DNA from: Lophium mytilinum
Taxonomy: Eukaryota
Assembly: GCA_010093605.1 (NCBI GenBank)
Contig: MU004199.1
Span: 1,240,001-1,304,000, forward strand
Direction: 5' to 3'
Length of the DNA: 64,000 nucleotides
Shown: one piece after another, positions 1 to 64,000 of the stretch
Layout of the letters: every line of letters begins with the position of its first letter
Position numbering within the stretch: the stretch's first letter is position 1
Notes under the pieces: generated by a model
The model's input: only the letters and a program-made list of their open reading frames with translations
The model's database searches: none
What the model was told of the DNA's origin: nothing
Position numbers and translations under genes: made by a program

Positions 1-18
1 GGGGGGCTTAAGGCTGAC

Positions 19-470
19 TTACCTTGATTCATCGCTGCAGACGCGCCGCTCGCTCGCTGCTCTTCACTCGCTCCTGTTGGCCGTCTAGCCGCTCGATCTC
101 GTCTGCGTCGGCGGTAAGCACTTCTTGCCGCTGTCGTGAACAGGCCAGACTGGGGCCGATGGGCGCTTCAGCAGCAGAGCCTCAGACGGGCCGTCGCGTA
201 GACTCGATCGTCGCCGTCGAACCTCTCGATCTCTCTCGAACCGCCTCGATCCTCTCCAAGCGCTGCCTCCTGCGTAGCCGCTCGCGGCCCGGCTGCGCTG
301 CTCGGGCGGCTCGGTTTCCGGTCCCTCACTGCTCGTTCGGGCGTAGACGCGGCCTGAGAGGGCAGGTCGCCTGGACTCGCTTCAAGGGAATCTGGGGGTT
401 TAGCCGGTCCGGGGTGCGATCCTCAATTAGCTGCGGCAGCTACCTGGGTAGCTGGTGGCTGGCTGGGATG
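19..470 (-). pseudogene. Degenerate Arg/Glu-rich (coiled-coil-like) reading frame, probably a gene relic continuing beyond the left edge
   Basis: The minus frame reads ...RERLRRRQRLERIEAVRERSRG...EVLTADADEIERLDGQQERVKSSERAARLQR*IK, is broken by TGA stops and ends at a GTAAGT donor (~22-17). No family recognised. Confidence 0.3.
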
Positions 471-3400
471 GAGATGTCTGTCGTGGTCGCTGGAGGCAGG
501 TCGCAATGCCGAACCACTTTATCCACAGATTGAGATGGCGAAGCGGTATCCGCACAACACAAGCAGGACAGCTGGAGCAAAGGCTCGAGATGCACGCGCA
601 CTCGCTTGTCACGCGGCGGGTCGTCGAAGTCAACGGCCCGGATGATGTGCGGGATGCTTGCTGGCGGAATGCTGTGCCTTAAAACGGTCGGAACGCTCAG
701 ACTGCTCTGCGCAGATCAAGCGATGACGCACAGACAGAAGGGATCTGACGACGGTCCTGGCTGCTGGGCAATGCTGCGATTTCGGCGGAGTCTGGCCGGG
801 TCAGTCAGTCACTTCCCCAGCGCGTATGCCAGCTCGACTCGAAACGTACCAGGTTCTCCTGTGGCGGCCAAAATTGCGTGGCGTCCAAAGCTCGCCGTGT
901 GGCTTTTCGTCTTCGATCTGACTTGTCTGCCTCGAAGGTGGGCCGGTTAGCGATCCGCGCGGAAGGCCGGATGCTGGGAGTCCTGTTGGGTGATCTGCTC
1001 GGCCTTCGTATTCGATTCGCCGCTGTCGTCGCGGGCGGTTGTTGGTCGAATGGTCGAGTGACGGAAGGGGAAATATGAGAATAATGGTGAGTCTGACGTC
1101 CCTGGCAGCGCGAAGGCAGCGGACATATAAGCACCAAAGCTTCTTCCAGATCGGCTTCTGGCAACGGCGCGGTCGCACAGACGGCTAGGACCCTGCGATC
1201 CCCGTGATCTCTAGTTTGGCCGTCCCTGGTAGTGGAGCAGGCGGACCAGACTTGGGATGCAACGCGGTTTAATGACAAAGGGGCAGTTTAGACAGAACTT
1301 GGGCCAGCGTGTGGAGACAGTGGTGGAAAAGGTGAGCGGAGAGAATGAGGTCAAAGAAAGCACCGGGCATTAACCTGATGAGCGGTAGAAGTACACGGCT
1401 TGGGATCTGCTGGGACTTGGGGGAGTGACTGGGGATGGATCGACGGCGGATACAGGGCACGACTAGCTGGCAGTTGTGCCGGGTGGTATCCTTGGATGGC
1501 TGAAAGGAGAAATATCTACCTAGGTCGCTTTAAGCACCAGTTGTTGATGGCTCAGATTCAGCCCCGTTGAGCATCCATCGTATTGCCCAGGCTCAGACCA
1601 CGGCGATTCTAGCACAGGGTAGCATTGGCAAGCTGCAGCACACCACTTCCCAATGCGGTCTATCTATATCTCCGAAGGCAGGGAGGAATGATTTGCCCCA
1701 GGGCCCAAGCACCCATCCTTTCTCGAAGCGTCTCCCGCCCACGCCGGGCTGCATTCCTTGCGCCGGAGAGCTGGCGGCTGCGGCGCGCTGGGGCAGGATG
1801 GGGCAGGATGGGGGCAGCCATTGGCTAGTGAATGGACGCAGGAACATGGAGCGCGCAACACGGCTCGAATGCTTAGGGCCTCGAGACGGCAGCTCACGTC
1901 CGCCAGCCTGGGAATGCGATGTTTCATTTCGGCCGCCTCTAAGAATAACGTGCAGCAGCGAACGCCGGATGATCAAAGTTTGCTCTGCAGCAACCCCAGG
2001 CGAGCGCGAGGGGATTGGCTGAGCTCGCCAGGCTCAGGGCCAAGAGGCTGCCTTCTCTGACGCCACGGCCCGCACGGCGCAGGGGCAGCGGCGATCGGGC
2101 GGAGAAACGGCGTGCCGAGTGAATTGCTGGGGTGCTGGGGGGTGATGGGATGGGGGCGAGGGCTTGGGTGAGCTTGGACAGGACGGGAGGGATAGGACGG
2201 GGGGAACAGGACGGGGCAGTGGTGAATGGGAGGAGCCGTTACCTGTCACAAAGTCGATACGGCGGACGCTATTGCGAGCGGGCTCTGGGGCGGAGAGAGA
2301 GAGAGGTCGCAAACTGGCGCCAGCATCCACCACAAAAAGCGCCACGGCTGCGAGTTGTCTGCTCTGGATGCAACCCTCTGCTTGTGGGGAGCAGGACTAG
2401 CAGGACTAGCAGGCCGGGCAGGCTCTTGGTCGTCTCGCGCTGCGCCATGATCCGGGCTCTTATCATCCCCAGCACTCTATCCCGAGCAGTCGGGAGCTGC
2501 GCGGCACGCCGAAAACAGCACGGCCTCGTTGCGCGTAGTGGAGGGGCGGCGGGGAGCGGGAGAGGCTGGGGGGGCGGCTGGCCGATGATTGGGGTGCTGG
2601 ACGGCGAGCGACAGGTGATGCGGTCGTGGGGCTCATATTCGCGATGCCTTCCTTTCAGTGCTCCCTTGCATGGCCGGTTCTTGGGAGTCTGGGACGGGAG
2701 AAGACGCTCAGAGCAGAGGCAGACGCGTCCCGGGCTAGCAGCAGACAGGCAGACCGGAGCCGGGATCTGGCCAGCAATCGGTGAATTGCGCCGCTGGTGC
2801 AGCAGAAGACGACAAGGAGCAGCGTGACGTGCAGGAGCAGAGACGCTATTCTGTGAAGGGCCTAGCGCGGGCGCCACTGCGGAAGGCCCGCCCGCCCCGT
2901 TAGATCGATCCACTTCGCATCGCCGCCCGCGACTCCACGGCTCGCACACACCTAGCCCTCCCAAACTAACTCCCAGACTGACTATCCCCAATACACTCAG
3001 CCTGAACTGGATCGTGAGAACGCGGCCGCCACCGCTGGAGATGGCAAGAATGGCATCGACAGCTTGGCGGGCCGCCTGGCATTCCTGACTCCACCTGCAC
3101 ACCGCCGCGAGACACGCGACAGGCCCGATAGACAGCGAGCGAGCATCCCACCGGCCACGTCCCAGCACTCGGGGCTGACCGGAACCAGCTGCTCTGCCCT
3201 CCATTCCTTACCTGAGCCATGGCCATTGAGCATGGCATCTGAGGCCATCTGACCCAATCGCCGCGTCGATCACCACAGATCCGATCAGGGCCTCAAACAC
3301 CAGCAGTTGCCCGAAGGCTGGCCGCAGCTTCACGCTCCGAGTCGCTGCTGAGTGCTGCCGCCGCTTCGGTCATCTGACGCAGCTCAGGGGCATTCCTGTG

Positions 3401-6400
3401 CGTGGCCTGAGGCTGTCGCCGACTGATTCGCCCCAGACGTCCCAGCAGCACTTCATCGCATCTTTGGGGGCGCTCACGAGCCAGTGCAACAGCCGTTTCG
3501 AGGACAGGCTGCTGGTGGCGGCCGGAGAAATCTGGAGACGGTGGTCGCTGGGCTAAGCCTGAAAGTCATATCTTTGCCCTTAAGATGCAGGGAGGGGGCC
3601 GTTGCGCAACCCGACGACGCAGCCTCCCGTCGCTCGCTAAACCTCCTCGCCCAGGGGCCAAGCAGCGTCCAGCACTCCTCTCCGCTGCCGCTCCAGGAAG
3701 CCTCGAATCTTCGTCGGAAGCGCAGCCCATCGAAATCGGCCTCAGGATTCCTCCGCGAGCTAGCCGCAATGCTGCTGTCTCAGTCCATCACCATCCACCG
3801 CCAACCTCCAATCTCTCGCCCTCTATCACCACCCGATCCGTGCATGCGTCGCACCGAGCCAGCTGCTTGGCTGCAAGAGCCAATTGGTCACGCTGATGGC
3901 GCTGACGTCTGGAGCGCGGCCTCCAGTGCCTCCAGTGCCTCCAACGCCCTCCAACGCCCTCCAACGCCCTCACTAGCGGTCCGGCCCGCACAGGATAGGC
4001 CACCAGCCTCGACTGAACCCTCATTCCTCGATCTCTGCAAGTGGCGAGCAGCCATTGCTCCAGCCTGTCCCGACAATCAGGTCTTTGTCTCGGGCTGTCC
4101 GACGTTATCGTGGAGACCCACTCCGCTTCACCTCCGTCACTTCTCAACTACGGGTCAGAATATCGTGGGGCTATCTAGTTCCAAGTGTCGGTTTCTGTCT
4201 TTGCTCGCATTCTTCTGAATCTTGGTCGAAGCAGACCCTGGAGAATCTCTTCTGATGTCCCGTCTCCACCTGACCCCATCGTCCGATCATGTCAAGTCCT
4301 CCGACATCAACGACGTCAACGTCGATCGTCTCTCATTCGACATGGCAACGCTACGTCTCTGAAAGCACAGTGGCGCCTGTCAGCTGGCAGCGCTCAATTC
4401 TGGCGTGACTCCTGCAGATTGTGGAGCCCGGTCGTCAGGGGCAGTGCGATTTAGCGTCCAAACAGACTAATGGGCGACACTTATGAACTATACGACTGCC
4501 AGCTATTGCAGATAGTGCTCAGGTTCCTGGCTAGTTGCAGTCCTAAGCCTCAACCCGAGCACTTGTCGCCCTAGGACTCGCACAGCGGATCTCGTGCAAC
4601 TGGGCACCCCACAATAGAGTTTGTGCGTGCCCGGTTGGATGGCGAAGCTGTCGGCGCCTTGTCAACCTCCTCAGCCACCTGGCGGCCGGGAGGATATGCT
4701 TCCGGGCTCTGCAATATCGTCGTCTCGTGAGCCCGTGCAGGGGCAGTGACGCGGCCGCTGTTCTGTCGACGAAGGCATGCTGCTTACCTAGCGGCGTCAG
4801 AGGATGGTGAGAGAGCCAGTCAAGCGTGGGGACATGGATGCGTCAAGTCTTTGTCGCCCGCTGCCGCTCGCCGGCCGACGCTTCACAACGCTTCCCCAGC
4901 CAAAATCCGGTAGCGAGGAAGTAGAGTCGCACCGTCCGGCCGATGGCAGGCTTCCCATTCCAGAAAGTGCTTTGACACGAGGTGCCTTAGGGTTACACTC
5001 CGCTTTTCTCGGCCAGTGCGTGGTTCTGCGCGGTCTCAACAACTCCAGCCGTTGAAACGTTTGCTAGTGCCATCTCTCACCCTCCGCTTGAACTTGCTGA
5101 CTTGTGTTCCTTAGTCAGCGGCCCCTTGTTCTACTCCATGTTTTACTCCATGTTTTCCTCCAGTGTCCAGCGCGCGGCTTGGGAACGAGGGGCCAGCGGT
5201 TCCGTGGTCGGCGGCAACGGCCCAACGTCGCCGCACAAACCTCGAGGCTCAGGGCAGCGCGTGCTCCTGTTTCCTGCAAACATGGCGGGCTGGTCGCGGC
5301 CGGCAGCCATCCGAGAGCGAATGCGACGCTCTCGGTGCGGTAGAACGTGCAGCAGCCAGGCCCCTCGGATCAGGCCACGAACCGCTGGCCCGTGCCCGCG
5401 CCGCTGCTGCAAACCGTCGACGACTTGATGGCTCATTTGGCTGTCTGCTGCGATGCCATTCCACGACCGGGTTGGGGGCCAGAGAACGAGGTGTCTGTGG
5501 ACTCTGTGGACAGCCGCCTTGTGACCACCCGCCATGTGATTGCCGCCAGTTTCGGCCCATCTTCTCTCCGACTCGACCATCCTCCTGCTCCTTCGGGCGC
5601 CCGCTCATCCCTCCGCCATCGCCATGTCTATCCCCGAAGTCCATCCCCTCGAACCCAATCTCCAGCGTGGATGTGACGCCTCCCGCATGGCCTGCACCGC
5701 GTCAGGAGAAAACGCCACAGTGCCGCAGCAGCTGCATCCTCTATTGATCTGACACCCCTTATCGTCAGCCGCTCACCCTCCGCACGTCAAGTCTTGCCGC
5801 GAGCCAGGTAGTATCTCTCTTCCACCCTAGTCCCTTCACCTCTAGTCTGCCCCTTTAGGTCCAGCTTCCGCTTCCATTGTGAATGACTTGCAGTCTGGTG
5901 AGCGGGGTCTCCCTGCCTGCCGACAATGTGATATCTTGCCTAGGGCTGGAGTCGGCATCGATGCCGCCCCTGGATACGGCATTTATTTGTGTGAGGTCGC
6001 TGGCATCCAGGGTGCCGAAAGAGGAAGATCGGCCAAAGAGCATCGCTTGATGTCATGCCGCTACTTGGTTGGGCTCCTGTCGATGCTGAATCTTGCCATT
6101 GCGAGGGCCCCTGAGTTTTTCATCTCCATCTCGAATCTTCAGCTCCTCCGGTTGTTGGGGGCTGATTGTAGTCTGGAGACGGAGCGCTGGAGTATGGTCC
6201 CGTTGCCAGGCAGGCTCACGTGCTTTTTCGCATAGGCTAAGGTAGGGTTTTTAGTCTCGAAGAGCATCGTATCGTGCTCCTGTAGTCTTCAAGTCCATAA
6301 TTAGAGGTCCAAGAACAATATACATCTATCACATGTTTTACATATTCATGTTTCGCGTTCGAATAGCTCCTAGACTCTCATGACTAGATTTGAGCAAAAG

Positions 6401-8192
6401 CGACCTCACCACACTAACCATAGTTACCTCGAAGGCTAACGATGCGTTTATCGAAGGGCAAAGACCACGAGGATCTTGACATGTATGCACACACAAGCAG
6501 ATCTACGACACACTTTGGCATCCTACAACTCTTGCTTCGCCTGCGAATAGAGTCATCGTGGAGCAGCTTGTCATCATTATGGTGGTCAGCGCAAGCGGTT
6601 CTCTTCAGATTTCAGACCCATCCGTGATTCCCGAACTCCTACCTAGTTGTGACTTTGCAGTTGCCTCAGCTGCTCCGCAATATAAAAGCCGTTAGGCCTT
6701 CGACTGAAAGCAAGAACAGATGTATACAAGCTACTCTGCGCATGCAAAATAGCTAGATCATCTGCTTCCCCGGCTACATGTGCCCACTAGGTGTCTCGAC
6801 CTTCTTGAAACAACCAACAGCACTCATGAACCAAGATTCCACGTCTAGGGCCCCTCTAAGCCTCTCCAAAATCCACCAAAAGCCTAAGTCATGCTAAAAT
6901 CCACCGTCTCTAGATACTACCGCTGGTATGCCCCTTCTGCAGCTTCTCCGCAACCTCCCTCCTACTTGAACGCAGCCCCAGCTTACAGCGTCTAGTCAAA
7001 CTTCCCTTTCACAGAAATTCTCCACACTCCGAGTACCAGCCTTTAGTATCTATGCGAAACAGGACCAGACTTCAGCCCTCATCCGATCCCTCGTACGGGC
7101 TTCTCGATCCTTCTACAGGCTCGACGCACTCCGTCGTGGCTTTGGATGGACCTCTGGGATAGTGGATATGTGGGATGAACACCACGCTATTGGCCGATGG
7201 GCCTCTGGATGAAGGAGCTCGAGTAAAGGGTCGGAGTACTAAAGTACGACGGCTCAGAACACTGGTTCGGCGATGGACATTCTGTGGTGCTCGGCGGGAT
7301 TCGAGATCGTTGTGAGTGCGCGGATGGGGTATAACGGTGGATAAGGGGTGATTTTGGTCCGGCATCGAAAGTTGGAAGGGGCGAGCTTGCGAAGGTTCAT
7401 TTTAAGAGGGGTTACTGAAGACAAGAGCAGCCACTACGGTGGGACGTGATCAAATGGACTTTTTGTTCGTTTCGACGACGTGGTAGATTTGGCATATTGA
7501 CGAGGTGATACGGTAAAACAAATGGAGGTTGAGTATGTTTAGACACTTGCTTCGTATGTACTAGTTCTATGTTATTCATTCTCGTGAGCAAGTCCGTGAA
7601 ACATTGAAGCAATCTTCATCTCCGCATTCCTCACCTCCCCTATCTTGTAGCCGTCGAAGCTCGTGGGGTGAAGAGTCTCAAGGCCTCGCCTCAGTCTCTT
7701 CTTCTCGTTCTTGGAAAATGCTAGAAGGACGTCTAAAAGTGTATATACCTATGTGCCATTCTATGCACCTATCCCCCAATACTTGAACTTTTGCACTCAA
7801 CCCATTTGGTGTGTGTACCATCGTCTCAACAAGCTATCTCAAACGAGTCATCATCCATAAGCAACGACTGACTGTCCCTGGTAGGGACCGTTTGGCCTGC
7901 GAGAGCCCTCTCGCGCCTGCTGGAGGACCCAAGGTGGCCTAACCGATGAACAACACCTCCCGAGGCAAGGAGTTGTGTATAGGGGGAAACTGAAGTCGAT
8001 ATGCAAACTCCGTTGGACAGGAAGTGGTACTCCAGCATTGCTTGAGGTTGATGCTCGAGGGGTTTGGAGTACTCCCGAAGTTGCTGCTTTGCGATCTTAA
8101 TGATGCGTTAGAGGATCTTACCCGGTGCGGAGCATGTGTTCATAACGCGAGCGAGAGTATAGGTATTTACCGCTATCGTTAGGAAAATCCTA

Positions 8193-8214
8193 ATATATAT
8201 ATATATATATATAT
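8193..8214. repeat. (AT)11 microsatellite
   Basis: Directly visible. Confidence 0.9.
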
Positions 8215-9611
8215 GAAGTACGAACTATTGAAGGCGGACTAAAAGCTTACCCTGCTATCCCCTAATCGTACCTGGGGCTTCAAAGAGATGTTGGAGCACT
8301 TCCCAATTGATGCGTGAGCATTTGGTGAGCATCCGCATAAATCTGTCCAAGCACTTTATCCAATTCATCAATCTCCAGGAACCGAGCTTTTTCTATTCTC
8401 AATCATAGACGCCTACAGTTACCCTCTGCAAGACCCTCGCGTTTTCTATGTGCGTCCTCTTCCGAGGTCTGTAAAGGAACAGCCTCCGTGGGTGTACGCC
8501 GAGCGGTGGTGGCCATTTATTCTACACCAGCGGGCTGAAGTATTGGGCAAACGACTCTTCGTACGGCGGCGTTGGGGATAGAGGTTGGGGTGGGTTGCAG
8601 CTGAGAAGGTAGTAGGGTCTACGAAGAGGGAGACCGCGCTGTGAGTATATTAGCAGTTAGTGACATCACCTCGAATACCGCTCATACAACGTGGAAGACC
8701 GGTGGAGGGATGCCTTCAGCACGCTAATCCCACGGCGCGACTTGAGCCGTGTGCAGCGTATGTGCGTGCAAGTAAGGATCACTTCAGCATTCAAGAAGGC
8801 CGAGTGGGAAAGCAAGCGGCCGCCGAGACGTCATCTTTGCTGGTCTTTGGCGTGGTGGAGATGGAGGCGAGGTTGGAAGAATGAGGGTTCTTTCTGGTCG
8901 CCATGCTGGCCTCAGTGGCCCGCAAGCTCCGAGTAGGATCGTCTCACTCTCTGTGTTTTGGAATTCCACGCACCCTTGTAATCCCTTTCGTGTGCCATTG
9001 TTTCGAGGGTTCATTCTGCATAGATGCTCCGCTGGTCTCCTAACGGATGGAAAGTGGCGGCGCGGGATTGTCCTCCGCCTCCGTATCTACTCCAACACAT
9101 TTCAACAGCCTAAAACGGCTTCTCTTATAGTGTCCCGGCAGCCTGGGTCGCGTATCGATGGCTTTGTTGGACCGAAAGTGAGAAGAGAGGTCGTGAGGCG
9201 TTCGCGGCCAAAGCTTAGTCAGTAGTGATGCAACTGGGGATGATGCTACGGCTGACTCGGAGTAGTCGTTGAAGGATAGATTCGACGGGCAAAGGATCTG
9301 ACGGGAACGTGTGGCAGCCTTCGCCTCCTTAGGGCCGACAAGCGCAAAGATGCTTGTTCGTGATTTGCGTGAGGTGTTGCGAGTTTGTCGCTGGCAGACT
9401 TGAGATGTACTATGGATAAAACTGTTTTGCCAGTGGCTACATGTTGTAGGCGATCAACTGGGATGAGGAGATGGGTCCCATGGCAACGCAGAGGGACGAG
9501 GTTGATAAAAGACGCTATCGAGCTAGAACTAAAACAATAAAACGGCGAGAGCACTGCTAGGCGGACGCGTTTGCTCGAACTACAAAAATAAACCTACAGA
9601 AAGATTAAAAG

Positions 9612-9845
9612 AGCAAAAGACCACCTTCCCGATGGAAGGTGTAGAAACCCAACGAGGGTTTACTCCGTAGCCCGGTTCACATGCTCACGTGTCAATCGAC
9701 GCTTATTGCATGTACCGTAATGGCTAATTCTCGAGGAACCGTCGGGAATCGAACCCAGGGGTCCTCGAGTTGGCGAAGGCGTCGGCCGGTTCGGTTGGAG
9801 GACTCGACTCGGAGGGGGAGGAGAACCAACTGAGCTATCCTAGTG
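9612..9845 (-). ncRNA. Candidate structured RNA polymerase III transcript with tRNA-type internal promoter (not a tRNA)
   Basis: Minus strand has A box TAGCTCAGTTGG (9837-9826), B box GGTTCGATTCC (9755-9745), four hairpins and T-tracts (9618-9615, 9610-9607, 9588-9584). Acceptor and D stems do not form. Confidence 0.6.
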
Positions 9846-12824
9846 GTTAGTAATTGGAAGACTGGCAAAATAACTCAAAATACATACCCTCATTCAACGC
9901 GCCCCAGGTGTAAACATTCAAGTGAGCGGCCCGAGCACGCACGTGGGCAAAGAAGTCCACTTGACAATGCGCACTCACCTCACCCGTACAGTATACATCC
10001 TGGCTAACCAAATTCATTCCCGTCTCACCTTTCGCAGAGCGCAAGATATGTATGGTGCGCTTGGTTTAATACTCAATCGAGGAGCCGAAGAGTAACTGTC
10101 TCTGATTAGAGGAACGGCGGTCCCCCGAGCAGGTGGGCTTTGAGGCGCTAGCTGTCCATATCCGCACGGCCACCTCACCTGCCCACCGTTCCTACAGATA
10201 CGCATAATAGGGTCAGTCAACCATATTCGGAGTCTTTGCTGTCCAGAAGTAATATGTATTGGTCGGAACGGGGAAGATGCTGCGGGTTCTTAGCAGTCGA
10301 AGAAAACAAAATCAGCTCGCGTTCCATCTTAGCGACAAGGGAACAAAATACAAGTTAGCATCTCTTGAATCGAACCATAGCTCGTCCCAGGAACAGGATC
10401 TTCGGGTTGGGAACCTAAAAGAATTTCTTGCTGCAGACGAGTTAGCAACAGCTTCTTAGCCGTGGGACGAGGTACAGTAATCTGCCACATTGCTTGAAGA
10501 AACAATGAGACCACTTACCCTTTGAAATGCTCAACGTCGGAAAGGAAATGCTACGCTATCATAATGAAAAGGCTGCGTGTAGGCCTTAGGATGACTTTTT
10601 GCTACCAAGGAATATCTTCTCACGGCAAGGCGGAAAATACAGAGATTCAGACAAACTTGTTCTGGTTGAAGGTGGAAGATCTGACTTGGATGAGTGATTA
10701 GGAACGAGATTGATGGAAGCACAAGCAATGAGTAGCAAGACGGCATTGGTTGAGGTTACTCTAAGAGCATCATGCGCACGAGCTAGAGAGACATGATGTA
10801 AGAAATGCTACCTAAAACGAGCTCTATCTTCCAGAGTTGAACAGATGCTATCGCAAGAGGTAGATGCTTATCGAGTCTCGAGTCGGACTTGAACGGTCTC
10901 ACCCGCAAGTATTTGGGATTTTCGAACTCTTCTACGCTATTTCACCGAGGGTACGAGGAGGAGGCAATTACGGACCGGAAATCGAGATAGCCTGGTATGA
11001 TGGCAAACGTTTCAGGGGCCGTCCAGGATGGAGATATAGCCATGGGGTTTCTCCAAGACGTCTGCGGCGAATGAAGTGAGCCAAGCCGATCGACGTGGCG
11101 TAATGGCCGGCTAGATCAAGCTACTTTAAAACGTGATCTCGAAAGCTTGAATGCTGGGCTTGGGAAGTCACAATGATGAAACTTGATTCTGATGGAGAAC
11201 AAATACCCACAAGTCGTACTAGCCTTTCTCGCCACCTACAGCATCTCCATTCAATCTTTATCACCTTCGCTGAAACATGGCACTGAATCCCAGCCCGCAA
11301 GCCGGAAGCCCTCTTTCGTACCCCTTCGATCGACGACATCCATCTAGTAAACAATACAAGGGATGGTGTATACCTGCCGCCCTTCTTAACCTCATCGAAC
11401 TCTCTGCAGCGCGTCCCTTGCGTACAAACCAGGCTAACCCGACCACATCCCGCTTCTCCCAGTAGGCAAGCACGCGCTGTCAGCACGCATTACTCATCTG
11501 GGTAAAAGCACCCGGTCTCCATGCAGTGCAGTCCGTTGACACGAAGCCAACGACGTTCTACCGAAGTGGTGCCCCTCGCCCAGCTCGCTTGCAAAGAAAG
11601 GCGCCTTTCCCCATCGCCCCTAGCTCGCCCTCGCACACCTCACTCCCACCGTTCCTCCGACATTCACCGTTTGCCTCCTTTGCCTTGCGCCCCCTCTCCC
11701 GTCCCCAGGAGCCGCAGGAGCCGCAAAATCCCTCGCTGCTATCCCCACAGCCCCCTCCAATCACGCCCCGCCAGACACCCAATTGCCGCTTGGCATGCAT
11801 GCCATTGCCGACTAGATAGAAACCCGCATCGACCGCCCCGACGCGTCTGCTGGCCAGAACGAGGGACAGTGACGAGCTCGTGCAAAGAACCTCGGACACG
11901 TTTGCCAGCTGCGTGCTTGCTTGGCTTGCAGACCAGCAGCCCCTGGTCTGACGTCTGTTGTTGCTGGCCCTTGCACCTATCCTTGGAGCTGCAGCTATGG
12001 TATGCATGACCCTTTCGACGAAGCAGCAGCAGCTCCACCAGCAGCAGGTTTCATGCACGATGGGATGGGATGGGATGGGCATGGGGCGGGCGGCAGGTGG
12101 AAGGAGCCGAACGCGACGCGCCGCGAGTGCCTCACCGATGAGAGCGTGTGTCGACGAGACCGACCGGCAAAGGGCGCGGTGCGTAGGTGTGGATTACGTG
12201 GCAGAGCAAGCCAGGTCGCGTGGGGATAGCTTGTAGCACGCCTGACGAACATGCACGATGCAGAGAGCACTGCAAAGGAGTCCAGGTATGCCCAGGTCAG
12301 GTCGAGCCAGCTAGCCAATTACACACTGCCATTCACCATTGAGATACCACGATTCTCTTCTCGTAAAATGTCGGGCCATTCATAAGATGCTGTTCTGATT
12401 CCGTAGCTTTTGATTTGAGGGCTTTGAAAAGGTAGTGCCGTCGTCTCATCGTACAGTAGTGCCCAATCTGCCAAACAAATTGGGATGTCCCTAGAGGTCT
12501 CCCGGAGAATGACTAACTCCCGTACGCGAAAAACGCCGTTATGGGTTTCCCTTGCCGATTCGAATGAAAGATGAAAGGCCCCCGTGATATCCTGTAACAG
12601 GAGGAATCCGAGGGCGAAGAGAAACACCTACTCCAACTCCACCGATGAAAAGAAGAATAAAGAGAGCATTCCACTAGAAGGAAGTTGTGAAAGAGAAAGA
12701 GAGAGAGAGTCCTCAATTTCCCTATTCCAACCCAAGCCATAAACCCAAAATCACTCGCTCCCTGAGCTCCAAAGCGCCCTGCGTGAAGAGGTCCAACACT
12801 GAGATAGTCCAAGGGCCAGCATTA

Positions 12825-13313
12825 TTAGCTGCTGACTTGACCGTAGGCGCGCTGGTAGTTGGTGGTAGCGGGCGTCTGACCATAGAATTGGAGGGCGCAT
12901 TCGGCGGCGTCTTCGCGGGCTTGCTCGACGTAGTTGCCGTCGTACCAGTAGCGGGCCGGGAACTGCTTTTCACCGACTACAACGACGCTAGACCATGCGG
13001 TGCGGCCTCCTGTGAGTCAGGTTAGCAGGTGGTGAGGGCACATTGATGATAGCAAGAAAGGCTAATCTGTGCTGGAAGTGAGGACCGATTATGGGGCTAG
13101 GGTTGATGAAGAAACCCGGAAGGGGATTGGATATTCTCCGAGACTCGAGAAGCTTACCTCGACGATCTGAAACGTCTTGCCATCTCGGCTGCTCGATCTG
13201 GGCAGCGTTACAATGATCTGGACATGAATCAGTCAGACCTGATCCTTGACGAAGGTGGAGATCTGTCACCAACCCTTCAACCTGTCTTGCCAGAAAGTGG
13301 GTCTCGCGGCCAT
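12825..13313 (-). CDS. Small (94 aa) conserved fungal protein with dsRBD-like fold; exons 13313-13274, 13217-13158, 13009-12825
   Basis: Spliced by hand (GTTGGT/CAG and GTAAGC/CAG, GCTAAC branch) to MAARPTFWQDRLKDHCNAAQIEQPRWQDVSDRRGGRTAWSSVVVVGEKQFPARYWYDGNYVEQAREDAAECALQFYGQTPATTNYQRAYGQVSS*. The SDRRGGRTAWSS...ARYWYDG...AREDAAE.AL pattern matches a small Pezizomycotina protein family, recognised from memory. Confidence 0.85.
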
Positions 13314-14788
13314 TGTGATGATGATCCAAGTAGCGACGCTTTTAGTGCTCAAGAACAAAGGCCCCAAGAGAGTGTGGCTGCAACCAAAGAAAGCAGAGCA
13401 GGACAGTCTGAATGCAAAAGCGCTTGTATAGGAAGATTGAAAAGTGCCTAGCTGGAAGAGAAGCCCTGCACTCGAAATCTGCTGGACTACTTATACAACT
13501 AACCCGCACGTCACCCGTAAGGCTAGACGAAACGACATGTTGCACCCAGGCGCACGCTGCCGGAGTCATCAGACGGTGAGCAGGGAACACATACGCAGGT
13601 CTCACGGAAACGACCTCTGTGTTGTCGTAGGGCACTGGGGACCAGAGGCCCACGGATCGTTCGCATGGCTCCAAGGCCCAATGCAATGGATGGGGGTGGG
13701 CCGGGCCGTTTCCAGCTCCTGCACTGTTCAGTTGGCATCTTCTGGCGTCCGTCGATGATGACCTCGTTGCACTCAAGGCGGGCCAATGGCAGCCAGCAAC
13801 GAGAGGGGGGCCCTGCCCGCAGGCAAATTGCATGAATCGAAGCCGGCGGCGTGCTGGCCGATGCCTTCCCCATCGAGGCCCTCGTGGTTGAACGCGATTA
13901 GCATGGCGGCTTAAGAAGAAAAGAGAGGGGGGTGGAGAGGGACCGGGAATAGTCGAAGCATTGCACGCTGGCAGGTTAGCCAACTCACTGTGCATGAAGC
14001 TGGGTGCACGCCTTTCTACTCGACGTGTCTTAACCCTAACGCCAGATTGATCGAGCTTTTCCGAAGCACGATAAGTCGATCTCCTGCGAGAATTACTCTG
14101 CCTGCAAGCCCACTGACCCTAGCAGGGAGCGTGCACAAATCCTGACGCAGCGGGCGGCCGGGCAGTAGCCGTTTGCTCGGCGTCGGGACGGGGGCCGTGG
14201 TATGGTGATGCTTGCCGCCAATACCTTTGAGCTGAGGGAGGGCCCGCTGTGACAGCACCGGGTACCTACTTATGCTTCTCTGTTTGACATGTTGCTCAGC
14301 ATGCGGATGCCGGCAGCGTGGCGTGAGGTCTGGCGCTGGAAATGGTTAAGATGGCACAACTATCCGAAACCTGCCCAGAGCGTTCGGAGTTCTTGAGCTG
14401 TTTCATCAGAGCCAAATGCGGACGTCATAACGGCAGACGAAGTCGAGAAGAGTAAATATGTTCATCATTCGTTTCAGTTCATATGTATACGAAGTGAAAG
14501 CCGTCCTCCTTTTGTCGTAGAGCCATTAACAATATGTGATATCCCAGGTCGAAGCAAACACTCCATTTCCGATTAATCCTAAACGCCTCCGCTCCGTTGC
14601 TGTCGTGTCGACGCCCCACATATTAGATAGATTGACGAAAATGCCACGGCAAGCCGCAGCTGACGTTCCAACGAAATGAGCAGGATGCCCAGTCGCGCGA
14701 ACGGAAATATGTACGAGAATCGAATGCAGAGTTCCGCCCAGCGGGTCTGAAGTTGAGAATGCAGGTCAGTTGGTCGGCTCTCTAAGCC

Positions 14789-16152
14789 TCAACTATGCAA
14801 CGCTGATGCTTGACGACTTGGAGGTGCACGACGGTGGAAAACTTCGTCGATGAGACGCTTTGGGCCAACATATTCCATGCCCATTTTGAAGGATCCAGAG
14901 CGGATCAAGGGAATGTGTAGCTGGGTGCTTTGCTTGGTGTGGAATCGTCGCTTGATACAATCATCAACGAGAGCCATCAAGCCAGTTGCAACGACGACAC
15001 TTGGGACTGTTAGTCGGAATCATTCCCGGAGTTTGGTGGCACTTACTCAGAGATGTCAGTCATGGCATCCAGGATCCGGTCGTCGGTAATTCGCATGTAA
15101 CAAGGAGGCACCCAGCCTCCGCGAGCGGCCTCTTCGTGAGCTTGGTCAGGGGTCAGTTTGACGGGGCTGATGTGTGCTAGCGGTTGGTCGCAGTCTTCTC
15201 GGAGGAGGTGGTATGAAACGTCCTCCATGTCGCCATCCTTCTTGCACACCCGCTTCCAGCCGTAGTGATGGCCCCAGTACTCAAAGTTGTACCGTTTGTT
15301 AGACTTGGCGCCCCGTCGCTTGACTTCGATGTGAGCATAATTCGAGAACTCAAGCTTGAGAGTGTTGGTAGGCAACAGGGCACGGCCGTTCGCATGGCCG
15401 GCAGACTTGGGACGTGAGTCATCTTCGATGCCTTTCATCGACTCATAGCCCGAGTCTGATCGCTTGAGGCCTGCTGCGGTCGACGGCCGGGTGTCGGGCT
15501 TGTTCCTGAGAGTCGCAAAGGCACTGCTTGCTCGTGCCAGCACGGGCCTCTTCTCTGTCGGCGGCTTCTGGTATTTGCGGATGGAATGGCAAACCTCCCG
15601 TCCAGACTCTCGGCAATATCGACGGAGCGAGAACTCTCGGTTTCGGAGGTCGTGCATGCGCAGGTGGAAGAGGGTGTACGACTGCTTCTTGCCCCGCCGG
15701 CCCTCTAATTGAGTGTCCACGCGCAGATTCATGTTCCCGTCGATTGTCGCATCGTCATGGCGGATGGATATCCGCTTGCTCGTGGGGAACAGGTCAGCAA
15801 AGTCCTTGGGCGTGGTGGGGATGGCGTCGATGGGGAAGACCTCGTGGTTGTATTGGGGGACCTCGTACTCTGGGTAGTCGTCTTCTTCGGCCAGGTCCTC
15901 GTCTGATGTCGACGCATAGGTATCGACAGAGGCGCGGGGGAGGTACGGTGGTAGCCTGGAATAGTCGGTGGCCCAGGTGTCGGCTCGATCTTTCACGCGG
16001 CCATTGGAGGTATCAGACTGTGTGTAGGTCTCGCGGTAACTGTATTCTGTGGGTGCAGTACTCCTCGGATTCGACGTGGTCTCGCTGCGTGCTGAGTTGT
16101 TGGCGCTGCTGTCGCTGGCGTGGTTCTCGCGCCACTGTATGGGTTGCGGCAT
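14789..16152 (-). CDS. Conserved fungal hypothetical protein; exons 16152-15047, 14999-14789
   Basis: 369-aa ORF with conserved-looking core IRHDDATIDGNMNLRVDT...LFHLRMHDL..REFSLRRYCRESGREVCHS. Intron GTAAGT...ACTAAC...AAG joins in frame to DVVVATGLMALVDDCIKRRF...*. Confidence 0.85.
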
Positions 16153-19100
16153 GATTACAATGATATAGATGTGAAGTGCAAGGCAGAGCTAAATGCAATT
16201 AAAGTATGGTGATGGAAATGGTGCGAGGGGCAGGGCATGCGGAGAGACACGGGTGGTGGAGTATATGTAGCAGCGAGGGAGTCAAAAGTAATGGGGCGAG
16301 GATCGGGCGAGCAATGCAGGCGGTATTTGTGGCGGAGTTGCAGAAGGTCTATAGGGCTCGAGAATGGACGGGGCGGAAGAATTTGCGCGCAACGGGCTTG
16401 GGAGAGGCCAGTGGGAGCGTGGTGGAGAGGTGGGGAGAGCGATTTGCGAGGCGTGGGATGTATGGGATGTATGGATGGGATATCGGAGTCGGATGGGATG
16501 CACGCCTTTCTAGCCATGGCCCATGGCGGACCGGGCGGTCGAGGGCCTGTCTTTCACACCACGGCAGCGCAGCACTTGCCGCGTCCGGCCTGGCTGACAC
16601 GGACGTTGTCGAATTACATTTGCTGCGGCGTCGGCCAATGCACCCAGCCTCCAAGGGCTCCATCATCGACAGCGCTCCCCGATCCTGTGCTGAGCGCCAG
16701 CCCGGCGAATCAACCCCCTCCGCACCCCTCCACCGCCGCAGCCGTTGACTCGAGGCCGAAGCCGCCAAAAACAGTGTGGCAGGCAGAAGGCGGCGGTTTG
16801 AACGAGCTGGAGCGCATCGCCGTGCCCGAGGCTGAGGCGGGCGTCGATATGTTTAGGCGGCCTGCTGTCGCTTCACTATTCTTGTCTGGACGGCTTCTGG
16901 AGGACGTGGACGTCGGCAGACCCATCCCACGGCGAGAGCAGGAGGCCTCACAGCCTTGGTGCCCGCTCCGTCGCCCGATTCCGTCGCGCCTCTTCCCGTT
17001 GCGCCGTTCCTCCATGGGCTCCATGTGCCCTCGCTTTCCGTCCGTCGACAAGGCAGCTGATCCCGACGAGTGACACCACAGAGAAGACGAGGACGACTCT
17101 CCAGCACATGTGCAGCCCGACGTCACCATCCTCCTGCTTTACTGCTCCAATTCACCCTCGTTGTGCCTCCCATTCGCCGTCTATCAGACGTAGCGCCGTC
17201 GATTTCAGCAGTGCATCGATGTGGACGGCGCATCGATTGTTGCTGCAGTCATACCGTGCCTGTTGGCTCACCGTCAGCCTTCTATTTTCATTTGTGGCTG
17301 AGAGGCAGTTGAGATCCGATGCCTCCACCATGCAAGTCGCATCACATCCCCGCCTCGCAGGACCGCATCAGCAAACCTCTCAGCCCCCTGAACATGCTAA
17401 ACTCGACCACAGGCTGAATCCAGCGCCGTCCGAGCATCGTGCTTGGCTCCGCCGCTGGTTTGGCCGCGGGACAAGCTCCATGCATCGCCTCACCCTTTGG
17501 GAAACGACGCCGATGCTGATCCAGCACGACGCAGCACGACGAGGCCAGCGAAAGGGCAGCAAAAGCCTTCTCCGCGCGGAGGCCTTGTGCTCTGCAGGTC
17601 CAGACTGTTGCTCACAACTGGTGATCCGTCTTGCCTGATTCGGAAATCCACCCAACGTCAACATCACTCCTTTCTCCTATCCTTTCCTCGTCGCAGATCT
17701 GTGCAGTCCTCATTTTCAAGCCTCATTGTGTCCTTCATCGCTGTTCCACGCCGTTGATTATGTTTCATTTGCCTCCATCTCCATTCTCATCTGCCCCGGT
17801 TCCCTGGCCAATCACAGCGTAGAACGTGTTGAATTCACACATGAGGCGACGGGTGCGCTGTAAAACCCCAACAGCAGCGAACACGTCCAGGCGCCGCTGT
17901 GGTGTCATCTCCACCCCCTTCTAGCTTGAACTCAACCGTCGGCCGTATTGTGCTCATCCTTCGCGATCCGCTAGTCTCCCGCAGTACCCGTATTCCCGTG
18001 CTAGTATTCCATGTGCGAGAAGCTCCACTTCATCCCCCACGCCGTTGACGCCTCTGGCGATGGACTAGACAGCTGCAAGCCGGGTCTCGGGCCTTGGACA
18101 AAGTATGGGATGCTTGCGGCTTCGACCTTCCCTCGGAACGGAGCCGAGATGATTACACCATCAGCGCTGGCCGTGATTGATCCACTTCGACCAAACACAT
18201 CGACACGATAACCATGCCTGCTTGGGCAGTAACGGCCACTCAAGGCAACGAAGTTTACTCGATACAATGTCGTCAAGCGCACGCTGGTCCTTTTCCCTCC
18301 AGCTAGTGGCGGCTGTGCAACCTGACTCCTCTCGTCTTCTATCATTACGTATCCCTCAACGAGTGATGCTTTAGTCTCCCAAGTAATGGGACTGTAGCAG
18401 GACGCGTTGTTCAACTTCGCCACTTGATAATCTCTTCCAAGATCTCCTCCTGCCCCTTTACTGATATGCGTAGACATTAATCTCTTTAGTCTTAAGGATC
18501 AAGCGCCTGCCGTCTCGAGTCGATCATTGCCTTCCTCTGCTCGATCTGAAGCACATCTGCGGGGAAACGGCTGCCTGCGACTCCTTACCTGACCCAGCCT
18601 CAAGGAGCCAAGCCGGTCCCGAAAGTGCAGACCTCCTCTGGGCATGCTGCAGTCCAGCCACCTTCCCCAGCTTCCGCTGCATCTGCATTCTGATCATCAC
18701 GCGCTTCGACATGCCTCGAAAATCCTCTCAACCCGGTCCATCGCATTGGTGCGATCCCGCCAACCCTGTTAGAGTTAAGTTCATTAGGTGCTCTACATGC
18801 AGCCTAGAAGCAAGCGCAACAGGCGACACATAGTGGTGAGAGATAACTCGGCAGGATTAGTCGGCAGGACGATGATTGGGAGTATTCGATGGGTTTTCCC
18901 TCATTTTCTTCCGCATCGCCATTTTCCCTCCCGCTTGTCGAGCCATTTTCACGGTTGTCTAAAGTCACGTGTTTTACGCGAAATAACTTCGCATCCACCT
19001 AACTCCTCGTCGAGCCATCGAAAACGTACTTTGTCACCACCTCGTTCGTAAGACAGTGTAGGCTACTAATCATATGGGTGTCGCGACGGTGGCGAGGATA

Positions 19101-21738
19101 CCACTACATAGTGCTCTATTCGTTTCCTATCGAACCCCACTTGGCATCAGTTTCGTTACCCTAAGCATGGCCGAGAAGCCCGGACTCTTACGCGGCGTCT
19201 GACCCTCGCCGCTCAATCTACGCTGTCCTAGGTCAGGTAGCTCCAAGGAATGTGCGTGGAAAGGCTCATCGGAGCCGTCCAAGCGGCGAGAGGCCGACAT
19301 TCGCGCCATTTGAAGCACTCAGCCTCATTTTCCACGACCTGTAATTTGATATTTCGCTTTGCAAACAAATCCGCATTTGTATCTGCCCTCCTCAATGCTG
19401 TAATGGCAAAATAGCCCATGGACGCGTCATGGGCAAACCTTGTGGGCAAACTTCATTCGTGGCTTGTGGCGCAGCATGAAGGAAGAACGCAATGGATATT
19501 GAACTTCTCGCTCCGGTTATACGATGATCGCCTATCTTCTCCACAATCTGCATTGCCTAATCCATATGAGATGATCCTTGATCGCCGAGAACGGCAACCC
19601 TACGCTCTTCTGAAGCCGGACTACTTGCTCCAGTATCGATCACCAACCTCAACGACCACGATGTCGTCCCAAAATGCTACTTACAGCACACACAGCTATC
19701 ACAATCATCCCGAAACACCACACCCACGTCTATGAATTCCCTCATCCACACATCCCACATCGCCTTCCTCCCGCTCATAGACAAGCCCGATCCCAGGGAC
19801 TTTGCCGATCAACGCAGGTACGTGCACAACGACCACGATGTCCCTCGCACCGAGTTCTCGCCCGAGGGGCTGCTTGCGCCGTTACGGCCGGTGGTGGAGG
19901 CGATGTGTCGCAATTCAGCACTGACGCCATCGCGCATATCTTCCCCGTGTTGTAGCTCCCGTTCGGGCACTAGTGCTGGGTTCCAGAATGCGCAACTTGG
20001 CGCGGAGGGTCGGGCGATGCCGGGGTCGGGAGCCAGCGATGGCGAGACTTTTCACGCCACTCTGGGGACCACATCTAATTGTGAGGATGGGGGTTTCGGG
20101 CCTCGATCGAGCTGCTCGTTTTGGCCTTGGAAGTCGTGATACAAGCGAAAATTCGTGATGAATGGATGATTCTTGGGTCTGAGGATGGCGGACCGTGGTC
20201 GCACCACCTCAACGGCTGCCATCAGTCTGTCATTGTCACCCCCACCCGTCTTCGTAACGTTCCATCGCATCGCAACTGCTTGTCACGTCTCGATCCATCG
20301 AATTTTCTCACAGTTCGACGCTGACGCTGTGATGCTCCCCCGCGAGCGAGCGCTCCCAGGGTTCAGCTGTGCTTACCTATCCAACCACCGAAGTCCGCAG
20401 CGAAGTCTTCAAAACACCTTTCGCAACGACACCGCAACAACTCCATCGCACGCCATCAAACTCCATCCGCAGCGTCATTCTAAAAAGCAGCCGTCTCCGT
20501 ATCGGCACGCCGACGACCGAAGTCGGCGGTGAAAGCATGAAACCTGACCGATATCCTTTCTCGACGCCAGGACGCGCTTCGGAGCCGCGAGCGGTGACGC
20601 TGACACCCATCCATCAGCCAGCATGCCCTCGCCCATCGCAGTTCGCAATGAAATGCCCAGCTAGGTAGGTAGGCGAGCGCGCTACCCACCTCATCTGCAT
20701 CCACATCTGCATTCATTCTCCAAGCACTTCCTTTTCTTAGCTCGCGGGGGGTTTCGAGTTCCACGTCTTCAATCTCAGCGGAAGCGGTGTACCTGACCGC
20801 TTAAACCCTATCCACCTACCCCGTCTCGGCTGTTTCTCCTAGATCATATCTATATATCTATTCCATTATCGAGACTTCATCGTTTCAGCTTTTGCTTTTT
20901 CCGTAAATGTCTCAATGCTACGTGGCCAATGTCTCACTACTCTCGTGCTCTTCACGTGCTCGGTTGCTGTAGGCGGGTGATCTGTTCGGGTGACTACCTC
21001 TCTATGTAGCTCTGGTAAGATAACGGGATGCGCAACAGCAGATGCTAGCTACACGCTGTGAAAGGAGCAGGGTCCAAATCGTCGGCGTCGCTAGGGCCTG
21101 CTCGTTCAAATTTCGTTTTCGCCACTTGTTTTGATCCGTATGCATGACCCTCCCCGACTGGGGCCGTAGGTAGTAGATAGCGATGCCTCATGGAGTCGCC
21201 CAGCTATCAACTAGCGTGGTGAAACATTGCTTGCTTTACGCATGATGTATGTACATAGTGCAAAAACGTGTCGAAGTCGTCATTGGCAAAGCGACACATA
21301 GCCCGTTCACGAAACAGCAAGCATCGCATGCGTGTGTGGCAACAAGCGAGAAGAAGTCAGTTTGAGCTATAGGAAGAGTCGAGCTTTAGGCTATAAAAAG
21401 AGTTGAGTTTGTTGAGATAGGTATCAAACTAGGTAGAGTGGAGGTGATAACAAAGCCATCCACCGGAAATCTGTCCACAGGTAATCATCAATCGTTACTT
21501 CCCTTCTCAAAGGAGCTTCTCCCAGTCGGTAGAATAGCAAGTTGTGGTCTTCTTGAGACAAAAGCAGTGAAGTAGAAACCATAAAGATACCACAAGCCGT
21601 AAGTATGAACACCTTGTTGTAATGCTCTTTCGAGTAGAGAGTCAGTCGTTCCGAGTGTCAACTCATCACCCTCTGTCCCATTGATTGGCTGTCAAAGCCT
21701 GTCACCTTTCCAAGGGTGAAGTAGTAGCTCCATGTCTG

Positions 21739-23489
21739 CTAGTGAGAAGCTGCTGCACTCAGAAAGTCCTGGCGTTCCTTAGTGTCTTTAGCCTCAGCTT
21801 CGAGCCAATTGGAGATGATGGCAGCCTTGCGCTCTTCGCTTCTCGGTTCGAACACCATCTCGAATGGCAGCGGCTTCGTGATAACCTCGGAGGACGTCTT
21901 CAACGAGATGGGAATATTGGCGCCGGTAACCGGGTGCGTCTTGTGTTTGGCATTGAACGCCCATAGGAGCCCTCCGCAGAGAACGATAAGCGCATCTTGA
22001 GTGAGGGTTTGCCCGAGGCAAGTCCGAATGCCCCAACCAAAAGAGGACATTCCCTTGATCGTCGGGAATTCAGTAAGAGGCTCCTTGTAGGTTGGCCACT
22101 CCGGCTCCAGGAAGCGCTCCGGGTGGTAATTTTCAGCATCTGGGTACTTGGTCTCGTTGCGCATCATAGCCCTGAAGCAATGTTAGAGGATTCTGGAAGG
22201 GCCGTTGGTGTAACTTACCAGTCAAGTGGAAGAACTCGCGTTCCCTTCGAAATGAAGCCGCCGCGGTAGTAGTCGTCAGCTTCAAGCTCGTGCGCAACAC
22301 CTGTCTGAAGTTAGTATACACTCCGTGCTCATACAAAGTTACTTACCGGCTGGCACAGGCGATCTCCATCGCATAGTCTCCTTGATACAGGCGCGAAGGA
22401 CCGGAAGATTACGATAGTCGCTGAGAGTTGGTGGCCGACCTTCACATTCGCGGTCAATCTCCTCCTGGCACTTGGCCATCCACTCCGGATGAGTGATCAT
22501 TGCCGTCAAGAAGTATTGGGCGGGTCCGCCGACCGTATACACGCCCACCAACGCGAGCATGCCGATAGCAGAATGGGCCTCGAAGTCGCCCTGGAGGGGG
22601 GACTTCTCCCCGAGATCCAGATACTGTCTGGCCCAGCACGGTCGCAACTGTCCCGCTTGCCATTTCTCTCTTGCGCCGTTCAACAGATCCATCCAGAAGG
22701 TCTGTTGTATGCCTCGTCGGACATATTCGCTTCGCTTCCAGGGGTTGAGGAGGAGAGGCAAGCGCCAGAGCGGTGTCACGAGATTTGTAAGTGGGCCATT
22801 CGGCGACATCTGGCGAAGTAGATTCCATGCACTCAACCGCATCTCAGGGCTGGGGCTGGGATCATCGTAGGCAAGCGTGCACATAATCTTGGAATTCGCG
22901 TTCTCGATGTGGAAGCTGAAATTGTCCGGGTCGCCAAGGAGAATGAAAAGCAGGTGCTTGTATTCGAAGTCCATGATTCCCTTGTATTGGGTGGCAGCAG
23001 CCTGCATCAAGAACGAGTGGGCCCATTTGCGCTGGCGAGCCCAGGCTTCTGCAGCTGACATTAGCACAGGTTTCGAGACTTCGCTCTGGGGAACCACTTA
23101 CCGTTCCTACCCATGAGCGGCAGATACGATAGCATACCGTGGTTGCTCTTCGAGTCGATGAGAGATGGCACGATAGGCCTGTCTGAGTATTTCTTCGACC
23201 GCTTCACGAAGAGCTCTTCTGCGATGGACTCATCCGAGATGACGACGAAGTTCCATCCGATCATTTGCGTCTTGTAGATGCCACCATACTTGTCGGCCCA
23301 TTCTTTGAGCTTGAGCCAGAAACACTCAGGTGGCAGGTCGTGAATACGGCCGATGTAGGGAACCAGACCCGGGCCCGGGAACCCCCATGGATTGCTTGTC
23401 TTGTTCCAACGACGGTATGCTTCGACAGTAGTCACGAGTGCAAAGGCACAGAGAGCCAAGGCCACTACTACGATGCTCAGGGACATCAT
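21739..23489 (-). CDS. Cytochrome P450 monooxygenase; exons 23489-23102, 23048-22347, 22300-22219, 22171-21739
   Basis: N-terminal TM anchor, PGP hinge, ExxR (KETMRW), PERF (YHPERF) and heme motif FGWGIRTCLG. Three GTAAGT...CAG introns restore the frame. Confidence 0.95.
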
Positions 23490-26009
23490 GCTGGGTGAGG
23501 GTTTGAGAGGAGTCGTGAGTTACGGATGAAAAGAGGACGTGATGAAAAGGTGAAAACTCTGGTGAAGGGGCTGCTCGGGTGGCGTGTGAGTGTGCCAGCT
23601 GGATGCACCAAGCTGGCGAGAATGAACGTCAGTGATCTGCATCTCGAGGAGAGACGACGCCAGGGGAGAACATGGAAGGGACTTACTTAGGGCTGCGGAT
23701 GGCAGAGGATGGACTTGAAGACGTTGTTCAGGGGAGGCAGAAGAGGTAGGAGAAGGATGAAAGGAGACCTATGACTGACGAGGAAGCAGGAAGCCAACGG
23801 GGCCGGGGCGAGGGATGACGGTCAAGTGACGACCAGCGGTGAGCTGCGATTACCGCAAGTGCCCGCTCGAGCTCTTCGCCGCTGGAGATGATAGAGCAAT
23901 CTTCAAATGTTAGAAGGTTGAAGGAAGTCGACACCTGATCAAGGTTGGAATCTACTGTGCCAAGACGTTGGGTCGCTCTTGCCCGCTTCACCATCTTTGC
24001 AACAACCAGAAAGAATGTTGCGTGTATGATCTTGAACGGCCTGTGGACGTATCGGGGCACTCAAACGTCGCCGCGTATCTGCGGGAAGGGGTGAGGTATG
24101 ATATGCAGCCTGTGCTTGGTGAAAGCTTGGAAATGGGGCAGCTGTTCTATATGGATGCTTTTCAGCTTCGTTCAGCAGGCCCCCTTAGACCTTTCCCGAA
24201 GTGCGCTCAAGGGTTTCAAGGCATCCGATGGGTTACAAGCTACTGTAAACTGACACAGTAACTATGCCCTCCGGCGACGCCCAGCATGCAATGTTTAGAC
24301 GTGCTATGTGCCGCTACATGTTGGCCAGTTCTTGAGGTGATGAATCTTGCGCTCTCTGGAATTCTGGAGAGATTGAAAGCACTTCGAGCAAGTATGTCAC
24401 CCCTTAGATACGCCTAGTATCTGACTAAATGCGAGCAACCTGCTGATATTGAAAGCTGGTCTCTTAACAGTACCACTTCCATTCGCGACTAGGAGCTAGC
24501 AAGACTGGGTCTGCAAGTTCCCGATATAGGGGAACCAAACTGTAGTCGATTTAGAGATTCGAGCCAACGAGACTCGGGCGCCAACGAGACTCGGGCGACA
24601 TTGACGCTGATTGTTTGGATGGGAATGGTTTCAATCCTGAGACTGGGATTGAAGTGCTCCAAACAACGGTACAAAGAGACACAGTCTATGAAGTCGGAGG
24701 TCCTCTAGACCCCTATGATTTTGGCAACAAATCGATTATGTCAAGGTCAGAAGAGTTGCGTTGAGCAAACAAACACGGTGAGAAATTTTGCGACTCTCCG
24801 ACTCCCAAAGCGGTAAGCGAAATCATGTCCTACCTATCTTGCATCATTTTGCCACCACTTCTTTGGTAGGTTGGCGGAGTGAGCATGCAGGAAAAAGCCT
24901 CAACGTAGGTCTAAATGCGAGTTTTCCACTGCATGTTTATTTGCACTCCAGTCTTTACGCAATTACAACCACACCGTCCAGAGGAGCCTGCTAATTTTAC
25001 TGACCGTTCAAAACGGTATAGTGGCACTCATTAAGTCTGGATACACTGCTTCGGCACTGCTTAGGGTCCCGCCGCAGGATTCGAAGAACTCAAAGGCGAT
25101 GTCGAATTTCAAACAGTGTAATTCAGACTGCCTGTTGACTAAATGGCTGCTCAGCAGCCAGGCTACCCCTTGAATTGGTGTCGAGTAAGCAACGATGGAG
25201 CCAAGCAGTGACATATTCATGTGCCCAGGCTTATAGTCTAGTGCAAGAGGGTATGTTCTTTCTTTGTGTCTTGAAAATGCATTGAAGCACCTCGTGCAGT
25301 GGCAGAAGGGGATACACGATCATCACTCCATAAGATGTTGCAACGTCGTTCTCACATCTCGTAGGCATCAAACCAGTGGAATGGCATTCCTCCTCTCTCA
25401 TATCAAGATGCCGTTGTTTGACGTGACCCACGGGGTTTGCTGATTGTCCAAAACGGTTAATTTGGAACAGTCTTCCATTTGACAAAATGCCGTGAAGCAC
25501 CTCAAACAGTGGCACAGAAGTGTACACAGACTACGTGTTTTGTCAATCATTTCGTCAACAATCTGTGATCAATCTTTTGACACTGTTTGAGGTGCTTCAC
25601 TGCGTTCATGAAATCTGGCGAACTGGTTTACATGCTCAGTCTGTGTACAACCCAGTGCCGCTGTCCGAGGCGCCACAGCGAGTCTACTGATGCCTCCAAG
25701 CCTTGACTTTGCAATTCTGGAAATGCCTTGAAGGAACTCAGCCAGCGTCAATGACATGTAAGCATCTGGTGAAGAGTGAGTGAAAGGAGCCGAGGATCGG
25801 AGGCCTGTGATTGGTCGAGCGGTCACCTGCCCCAAATCAGAATGCAGCAGCGACGACTTTGACGACGACTTCGGTCCTACGCTCCACCTCAAACACTACC
25901 GTGTCTTCTGCAGCCTCCAACCCCATCAACTCACCCTCTATTCCTGCTCTCTCTACTGTCTACAAATCCTTCCAGTTTCGACCCTGAATCAAACCTCCCC
26001 ATTATCAAC

Positions 26010-27590
26010 ATGACCAGCCCACTCGCTGGCACCGGGTCCCTCATGGACTTCAAGCCGCTGGGATCCTATCCAAAGACCGGCATCAATGTCCTCATCGTCG
26101 GTCAGGGCTTGGCTGGATTGACTGCGGCTCTGGAGTGCGTTCGCAAGGGCCACGACGTGACTCTACTTGAGCGCAGCCCGACCTACAACTCTGCGGGTAC
26201 GTTAAACCCTCTATGGCCAGTCTGGCGGCGCTAACCCGGTGCACACACAGGCGATATGTTCTTCATGGGTCTCAGCGCCACCCGTTTCCTCGAGCATTGG
26301 CCTAAGCTCATGGAGGAGTACAATTCCTTCTCCCTTAGCAACGCATGGCTGGAACTTCGCACACACACTGGCGCCGTCCTTGGCCCACCTATGCCTGTCA
26401 CTAAAATCCAAGCTCCTGGCCTCAATGCTGGCGTTCCGCCAGGCAAGTTCCAGATGCGTCCTCTTATCTACCGGATGCTGGTGGATGAGGCTGAGCGAAT
26501 CGGCGTCAAGACTGTCTACAACGCTCGGGTGGTCGATTACTTTGAGGACGAGAACAGTGCTGGAGCCGTCACCGAAGACGGAACTCGCTACACTGCCGAC
26601 GTGGTCATTGCTGCCGACGGCGTTGGATCCAAGTCGCAAAAGATTGTCGGTGGCCAGGTTCGGGCTCAGCCTTCCGGCAGGGCTATGTGGCGCGCTGCCT
26701 TCCCACGCGAAGTCTTGGACGAGCATCCAGAGGTCAAAGACTTCATTCCCTTAAAGGATGGCCAGCCCGTCGTCCGCACCTGGGTAGGACCCTCTACCTA
26801 TGCTATGACCGCTACTCAGGAAGACTTGATTATCTGGACCATGAATCACGATGTTACCGGCTCTGAATCTGAATCGTGGAACGACACCATTGAAGCGGAA
26901 GAGGTCGTCAAGGAGATGGACAAACTCATTGGTCCTCTCAGGTGGGCTCCGCTACTCCGGGAACTTGTCAAGTGCACGCCCTCGAAATCAATCGTCAACT
27001 TTGACCTTCTCTGGCGCGATCCACAGCCGACGTGGTCCTCAACCACTGGTCGCGTCGTGCAAATTGGTGATGCTGCGCACTCCTATCTGCCGGCCTCTGC
27101 CAGCGGAGGTACGCAAGCTATTGAGGATGCAGTCCACCTTGCCTCCTGCCTGCAGATTGGAGGCAGCAAGGAGAATGTCCCCCAGTCCGTCGACGTCCAC
27201 TGCTACCTTCGGTAAGTTCAAGCCCTTTGCAGAGTAATGCGGTTATTGACCTAATGTAGCTTCATCCGCAATGCATGTGCTCAGAAGATGGGATTCGCCA
27301 ACGCTGAATTGATGCAAAATACCAAGCTGGACGAGGCCAAGATAGACCCTCAAAAAGCGCGTCCGAGGCTGGCGAAGTGGGTCTACTTTCACGATCCCGA
27401 GGCCTATGCCTACGAGAACTACGAAAAGGCCGTCTCGGGCATCAAGCAGGGTATTCCTCAGGACGAGAACCTTGAAATCGAGCCCAACTTTCCAAAGGGG
27501 TACAGATACGATGCTTGGAGCATTGAGGACATCCAGGAGGATAAGAAGAACGGCAAGCCGCTCAATCTGGGCGCTGGAGATTGGGAGTAG
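26010..27590 (+). CDS. FAD-dependent monooxygenase (FAD_binding_3; MAK1/salicylate hydroxylase-like); exons 26010-26196, 26251-27211, 27260-27590
   Basis: GxGxxG (IVGQGLAG), DG motif (AADGVGS) and GD motif (QIGDAAHSYLPASASGGTQAIED). Canonical introns. Confidence 0.95.
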
Positions 27591-28243
27591 GCCAATCTGT
27601 AGCACGATATCGACTGCAAATGAGCTTGTGGGTAGTGCGATCTGATTCTGGGGGTGGAGGTGGCTGGGGGGCCCACCGGGCTCTATAAGTAGCCGAAAAA
27701 CCAATGAGAATTCTCTTCTATTTGAAAGGCGTGCCATGCCTCCAAGATATGATGTGCGCTTCGATAGTATCGCTACTGTGTTAGCGGCGTCAGGGGTGGC
27801 CCTATGAAGCCTTTTCAAGAAACATGAAAGTCAAGAGCAGCGGGATTCAGATCAAGTCGAAGAAAATGGCAAGTTCTCCGCCACGATTCCGCCGTGGGCA
27901 GTGGCTCAGGGGGGCGAGAGAAAGTTGATGGCTGGATGTCACAAACCAAAGCGCCCAGATTGGCTAGGTGGAATATGCAGCTTAGTCACGGGCCTATCAA
28001 GACATGGACGGATATCCCCGAGCTGCTCAAGTGCATGTCATATTGCTCCCGACGAAGCCACGATTCCGTTCCTACAAGCATTAATAGTATCCTCATTCAC
28101 CACTCTACCCATATTTCTAGACGCGGCTTGTCTTGTGGCCACGCTCCTTCACCGCGAGTACTAACGTAGCCGGACGGCTCCTGGTACAACTTCTCCACTA
28201 CACACAACACTCCCGTGCCACAAACACCATTTCGCGATTGAAC

Positions 28244-28944
28244 ATGGCGGAGCAAACAGTCAACATACCGCAGACCCTCGTCTTCGTAATCCTCTTCATT
28301 CTCGCCCTCCGGTGGTACTTCTCAAGGCCAACGCCAGGCGCCACCCCTCCAACCGGCACACGAGGAGTGGCTCCCACACTTAACCGTGGGGTTCGGATAA
28401 ACCCTGTCCAGGTCGAGACTGTTGCACAGATGTTTCCAGATGCGAATCGGAGAAGCATCATGTGGGACCTGCAGCGGAATGGTGGGAATGTGACGGCGAC
28501 AGTTGAGAGATTGGTAGAAGGGCGGGGACTGGACACGGTGAGTCTGGCATCTATCTCCCTGTGGCGTGTAATCACTAGGATGCCAGTATCCAAAGGCTAT
28601 TGCTGTTGACTTATGGAACTCACTGCTAATCCAATACGTGTTTGCAGCCACCCCAATCGTTCCAACCCCCCACTCTCCGCACCTCGAACCCAACATCGCG
28701 TACTGCGGCACCGCTACCAAAACCAGCGCACCCTGATCTCATAACACGTTATAATCTCTCCTCGAAAATCGGCACCGAGCCCTCATCATCATTACCACAG
28801 TCGGACGTCCCGAAGAAAGCATGGTCAGCAGATAAGAACGAGCGGCAGCAGATGCTACAGCGGCGGCGGGATGACATGATCTTAGCAGCACGGAGGAAGC
28901 TAGAAGAGAAAGAGAAGGCAATCAATTCAGAGGTGGGGTCATGA
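28244..28944 (+). CDS. CUE1: ER membrane CUE-domain protein (Cue1-like ERAD factor); exons 28244-28537, 28648-28944
   Basis: N-terminal TM helix, CUE domain (VAQMFP...IMWDLQRNGGNV), DLITRYNL motif and C-terminal Ubc7-binding helix (LQRRRDDMILAARRKL). Confidence 0.9.
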
Positions 28945-31900
28945 TACTACGGATGCGCTCAAGGGTACCGGCTTAGATAGGCAAACTGGAGCATACTCAT
29001 CCACGATATATATGAAATCATAATGCTCCATTCAGAATATGTGGTTGTATTCTCTTGCTAGGCTCTGACACAATCTTCTACCTTGCACCGAGCTCAGGTT
29101 TCCCTTACCGGCTAGGTCAAGAGCGGAAATTTTTAGTAAGTTGACCCTAGTGTTTCTCAAGTCGGCCCAGTTAGCTGATAGCTTAGGCATGATTGGTTCG
29201 TCCCCATAGACATTTCAGAAGCCATCGAGCTTCAACTACCCAGAAAATCTGGCCAATTTCAAACGCTCGTTATGTTGATTGGGCCGACTCAAAAAGTAGC
29301 GGCCAGGCGTACAAAATAACACGTCGCTCACGTCGAAGAATGCCTTTATTGTTCTCCTTTTGTCTCCATATCCTCTCTCATTGTCTTTAGTCACATATCG
29401 ATTCGCTCTCTATCCTACTGTTCTAGCTTCAACACAGTCATTTGTTGTTAAAATGATATCTATTTGCACAGTTCTTGAATAATATAGTTTTTGAGCCTTC
29501 CCATCAAAGAACCTCGTATCCTTCGTTGTTGCCTCGTCTATATTCTCTTCAAACATTGCTTCACCAAACGCCCCAAGAATTGGTTTTAGATCCAACACTT
29601 CCCCAAATTCTTCTCTAAAATAAATGTAGCTGCACACCGTCCGGTTGTAAATCCTCGACTCCCTCCGCCGCGTAACGCCCGCTGCGACGATGGAGGCTGC
29701 TGCGGGACGAGAGATCCGTGCACCGACCCGGAGGGAGTACGGTTCTGGTGCAGATCCTGTAAACTCGATCTTCATTGCTGGACCAATGTCTGTGAAAACT
29801 GTACTGGAAACGATCATTGTGTTCATCCCACTACAACATTCCCCATGTGCGAAATCGCCACTGCGGAAATTGAATTCGACGGCCTACAGGAGACAAAAGT
29901 AGCAGGTGCTGGCTTGGCACTAAACGTCAACAACATCTCAATTCGAACGGAACTCTTTCGCACGCTCCTCTGTGATGATTGCGAGCGCGAAGAGATGGCA
30001 CTGTATAATGAATCAATTACAAGCGGCATCCCCAATCCCTGTCCCCATAACGTTGGGACGGATTCTGCCCCTCGCGCGTAGCCTACCAGGACCGCGGCGA
30101 ATCCTAACCCAGTCCAGGACTTGTGCACCTGCTACAACAGCATGTTTCAAGCCGCCACAAACGCTGATATTGGACTTTGCGCGGAGCACCGCCGAGTGCA
30201 GTGGACTTTACGGAGGCGTCGAAGAGATTTCGGGCGTACTTACCTTCACGGAATCAAACGGACGCCGGAGCGCGGCATCGGACGGGCGCATCAAAGAGGT
30301 AAATTCCGTAGGTTGGCTCGTCGTGGCCTGCCTCGGGACTAGATGTTCACAGATCGTCTTGCATGCCCATGCGGACGTGATGCGCAGTTCCAGAACGTCC
30401 ATTCACCTGGACAAGAGAGAACAACGGTCTGCGTGAACGGTGCCGGAGTGCGACATCGCCCAGGTGTGGTCCGACAAGCTGAACCCGCGATGCCCGGGAG
30501 GAGGCCGACCAGGCCACGCTCTCTACACGGATTGTTAATTCAGCTGCCAAAGCGGCGATGCTTAGGCAGCCTGAGCGGTCGCGCTGGCTCCCGAGGCGGT
30601 GATAGTCCCGTTCGGCTCTTTCTCCCACAGGAATTTGGAGGGTTACCGCAGGGACTGACTTACACATAAGCGAGATATACCTGCAAGACGACGGAGTCGG
30701 AGTTGAGGGACTTGAGCTTGGTATTAGTGATCTTGCTTTTCCAGACCGCGACTACAAATCTAAAAATGGTAAGAGACTGTACTCCATTTCTAATATGCAG
30801 AGAATCTCATGGTAATTAGCTTTGGAACCACGCAGGTGTTTTCATCAATCGTTAAACCGTGATTCGACCTGACTTCACGTCATGCAACTCCTCAGGTCAC
30901 CGCGAAGCCCGCAAACATCGAGGGCATTACCTGTTTAATTGACGCCCGCCCGAGATTGCACTCCTCCGTGTCCTCGAGAACCTAGGCTGCGTGGACCAGC
31001 TTAGTTTTCAGTTCGAAGTCCTCTCTCCCGAGCTTCGTCTCCGCGTCTACTAGTTCCTTGTTCCGAATAACAGTCTTCTGACTATCTGCCCCGGAATGCC
31101 TGCAATGATTTGGTCCCTCCCGCCCTCGTGTGGTATGCGCTGCGTCGGGCCTAAATCTTCGAAATCCCACCTGTCCAGCCCACTTTCCTGGGAATTTGTT
31201 CCTCGTATCACCCACTGTCTATTCCCAGGCGTCGCATCTCATATATGCTACCAATTTCATCCGCCTCACCGTCCAACCCCCGTGAAATGTCACATTGGAA
31301 TACCGAACAGGGGCGAGTGGGGCGTGGAATGGGCCAATGTATCAACGCACCATGCCTCGAGCTATTATACTCCTCGATTGACTTCTTACCCGCTTGTATG
31401 GTCAAGCGCCTCTGACGAGTGGAGTTGGTAACCTCAGGTTCGTTTCAATTCAGCTGGGAAGATCTTATCGTCAGATCTCGATTAAGTGATTTTGTGGAGA
31501 TATGGATGCAGGATAAGCTGCCAGCTCCGTCATGCTTGTCATCAAGTTCGGCATCATCGTCCCCGAAGTCTGCCTCGGAATCTGCGCCGTCTTCTTTGAT
31601 TCTTAATGGTCGTGGTCATGCCCTTCGCCCCCTCGTGGCCCTTTTGCAAACTGGCCACTTCATTACCAGCAGCACTGCTTCAGACAACGGATGCATCATT
31701 TCGATCGGTGACGTCGCGATGCCAAATTGCGAGAGTTGTACACCGACACCGTACGCTGGCTCCCATGGCCTACTGACAAGATACTTGTGCAGTGTTGATT
31801 GGAGCCCCTGGCCGGACTTTGGGTAGTGGATGATGTCGCATCTGGTGATACCGAAGCCTGGCTTTCAGCGGCATTGAAGCTCATGGTCCAATTTTCCCAG

Positions 31901-33158
31901 GGGCAATATAATCCTGGGAAGAAAGTTGTATCCAGCCATACCAATTCGCGGGAAGGCCGTAAGCCGCAAATTCGAGCTGATTCGCTAAGGAAATGGGAAA
32001 AGCCATGATGATACACAGAGGAAGTTCTAGATGCCGAAATATAAGTGAGATGCAGTACGGACTAGGATTGGAAGAGAAGGCATTGTAAGCGGTGCACAAG
32101 AGTAAGATATGCCATCGCTCGATAACGGTGGCACATATGGCACGGCAATGAGGGGGTGCTAGTTGAGCAAAGAATGGAATTAGCTTATCCGAGGGATGCT
32201 CTTTGGTCTATAAGCAGAACAGACATGTACGGTACGAAATTCCAGGCGGCATGGCTTTTGAGAAGGTATGTTCCGACTGCTACAATAGGACGTCGTCGGA
32301 TTGATTGTGTAAGATTTGCGGAAACAACCTTTCAATGCGAGAAGGTGAAGGACACCTCAGCTAGTCGACATCATCGTGGCGGTTCAATGTACGAAATATA
32401 GTACCTCGTCATAAACCAGCATGAACTACCTCATTACTGCTAAGGGTGCTTCGAAGCATTTTAAAGATTTTAGAAGAGCTCAGGAAAGCATTTGGCCGCA
32501 GGAAGATACCTAGAAGGAGGCGTAGACTTATGTTTATATGAGGAAGCGTGAATATATCGACACAAACCCCGCCTATCTCTTCTTGACATTAGCAACAGTG
32601 ACGTCCTAGCTAGTAGACAAGGTCGCTTACAGTGATAATGGGATCAATCAGAGGACGACGTAAAAAGAGGCTCGGCTCGAGGAGAATTTCGTATATGCAA
32701 TATGATATGACCGTTCAGAATCGATAGAACTGAACAGAACCTCTTTGCTATGGATTTGGTGATACCCGTAAAGTCAATTAGCTAGCCAGACGAATGATAG
32801 ACCACGTGAATGATTCACACTTAAAATTACCGCAAACACACTCGTAGAGCACATGTTCAGTCATCAGTGATCAAGACGTGACTATCGTACGGGTGAGTCA
32901 GGTCGATCCAACACCAAGCTGTAGATCAGGAAGCTTCAAGATAATCAATGGACCTCGTTTGTTTGTGTTTGGTAATGTGCTTAGGAGGCATTTAATTTGT
33001 GATCCGTTCTTTTTGAGAGAATCGCATTCGACCTCCGGGGCAAGTTTAGTGCACAAAAAAGGACGCCGACCCCCAAGACAGTGATGTGCCCGATTTCATT
33101 GTCATGCAAATCTCGCTCGCACCACCGAGTACCCTGATCCACTGCTACTTGAGTCCGC

Positions 33159-34087
33159 TCAGAACACCATCGCATGCGGTTGCTGGCCCTTGCGTAGGCT
33201 GAAGCTCGAGCCAAGGTAGTGTGACAGGTTATCCACCTTCTTGATGCTGGCCAACAGAGCCTTGTCCACGGCCTTCTGGTCCTCCGCGCGGCCGCTGTCC
33301 ACCTGCTTCTTCTAGATACAAGTCAGTATTCAATCCTAACTCCACGCAAGCCTCTCCCCTAGGCACTCGTATGCGCGAGGGGTCCGCATGTTTGACTGAC
33401 CTCCGGCTTCTCTCCCTGCTTGAAGAAGGCCTCTTCGCCCTTCGCCTTCGACTCCTTGCCCTTTGTGAAGTAGCCTTCTTCGGACACCTTCTCTATCACC
33501 TTCGAATCCACACCTTCGATGTTGACGACCGTAGAGGTGCTGAGGACATATCGGTGGTTAACGCGCCGCAGAGGAACTCCGTTAACTTTGAAGGGTCCAG
33601 TGACGAGGAGAGCACCGCCGGTGAGCTGCTTGAGGACTAGCGAATAAAGTCAGTATTTAGTCGCACGAATTGGCTAGGAGAGCGTACGGATCACGCGCTT
33701 GCCACGGAAACGGCCTGCAGAGGCATTGTCAGCGGAGCCAAATGGTGTCCAGGGTGGAATGCCAAATTACCAGCAAGTAATATCAGGACAGTGCCAGGCT
33801 TGAGCGATTCGCGGTACTTGGTGGGGTGGAGGGTCTTGCGGGTCTGCGGGATTGCACTGTTAGCCATGCTCGTCGGCGTGCGTTGTGTCTGGCGGAATTT
33901 CTGGCTGCTGGTGTATTCGAGGCGCAATCCGCGATCCAGGCGGCCAAAATCGGGGCAGCATGAGGCGCCAGCAACAGTAGGAATTGGGACTTCTCGTTCT
34001 AGGACTCCATCGCGATGGTGTGCGTACCTTCTTGGGTTGAGTGTCATCCTCCGCAGGGTAGTACTTCGAGGCCTTCGTTGTCGACAT
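33159..34087 (-). CDS. RPL6: 60S ribosomal protein L6 (eL6); exons 34087-34028, 33843-33771, 33714-33688, 33636-33401, 33311-33159; 5'UTR intron 34174-34110
   Basis: Spliced product has KYYPAED...[48 protein letters not shown]...[14 protein letters not shown], typical eL6. All introns are GT-AG with branch points. Confidence 0.97.
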
Positions 34088-35030
34088 TGTGAAGGACTAG
34101 TGGGCGGTCCTGGACACGCTCAAGGTCAGCATACGAGAAAGGCAGCGGTGTATTCGGACGCGGACGCGACATACCTGAGCTTCTCCCGATTGTGGTGGTG
34201 TTGGGGTTGGGCACTGGCTGGCGACGTTATTGTGAGATGCGATTTTGGAGTGGGAGCTCGCCTCGTGGGCAGCGCTAGGGCCGAATGGGGCAAAGCGCCA
34301 TTGATTTCAGAGATCCACGGATGTTCCCAACTCGACTCTCAGGACTCTCGAGACTCTGCCTTCAATTCACCAGTCTCACTCCCGGCGCACAACTCAGACC
34401 GCACACCTCAGCTGATGATAGATCGCTAACAGTCGTCATCGCGATCAGAGGCGCGACTCCACACACGATATTCCTGGCGATTCAACCGCATGACTGCGGC
34501 ACCAATGCCTATTGCTCCAAAGGACGACAATTTGCCTGCTCTGTTCAGTTTCATCCGCCGTACTACGGAGCGCGTCCATTATAGATTGCACGTTGCTATC
34601 CTCTCTAAAAACACGCATATGCGTTTCGCGACATTTGTGGTGCCGCCATGGTTTGACGTGATCGGAGAAGCGGTGAAACGTTCTTCCCGGGTAGTGTTGC
34701 AAATGACGACCACTCCTCAGCCCCCGCTGACTCCCCTCTTCTCTTCAATTGAATCCTAGCCTCGCCCCTCTAGACTGTTATCGGGCAAGAAGCAAATCTG
34801 TCACTCGTGACCGCTATGTACAGCTGAAAATACCTGCCCTCACCGACACCCTGGCGAACCCACGACGGCTCAAGGTCTTCCTAGTTGCGCTCCTCCTCTT
34901 CCTTTGCATCTCCGCCATCCTGGCTTCCGCTCGATTCGGAGGTCGTCTTACATCTCTTCTTGCCCACGTCAAGCCCACTAGAATTCCCCCGCTCTCATCA
35001 GTGCCAGCGCGCCCACTAGCAACCGCGAGT

Positions 35031-37477
35031 ATGGCCCCCGCTAAGTACCAGAGGCCGCCCCAGGCTCCGCCCAAGTTCACCGCAACCGAGTCCTCGTTGA
35101 TCGAGGATACCAAACGTCTGGTAGAGTTACAACTGCTCAATTTGACCTTGCGCCCGACGACACAACTAACCCGATGTAGATAGAGAGATCGCGCGGCGTC
35201 CAAGATGGCATTGTCAGAGATGTCACGCCTGAAACAGCCACCTTCGCCAACGTCACACTTCCAATGGCCCGGGACGACAACAAGATGGCAATTGAGTCGC
35301 ATATAATTGGGTTCTACCAAGCTGTTTCGACGGATCAGAAGCTGCGCGACGCATCTACTGAAGCTGAGAGGCTACTTGACGATTTCGGGATCGAGTCGAG
35401 TATGCGTGAAGATGTATACAAACTTGTAGATGCTGCATTCAAGGCTAGCGAGGCGTTAGATCCGGAATCGAAGCGGCTGCTAGAGAAGGACCACAAGAGC
35501 TACATCCGGAACGGACTAGGGGTGTCCGCTGGTCCTAAGCGAGACCGCTTCAAGGAGATCAAAAAGAGGCTGAGTGAAATCAGCATCGGGTTCCAAAAGA
35601 ACCTCAATGAAGAGAATGGCGGGCTCTGGTTCAGCCCAGAGGAACTGGACGGCGTGCCCGAGGATGTCCTCGTCTCGTTGGAGAAGGGCACTGGAGACAA
35701 CGAGGGAAAACTTCGACTTACATTCAAGTACCCGGACCTATTCCCAACCCTCAAATATGCAACCAACCCAAAGATACGCCAGAAGCTGTTTGTGGACAAT
35801 GAGAACAAGTGCAACCAGAACGTGCCACTTTTCCAAGAGGCAGTCCTTCTTCGTGACGAGGCCGCTCGTATCCTTGGGTACAAGAACCATGCCGAGTTCC
35901 GTATCGAGGACAAGATGGCGAAGACACCGAAGACAGTCGACGACTTTCTCGGTGACCTTCGGACGCGGCTGGCGCCAGGTGGTGTGAAGGAAATCGAGAG
36001 ACTCCTTGCTCTGAAGAAAGAGGACATCAAAAACAAGGGCATCAAAGACGCGGACGAGGAGCATTACTATCTTTGGGATCATCGCTACTATGACAGACTG
36101 TTGCTGGAGCGCGACTACTCACTAGATCAACAGAAGATAACTGAATACTTTCCATTGCAAACAACTATTCGAGGTATGCTTCAAATCTTCGAGGAACTTT
36201 TTGGTCTTGTATTCGTAGAAATCAAAGGCGAAGAACGTGACAAGATTGCCGAAACCGGCAAGGGGTCGGACATTGTGTGGCATGAAGACGTCCAACTCTT
36301 CAGCGTCTGGGACGATGAGGGAGAAGGCAGTGGCTTTGTAGGATATCTTTACTTGGACTTGTTTCCCCGCGAGGGGAAATACGGTCACGCAGCTAATTTC
36401 AACCTACAGCCGGTAAGAGCAACACCTGGTTGGCAGCACTGTGGACTTTGACAATGCTGATTTGCTACTAGGGCTACATCGACGAGAATGGCAAACGACG
36501 CTATCCCGCCACCGCGCTGGTGTGCAATTTCTCTAAACCGACACCGAAAAAGCCTAGCTTGTTGAAGCACGAAGAGGTCGTCACCCTCTTCCATGAACTA
36601 GGCCACGGAATTCATGACCTAGTGTCGAGGACTATTTACTCACGTTTCCACGGTATGTAGCCCTTTTTTTTGGATATAGATTGAGCGTTTGACCTAATTT
36701 GCTGCGGTTAGGTACGAGCACCGTGAGAGATTTCGTGGAAGCTCCTAGGTAATTGCAAAGATGATAGCCACTGTTGGTGATGATTACTGACGATTTGGGC
36801 AGCCAAATGCTTGAGAACTGGTGCTGGACTCCATCCCAGCTCAAGTCCCTTAGCTACCACTATTCATACTTGTCTCCCGAGTATGAAGCGGCATACGCGG
36901 AAAGCTCTGGGGATACCAAGAGGCCGGAAGAGGCTATTCCTGACGAGCTGATCAGCAACCTCATCAGTACGAAACACATCAACGATGCTCTGTTCAACCT
37001 CCGACAGCTGCACTTCGGCATCTTCGACATGACAGTGCATGAGCCCGAGAGCCACGAAGACATCAAGCAACTCAAGCTATCGGAGACGTACAACAAGCTG
37101 CGCAAGGAGATCTCGAAGCTCGACGGCCCAGAGCTTCTTAACGGAGGGAGCTGGGGATGGGGCAACGGACAGGCCACTTTCGGCCACCTCATCGGTGGAT
37201 ACGATGCTGGTAAGAACTTGACAGGCTGCTTTGGATGACGACGGCGTCGCTAACGTAGACAGGATACTACGGGTACCTCAGCTCGCAGGTGTACTCGGCC
37301 GACATGTTCTACACGGTATTCAAGGCCAACCCGATGAATGGCAAAGAGGGGCGCCGGTATAGGCACACGGTGCTCGAGCGTGGCGGGAGCCAGGAAGAGA
37401 TGCAGACGCTGGAGGATTTCCTTGGACGCAAGCCGAGCACGGAAGCGTTCTACAAGGAGCTGGGCTTGAGTGGGTAA
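35031..37477 (+). CDS. mepB: M3-family metallopeptidase (thimet oligopeptidase / saccharolysin / MepB), six exons
   Basis: MAPAKYQRPPQAPP start, YLDLFPREGKYGHAA, LFHELGHGIH (HEXXH), DFVEAPSQMLENW and FGHL.GGYDAGYYGY motifs. Five canonical introns, e.g. 35121-35179 and 36413-36471. Confidence 0.96.
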
Positions 37478-38360
37478 GCGGAGGCGGACATGGGGCGGGG
37501 CCTCGGGGCAGCCGCCGACGCGAGATGACCCGCGGGCACATAGTGAATCATTTCTAAGATACAATGCGGTACTACCGGCGCTGGCGATGCCCGCCTGATT
37601 GGTGACTTTTGTTATGCCAGCGACGGCCCGCGAGTGCGTTCGTCAGGCCTGGGCTCGGCGCCAGCATGCTCCGCCTTGCGATTTGCCCTCTCCCAGGTCC
37701 CAGGCGTCATGGGCCGGGTTGTGATGATCTCCCGGGCAGCGACACAGCGGGGGCCGAGGCGGCAGCGGTGCTGTCTCCCGCATGAGGATGGTGGCAAGCC
37801 AGAATAGGATTCCAGACATCACACCTACGCCGTGTGCTCCGCGGCGGACAGGCGGACATGCGCCCCGCCCCAGAGACGTCCCGTGGCAGCGCGTCAGGAT
37901 GGTGCGGCTGCGGCTGACTGCTAGCGATGTGACAGCTAGCGATGCGGGAGATAGCTCCGTCCATACAGCAGCGCAGGGCGTAGAAAGGGCCTGGGGCGAT
38001 GCGCGGCAACATAAATCATATGTGTGGCCGCTTCGGAGGTTTAGCCCGCTAAAACTCCACCACATCCATATTCCAACACCACCAACGCGCCCGGCACGGC
38101 GGGCGCTCGAGGGCTCTGCTCTGCACTGCTCTGCTTGCTCTTCTCTGCTCCCGAGTTCGACGACTGCCCCGGCGCTGCGGGATCACGTGGGCTCGCGTTG
38201 AGGCGACAGAGCCTTGGACGCAAGTTGCAAGCCACGGCTGCTCGCCTGCGCTTCTGTCCAGCCCCGTCTTCTGCACTCAGCGGCTCGCGACAATCCTTCC
38301 CAACCCGGCGGCCTTAGTCATTCAATCGCCGGCCATCTTCAAACGCTGTGCGCCCAAACA

Positions 38361-40511
38361 ATGTCCTTTCCCCCCATCCTCCCCGCCCCCAGTCCCCACA
38401 ACGCCCCCAGCCCCGAAGCACCCCCTTCACCCAAGGGCAGGAAGCGGCGCACTCCTGGCCATGTGTCGCTGAACGCATGCACCGCCTGTAAGAGGGCGCG
38501 TGCCAAGGTAGGCCCCCCGAGATCCGCTACCATGCGAGCCGGTGCTAACGGCTAGCTACGCAGTGCGACGGCGAGGACCCCGAGCCGTGCAGCAGATGTG
38601 TCGCGCGTGATATGGCCGATCGGTGCCACTACGAAGTCCATGTTAAGACGGCCAAGGAGGAGATGGTCCGGCGCATCAAGACGCTCGAGCAGCAGAACGC
38701 CGAGCTGCTGGGCTCCATGGAGGAGCGGGAGCGCGCCATGCGCGAGAAGGATTCCTGGATTCACTCTTTCTTCAACGCCCTAAAGGAAGGCGAACGCGGC
38801 CCCGAGGTCGTGGCCATGTTGCAGGCGGGTCAGTCGTACGAGCAGATTGTGGAATGGCTTGGGCAGCCCCCTTACGCCGGGATCACACATCTGTCCCCCT
38901 CCTCCGAGTCCCGACTGTCGCGCATGGCCAGGAACGCTGGCGCTCGAGACATAGCCGCGAGCTCGACAGCCTACGAGACTGCGATGGACCTTGATTCGAG
39001 CCTAGAGGGCCAGGATTCTGTGAAATGGACCACGGTCGACGTCACCAATGCTCAGAGCCACCACCTCATGGCTCTGTATTTCACCTGGATCCACCCTGTG
39101 CACATGCTTTTTAGTGAGGACCACTTCATGGGCAGCTTCCAGCAGGGCAGTAATACATACTGCTCCGTTTCTCTATTCAACGCCATATGCGCCATGGGAT
39201 GTCTCTTCATGATGGACCGGGAGAACCAGAGGGCGAGTACCAGTGTTTTGTTTGACCGTTTCCTTAAGGAAGCACGAAAAGAAGTTGGTATGGAGGACCG
39301 AACAAGACCCACCTTTGCCTCCACCTATGCTGTTCTCTTTCTGATTGGAATCAGTTCCGGAGAGGCCCGCAAGGCCTCCGCCTACCTTCGCCTCGCCGCG
39401 GAATCGGTACTCCATGTAGATTCTTCGAAATACGACCCAGCAGCCCTAGAAATTACTTCATGGGGCATCCACACCTTGAACATCTCTTGGGCTGGCTTCA
39501 CTTACCAGAAGCCGTTTGCCCCAGTCTCATCGAAAGTAACCGTGTTCAAGAACGTCAAATTTGATACAAACCAGGATTTCTGGCAACCCTATCAGTATCC
39601 CGCAGATGTCACAACAACCAAGGTGCACAGCCATGCCATTCGAACTGCCAAGGAGCTGGCTGGGCTTAATCGGATCATCATGAACACGATCAATGTTTAT
39701 TGTGGAAGCCGCGGGCCAGTCACTGCGCAGTCGATCTTGAAACTATACCGGAAGTACTTGGAGTGGAAAGCTAGCTTACCCAGTATCTTGGACATTGACG
39801 ACGAGGGCTCCCAAAAGCTTCCACATGTCTATTTTCTTCAGTGCGCATTCCCCGCATAGTACAGAGAGCAAGCTGACTTTTCCCAGTGCATACTATCATG
39901 TCGCCCTTTGTCAGCTCTTCCAGCCCCTCCTGTATCATGGGTTTTCCGAGGCGACTCTTGACCATATTAGGAGCATCACGGTCCAGACGGCTCAGGACGG
40001 GTTTAAAATCCTCCAGTCTTACCAGGAATCATGGTCATGCCGCTATCAAGTGCCTCTCCAACTGTTTTGCCTCGTCCATATCTGCGATGCATTAGTCCGT
40101 TTCGATACTCCAGGGGTAGATAAGTCGGAACTCGCTGAATTCTGTCTGAAAGGACTGCACGAAGCAGCACCCTCCTTTTCTTTCGTGGGGCCGTTACAAT
40201 TCATGTTCCTCCAGACAGTTCGCGAGCAGGGCGTAGCTACGCCGGCCAATTTACATGAGCTGATGGGTGGTCAGACACACTATGGACCGGAAGATTTGCT
40301 TGATGCCTGCGAGAGGGTTACATACTCACAACCAATCGAAATACTGCTCCAGCGAATTGACCCTGGGATTTCGGCAGATTTCGAACCCGAGTGGCAAGAA
40401 TTTATTGAGTCTCATGGCTCTGGCGGCGAGGGAAGTAATGACGACGCAAAAGCGGTAAACTCATTGCAACAGGCAAGCCGATCCATGCAAATAGGTTCTT
40501 TCGTGAACTGA
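38361..40511 (+). CDS. Zn(II)2Cys6 transcription factor with fungal TF middle domain (NirA-like); exons 38361-38507, 38564-39840, 39887-40511
   Basis: ACTACKRARAK|CDGEDPEPCSRC...C binuclear cluster split by an intron, then a coiled coil and WTTV...LMALYFTWIHP...YCSVSLFNAICA middle homology region. Confidence 0.93.
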
Positions 40512-41301
40512 GCCCATGAGCATCTAGGCTTCCCAACTGAGCCCCCGGCTGTTCTGTCAAGGCAATGCAGCCAATTCTATGTGTGCCAGCGCATAGGTCG
40601 ACGTTTTCGTCGGTGGAACCCTCTCTAAAGCACGCACCTAGTCGCCAGACATAACGTCGACGACTAGTATTGAGGTTTGTCGTGCTGAAGTCGGTATGGC
40701 TGGGCCACGCTGCAGGAAGGGCCGTCCGAGGCCTGAAAAATTCATTGGGTAGGGATCACAGGCAAATGATTCTTCCTGAAGGTCAGTTACCCAGCAGATT
40801 AATGCCACGGCGGGGGAAGATGAGGCTTTTGTATCCTCGCAGTACAACACATCAGGCTAGGAAAGCGGAAAGCGCGCCTGCCGCAGCGGAAGTAACTCCG
40901 ACTACCTACTACCTGCAACTGCCTGCCGCCTTGGTGATGTTTTGAGTTTGGTGACCTAAACGATACACACACAGAATACGTTGAATGTATTGTAACAGTA
41001 ATGGGTATTTTGCCTACGTGAAAGCTACTATTAAGGTGACAGGCCATGAGTCTGGCACTGGTTCGCCATTACTTGGGTATCTCCACAGTATCTAGGAGAT
41101 CAAGTGGCGATGTCGAGCTTCAAGTACAAAGGTAGTGTGAGTCAGACTACCTCTTGACTAATTAGCCAGACTACCGGCGTCGAGTGAGCAAGTTGGAGCC
41201 AAGCAGTAGTAAGTCCGTGTGCCCAGACGTATGGCCCCGTACTGTAGCTTACCAATGGGTACTCAAAAGGATTCGCGCTTCTGAGTTCATGCATGGAGCG
41301 A

Positions 41302-42306
41302 TTACGTTTGATCTCTCTTCTCCCTTTCCATAATCTCTCTTTTCCTTCTTAGCCGATCCATAGCACATTCCTCAATCTTGTCCATCAAGAGCAATGGTAA
41401 GGTTTCGTATGGGCTTTGTGCGCCTAGTAGGCGGTAACTAGTTGCGAGGAATCGAATGCGAAAGCCTTCCCACAAGTCTTGGTCCTCGATCGCCGTACTG
41501 TATGGTCTGGGGTAGTACGGATCGTTGAGGAAGAAGGCATGGCATGCTTGCTCCACCCCAGCTATGTCCATCGTGATCGGTTTGCAGCAGTCGAAGTCGA
41601 GTATCCAAATAACGTGCTCTCCCAGACCCGTGGACTTGAAGGACGTTGGCAGGCCTGGTTTGCGTGGAGGTGCCAGCACAAATTCGACGTCCGATGCGTC
41701 CACTTTCGCGGCCCAATGCATTACAGCAAGAGCATCGGCCATGGCGTTAGCGTACGCCAGCGTGTCCAGCTGTAGTTGTTCCATTTGATCGATGTGGAGG
41801 GGATAATTCCGGAGGCTGAAGAGTTGAAGTGCTGACTTTGTGGGTCCTGTGCGACGTCGCCTTCGTCCAAGATATGCTCGAATGAGACAGTCCTCATCCG
41901 CGCGGTTCGACTTTGTGAATTCCTTTCGGCTCGGGGGGCAGAATAAGTCCACGAGATAGTCTCGTCCTGGCCGAGGAATTCTAGGGATGCGCTCGGTAAC
42001 GAGAGACGTGCAATGGTCCAGGCGCTTTGGAAAGCGATGCGACATCTCCTCCCACCACTTGGAATCAGATTGCTCAATAAGTGCGCGGCATTCAGGTACT
42101 AGGTGTGGCATGGTTGTCGACGTATTGGAAAAGGCGTCGATGATTCTCTGATGCGTTTCGTAGTCGTTGCGCACTGAGCGGCCCGGGTTCATGTCTTCTC
42201 TCTTGATCGCATCGGAGCTGACGGTAGTGTCTCCATCGGAGGCCCAGATACTGCCGCAGTTGCCTTTTCCGATACAGCGAAAGCTAATGCTTGAGCTGGG
42301 CAACAT
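41302..42306 (-). CDS. DUF3669-family protein (kinase-like fold), 334 aa, intronless
   Basis: IGKGNCGSIW, KRED, LIRAYLGRRR, FSLRNYPLHIDQM, ALAVMHWAAKVDASDVEFVL, WILDFDCC and NDPYYPRP motifs; family recognised from memory. Confidence 0.85.
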   Translation of the reverse strand: MLPSSSISFRCIGKGNCGSIWASDGDTTVSSDAIKREDMNPGRSVRNDYETHQRIIDAFSNTSTTMPHLVPECRALIEQSDSKWWEEMSHRFPKRLDHCTSLVTERIPRIPRPGRDYLVDLFCPPSRKEFTKSNRADEDCLIRAYLGRRRRRTGPTKSALQLFSLRNYPLHIDQMEQLQLDTLAYANAMADALAVMHWAAKVDASDVEFVLAPPRKPGLPTSFKSTGLGEHVIWILDFDCCKPITMDIAGVEQACHAFFLNDPYYPRPYSTAIEDQDLWEGFRIRFLATSYRLLGAQSPYETLPLLLMDKIEECAMDRLRRKREIMEREKRDQT

Positions 42307-42694
42307 TGTAAGATGCTTTTGATGAAGTTGTTGGTAAGTATGATTGTTGTAGCTCAGGTGTGTGGTAAGATGGGAAGGTGCTATTCTAGTGCTCGCTTTC
42401 CCTAGGTAGGTAGTTCATACATGTCCCCGTGGAACAGTCCATCATGGTGAACCACTGGAAGCGAGATCTTCAAACGCTCCGGACCCACCGCCTCAGGTCT
42501 TACAGAACACAGTAGAAGCCAGCATCTTGTTTACCTTTCGTTTGCAAGCTAACGAGACTCTTCCACCAAGTTCAAATATACAGAGATATAAAGTCTTAGT
42601 TTACCGCAAGAATTGTCACATTCCTTATTCATCATCTTTGTCTGAATCTAGATCTCAACAAACTACTGACTTCTTCATTTCACCCCCGACGAAT

Positions 42695-43203
42695 ATGGCG
42701 TCGCAAGAAGCGAAGATGGAGAGCTGTCAGATTGCAATAGGCTACTGCTTCAGTGACCGCAAGCTTCTTTGGGAAGCTTTACAGGCTGCCGAGCTACCGG
42801 TGCTCATCAGCGATGGCGGATATCACGTCGATGGGAACAAAAAGCTGGCTGTCTTAAGAGATGCTGTGCTAAGGCTAGTGCTCGTGAAAGATGGGTATAG
42901 CGGCAACAAAACAAGAGGTAGGCGTATTATCTTGCCAGCTTGAAAACTTGTGGGCTCATTTTTAAATAAGTTTTAGCCTAGATGAACGATGCTGTGATGA
43001 AGTCGGCGAGACCTAGGTTTCCTCCCACCTCAAACAGGTTGTCGTTTGATCCAACAGAGCTCAACAAAAATCCGTCCCAAGGTAGCGTCGTTTCGTTCAA
43101 TACGATGACGGCCACTGTAAAGGCGCTTCTGGGGGCTGTATTTCTCGACAGCGATATTGACCATGTCGCCCAGGTCATGCGCAACATTGGTCTCACGGCC
43201 TGA
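42695..43203 (+). pseudogene. Stand-alone RNase III-domain gene, inactivated (premature TAG, altered conserved residues, internal inversion)
   Basis: IGYCFSDRKLLWEALQAA...GNKKLAVLRDAVL and TVKALLGAVFLDS resemble RNase III helices. The intron starts at 42918 and there is an in-frame TAG at 42979-42981. The expected middle segment lies on the minus strand (42995-43063). Confidence 0.8.
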
Positions 43204-43649
43204 AAGCTACTCAAGGAAAGCTCAATGGCAGATCGTTAGCCTAGATATCTGGTTCTTTGAGGCCCTTCTGAATAGTTGTAGCGTTATAGGGACTGGGCTT
43301 CTCTCCCATGGAGAAGGTGTGGGCCTGAGGCCAGTTGTTTTGATTTTCTATTTATTTCTTGAAAGTGCGAAGGGAGACGTACAATACAATTCAGCTACCT
43401 TGTAAATTTGACTTGTACAGAAACGGTCCACTGAAGTTGTTTCCTGGCTGAGCTTACAAAGGATTACGCACTCGCGAAATTGAGAACTGCTGAGGTTGCT
43501 AACCATGGACGGATGATGTTCATGTGAGGTCGGTTGAAGGCGGAAAATAGATACTGGACCAGCCCGTCACGCGGGGCATGAAAAAGATGGCACTCTATTC
43601 TACCCTTCTATAGAACTACCCATGTCTGCCGCTGTTTATAGTGCTTCAA

Positions 43650-43870
43650 TGCATTTTTAAAACTACCAATAAGGTAGAAACTCTTTCATTTAGGGTATAT
43701 AGAAACTTGTTAAATTACTATAAGTAGTAGTAGTCTAGTAGACCGGTGTACTAACTACCTACTAAATAAATATAAAACAGCGTGCTATTTAGGAATAAGG
43801 TATACCTATAATTTCTATACTTGTATAGCACCGTTAGAGGTCCTCTAGTATGCTATTACTACTTATAAAC
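43650..43870. repeat. Small RIP-mutated repeat fragment
   Basis: Abrupt AT-rich, TpA-rich, CpA/TpG-poor island between GC-balanced sequence. Confidence 0.6.
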
Positions 43871-44089
43871 CATCAGCTCTGGCAAGCCTAACAGCTTTCT
43901 AGGCCACCTCAGACGGTGTTGAACTGCTTGAGAGTGCCACTTTTTTCCTGCCTAGCGTGCCCGTGCGCCGGTTTTCATGCAGGAACATAACTTACATAAC
44001 TTCGACCTCAACCTCACGTAGCAGCCCCTCTGAAGATCTGTACCCGCCAGCTCCCCCAAAACTCCGCTTAAGCCGCCCTTCAACCGACC

Positions 44090-45577
44090 ATGAGTATGGC
44101 GGTGCTGGCGCGGGCTCTTCGCGCAATCCCCTTTGGCCGGACTCCAGATGGGTTCGTTCGACACACCCGGCCGTCACTCAGAGCGTCCCTCCGCCCGGTT
44201 CGAGTTCTCCCAAAGCGTCGCCATGCCTCCACCACATCCGAACTCGCCACCGATGGCCGGTCTGTTCTCACGCGCACCAAAAATGTGCTGTACGGGACCT
44301 CAATTGCCTTCTTCATAGGCTTCGGATACCTTTACATAACCGACACTAGAGCCAGTATTCACGAATGGCTTGTTGTTCCGGCATTGCGGGCGCTATATTC
44401 CGACGGTGAACAGGCACATCACGCTGGAACTGCCGCATTGAAGGGCCTGTACCAGTTTGGGCTGCACCCTAGGGAGCGGGGGAATCCTGACGCTGCGGGT
44501 GATCTGAGGATTGAAATATTTGGACAGGTCGTGGACAACCCCATAGGCACATCAGCGGGAATTGATAAAAATGCCGAAGTACCGTCACCACTTCTCGCGC
44601 TTGGTCCTGGCATCGTCGAAATTGGTGGAGTCACTCCACTACCGCAGCCGGGTAATCCAAAGCCCAGAGTCTTCAGGGTACCCTCGCAAAACGCCATGGT
44701 CAACCGATATGGGTTCAATTCCGAAGGCGCGGAGCACGTTGCTATGACACTACGCCAAAGAGTCAGAGAGTTCGCCCAGCGTGTTGGTCTTGGTATCGAC
44801 GCAGAGGCCGAACGAATGGTACTAGACGGTGAGGCTGGTGTGCCTCCAGGGTCTTTGGTGCCGGGAAGGCTCCTCGCTGTCCAAGTTACCAAGAACAAGT
44901 CGACTCCGGATAGTGACATCGAAGCCGTCAAAAGAGACTTTGCGTTTGGGATAGCACACCTTGGAAAGTACTCGGACATCATTGTAGTCAACGTGTCGAG
45001 TCCAAACACACCCGGTCTGCGCGCTCTGCAAAATGTTGCGCCGTTGACGCATATTCTAACCACATGCGTCAAGGCTGCGAGCGAAGTTGATAGGAAGACA
45101 AAGCCTGCCGTGCTTGTCAAAGTCAGTCCCGACGAAGACTCGGAGGAGCAAGTGTCCGGTATCTGCGAAGCCATATGGCAATCGGGCGTTGACGGAGTCA
45201 TCGTCGGCAACACGACAAAAAGGCGTCCAGATCCAATTCCAGAAGGATACAGCCTCCCGCCAACGGAAGCAGCCATACTCCAGGAGCAGGGAGGATACTC
45301 CGGGCCACAATTATTTCCAAGAACGCTGGAGTTGGTCAAGCGATATCGCAAGATGCTAGACGAAGGCCCCAAGTCTAGCGACGCCGAATCTCCCACGGAA
45401 TCTCTGAGACGCAAAACTATATTTGCCACAGGAGGCATCACAAATGGAAGTCAAGCGCTGCAGATACTTGAGGCTGGTGCAAGCGTTGCGATGGTTTACA
45501 CAGCGATGATATATTCTGGTGCTGGAACAATAAGCAGGATTAAAGCCGAGATGAGAGATGAGATTCGAGAGAAATAA
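44090..45577 (+). CDS. pyrE: Dihydroorotate dehydrogenase (quinone), class 2, mitochondrial; 495 aa, intronless
   Basis: Arg-rich presequence plus TM segment; NPIGTSAGIDKN, PQPGNPKPRVFR, NRYGFNS, VNVSSPNTPGLR, VKVSPD, NTT and GGYSG motifs. Confidence 0.97.
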   Translation: MSMAVLARALRAIPFGRTPDGFVRHTRPSLRASLRPVRVLPKRRHASTTSELATDGRSVLTRTKNVLYGTSIAFFIGFGYLYITDTRASIHEWLVVPALRALYSDGEQAHHAGTAALKGLYQFGLHPRERGNPDAAGDLRIEIFGQVVDNPIGTSAGIDKNAEVPSPLLALGPGIVEIGGVTPLPQPGNPKPRVFRVPSQNAMVNRYGFNSEGAEHVAMTLRQRVREFAQRVGLGIDAEAERMVLDGEAGVPPGSLVPGRLLAVQVTKNKSTPDSDIEAVKRDFAFGIAHLGKYSDIIVVNVSSPNTPGLRALQNVAPLTHILTTCVKAASEVDRKTKPAVLVKVSPDEDSEEQVSGICEAIWQSGVDGVIVGNTTKRRPDPIPEGYSLPPTEAAILQEQGGYSGPQLFPRTLELVKRYRKMLDEGPKSSDAESPTESLRRKTIFATGGITNGSQALQILEAGASVAMVYTAMIYSGAGTISRIKAEMRDEIREK

Positions 45578-45658
45578 ATGCAGCATAAACTACGGCTTGA
45601 CTTATGTAAACTTACTGTACTTTATTACTCAGCCTTAATAAAAAAGAACTGAAAGTCT

Positions 45659-45859
45659 TGTCAAAGGTATAGAGTCGATGGGAGAATAGATGGATAGATA
45701 GATAGATAGGAATTGTATTGCTTGAGTTCTATTCTACATCGACAGCAACGGAGTNNNNNNNNNNTATCACGTTCAAACGCTCACGGTTTCGTCCCGTTTG
45801 AAGGCTTTTGAGCCTATTATGCGTAAGGATATAACGCTTATGCTATTGTAATCCTTACA
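45659..45859 (-). mobile_element. Lightly mutated Copia LTR ends with 5-bp TSD AGTCT, spanning an assembly gap (solo LTR or collapsed full element)
   Basis: TGTCAAAGG...CCTTACA with AGTCT at 45654-45658 and 45860-45864. It is the reverse complement of the LTR at 58002-58269. Confidence 0.85.
45755..45764. other. Assembly gap (10 N)
   Basis: Run of n characters. Confidence 1.
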
Positions 45860-45869
45860 AGTCTAAAGT

Positions 45870-46970
45870 CTTAAAGGTATAGAGTCGATGTAAGAATAGA
45901 TAGATAGATAGATAGGAATTGTATTCTTTAAGTTCTATTCTATATTAATAGTAATAGAGTATATATATAGTATTAAACACATTATAAAATATTTCTCTAA
46001 TATTCTTATAATATTATCTAATATTTATTATATTATATTTAAATGCTTATAGTTTTATCCTATTTAAAGGCTTTTAAGCCTATTATATATAATAATATAC
46101 TATTATAAACCTTATAAACTCTCTTAAGCGTTATATACTTATTTTATATATTCTTTTTTAAATAGATAGAGAGATAGATAGATAGATAGATAGATAGATT
46201 AATAGATAGATAGATAGATAGCATTTTTTCTTCTATATATAGATAGATAGATAGATAGAATCTATAGATCTATATATTTATATAATAGAGTTATATCTAT
46301 ATATCTATATATCTATATATCTATATATCTATATATCTATATATCTATATATCTATATATCTATATATCTATTTAGTATCTAATCTTATATAGTCTACTA
46401 TTTTAGTAAACTACTTCCTACTAATAGTTTAGTAAATATATTAGCTATTTATTCCTTAGTATTAAGGTAGGCTAGCTTTATTAATCTATTTTAAATATTT
46501 TCTCTTATAGAATAATATTATATATCTATATATTTAGTTTTTAAGTAGTGTTTAGAATTATTAGCTAGTTCTATAGCTAATTAACTATCTATAAATAGAT
46601 AGAATTCTTCTATATTTCTAATATTAAGTTAGATTAATATATATATTAAGTATATATATTCTTTTATAGTTTCCTCTAAAGCTATATATTTAGCTTTACA
46701 ACTAGATAGTACTATAGATTTCTATAGTTTACTATTCTAGCTAATAGGAATTTTTCTATAGGAGAAGTAGTTGCTACTTATTAATTTTCCTTCTATTATA
46801 TTACCCCTATAATCTGTATTAGAATAGCCTAATAAATAAGGTGCAGGATTATTAGGAGAAAATCTAACACTTATTTCATGCTTAGGCTTATATAATAGAT
46901 ATTTCTAGATCCTTTTTAAAGCTTTAAAGTAAACAGGACTAGAATTAGATATAAATTAAGCGCATAGCTT
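45870..46970 (-). mobile_element. Ty1/Copia 3' remnant: end of RT, RNase H and 3' LTR (~45870-46097)
   Basis: De-RIP reading gives ISWNSKLQKS..LSSCEAEY..., KHIDIQYH..RE and ADIFTKPL. The LTR matches the 45659 and 58002 copies, with a purine tract before it on the minus strand. Confidence 0.88.
46293..46372. repeat. 8-bp tandem array (ATATCTAT)n next to (GATA)n tracts
   Basis: Directly visible. Confidence 0.85.
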
Positions 46971-49751
46971 AATATAAGACTTCCCCCTATTAGTATTATC
47001 TAGTAAAAAAGGGCACTTACCTATATCTAGAGTATATATATATCTATAGTATATATCTTTTAAGTATTAAGACTAGACTATTATAGGTTAGTACTATAAT
47101 ATAAGGCTAGTAGAAGTACTTATAGCTATAACTAGAAGGTGCTAAGCTAAGTATAGAAAGAGATAAAAAGAAGTCTAAGAAAATAGTAAGGAGTCCCTAT
47201 ATAGAATTATAAGGTATTATTACTATTATATAATTTATTATACTATAGAATTCTCTATATATAGTTAATATTTAGATATCTATATATAATATATAGATTT
47301 ACTAGTATAATACTATACTGCTATATATCTAGGGCAATTTAAGCTATATAGACCTCTTATATATATTTATAGCTTAGTTAGATTTCTTTATAGAATTAAT
47401 ATCTATTATTCTCTAAATTCTAATCTATATAATCTTAGAATATTATAATATTCTAGGCAATAATATCTTTAGCTCGCACTATTACTCGGGCCTTTCTAGC
47501 CCCCCTGCGCAGCAGGGGGGCCGCCAGCTTACTAGCTTCCTAGCTTACCAGCCATAAACGCTAAAAATAGTAAATACTATTAGGGCTTAATATATCTAGG
47601 GGTTTTAATTTCTAATAGTCTATTTATAGCGCGCATCTATTTTCTATATATAATTCTAATTGCCTCTTACTTCTTCTAAAGCTTTCTATTTACCTTTTCC
47701 CGTTATAGTTATACTTTAATTTCTTCCTTCTTAAGTATTAATTTACTCTTTTTAGCTACTATATTCTAAGCGGCGCCGGCCTATAGTAGGCCTATATTCT
47801 TAATTTACCTATATAGGTCTCTTTTAGAATCTAATTAAACCTAGCTAGTAGCTATATAGCTAGCTAATTATCTATATATAATATTACCTACTAAGACTAT
47901 ACCTATTATATATAACGTAACTCTATAGAGTGCAGGGGATAGAAAGGTAGATAATAGAAAGAAAGAAAGAGTTATAGAACTAGAAATAGATAGCTATAAT
48001 ATATTAAAGGCTTAGCCTCTAATACTTCTACTAATATATAATAGTTCTATACTAAGTATTTAAAACCTTATAATAATACTACTATATAACTACTAGCCGT
48101 CTATATATATAGTATATAATAATAGCTTATCTATAATAATACTCTAGCTTACCTTTATATACTTAAGTATCTACTCTTATCCTCTATTATTCTTCTAGGT
48201 ATTTAAAATTATATTACTAAAATACTTAAGTTTTTAGCTAGATATTAGTATTATAATATTATTTAAATCTTAGACTAGCGGCGTTTTATTTTAAATCCTC
48301 TATAGGTTAATTAGACTTAGGGGGGGTATAGAGTATTAATTAATAATAACTAATAGATACTAGGGTATAATTTCTACCTTCTTCTATTACTCTAGAATAG
48401 TTTCTTCTTTAAAGGTCTTTATTTAAGAGCCGTAAATAGTATTTAGAAGTTCTATTATTATTATTAAATTCTATTAAGCTAGTATAGCTTCTATTAGAAT
48501 CTATATAGCTATTCTATCTAGGCTAGTTATAAGAAGAAAACTATTTACTACTAAGTAGCTATTAGATAAAAACCCTATCTTCTATAGTATATTAAGCTAA
48601 GCGCCCTTTCTTATAGTATTATTTAGCTATTAGAAATATATAGTAGATCTATTAGGCCTACTATAAAATAAGCTATTATAATATATTCTTCTAGATTTAG
48701 ATTAAATTAATTAGAATCTAGGGCGGTTTACTAGTATAGAATTAGCGTAAGGGTATATATATAGTATAGATATATATATATTCTATCTTAAAGATAGGTT
48801 TAAAGAAAGAAATTAAGTATAGAGAGCCCTATAGATAAAAAGAATAGAAAAGCTAAAATAAAATAGAAAGGCTATATAATATATAGTAGTATAAGGCCTA
48901 TTAAATAGCTACTTATTAGATAGTAATATTATTCTATTCTATTTCTTATAGATATAGAAAGTATATAGTAGAAGTATATAGTAGAGTATATAACTTATAG
49001 TATACTATAGAAAGTATACTACTACTAGTAGCTAGTATAGTCTTCTATAGTATAGCTAGTAGTTATAAAAGGGCTAAAGGGCGGCTCTATAGTAGAGTAT
49101 ATAATATTTAAATAGTATATAGCTTTATAGATAGCTATTATAAAGTAGAGAGGCTACTAAGAAATAAAAGGGCTATAAAGAGTAGAAAGTATATAATAGA
49201 AAGTATAGTAGAAGAGATAGCTCTAGTATACTATAGAAAGTCTATAGCTATATATAGTAAGTATAAGCTTTTATAGTATAGCTAAAAGCTATAGTATAGC
49301 TAAGAGCTATAGCGTAGCTAAGAGTTATAGCCTAGCTAATAGAGATAGAGCTAAAAGATAGTAGATAGATAGTAGTAAATAGAGTATATAGATAGATATA
49401 GATTATATTATATACTATCTACTCTATAATAAGAGAATATAACCCCTCTTATATACTTTTTAGCCTAGCTAGAGAAAACTCTTATCTAAGGGCTTACCTT
49501 CTAGTAAAACCTTAAAAAACTAGGTATATAAAGTCTATCTTCTATATCTCTATACTAGTTTACTTCTTAAGCCTATATTATTTTTTCTTTTTATCTATTT
49601 ATAGATTAATATATATATCTATTCTTTTAAGCTATATAAATAGTATTAAGATAGGCTATATTTAATAGTTACTACTATTATATATTTTATCTTATAGCTA
49701 ATACTATTTTATAATATTTTATATTATTTCTTTTATAAGGCTAACTATATC

Positions 49752-51332
49752 TATTAGAGCTTAAATATATATAGAAAATAGGCTTATATTTAAGAGTAAT
49801 AAGAATATAAAGCTAGAAAGTATAGAGGTATAGAGGCGTAAGCTATAGTTATAGGCTACTTACCTAGCTTATACTAATATATCTCTATAGTGTAGGCTTA
49901 TATAATAGTATACTTAATATATAGCTATAATATATCTCCCCCCTCTAAAGAAGGCCCCTTTCTCTCCCCTTCTAGCTAGGCTTCTAGTTATAATAAACTA
50001 TAAACTAGAGAGTCCTCCCTTTTATTTATATAGGTCTAGTAGCCGTATATTATTATACTAGGTAAGATAGATAAGTTTAAATATATTTAAATTAATATTA
50101 AGTAGTAAGGCTATTAGGCGAGCTTATTACTTATAGCTAGAGCTAAATTAATAATTAGTATTATTTCTAATATATAGCTAAACTATATACTAATTTCTAG
50201 CGTAATTATATATACGCAGCTATATAGTAGCTATAAAACTAGCTATAATAGGGCTATATAGAGCTATATAGTATACTATATTTTCTTCTATTATTTTTAG
50301 AAGAGAATTATAGCTAAATTAGTATTATATATATAGGCGTAGGCGTATATATAGTATAGATATAGGTATAGTATAAGTATAGGCGTAGATAGGCGTTTAA
50401 TATAGAAATTAGATAAGAATTATTAAGAGGCTCTAGCTATAGATAGATATAGCCTATAGTACGGCCGTAGCTTTAAAAATAGTAGCTAGCTTATAGGCTA
50501 TTAATATTTAAATTTATAGAAATTTATATAGGGCGTTTAAATAAGTAATATATAGTATTATAGGTAGTTAGTTTTTAGATATAAAAGCTATAGCTTCTTT
50601 AATAGTAGGCTAATAGGTATAGTCTATTAAGAGAATTATAAGAATTATAAGGATTTTAATATTATAGATAATAAAAAGGGGCCTACTAGTAAGGCTAGTA
50701 ATGCAGGCGTAGTTATAAGATAATAATTTTTCTTATAGTTCTAACCTTAAGCTTTAATTTCTATATATACTATAATCTATTCTTCTACTATAATAAGCTA
50801 TACGCATGCAGTAGGTTCTTTCTTTCTCTAGCCCTTTCTAGCCTATTATAACTAAGCTTTATCTATCTTTATCTTTATTATAGGCTATAGTATAGTATAG
50901 ATAATAGTTATTTAGGCTTATATAGCGCGCTAAGGTAGTTAAATATATAAGGGACTCTATAGGCACCCTATAGGTTCTACTTAGTACTACTTATAGTAAT
51001 AAATATAAGAATAAGGTATAATAAGATTACTAAAGTATACTAGCTTAGTTAGTTGCTTATTATAGATATTATAGTGGGGTAATTATAGTAGTAAGGTAAT
51101 TAAGAGGTAGCTCTATAAGCTATAAAAATTAAGGTAAAGCCTATTTACTTCTAGCCTCTAGAAGAAGCTTTATATTATATTAGGGCTTAAATATATATAG
51201 AAAATAGGCTTATATTTAAGAGTAATAAAAATATAAAGCTAAAGAGTATAGAAATATAAAGGCGTAAGCTATAGTTATAGGCTGCTTATTTAGCTTAGGC
51301 TAATATATCTCTATAAATATATAGCTATAATA
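49752..51332 (-). mobile_element. Small non-autonomous LTR element (TRIM-like), 1.58 kb
   Basis: Direct repeats at 49752-49932 and 51178-51332, TSD ATATC on both sides (49747-51, 51333-37), and a polypurine tract (AGAGGGGGGAGA on minus) abutting the left LTR. Confidence 0.8.
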
Positions 51333-52999
51333 ATATCTTATAGAAGTTACTATCTATATACCTCTAGCTAAATAGTATACTTTAGTATTTCTCTTCTACT
51401 AACTAAAATAGAGTATTTTTCTTTATTCTCCCTCTTATTAATACTATTCTCTAGTATATTTAGCTACTACTATTCTCTATACTTATACTCTACCCTATAT
51501 ATTATAGTATTAGTAGCTAGATTAGTTAGGTATTATTACCTTATAGTACTTTATTAGGGTGCATCTACTAGAAATTATCTAGTTTATTATTCTTTCTCTC
51601 TTTATCTATCTAGTAGATAGCTCTATTACTCTAACTATACTAGTAGTAACTATAATAATCTCTCTAAGAAGCTTTAGATATTCTCCGCGCACTAGTAGGC
51701 GCCTATAGATAATAGTAGATAGCTATAAGTACTATACTATTTAAAGCCCTTCTTTTAACTACTATCTATAGTACTATTCTCTAAGTAAAGCTATAAGTAC
51801 TATACTATTTAAGGCTCTCTACTTAGCTACTAGTAACTATTATAACGCTATAGGCACTATATATACTATTAGTAGAAGTTAATAGAAAAAAGAGTAAAAA
51901 CTCTATATTACTACTCTAGAGGTATTCTATTTAGCTTCTAGGGGTTCTATATTATAATAAATAATATAAGAGCCTATTTTCTATATAGATAGATACTAGT
52001 TAAATAGTTTTTATATTTATTTTAATAGTTATTTCTCTATTTTAGTAATATAGTTTATTATAGTTATTCTCTAGCTACTAAACTTTTAAATAGCTATATT
52101 ACTATTACTAACTCTATTATTACCTTAAGTATCTACTTTATAGTAATAAGACTATAGGTTTATAGTACTACCTTATATAGGCTACTTATAAAGCTTATAG
52201 TATTTTAAAAGTTCTATTTTATTAAAATCTATATAGCTCTTAGTATATACTTTTATTATAGCTTAGCTAAGCTAGTACTTATATAGCTAGAATATACTAA
52301 TATCTAGTAGCTAGTATAGGTGCGTTATATATAGTAGTATTAGAAATAGAAGAATATTATAAATATTATAATATTTAATAATCTATTAAGTACTATAGAT
52401 AGTATAGCTATCTAAAAAAAGTATTCTATAGGCACTTTTCTATTACTTAGCCGTCTATTAATTAAATAACTAGATTTATTAGAATACTAGCTAGTTATTT
52501 ATATAGGCTATTTTATTAGCTTTAAGTATATATTTAGATTAAATAGTTAATTAAGTAAACTAGTATATCTACTTAACCTTCTCTTTAAGTACTATATTAA
52601 CTAAGATTATATAAATACTAGGCTTAGCAGCACTACTAAGTAAGGAAGGCGGTAGTAGTATAATTATATTAAATCGCAGCTAAATCTCTTTATAGCTACT
52701 ATAAGCACTAATATCCTTACTATTAAAACGTTGTATTTTTCTATTATATATATAATAAAAGTTATAAAGCTTATAATTTTCTATTAATTACGCTTAAAAC
52801 TACTAATTTTAGAGTTATTTTAAGTTATAAAGCCTTAGTATTAAATTTACTTTTAGAGGAATATACTACTAGTATATAGATATATAAATAATAATAAACC
52901 CCTTTTCTATTTCTTATAACTTAACTCTACTAATTTTCTTCTAATTTACTTAATTTTTACTATATTTTCTTACCGCTATACCTCTTAAAGAGCTTAATT

Positions 53000-54990
53000 C
53001 TAATACTATTACTAAAAGGTCTTATATCTATCTATTTAAGTTAGAAACTCCTTTAAAAGAGCCTAAAAGAAAGTTAATTAAGAACTATTCTATTAAATAA
53101 AATTAGCCTATTAAAAAGGCTAGAAGGTTCTTTAGTATATAGAAAAAGCTAGAAATTCTTACCTAGTAGTACTACTACTATATAGAAGTATAGCCTAGTA
53201 AGTAGAGCTATATTAAGCTAGGCTTACTTCTATAGTAGCTAGAAGCTAACTACTATTCTTCTATAGGTAATAAGGTAGCTACTTTTTAAAAGGTTTCTCT
53301 TAGTACTATAGGCTTCTAGAAGAAATAAATAGAGGCCCTTTCTAATACTCTATATAATAGCTATATAGTAGCTAGATCTATCTAGCTTAGTAAATAGAAT
53401 AATCTAGAATAATAACTATATACTAGATTTATTAAAAAAAGAAAAAGAAAGCTATAAGTTTAAGTATATTAGTTTTAATAGTATTCTAAGGCTATATTTA
53501 AGAAGCTATATCTAGCCCTTATAGTAGCTAATTAGTATATCTAGATCTTCTCTTAGGGGTAGTTTTAAGGGTTTCTATTATACTCTAGAATCTCTTTTAG
53601 AGTAGTAACTAAGAAGGTATTAAAACCCCCCTAATTACTATAAATAGAAGTACTTTCTTAGTTGCTTTTTAACTAGAAAATTACTTAACTAATTTATATA
53701 CTAGCTACCTTCTAGAGCACTATAATAGACTAGCTACTAGCCTAAATTAATACCGCTAATTACTAGATATATAGGTAATAGTTTTATCCTTTAAGAATTA
53801 TAAATATAGATAAAACTTCTATTTCTTTTAAGTAGGTTAATTACTATACTTATAACTTTATAGGCTCTATTAAGGTTACCTCTAAAGTAATTAAGTTAGG
53901 TAATAATAAGTACTAAGCTACCCTAATCCTCTATATATATATAGATAGAGTAGCTAGATATAACTCTATACTTATATTTAAGGGGTTATTAAAAGAGGGT
54001 AGAACTATACTAAAAAATAAGTAAGATTTATATATAAAAGGGGTGGAAGTATATATTAATAAGACCGCCTATAATAATAAGGCGCTATTTTATAATTAGA
54101 TAAAGAGAGTATATATTCTAGCTAATTAGAATACTAATAAGTAGCTGCTAGAGTCTCTTCTTTTACTTAATACTATAGTATTCTATAAGACTAAGGCTAT
54201 TAAGAATCTCTTTATAGAAAATTAGGTATTTATATTAATAATTTCTGGAGGCTATATAGGCTATCTATAGCCCCTTAATATAGCTATTAATAAGCCCTTT
54301 AAGAAGTAGATTATAAAGAAAGTTAATAATAGAATTAATAAGAAAATTAAGGTAGAAGAGAATACTAAGAATAATATTCTATATAATAAGAGAATTCTTA
54401 CTACTATAGTAGTTATAGAGGCATAGAAGAAGCTTATAGCTAGACCTAAGCTTATAATTAAGGCCTTTAAGAATATAGACCTCTTACTACTAGCTAATAG
54501 TAGTAAAGACTATAAAATTTATATTAAAACATTTATCTATAGAGAATTTAACCTTTCTAGATAGAGAAATATACTAGAGGTACCTCTATATATTAAATAG
54601 AAGCTTAATACTAATAATAATAAGCTTAAATTTATAGATAGAGATAATATACTATATAATTAGAGCTAATATAAGAGCGCTATAAAGACTACTCTATTAA
54701 GACTATATAAAAAGAGAAATCTACCTAGTATAGCTATTAGAAAGTAATAGCTTATTAAGAGGCTTCTAGCCTATAATATAAAAAGAGTAGAAGAATTAGA
54801 TTTAGGCGGCTATTTAAATACTCTAAATAACTCTATTAATTTAACTATTACGTCTTATAATAGCTTTCTATCTTCTAGTATTATAGCTAGTAGCTTAAGT
54901 AATAACTCTATTATCTTAGAATCTAGATATAATACTTTTTAGAGGAGTTATAGTAGTTTAGAATTATAGAGTAGATATACTAAGTAAATA
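53000..54990 (+). pseudogene. RIP-destroyed pogo transposase (CENP-B-type HTH + DDE_1), approximate ends
   Basis: De-RIP reading gives RR.FS..KKLEIL, FS.GWF.GF..R and GGCTGYLQPLD.AINKPFKK (~54245-54305). Confidence 0.8.
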
Positions 54991-55224
54991 GAGGACGCCT
55001 AAAAGAGGCTAGAGTTATAAGAGGGAGAAGGGCTAATTTTTTATTCTTTTTACTATAAATATAGTACTAATCTTAATCTATATACTATAGATTTCCTACC
55101 TAGAGTTATAGCTAATTAATTATAATATATTCTATCTTATTCTATCTAAAAGGGCGTTCTAATCTATCTAATATTAGCTATTCTATATCCTCTAGTAGTA
55201 GCTACTAAGAGTATATTATAAGGA

Positions 55225-55970
55225 AATAGAAAGTCTATAGAAGAGCCGCGCAGCCTTACTATAAATCTACTTAAGAGTAATAACTTAATTAAATATTTAT
55301 TAACTCTTATATACTTTTTATAGGTTAATAGCGTATATATAGGTAAATAGCGCGCTTAATTATAGCTAGACTATATTAGTAGATTTAAGAGATTTATAGT
55401 TTAAAGGTATATATATATTAAATATTTTATAAGTAAATTTATCTAGTTCTAGTATAGCTTAATAGTTAGTATAGTACTTCCGCAGATTAAATTCTTAATA
55501 TAATAAGCTTAAGGAGCTTTTATTGCAAGAATTTAATCTATAGAAGTATAGGGAGTAGAAGGTTAGTAGTACTCTTTTTATAGTTTAATTTCTAGCTAGA
55601 CCGCTTTCTTTTTACTTAAATATTTATTAATTCTTACACGCTTTTTATAGGTTAATAGCGTATATGCGGGCTAATAGCACGCTTAATTATAGCTAGATTA
55701 TATTAGTAGATTTAAGAGATTCGCGTACTAAAGAAAGTATAATAGCTAGAGGTGTAGACTATTTTTATACTCTAGGCCTATATATCTTATTTAAACTATA
55801 AATCTCTTAAATCTACTAATATAATCTAGCTATAATTAAGCGCGCTATTAGCCCGCATACACGCCGTTAACCTATTAAAAGCGCATAACTATTCTATAAT
55901 AATTAACTAAGTTATTACTCTTAAGTAGATTTATAGTAAGGCTATATAGCCCTTCTATAGACTTTCTATT
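55225..55970. repeat. Foldback/MITE-like structure: ~180-bp inverted arms plus an internal direct copy
   Basis: 55225-55405 is the reverse complement of 55790-55970. A third partial direct copy lies at ~55612-55722. Confidence 0.75.
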
Positions 55971-58001
55971 TTATGCGGTCTATTATAAAAAAATTTACAA
56001 CTTATTTAAATTTCTATTAATTTTATTTAAACTAGAAGTAAATTAATTAAGTTTATCTAATCTATTTACTATTTAAAGTAGAACTCTATATAACTATTAT
56101 AGAGGTAGAAATCTATACCTAGAAACTTAGTAAAATATATACTACTATTATACTAAACTTTATCTTCTACTTAATACTAAGGTAACTATCTAGATACTTA
56201 TAGCCTCTACCTAGGCGTATTATATATTTAATAACACGCCTACTAGCTTATAGGCGTATATTAATAGGCACGCAATTCTCTTTCTTTACCTAACCTTAGT
56301 ATTATCTCTTAGTATTTTAGAAAGAGATTCTAGAACCTCTAGATATATTATATATCTAATCTATAGGTTAATAATAGATAAGAATATACTTCTTATTTAT
56401 TTTAAAGTATAGAGAATTAATAAAGTTATATATAGTATCTATAAAATAAGAATTAGTAAAGTAATATATAAGAAAGGGGGAAAATTATATATAAATTACC
56501 TTAAAGTCCCCTATAGATACGCTTATTTTTATAGAAGTAGTTATAATAATAAGGTATATATAATTACTAGCTATTATAGGCTATTTTAATATACTATAGC
56601 ACTAAGCTAATATTAAAATTAAAGATAGAAGCTAATAGGCGCTTAATTAGATATAGCTAGCGCTACTAAGTCTAGTATTTATATAATCTTAGTTAATATA
56701 GTATAATAAAGAGTAGAAAAATATTACTATTAGCTAAAATATATTTACTAACTATATAGAATTTATAGCTAGTTATTATTCTAGACTTAATATAACTATA
56801 TATAACTTCTATAATAACTTTCTATTACTTTTCTATATCTAGCTAAATACCTATCTTATTATAATTATATAGATCTATATCTTAAATACTATAGTCTATT
56901 ATCTAGTACTCTAGTATTATAAACTAAGTACTAAAAGCCTTTTAATTCTTAGCTACCTCTTAAGTAAGCTTCTTAGAGTTATTAGTATATATAATATAGT
57001 CTAGGTACTACTAGAGAAATTAATATATCTAATACTTACTATAAATACACGCCTAGTATTAAATAAGGGGTTAGTAATATACTAAGAAAAAATATAGTTA
57101 TATTTATTCTAGATTATTTAATAGGTAATATATATCTAAATAGTAAGTAATTAATTAAGCTAGGTAATAAGGCTATTCTCTTTAGATAGTATTAGTAGCT
57201 TATTAGTAGCTAGCCTATCTATCTATAATACTGCGCTATATATATATAATTTAACGCGTCTAATTAGAGTATTATATTCTATATAGATAGTAAGAATTAA
57301 TAGATAAATACCGCCTAAGATAGCACGCAATATATCCTGCACATATTTTTTAATATTCTAGGCACTTCTCTCTATTATTATAGTTAATATTAGGGGTATT
57401 ATAATAGGGGGGGTGGCACAGCTAGTAAGCTAGAAAGCTAGTAAGCTAGCGGCCCCCCTACTGCGCAGGGGGGCTAGAAAGGCCCGAGTAGAGCCCGCTA
57501 TTAGCCCTATTTATCTAATACTAAGTACTAGACCGGAATTTATTCTAATTATAGTTATTATAAAATATATATATATTACTAAAAGCTTTCTTATTTCTTC
57601 TTATAAGGATGTTAGATACTTATAATATTACTATAGATAGTAGTTTAACTAAACTAGAAGATACCTATAAAGGTTATATAGACTTATAACTTAAGCTTCT
57701 AACTTCTTATTCTAGTAGTTTTACTATAATATTATAAATAATCTTAGACGCAGCTAATAGAGAATATAATAGTTATTATATTCTTAGACCGGTAATTATA
57801 AAGTTAGAATATAAAACCCTAATACTAATAATAGACGTATATCTAAATACTAGAGTTAGAAGAGAATTTAAACTAGCACTCTATATTATTATTAGTAGAA
57901 GACATTAGACTATAATCTTACTTTATTCCCTACTAGGTATATTACGGTAGTTTCTTCTTACTATTAGGCACGCACAATAATAAAGGCAGAAAGGAAGTAG
58001 G

Positions 58002-61000
58002 TGTAAGGATTATAATAGTATAAGTATTATATCCTTATACATAATAGGCTTAAAAGCCTTTAAACGGGACGAAACTATAAGCATTTAAACGTAATATAAT
58101 AAACGTTAGATAACGTTATAAGAATATTAGAGAAACGTTTTATAATGCATTAAATGCTATATATATATAACTCTATTACTATTAATATAGAATAGAACTT
58201 AAGTAATATAATTTCTATCTATCTATCTATCTATCTATCTATTTTTATATTAACTCTATACCTTTAATAGGTTATAAGCATAGATTGTACTACGCAATCT
58301 ACAGCTATATAAAGCACTAACAGGCAGGTTCCATCTTAAAATTAACTAGATATTAATTAAAATTACCCAAATCAATAAAATATTAACTAGAATTATTTAA
58401 ATCAACTAAATATTAGACAAAAACAACGCCGTTTACTATCTTAATTACTATCTCCAGCGTATAAACCTACTATACCACCCTATAAGTAGTTTTAAGCACA
58501 AAACAAAGCCAAAAACAAAGCCAAAATTAAAGGAGATAAAGTTATTAACTATAAACCCGCTATATAACAGCTAGAACGCAAGCTAGAATTATAAATCTAT
58601 TACAAATAAAATTAGACTAAAGAAATATTACCTATTTATTATATCTATTAATATAAAGCTTCTATAAGCTTATATTACATTATAAATTACGTAATTAACC
58701 TTCTAACGTCTATTATCTATTACGTATTAAATCTAGATACTCCAGATTAGATTATAACCTTTTATCCTATTATTTTATCTAATATAAGATAGAGAAATTG
58801 ATTAAAATTTAAAATATTTCTCTTTCTATCTATCTATCTATTTATTAAATATATAGATACATAGAATTTATCTATCTATCCATTTACTAAATACATAGAT
58901 AGATAGAAATCTATCTATTTAATAAATCTATAGATATATAGAAATCCATCTATTTATCTATCTATCTATTTGCCTAACGGGCTATCTATCTATCTATTTA
59001 ATCTAAAATGGATAAAATTAGTATTACTAAGCTAGTTAGTTAATCTAACTATAAAGTTTAGGCTCTAAGAGTACAATCTCTCTTAGTAGAAAAAAGTTGT
59101 AGTAATGCTATTAGCAGTACTACGCCTATTCCTATTAATAAGGAAAATAATGTAAAAGTATTAGCCACTATTAGGCTTACTATAGAGGACGGTCCTCTAT
59201 TATAATTATAGTATTCTACTACTGTAATAGAAGCTTAGAAGCTACTAAAAAAGCTATATAGCCCTAAGGGCTTTAGTTCTAAATTCCTTATTTATAAGGA
59301 ACTATTTAATACTATTTTATCTAAGTTTTTAACTATAGAAGACTACTTAAATAAGATAAAATAGTTAATAGATTAATTAAAAGCAAAAAAGCTTAAATTA
59401 CTAAATTAAGTTGTTGTAGCTTAGGTTCTAAATAACCTAATGGACCCCTATAATAGCTTTATAACTATAGTTACATAATCCTATAGGGAAAATTTATCTA
59501 ATATTAAACTAGATAATTTATTCTCTAATTTAATAGATAAAGCAAGATAATAGAAGTCTAAAGAGTATAAAACGGCTCTATTTAATAGAACTAAAAGGTT
59601 CTTACTAAAAAAGAATAGAGTAGAAAAAATAAGATATTATAAGAAGTGTAAAATAGCTATGCACCTTATAAAGGATTATTTCTATCTATTTCTAGAAAGA
59701 GCTCTAAAATGGTTTAGAATAAAGGAGTACTTTAAACTACTAAAAGATAATAAGAATAAGGAAGAATCCTTACTTACAGAAGAATCTAACCCTAATAACT
59801 AGGCAGATTTCAATATAGATCTAGATGCAGCTAAAGTAAAGGTATTTCTAGCATCCTATTATACCCCTAATAATAAAGCTAATTATATATTAGACTCCAG
59901 GAGCACAAGCCATATAATAGTAGATAGAAATCTATTTACTAGTTATAAGGAGCAAGCTATTATATTTAATTAGGGAGAAAATAAAACTATAACTATAGAA
60001 GGTGTAGGAAATGTATAATTAAAACTAAATAGGAATATATTTCTACTAGAAAAGTGCCTTTTTATACCTAACTTTAGATATAATCTAATATCTATAAGTA
60101 AACTAGATTCTATAGGAATAAACGTTATGTTTAAGAATAAAATAGCTATTATATATAAAAAGAATAATATACTAGTAATAGCATTACTTAAAAACTCTTT
60201 ATACTATATAAATATAGAGAATACAACGCTTTTTATAAAATAAATAGATAAAAAGATAAATTATATATATAAATAGATAGATAAAAGCGATTTAATAAAT
60301 ATATATATAGATAGAAATAATCTATCTATTTAGTACTAAAAAATAGGCTATATAAGCTCTAGAAAGCTTAGTATACTATTAGGTATAAATATAAAAGAAC
60401 CTATATAATATAAAACCTATATAAAAGCTAAAATAACAAAAAATAAGAGAAATAAGGAAATAATACTAAAAACGGTAATTTCTTTATAAAAAGTCTCTTT
60501 AGATTTAGCAGGGCCTATAAATCTACCTAGTTTAGGGGGTAATAAATACGTTATCTTCTTTATAGATGCAGCTTTAAGATATATAGAATATAAACTATTA
60601 AAGTCTAAAGATAAAGCTTATAACGCCTTTTTAGAATATAAAGCTAAGGCTAAAAATATAAATATAGGAGATAAAAGAAAAATATAAATCTTTAAAACTA
60701 ATAATAGGGGAGAATATATAAATAAGAAGTTTAAAATAACTCTTTTAAAAACAGGTATAACCTATTAATTCTTAAGCCCCTATACGCCGGAATAAAACGG
60801 CTTAATAGAATAAATTAACTTAACTATATTAAATATAGTAAGGGCTCTATTATATATAGCTAATTTACCTTTTAATCTATAGAGAGAAGCTGTAAATGCG
60901 GCTGTATATATATATAATAGAATACCGCACTCTAGCTTAAAAGATAAAACGCTATTTAAGCTATATTATAAAAGAAAAGCTAAAATAGATAATATAAAAA

Positions 61001-62050
61001 TCTTTAGCTCTATAGCTTATTATAAGGTTAAAATACAAATAACTAAATTAGAACTAAGAGCTAAAAAGGCTATAGTATTAGGCTATAGTTTAAATATATA
61101 TAGACTATTAGATTTAGAAAGTAAAAAGATCTTTTAGGCAAGAGATGTATCTATAATAGAAGGCTTCCTTAATAAAAGAAATAAAAATAATGTTAATAAA
61201 AAGAAAAATCCTTTAGAATATGTTATTAATATAGAGCTACTAAAAGATAATACTATAAGTAGTAATACTAAAAGATAATACTATAAGTAGTAATACTATA
61301 AGTAATACTATAAGTAATAATACTATAAGTAGTAATAATTTAATAATAGATAAAAGCTCTAAAGATAAATTAGCTATAAAACTATCTAGAAATCTATCTA
61401 TTTAAAGATATATATAAAATCTAAATTTAATAAATAGATATATAGATAAAAATTAAGTATAATTATTAAATATATATATAGATAGAAACTAAACTTAATT
61501 ATCTATAAATATATATATAGATAATCTATCTAAAGATAAATTAGCCTTTATTATTAGTAATAACAGCAAGCTAAATATATATAAATAAGCTATAGAATCT
61601 CCTTATAATAATAAGTAGAAAGAAGCTATATAAATAGAAATAGACTAGCTTAATAAGTAAAATACCTAGAAGTTAGTAGACTTACTAGTAAATAGAAATA
61701 TATTAAAAGAATACTGGGTTTATAAAATTAAAACTAATATAGATAATAATATATCTAAATATAAGATAAGATAGGTAGTAAAAGGTTTTAGCTAAGTCTA
61801 TAGTATAGATTATAAAGAAACCTTTACTAATACCTGCCGCCTAGAAGTATATAGGCTATTACCTATAATAGCTACCTATTATAACTAGAAAATAATATAA
61901 TAGAACTTTAAAAATGCATTTATATATATAGAATTAGATAAAGAACTTTATATAGAATAACTATATAGTTTTAATAAAAATAATAGTAATAAAGTCTATA
62001 AACTAAATAAAGCCTTATATAGTTTAAAATAATTACCTAGATAGTAGTAT
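58002..62050 (+). mobile_element. Ty1/Copia retrotransposon, 5' part: LTR 58002-58269, PBS, gag, protease, integrase, start of RT; broken at ~62055
   Basis: The LTR is followed by GGTTATAAGC (RIP form of the GGTTATGAGC Copia PBS). De-RIP reading gives YILDS.STSH (protease), DLAGP...GGNKY, TDNGGEY and PYTPEQNG (integrase), and WV.KGF.Q.YGIDY.ETF and KALYGLKQ.PR.WY (RT). Confidence 0.92.
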
Positions 62051-62054
62051 ATTA

Positions 62055-63440
62055 TTATTATTATTAAATTCTATTATACTAGTATAGCTTCTATTAGAGT
62101 CTATATAGCTATTCTATCTAGGCTAATTTATAAGAGAAAACTATTTACTACTAGATAGTATTTAAGTAAAAATCTTATTCTCTATTATATCTAGTATTAG
62201 GCGCCCTTCTTCTTTATATTTTACTATAGGGGATATATAGTAGGTCTATAAAAACTACTATAAAATAAGCTATTAAAATATATCTTTCTATATCTATCTA
62301 GAAAGGTTTATTATTATCCTTCTAAATTTAGGCTAAGTAGAATCTAGATAGAAGGCTAGTATAAAATTAGCGTAAGGGCCTATATATAAGTAGTACGCGC
62401 GCGGGGCCTTTATCTAAGGTAATAATAGTAAAGTAAGTAGTAGCTATATAGGCTATTTAAATAGAAAGGCTATATAGTATATAGATAGTATATAGTAGAG
62501 GTATATAGTAAGTATATAGTTTATAGATAGTCTATTATTTTATAGATAGGCTATAAGAGTAGAAGGGCTATAAGTAGCTATAAAGTATAGAGTTTATAGC
62601 TATAGTAGTAGATATAAGCCCCTATAGTATAGCTAATAGCTATAGAAGGGCTAAAAGTATAGAGTATATAGTTTATAGTCTATAAGTAGAAAGTATATAG
62701 CTACTTATAGTAAGTCTAAGCCTTTATAGTATAACTAACTAATAGTAGAAAAAAGCCGCGTATATATACTATTATAAAGTAGGTAGACTATTTAAAAATA
62801 GAAGAGCTATAAGAAATAAAAAGTATATACTATAGAGTATATAGTAGAAATCTAAAGCTAACTATCTATTAGTTCTAGTATACTATAGAGAGTATATAGC
62901 TATATATAGTAAGTATAAGCCTCTATAGTATAGCTAAGAGCTATAGCTTAGCTAAGAGCTATACTGCGGCTATAGTTAGTAATAGTAGGGTTATTAGTAA
63001 TAGTAAGACTATTAGTAATAGTAAGGCTATTAGTAATAGTAAGGCTATTAGTAATAGTAAGGCTATTAGTTATAGTAAGGCTATTAGTTATAGTAAGGCT
63101 ATATATAATAGTAGGGCTATAGTATTAAGTAGAAGGGCTAGATCTACTCCCTTTCTATTTCTCTTACTATTAAGAGGTAGAGTAGTAGGTCTATTTCTAA
63201 AATATATTTATATTATAGAGCTATAAGAGTTATATATAAAATAGAGTTAGGCGTAGCTCTTCTACTAGAACTCTCTACTATAGGTATAGCTTACTAAATA
63301 TATACCTCTATTCTATATATATCTAATTTACTTTATAAGCCTATCTTATAGCTAGCCTCTACCTCTTAATAGACTAATATATATATCTATTCTTTTAGGC
63401 TATATAAATAGTATTATTAGTAAGGGTTTAATTCTTTCTC
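62055..63440 (-). pseudogene. RIP-destroyed relic homologous to the cargo region (~48450-49660) of the outer TIR element
   Basis: Shared collinear blocks, e.g. ATTAAATTCTATTA..CTAGTATAGCTTCTATTAGA.TCTATATAGCTATTCTATCTAGGCTA (~48463 vs ~62063) and AATATATATATCTATTCTTTTA.GCTATATAAATAGTATTA (~49608 vs ~63376). Confidence 0.7.
62989..63102. repeat. 18-bp tandem repeat GGCTATTAGTAATAGTAA, ~6 copies
   Basis: Directly visible. Unit length is a multiple of 3, compatible with a former coding repeat. Confidence 0.85.
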
Positions 63441-64000
63441 CGCTATAGATTTACTAAGAGTTAGAGCCTAGTAAAGGGGTAAGGTTCTTAGAGCTATCTA
63501 TTATTACTATTATATACTACGCCCTACAGCTCTTTTAGTTCTAGTAGCTATTTTGCGTTACCTATATTATTCTTATAATAATAGGCTAACTATATCTTAT
63601 AGATAGAGGTATTAGCCTAATAGTATACCTAGTAGCTAGCTATTATTCTAATAGTAACCTAATACTATACGGCTACTATGCCTTCTATCTACTAACTAAA
63701 CTTATTATCCTCCCTTAGCTACTACCTGCATCTTTATCTATTCTAGCACTATGTTAATACATTCTTCCCCTACTTCTAAGTCTATTTCTAGCTCTCTAAG
63801 TTCTAGATTAATATCGCCGCAGCTAAGTTAATATTAATATAATAAGGATTAACATTATCTAATATAGTTAATAGTGCTAGAATTCTCCCTATCCTTGCTA
63901 TAAGTATAATCTTAGAATAGAATAAGTATAGTAGTATCCTATTCTATTACTAGGCCTTCTACTTCTACTAGTAAATGCAGGCGCCGGCTTATAGTCTAGG

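Follow-up and report, generated by a model that had tools for sequence, protein, structure and literature searches.

The locus and its surroundings

The window, a stretch of 64,000 nucleotides from contig MU004199.1 of Lophium mytilinum, carries on its minus strand a repeat unit of about 290 bp (~9890-9600), which is larger than the interval 9612-9845 that the original prediction had marked out. The 5800-14200 region around this element is without recognisable genes, and a search for Pfam families in its 12 open reading frames (ORFs; 91-258 codons) returned none. Elsewhere in the window, an ORF piece at 22342-23097 (minus strand) has a cytochrome P450 domain (PF00067, E 2e-15) and is presumably one exon of a larger gene, and an uninterrupted ORF of 493 codons at 44096-45574 (plus strand) encodes a mitochondrial-type dihydroorotate dehydrogenase that clusters in the Atlas with PF01180 from Ascomycota at a score of 0.98. 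The dihydroorotate dehydrogenase ORF directly adjoins an AT-rich block of 18 kb (46001-64000; GC 0.21-0.28, overall 0.25) with a strong RIP-type bias. Outside this block, the rest of the window has a TpA/ApT of 0.69 and a (CpA+TpG)/(ApC+GpT) of 1.25.

Evidence on copies of the element comes from contigs of public sequencing runs that match the stretch. Run X1 is a DNA run, probably of the source sample. Run X3 is probably an RNA run of the same species, its RNA label in the run table being only guessed; it is taken as RNA because the unique flanks 9000-9593 and 10242-10600 are uncovered and because it contains a GT-AG junction. A library protein, P0002, supplied a further match. The features at the locus are the following, all on the minus strand, which is the sense strand of the element:

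9600..9890, repeat copy, approximate extent, from depth by bin, contig breaks, loose ends and the P0002 match
9888..10192, unique upstream exon joined to the element, from an X3 contig with 0 differences over 305 nt; single-copy in X1
9835..9887, spliceosomal intron of 53 nt, GTATGT...TACTAAC (9853-9847)...TAG, sequence GTATGTATTTTGAGTTATTTTGCCAGTCTTCCAATTACTAACCACTAGGATAG, from the X3 junction
9826..9837, A box TAGCTCAGTTGG, from the pattern scan and shuffles; 14 columns the same as in a tRNA
9745..9755, B box GGTTCGATTCC, from the pattern scan and shuffles; the canonical GGTTCGAATCC occurs in another genomic copy
9730..9769, T-arm-like hairpin (UGGG/CCCG around the B-box loop) in an 8-bp stem CUCGAGGA/UCCUCGAG (9769-9762/9737-9730), from the MFE fold
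9622..9726, tRNA-unrelated body with three predicted hairpins, from the MFE fold; the most abundant part of the repeat (depth peak, bins 9594-9701)
9726-9668, composite hairpin, from the MFE fold
9661-9645, 6-bp stem 9661-9656/9650-9645, from the MFE fold
9641-9622, 8-bp stem 9641-9634/9629-9622, from the MFE fold
9607..9618, two T4 runs (9618-9615 and 9610-9607), candidate Pol III terminators inside the repeat unit, from a scan of the sense strand

A tRNA-like core that is not a tRNA

Read along the minus strand, the sequence is ...CCAATTACTAACCACTAGGA-TAGCTCAGTTGG-(70 nt)-GGTTCGATTCC-..., with the A box at 9837-9826 and the B box at 9755-9745. The original prediction had described such a pair of boxes about 70 nt apart, and the pair is borne out: the joint pattern TAGCTCAGTTGG-N55-85-GGTTCGAWTCC has one match in the 64-kb window and none in 100 dinucleotide-preserving shuffles. 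Each box alone is at chance level in the window, with 2 matches to a loose A-box consensus against 1.28 expected, and 4 matches to the B box with at most 1 mismatch against 1.43 expected. A near-B box with 1 mismatch, GGTTCGATTCA, lies on the same strand about 600 nt upstream (10366-10376) and is probably a chance occurrence.

The A box, which we take to correspond to tRNA positions 8-19 in the usual numbering, opens a run of 14 consecutive columns, TAGCTCAGTTGGTT, all 14 of which are identical to a genuine bacterial tRNA (L001, from the metagenome scan). Farther downstream, GAGGACCCCTGGGTTCGATTCC is laid out like a variable loop followed by a T arm, and in another copy, seen in a contig with a loose end at 9736, the B box is the canonical GGTTCGAATCC and the T stem is better. 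The place of the 3′ strand of the D stem and of the anticodon arm is occupied by about 48 nt of unrelated, C-rich sequence. Because a tRNA-like A box and T-arm layout enclose unrelated sequence, the core of the element is, as judged from its sequence, tRNA-derived yet not a tRNA. The two boxes likewise make up the signature of a type-2 Pol III promoter at the sequence level.

The absence of a cloverleaf, also part of the original prediction, holds as well. ARAGORN at default stringency, with or without introns, reported no tRNA gene at the element, and the Rfam tRNA model has no match there at E<=10, which together rule out a tRNA gene. A relaxed ARAGORN run produced more than 200 calls across the window, 2 of them overlapping the element, and was discarded as noise. 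The prediction's failure to place the RNA in any known class is reproduced by the Rfam covariance models, which give 0 matches at gathering score in the whole window, so that no known family (U6, SRP, RNase P/MRP, 5S, snoRNAs or others) accounts for the element. With the threshold relaxed to E<=10 on 9300-10200, three chance-level matches appear (E 3.3-6.8), far under gathering score.

Predicted fold and termination signals

The MFE fold of 9845-9605 (minus strand) has a free energy of -83.7 kcal/mol, which is only moderately better than shuffled sequences (z -2.3), and the opposite strand folds at least as well (z -3.2). All four hairpins that had been proposed from the letters alone reappear in this fold at the positions proposed for them, and the T-tracts that were said to follow them are the T4 runs at 9618-9615 and 9610-9607. 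Between the A box and 9618 the sense strand contains no T4 run.

Variation between copies bears on whether this fold is maintained. Five of the 13 substitution sites between copies fall in predicted stems, where the change keeps a G-U pair in 2 cases and breaks the pair in 3, and no compensatory double change occurs among the 13 sites. Since three of the five stem variants break pairs and none is compensated, the copy variation lends no support to selection on RNA structure.

One copy of a dispersed repeat

The original prediction had regarded the element as low-copy and not a SINE, a view that the public runs do not support. In X1 the unique flanks have a depth of 148-158, and the bins across 9594-9863 sum to 712-2535, or 5-17 times the flanks. 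By our own rough arithmetic the excess over baseline, from 3′ to 5′, amounts to ~12, 16, 9, 8, 3.7 and 0.9 copy equivalents; summed contig depth is not the same as copy number, and figures of 10-16 copies are rough. X1 has 35 records that match the stretch, 19 of them only partly on it, and by likeness they divide into 18 at >=99%, 4 at 95-99%, 9 at 90-95% and 4 below 90%. The X1 contigs with the window's unique flanks break off inside the element, at 9629 and 9806, and long X1 contigs (7036 and 4068 nt) terminate in copies that have diverged by 3-4 letters and have other flanks. Loose ends at 9600/9604 vary from contig to contig. Besides the window locus, at least 3 distinct genomic contexts are present in X1, and X3 adds 14 matching records, among which contigs of 1985, 1110 and 950 nt carry flanks unlike those of the window. 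One piece of the element is also present in each of two air-metagenome runs.

The element is thus one copy of a multi-copy repeat dispersed in this ascomycete genome, and the low-copy reading fails, with the exact copy number left rough by summed depth. Dispersed copies with TSDs had been named in the original prediction as the finding that would overturn it, and of that pair the dispersed copies are there, with the T-rich TTATTTT as an unconvincing, sole candidate for a TSD. The exact window sequence of 9663-9830 is single-copy at the k-mer level (records 5 and 7, depth 162-169). Within the window no second copy was found, either by blastn at word size 7 or by a RIP-tolerant purine/pyrimidine scan of 50-mers with <=5 mismatches that included the 18-kb RIP block. 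The one locus that a metagenome scan with a pattern of B box and body brought up is a genuine bacterial tRNA, a chance match; scans of prokaryote genomes returned 0, scans of viral contigs returned 0 plus one phage tRNA-Leu, and none of these hits is a relative.

A further copy is visible in P0002, which was found with the element's 59-residue frame (E 9e-20) in a search of 1.84 billion representative proteins. By tblastn, its residues 63-138 correspond to window positions 9833-9600 (60/79 identical, E 3e-30) and the alignment passes through the window's stop codon; the remainder of the protein has no match to the window. The indels of P0002 (3 nt and 6 nt) agree with indels in the run-contig copies, and its Atlas model is unfolded (pTM 0.21), which argues that the element is non-coding. 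P0002 is a spurious ORF over another copy of the element. In the window copy no frame is open across the whole length, and a coding reading is rejected on the grounds that there is no start codon, that the frames are closed or differ between copies, and that P0002 is unfolded. A second protein, P0003 (E 2.5e-4), was rejected as a relative, its match being confined to the translated B-box region and its sequence a tandem repeat. This predicted protein of 585 aa has about six tandem units of 97 aa and is probably a translated tandem tRNA-like repeat from another organism.

Ends and internal organization of the repeat

The 3′ edge of the repeat is at 9600-9604. No homology beyond 9600 appears in the listed run contigs, where the 3′ flanks are all different; in four other copies the sequence downstream is T-rich as well. 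The 5′ edge is less sharply defined, the match of other copies ending at ~9797, ~9834, 9855 or 9890. Some copies are homologous as far as 9890, a point that precedes the A box by 53 nt and the expected Pol III start by ~35 nt. The 40-nt module 9890-9851 is also joined to different downstream sequence (X3 loose ends 9851, 9855 and 9890), and since this module occurs with another downstream sequence as well, the family looks like a mosaic.

Several classes of mobile element were considered from the termini. Terminal inverted repeats are absent (at most 11/30 positions match over 16 combinations of candidate ends), which argues against a MITE or other DNA transposon derivative. Helitron-like and solo-LTR ends were rejected by eye, as no CTRR follows the hairpin and TG...CA termini are missing. 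Near plausible ends a single direct repeat turned up, the low-complexity TTATTTT (9873 and 9591), which lies in T-rich DNA where the termini are uncertain. An A-rich or simple-repeat tail is absent at 9600-9620, the sense 3′ end being T-rich. Compared with what is expected of a SINE, the unit is short and non-coding (~290 bp, in a range of about 100-600 bp) and its copies are dispersed with different flanks.

Base composition and RIP

Retention of CpA/TpG sites had been put forward in the original prediction as an argument against a SINE. The observation stands in part: (CpA+TpG)/(ApC+GpT) is 0.70 in the element, compared with 1.11-1.21 in the 1-kb flanks and 0.16 in the 46-64 kb block, and TpA/ApT is 1.07, compared with 0.84-0.88 and 1.6, respectively. 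With only 291 nt the indices of the element are noisy, and its slightly RIP-like values may be noise. The substitutions between copies show no excess of transitions. RIP in N. crassa is reported to need duplications of more than ~80% identity and more than 400 bp (PMC2621366). A 290-bp repeat is expected to escape RIP because its length is under this threshold of ~400 bp, so retained CpA/TpG is no argument against a repeat, and the conclusion that the prediction drew from it is invalid.

Splicing into the A box

An X3 contig of 334 nt (depth 4) agrees at every position with 9888-10192 and continues directly at 9834, so that 53 nt are missing from it. The missing stretch is bounded by CT..AC when read on the plus strand and by GT..AG on the minus strand. 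As an intron it is typical of fungi in length, with a canonical donor and with a perfect TACTAAC branch point lying 12-13 nt from the acceptor. Splicing divides the A box after its third base, TAG/CTCAGTTGG. About 235 nt of the element stay exonic after splicing, and in the spliced RNA no frame looks coding. At this locus, a sense copy of the element sits in a weakly expressed Pol II transcript and is spliced into its A box. Upstream of the spliced exon, an intron-like stretch of 88 nt (GTAAGT...GCTAAC...CAG, 10431-10518, minus strand) was noted by eye, where X3 has no cover.

The homology of P0002 starts at 9833, within ~5 nt of the acceptor. The acceptor may also be used at other copies, or the P0002 copy may be truncated there by chance. 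The X3 splice (9835/9834) and the start of the P0002 homology (9833) are two independent hints of a junction that would be expected of a portable tRNA-derived cassette, in which a branch point in the leader and an acceptor in the A box capture transcripts and end them in the structured, T-rich 3′ part. By inserting downstream of promoters, such a cassette would give a RIP-proficient fungus new terminal exons and lncRNAs at several loci. We offer this as a speculation and think it unlikely to describe the family.

A tRNA-derived SINE-like family as the best explanation

We consider the element to be, with a probability of roughly 0.58, a ~290-bp copy of a dispersed tRNA-derived SINE-like family that has been exonised at this locus. 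In the mechanism that goes with it, TFIIIC would bind the internal A and B boxes with their spacing of 70 nt, and Pol III would start ~15-20 nt upstream of the A box and stop at the T4 runs 9618-9607, giving a structured RNA of ~235-240 nt. Spread by reverse transcription from the 3′ end would leave many 5′-truncated copies, and copies of ~290 bp, being under the RIP length, would stay GC-normal beside heavily RIP-mutated long repeats. The filing as a SINE follows from the internal promoter of Pol III type, the T4-free body, the terminal T4 runs, the 3′-rich and 5′-poor abundance and the precedent of fungal SINEs. The fall in excess depth from 3′ to 5′ is as in 5′-truncated retroposons and lends indirect support to retroposition.

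Membership among SINEs is incomplete, as the tail is missing, the candidate TSD is the low-complexity TTATTTT and transcription by Pol III is predicted from the promoter and terminator sequences. Speaking against a clean SINE are the lack of a convincing TSD and of a tail, the homology up to 9890 and the mosaic modules; a purely Pol III-derived copy should not reach 9890, because that position is ~35 nt beyond the expected start. No empty site, LINE partner or Pol III transcript came to light.

The same features could arise if the copy were a fragment or mosaic of a longer or different repeat, such as a LINE 3′ end or an unclassified element, that had captured a piece of tRNA and in which the boxes are idle. 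The varied 5′ limits (~9797, ~9834, 9855 and 9890) and the attachment of the 9890-9851 module elsewhere agree with such an origin, 3′-biased abundance fits 5′-truncated LINE copies too, and the want of a convincing TSD and an A-rich tail would be unsurprising. The boxes, however, are both exact, and the copy with a canonical B box and a better T stem suggests that they are maintained. In addition, the listed contigs show no homology past 9600 and have 3′ flanks that all differ, and the window's 18-kb RIP block has no RIP-tolerant match to the element. We regard the fragment origin as rather unlikely.

Dispersed copies with an internal promoter could also be a family of functional Pol III genes, comparable to dispersed 5S or tRNA genes, that makes a structured ~235-nt RNA of a new class with a tRNA-like T-arm minihelix and is not a parasite. 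The internal promoter, the uninterrupted 220-nt body and the T4 terminators in every 3′ end seen would be expected of such genes, as would the T-rich downstream flanks in four other copies, a stable fold (z -2.3) and the failure to find a TSD or a tail. Against this, the copies have diverged, some by more than 10%, and carry many indels (9 of the 35 records are at 90-95% and 4 below 90%), heads are several-fold rarer than bodies, 3/5 stem variants break pairs with none compensated, and the opposite strand folds at least as well. A family of working genes is accordingly quite improbable in our estimation.

The splice junction raises the question of an element that spreads as an intron or exon, either introner-like or as a portable terminal exon, to which the likeness to tRNA would be incidental. 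One of the 5′ boundaries of the repeat (9890) precedes the donor GTATGT by 3 nt, and the repeat itself contains both a perfect TACTAAC and the acceptor. Removal of the intron is seen in the X3 contig, and the P0002 homology begins within ~5 nt of the acceptor. Fungal introner-like elements are reported to be multi-copy and long, with stable structures predicted for them, and their repeated unit is the intron (PMC3609843). At this locus only 53 nt are spliced out and 235 nt, most of the repeat, stay exonic. One diverged copy seems by eye to have GTACAT at the donor (X3 loose end 9855), excision of the whole unit is unseen in X3, which has no RNA cover at 9000-9593, and there is no recognisable host gene (0 Pfam families in the 12 neighbouring ORFs). 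An introner-like element in the strict sense is rejected, since the intron is confined to 9887-9835 (53 nt) and the repeat runs on to 9600, and we consider the broader form very improbable.

Least credible, and in our view close to dismissed, is the original prediction's own proposal of a new class of Pol III ncRNA encoded by a unique or low-copy gene, or else of a milRNA precursor or an insulator bound by TFIIIC: the boxes, hairpins and T-tracts are present, no Rfam family matches and 9663-9830 is single-copy at the k-mer level, but the run contigs and P0002 reveal a multi-copy dispersed family in the same genome and the RIP argument is void for a 290-bp repeat.

Significance of a short repeat beside a RIP block

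A family with intact CpA/TpG beside an 18-kb RIP block would show how sub-threshold repeats survive in RIP-proficient genomes. For annotation, its copies should be masked as repeats, lest they be entered as new ncRNA genes or taken for exons of spurious proteins like P0002. Less ordinary is the use of an A box as a splice acceptor in a real transcript; if the same happens at other copies, the family would offer, on a small scale, a natural model of how exons arise from a Pol III-type element. A full-text search of a literature library with four of its 16-20-mers gave no printed match, and the family may be unnamed so far. Elements of this type are ordinary, few have been described in the group, and the curious detail of this one is the A-box splice acceptor.

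Comparison with known systems

Genuine nuclear tRNA genes resemble the element in the A box, in the sequence of the B box and T arm, in 14/14 columns and in the downstream T-tracts. Unlike them, the element is without acceptor, D or anticodon stems and contains ~48 nt of unrelated insert.

Fungal SINEs provide the closest precedent that was cited in filing the family. Few fungi have described SINEs (PMC5063351). The tRNA-related AfuSINE2 elements of Aspergillus fumigatus measure 140-493 bp, are low in copy number and have heads without a cloverleaf, and in one of them GGTTCGATTCC is present as an additional B′ box (PMC5063351). The same paper gives 11 copies for nrs1, and lists MgSINE, Foxy and nrs1 as fungal SINEs too. 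AfuSINE2 and the others are like the element in being short and non-coding, with A and B boxes in a tRNA-related 5′ part, an unrelated body and a low to moderate copy number, going by these descriptions (PMC5063351). Compared by description with these SINEs, the element differs in that its boxes are exact and not degenerate and lie 70 nt apart (PMC5063351). It differs further in that no convincing TSD and no A/T-rich or trinucleotide tail was found, and in that ~50 nt upstream of the A box are common to some copies.

Fungal introner-like elements are similar in being multi-copy, structured and tied to a canonical spliced intron, with one boundary of the repeat next to the donor. In contrast to those elements, whose repeated unit is the intron (PMC3609843), four fifths of the unit described here is exonic after splicing.

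Exonised Alu SINEs offer a parallel for the fate of the copy at this locus, in that a SINE within a Pol II transcript supplies a splice site and part of it becomes an exon. Alu exonisation in primates mostly uses antisense copies, whereas here the element lies in sense orientation and the acceptor is in the A box.

Follow-up and report, generated by a model that had tools for sequence, protein, structure and literature searches.

The 64,000-nucleotide stretch of Lophium mytilinum DNA that was analysed (hereafter the window) is eukaryotic and fungal-looking. It contains a fungal RNase III-domain gene with two exons on the forward strand (positions 42695-43203), which is located between a gene for a DUF3669 zinc-finger protein and a gene for dihydroorotate dehydrogenase (Table 1). 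The last 18 kb of the window (45600-64000) form an AT-rich block with a GC content of 0.25 and strong RIP-type indices (TpA/ApT 1.59; (CpA+TpG)/(ApC+GpT) 0.17), and a run of N residues is found at its edge (45755-45764). The same indices are 0.66 and 1.27 in the first 40 kb. A short RIP-like stretch was also observed 360 nt downstream of the RNase III-like gene (43561-43960), with a GC content of 0.40, a TpA/ApT value of 1.93 and a value of 0.73 for the second index. RIP was considered as a source of the gene lesions described below and was set aside, as the indices of the gene body are ordinary (TpA/ApT 0.79; (CpA+TpG)/(ApC+GpT) 1.37).

Table 1. Features of the RNase III-like locus and its neighbours in the window (forward-strand numbering)
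Feature	Position	Strand	Remarks
Upstream neighbour gene, DUF3669 zinc-finger	41302-42306	-	334-aa ORF, E 1.4e-25
Exon 1	42695-42917	+	ATG at 42695; phase 1 end before GT at 42918
Family-type intron	42918-42976	+	59 nt, GTAGGC...TTTTAG, phase 1
Public-model intron	42918-43057	+	140 nt, GT..AG; acceptor CAG 43055-57 inside the inverted block
Exon 2, family-type model	42977-43203	+	stop TGA 43201-43203; holds the inverted block
In-frame TAG	42979-42981	+	second full codon of exon 2 in the family-type model; second disabling lesion if the intron sits at the family position
Left inverted-repeat arm TGA	42995-42997		at breakpoint
Inverted core, unambiguous	42998-43060	-	63 nt; with the repeat arms encodes the missing domain middle SSVGSNDNLFEVGGNLGLADFI
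Right inverted-repeat arm TCA	43061-43063		at breakpoint
Downstream neighbour gene, dihydroorotate dehydrogenase	44090-45577	+	adjoins the RNase III-like gene

A phmmer search of a protein library with exon 1 was used to obtain an overview of the family and yielded 175 proteins at E <= 0.001. The top match (P0002, 122 aa) is the product annotated for the gene studied here; it is labelled as a hypothetical protein of Lophium mytilinum and, in UniRef, as an RNase III domain-containing protein, and its residues 1-74 are identical to the translation of exon 1. Full-length relatives have a length of approximately 145-200 aa, and the closest ones found share approximately 50-60% protein identity. 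No close orthologue was obtained from word-based homologue searches, which returned 1 and 5 matches. The assignment to RNase III is supported by Pfam, as 18 of the 19 rows of the family alignment A1 match PF14622 and 17 of the 19 match PF00636, and the relative P0152 passes the Pfam RNase III models with 44 and 41.1 bits. The A1 profile also matches chains of Drosha, Dicer and bacterial RNase III with E-values down to 7e-17. Compared to RNase III at large, the family members are stand-alone domains of approximately 150 aa, and no dsRNA-binding domain was seen in their sequences. A second difference concerns the signature itself, which reads NERLEFLGD in Drosha and nkrLAllGd in the family consensus, so that K and A replace the two glutamates of Drosha. 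With both classical RNase III signature glutamates replaced, the family may not be a conventional nuclease.

Genomic relatives were collected by a scan of metagenome contigs with alignment A2, which identified 80 related loci (best 60% identical). Gene models were built for these relatives by enumerating GT-AG introns for 62 exon pairs and keeping the best-scoring model. A phase-1 intron was found at the same profile position in 43 of 43 distinct spliced relatives, with a length of 38-80 nt (median 54), and the second exon of the relatives covers approximately positions 72-146 of the profile in one piece. Placing an intron of this type in the window leads to a gapless alignment to the profile. 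Many of the library proteins among P0003-P0151 are only 75-110 aa long and stop soon after exon 1 or run into the intron; P0009, for example, reads ...QARGTITTV where P0008 reads ...QARVAFDES. The conserved phase-1 intron thus seems to be missed often by gene callers. Tandem gene copies on the same strand and approximately 1.1 kb apart were observed at L008:369-1991, L011:316-1991, and L042 and L045:397-1973, where the upstream copy of L042 and L045 reaches only approximately 21 bits per piece. A decayed family copy, interrupted by in-frame stops and by a break of the frame midway through the domain, is present at L074:600-1120 and is close to the intact L036. The RNase III-like family seems to be prone to pseudogenisation.

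The initial annotation of this locus had proposed a frame-preserving micro-inversion of approximately 65 bp inside an RNase III-domain gene, and its coordinates and translations proved correct when the open reading frames were checked. The ORF on the forward strand (42982-43203) reads MNDAV, then MKSARPRFPPTSNRLSFDPTEL, then NKNPSQGSVVSFNTMTATVKALLGAVFLDSDIDHVAQVMRNIGLTA, the last of which starts with NKNPSQG. On the opposite strand, the ORF at 42978-43214 includes SSVGSNDNLFEVGGNLGLADFI, which is encoded by 42996-43061. Flipping positions 42995-43063 (69 nt, 23 codons) keeps the frame. A six-frame profile scan of all 64 kb detected three parts of the domain: a forward match to profile positions 2-73 in exon 1 (74.5 bits), a minus-strand match to positions 78-102 and a forward match at 42982-43200, which covers only positions 100-145 (53.2 bits). 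Apart from these, only one noise match at E 6.8 was reported. The three parts are collinear, with the middle part on the opposite strand, and the coding sequence for profile positions of approximately 78-102 is found solely on the minus strand (42996-43061), while the rest of the gene matches the family on the forward strand. In alignment A1, the minus-strand peptide fills the gap of P0002 exactly and ends directly before the shared NKNPSQG motif. The flipped block codes for the final part of one helix, all of the next one and the turn after it, in the centre of the domain; read as it now lies, it yields 22 unrelated residues.

Native and flipped versions of the gene, scripted from the window sequence, were scored against a family profile of 150 positions built from 29 full-length homologues. 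For these read-through versions the family-type intron was removed and the in-frame stop was read as X. The whole read-through scores 171.2 bits with 42995-43063 flipped and 134.3 bits in the native orientation, and exon 2 alone scores 82.9 and 53.2 bits, respectively. The flipped gene is therefore better by approximately 37 bits (approximately 30 bits for exon 2 alone), which bears out the micro-inversion that had been proposed. The annotated product P0002 reaches 126.6 bits with the same profile, in two pieces. As a null comparison, the block was swapped at the same place for 20,000 random stop-free blocks of 24 codons from the window. None of them reached the flipped score of 82.9, and even the best fell more than 19 bits short (mean 52.3, sd 1.5, maximum 63.4). 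The native block was equalled or exceeded by 4,078 of the 20,000, and therefore its native reading is noise.

The limits of the inverted block are well defined. The block had been described as bounded only by TGA...TCA, and this holds: the arms are 3 nt long, the positions next to them on the outside and on the inside are not complementary, and a repeat search found no inverted repeat longer than 3 nt bounding the block. As the ends read TGA and TCA, each breakpoint can be placed only to within 3 nt. By chance, an inverted repeat of at least 3 nt is found at the flanks of 2.3% of random 63-nt cores (4,641 of 200,000). The flipped alignment is gapless over profile positions 2-145, and the junctions have therefore neither gained nor lost bases; likewise, the spacing between the intron and the conserved SN in the window is that of relatives such as L013. 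It had also been pointed out that both orientations are open and in frame. This is true and yet less special than was implied, since 60% of the comparable flips made within the window's long ORFs (1,726 of 2,892) remain stop-free as well, so that openness in both orientations is unremarkable.

The six-frame profile scan of the 80 metagenome loci allowed us to ask how the middle of the domain is encoded in the relatives. In 76 of the 80 loci, profile positions 80-100 are spanned on the same strand as the flanks. The four loci without a spanning match are L058 and L067, whose contigs end just past exon 1, L041, and L074, which is a decayed copy with in-frame stops. A minus-strand match to positions 78-102 was found in none of the 80 loci; three weak minus-strand matches (E < 1) fall on other profile positions. 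Compared with the 80 metagenome loci, the inversion is unique to the Lophium mytilinum gene. A near-identical orthologue with the uninverted block was found neither in the protein library nor among the metagenome loci, and the orientation that we take to be ancestral would therefore be the one indicated by protein homology to the family, and not one read from an exact reverse complement in an orthologue.

To determine which orientation is present in sequencing data, Logan contigs of the runs X1, X2, X3 and X4, four of the six sequencing runs that a search returned, were compared with positions 42500-43500. The contigs of X1 and X2, which derive from one sample, cover this whole region at depths of 126.7 and 153.9 without a single difference. 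This sample is possibly the source of the assembly, and the reads are perhaps its very reads. A contig of 584 nt from X3 covers 42922-43500, including both junctions, with no differences (100% identity over 579 nt). X3 is assigned to a different sample, study and organism and could be the same strain relabelled. No strand-changing joints were reported in the contigs of X1, X2 and X3, and no contig of X4 was placed on 42500-43500. Contigs drop rare variants, which means that a minority orientation may be hidden in these data. The X3 contig begins at 42922, inside the intron, and continues unspliced to 43500. X3 was considered as a possible RNA run; with 33 million letters and a longest contig of 30 kb it looks more like low-coverage DNA and is thus uninformative on splicing.

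Even though the gene carries a clean inversion, this is not its only lesion. A TAG codon lies in frame near the start of exon 2, where it would be disabling only if the intron sits at the family position. All 705 intron models of the window were enumerated, and no stop-free canonical GT-AG model keeps the whole domain, even with the block flipped; the best such model in the flipped state reaches 143.8 bits and loses the end of exon 1. The TAG remains after the flip, and therefore flipping the block back would not restore the gene. GC-AG introns with donors at 42938, 42934 and 42922 are stop-free when flipped (163.6, 161.4 and 155.9 bits, respectively), and these models were set aside because exon 1 would read into the intron of the relatives' best GT-AG models and because GC donors are uncommon among introns.

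The coding sequence was also compared with the relatives at conserved positions. At 23 columns that are conserved in at least 85% of 72 relatives, the window deviates at four, where the relatives deviate at 1.25 on average and four deviations are also found in 6 of the 72; as a sign of decay, the four deviations would be a weak one. Two of the affected positions belong to the RNase III signatures. Directly before the D of the ..LGD.. signature, the window has an R in place of the G found in 72 of 72 relatives, and a K stands in place of an E shared by 97% of the relatives (..EA..GA.. signature). The replaced E is presumably the catalytic glutamate. The acidic and glycine residues of the two signatures are accordingly not fully conserved in the window copy. 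Searches against Pfam gave 13.1 bits (E 0.11) for the native exon 2 with PF14622 and no RNase III match for exon 1 alone; the 22-aa minus-strand peptide and the 78-aa minus-strand ORF had no Pfam matches, as these pieces are too short. The flipped read-through (171 bits) lies within the range of 132-194 bits seen for the relatives (22 of the 43 models), and since it scores like its relatives, the damage appears to be recent. From the damage seen in the coding sequence we infer that function was lost, and lost recently, so that the RNase III-like gene is probably a young, recently inactivated pseudogene. The earlier suggestion that the inversion knocked out this nuclease is supported as far as the knock-out is concerned. 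It has to be amended in that the inversion is not the sole lesion and is accompanied by the TAG and the replacement of two near-invariant residues.

Three other explanations were weighed against this reading. An assembly or sequencing artefact, or a chance likeness of the minus-strand peptide to the family, would make the inversion only apparent. The minus-strand match of 25 positions is indeed modest when taken in isolation (11.9 bits, E 0.014), and the contigs of X1 and X2 may go back to the source reads of the assembly. Against this, the match covers precisely those profile positions that are missing, in frame and gapless, at a score that the null blocks never approached, and no difference from the window is seen across either junction in the independently produced Logan contigs of X1 (depth 127), X2 (depth 154) or X3. 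This makes an assembly artefact very unlikely, and artefact and chance likeness taken together can practically be dismissed. Only marginally more credence is given to a reversible or polymorphic invertible element that turns the nuclease on and off, a state that the initial annotation had raised as a speculation. Such a switch could draw on the fact that both orientations are open and in frame, which is met by the high proportion of comparable flips that are open by chance. The inverted repeat flanking the block is just 3 nt long, with no longer arms found in the repeat search, and a segment of 63 nt is shorter than the DNA persistence length, which argues against looping by a recombinase (PMC8755829). 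Moreover, the contigs of three runs from two samples contain a single orientation, that of the window, and no strand-changing joint, although minor variants may be lost in contigs. The TAG, too, would persist in the flipped state. Nothing supports a regulated switch.

More weight, albeit still little, is given to the possibility that the gene is still used. According to this explanation, the inversion created a 3' splice site, and splicing of 42918-43057 would remove the TAG and the scrambled block in frame to leave a 122-aa RNase III-like protein. This is exactly what the public gene model describes: exon 1 joined to 43058-43203 gives P0002 without a mismatch, by way of an in-frame intron with canonical GT..AG ends that takes out the TAG together with almost the entire inverted block. 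The CAG acceptor lies within the block and exists only in its present orientation, and both flanks are well conserved (74.6 and 51.1 bits). If true, a structural mutation would have been rescued by instant intronization, and the cell would continue to produce an RNase III-like protein of reduced length. The product itself speaks against this, as it lacks approximately 27 family positions (profile positions 73-99). These correspond to the helices at residues 70-80 and 83-93 in the confident structure model of P0152 (mean pLDDT 95.2, pTM 0.91), in which the 22-residue block aligns to residues 78-99 (alignment A1). The AlphaFold2 model of P0002 has a mean pLDDT of 72.0 and a pTM of only 0.64 and is of low quality around the junction (pLDDT under 50 for residues 69-83), and P0002 scores 20.4 bits with PF14622, under the gathering cut-off of 35. 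The intron of 140 nt is also far outside the 38-80 nt found in all 43 spliced relatives, and the earlier AGs at 42976 and 42981 would lie nearer to the branch region of the family. The public model may just be the means by which a gene caller kept the frame open. Taken from the sequence, a gene in use in this form therefore appears unlikely.

We consider it highly probable that exon 2 of a small gene for a stand-alone RNase III domain underwent a single, balanced micro-inversion of 63-69 bp, which arose by a microhomology-using accident and now resides in a recently inactivated pseudogene. As only a 3-nt inverted repeat flanks the block, an accident of replication or repair that used this microhomology would be its most likely origin. 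Such an accident could have consisted of two template switches at a replication fork or of microhomology-mediated break-induced replication. The 3-nt repeat agrees with the template-switch or microhomology origin that had been suggested initially, in either form. The sequence would nevertheless fit several routes, as a 3-nt repeat is compatible with template switching and with break rejoining alike; a microhomology-using accident is modestly favoured over the simple rejoining of two breaks, and a recombinase origin is unlikely.

Template switching and microhomology-mediated break-induced replication have both been proposed for comparable events. In a study of pure microinversions between human and chimpanzee (Sci Rep 2022, PMC8755829), 59 of 59 definite cases were flanked by juxtaposed inverted repeats of 3-75 nt, of which 11% had only 3 nt. 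For very short repeats, microhomology-mediated break-induced replication is argued there to be a better explanation than two polymerase jumps, and recombinase looping is argued to be physically excluded for segments of such size, which lie below the DNA persistence length (PMC8755829). The four-point template-switch model (Genome Res 2017) includes one ordering of the switch points that inverts a fragment and does nothing else, and switching between strands copies the fragment from point 2 to point 3 as its reverse complement (PMC5453318).

The Lophium block resembles the human-chimpanzee set in that it would be a reverse complement lying in place, no bases are gained or lost, an inverted repeat marks the edge, no recombinase is needed and the same origins (template switching or microhomology-mediated break-induced replication) are proposed (PMC8755829). 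With regard to the edge, TGA and TCA are found directly at the core, as in pure microinversions. The block differs in its length, which is 63-69 nt as opposed to 17-33 nt in the stringently filtered part of that set, and in its setting, which is a fungal nuclear coding exon whose ancestral state is read from protein homology, where the primate comparison could use a near-identical sister genome (PMC8755829). The short template-switch mutations portrayed in PMC5453318 are mostly much shorter and are seen as clusters of mutations, whereas in Lophium a whole block is replaced. In relation to the Pfam RNase III family, the relatives match the models, while the Lophium copy is disrupted and its annotated product does not reach the Pfam cut-off. 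Among the papers listed by a literature search, none dealt with a microinversion in a fungal nuclear gene.

The locus is a new instance of a known, rare type of mutation, found in a gene that belongs to a known domain family and is decaying, and as such it is ordinary, though unusually clean. It establishes no new biological principle, and its main value lies in providing a clean example and in correcting an annotation. As an example, it shows cleanly, and within well-defined limits, how a natural pure micro-inversion has altered the coding exon of a eukaryote. The inverted block is approximately twice as long as the members of the best-curated primate set, with the same minimal edge repeat of 3 nt (PMC8755829), and it can usefully inform models of template switching and of repair by microhomology. 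As an annotation, it illustrates a pitfall, since the oversized intron placed by a gene caller conceals both the stop codon and the inversion. What the databases list as a 122-aa 'RNase III domain-containing protein' of Lophium mytilinum is more probably a pseudogene.
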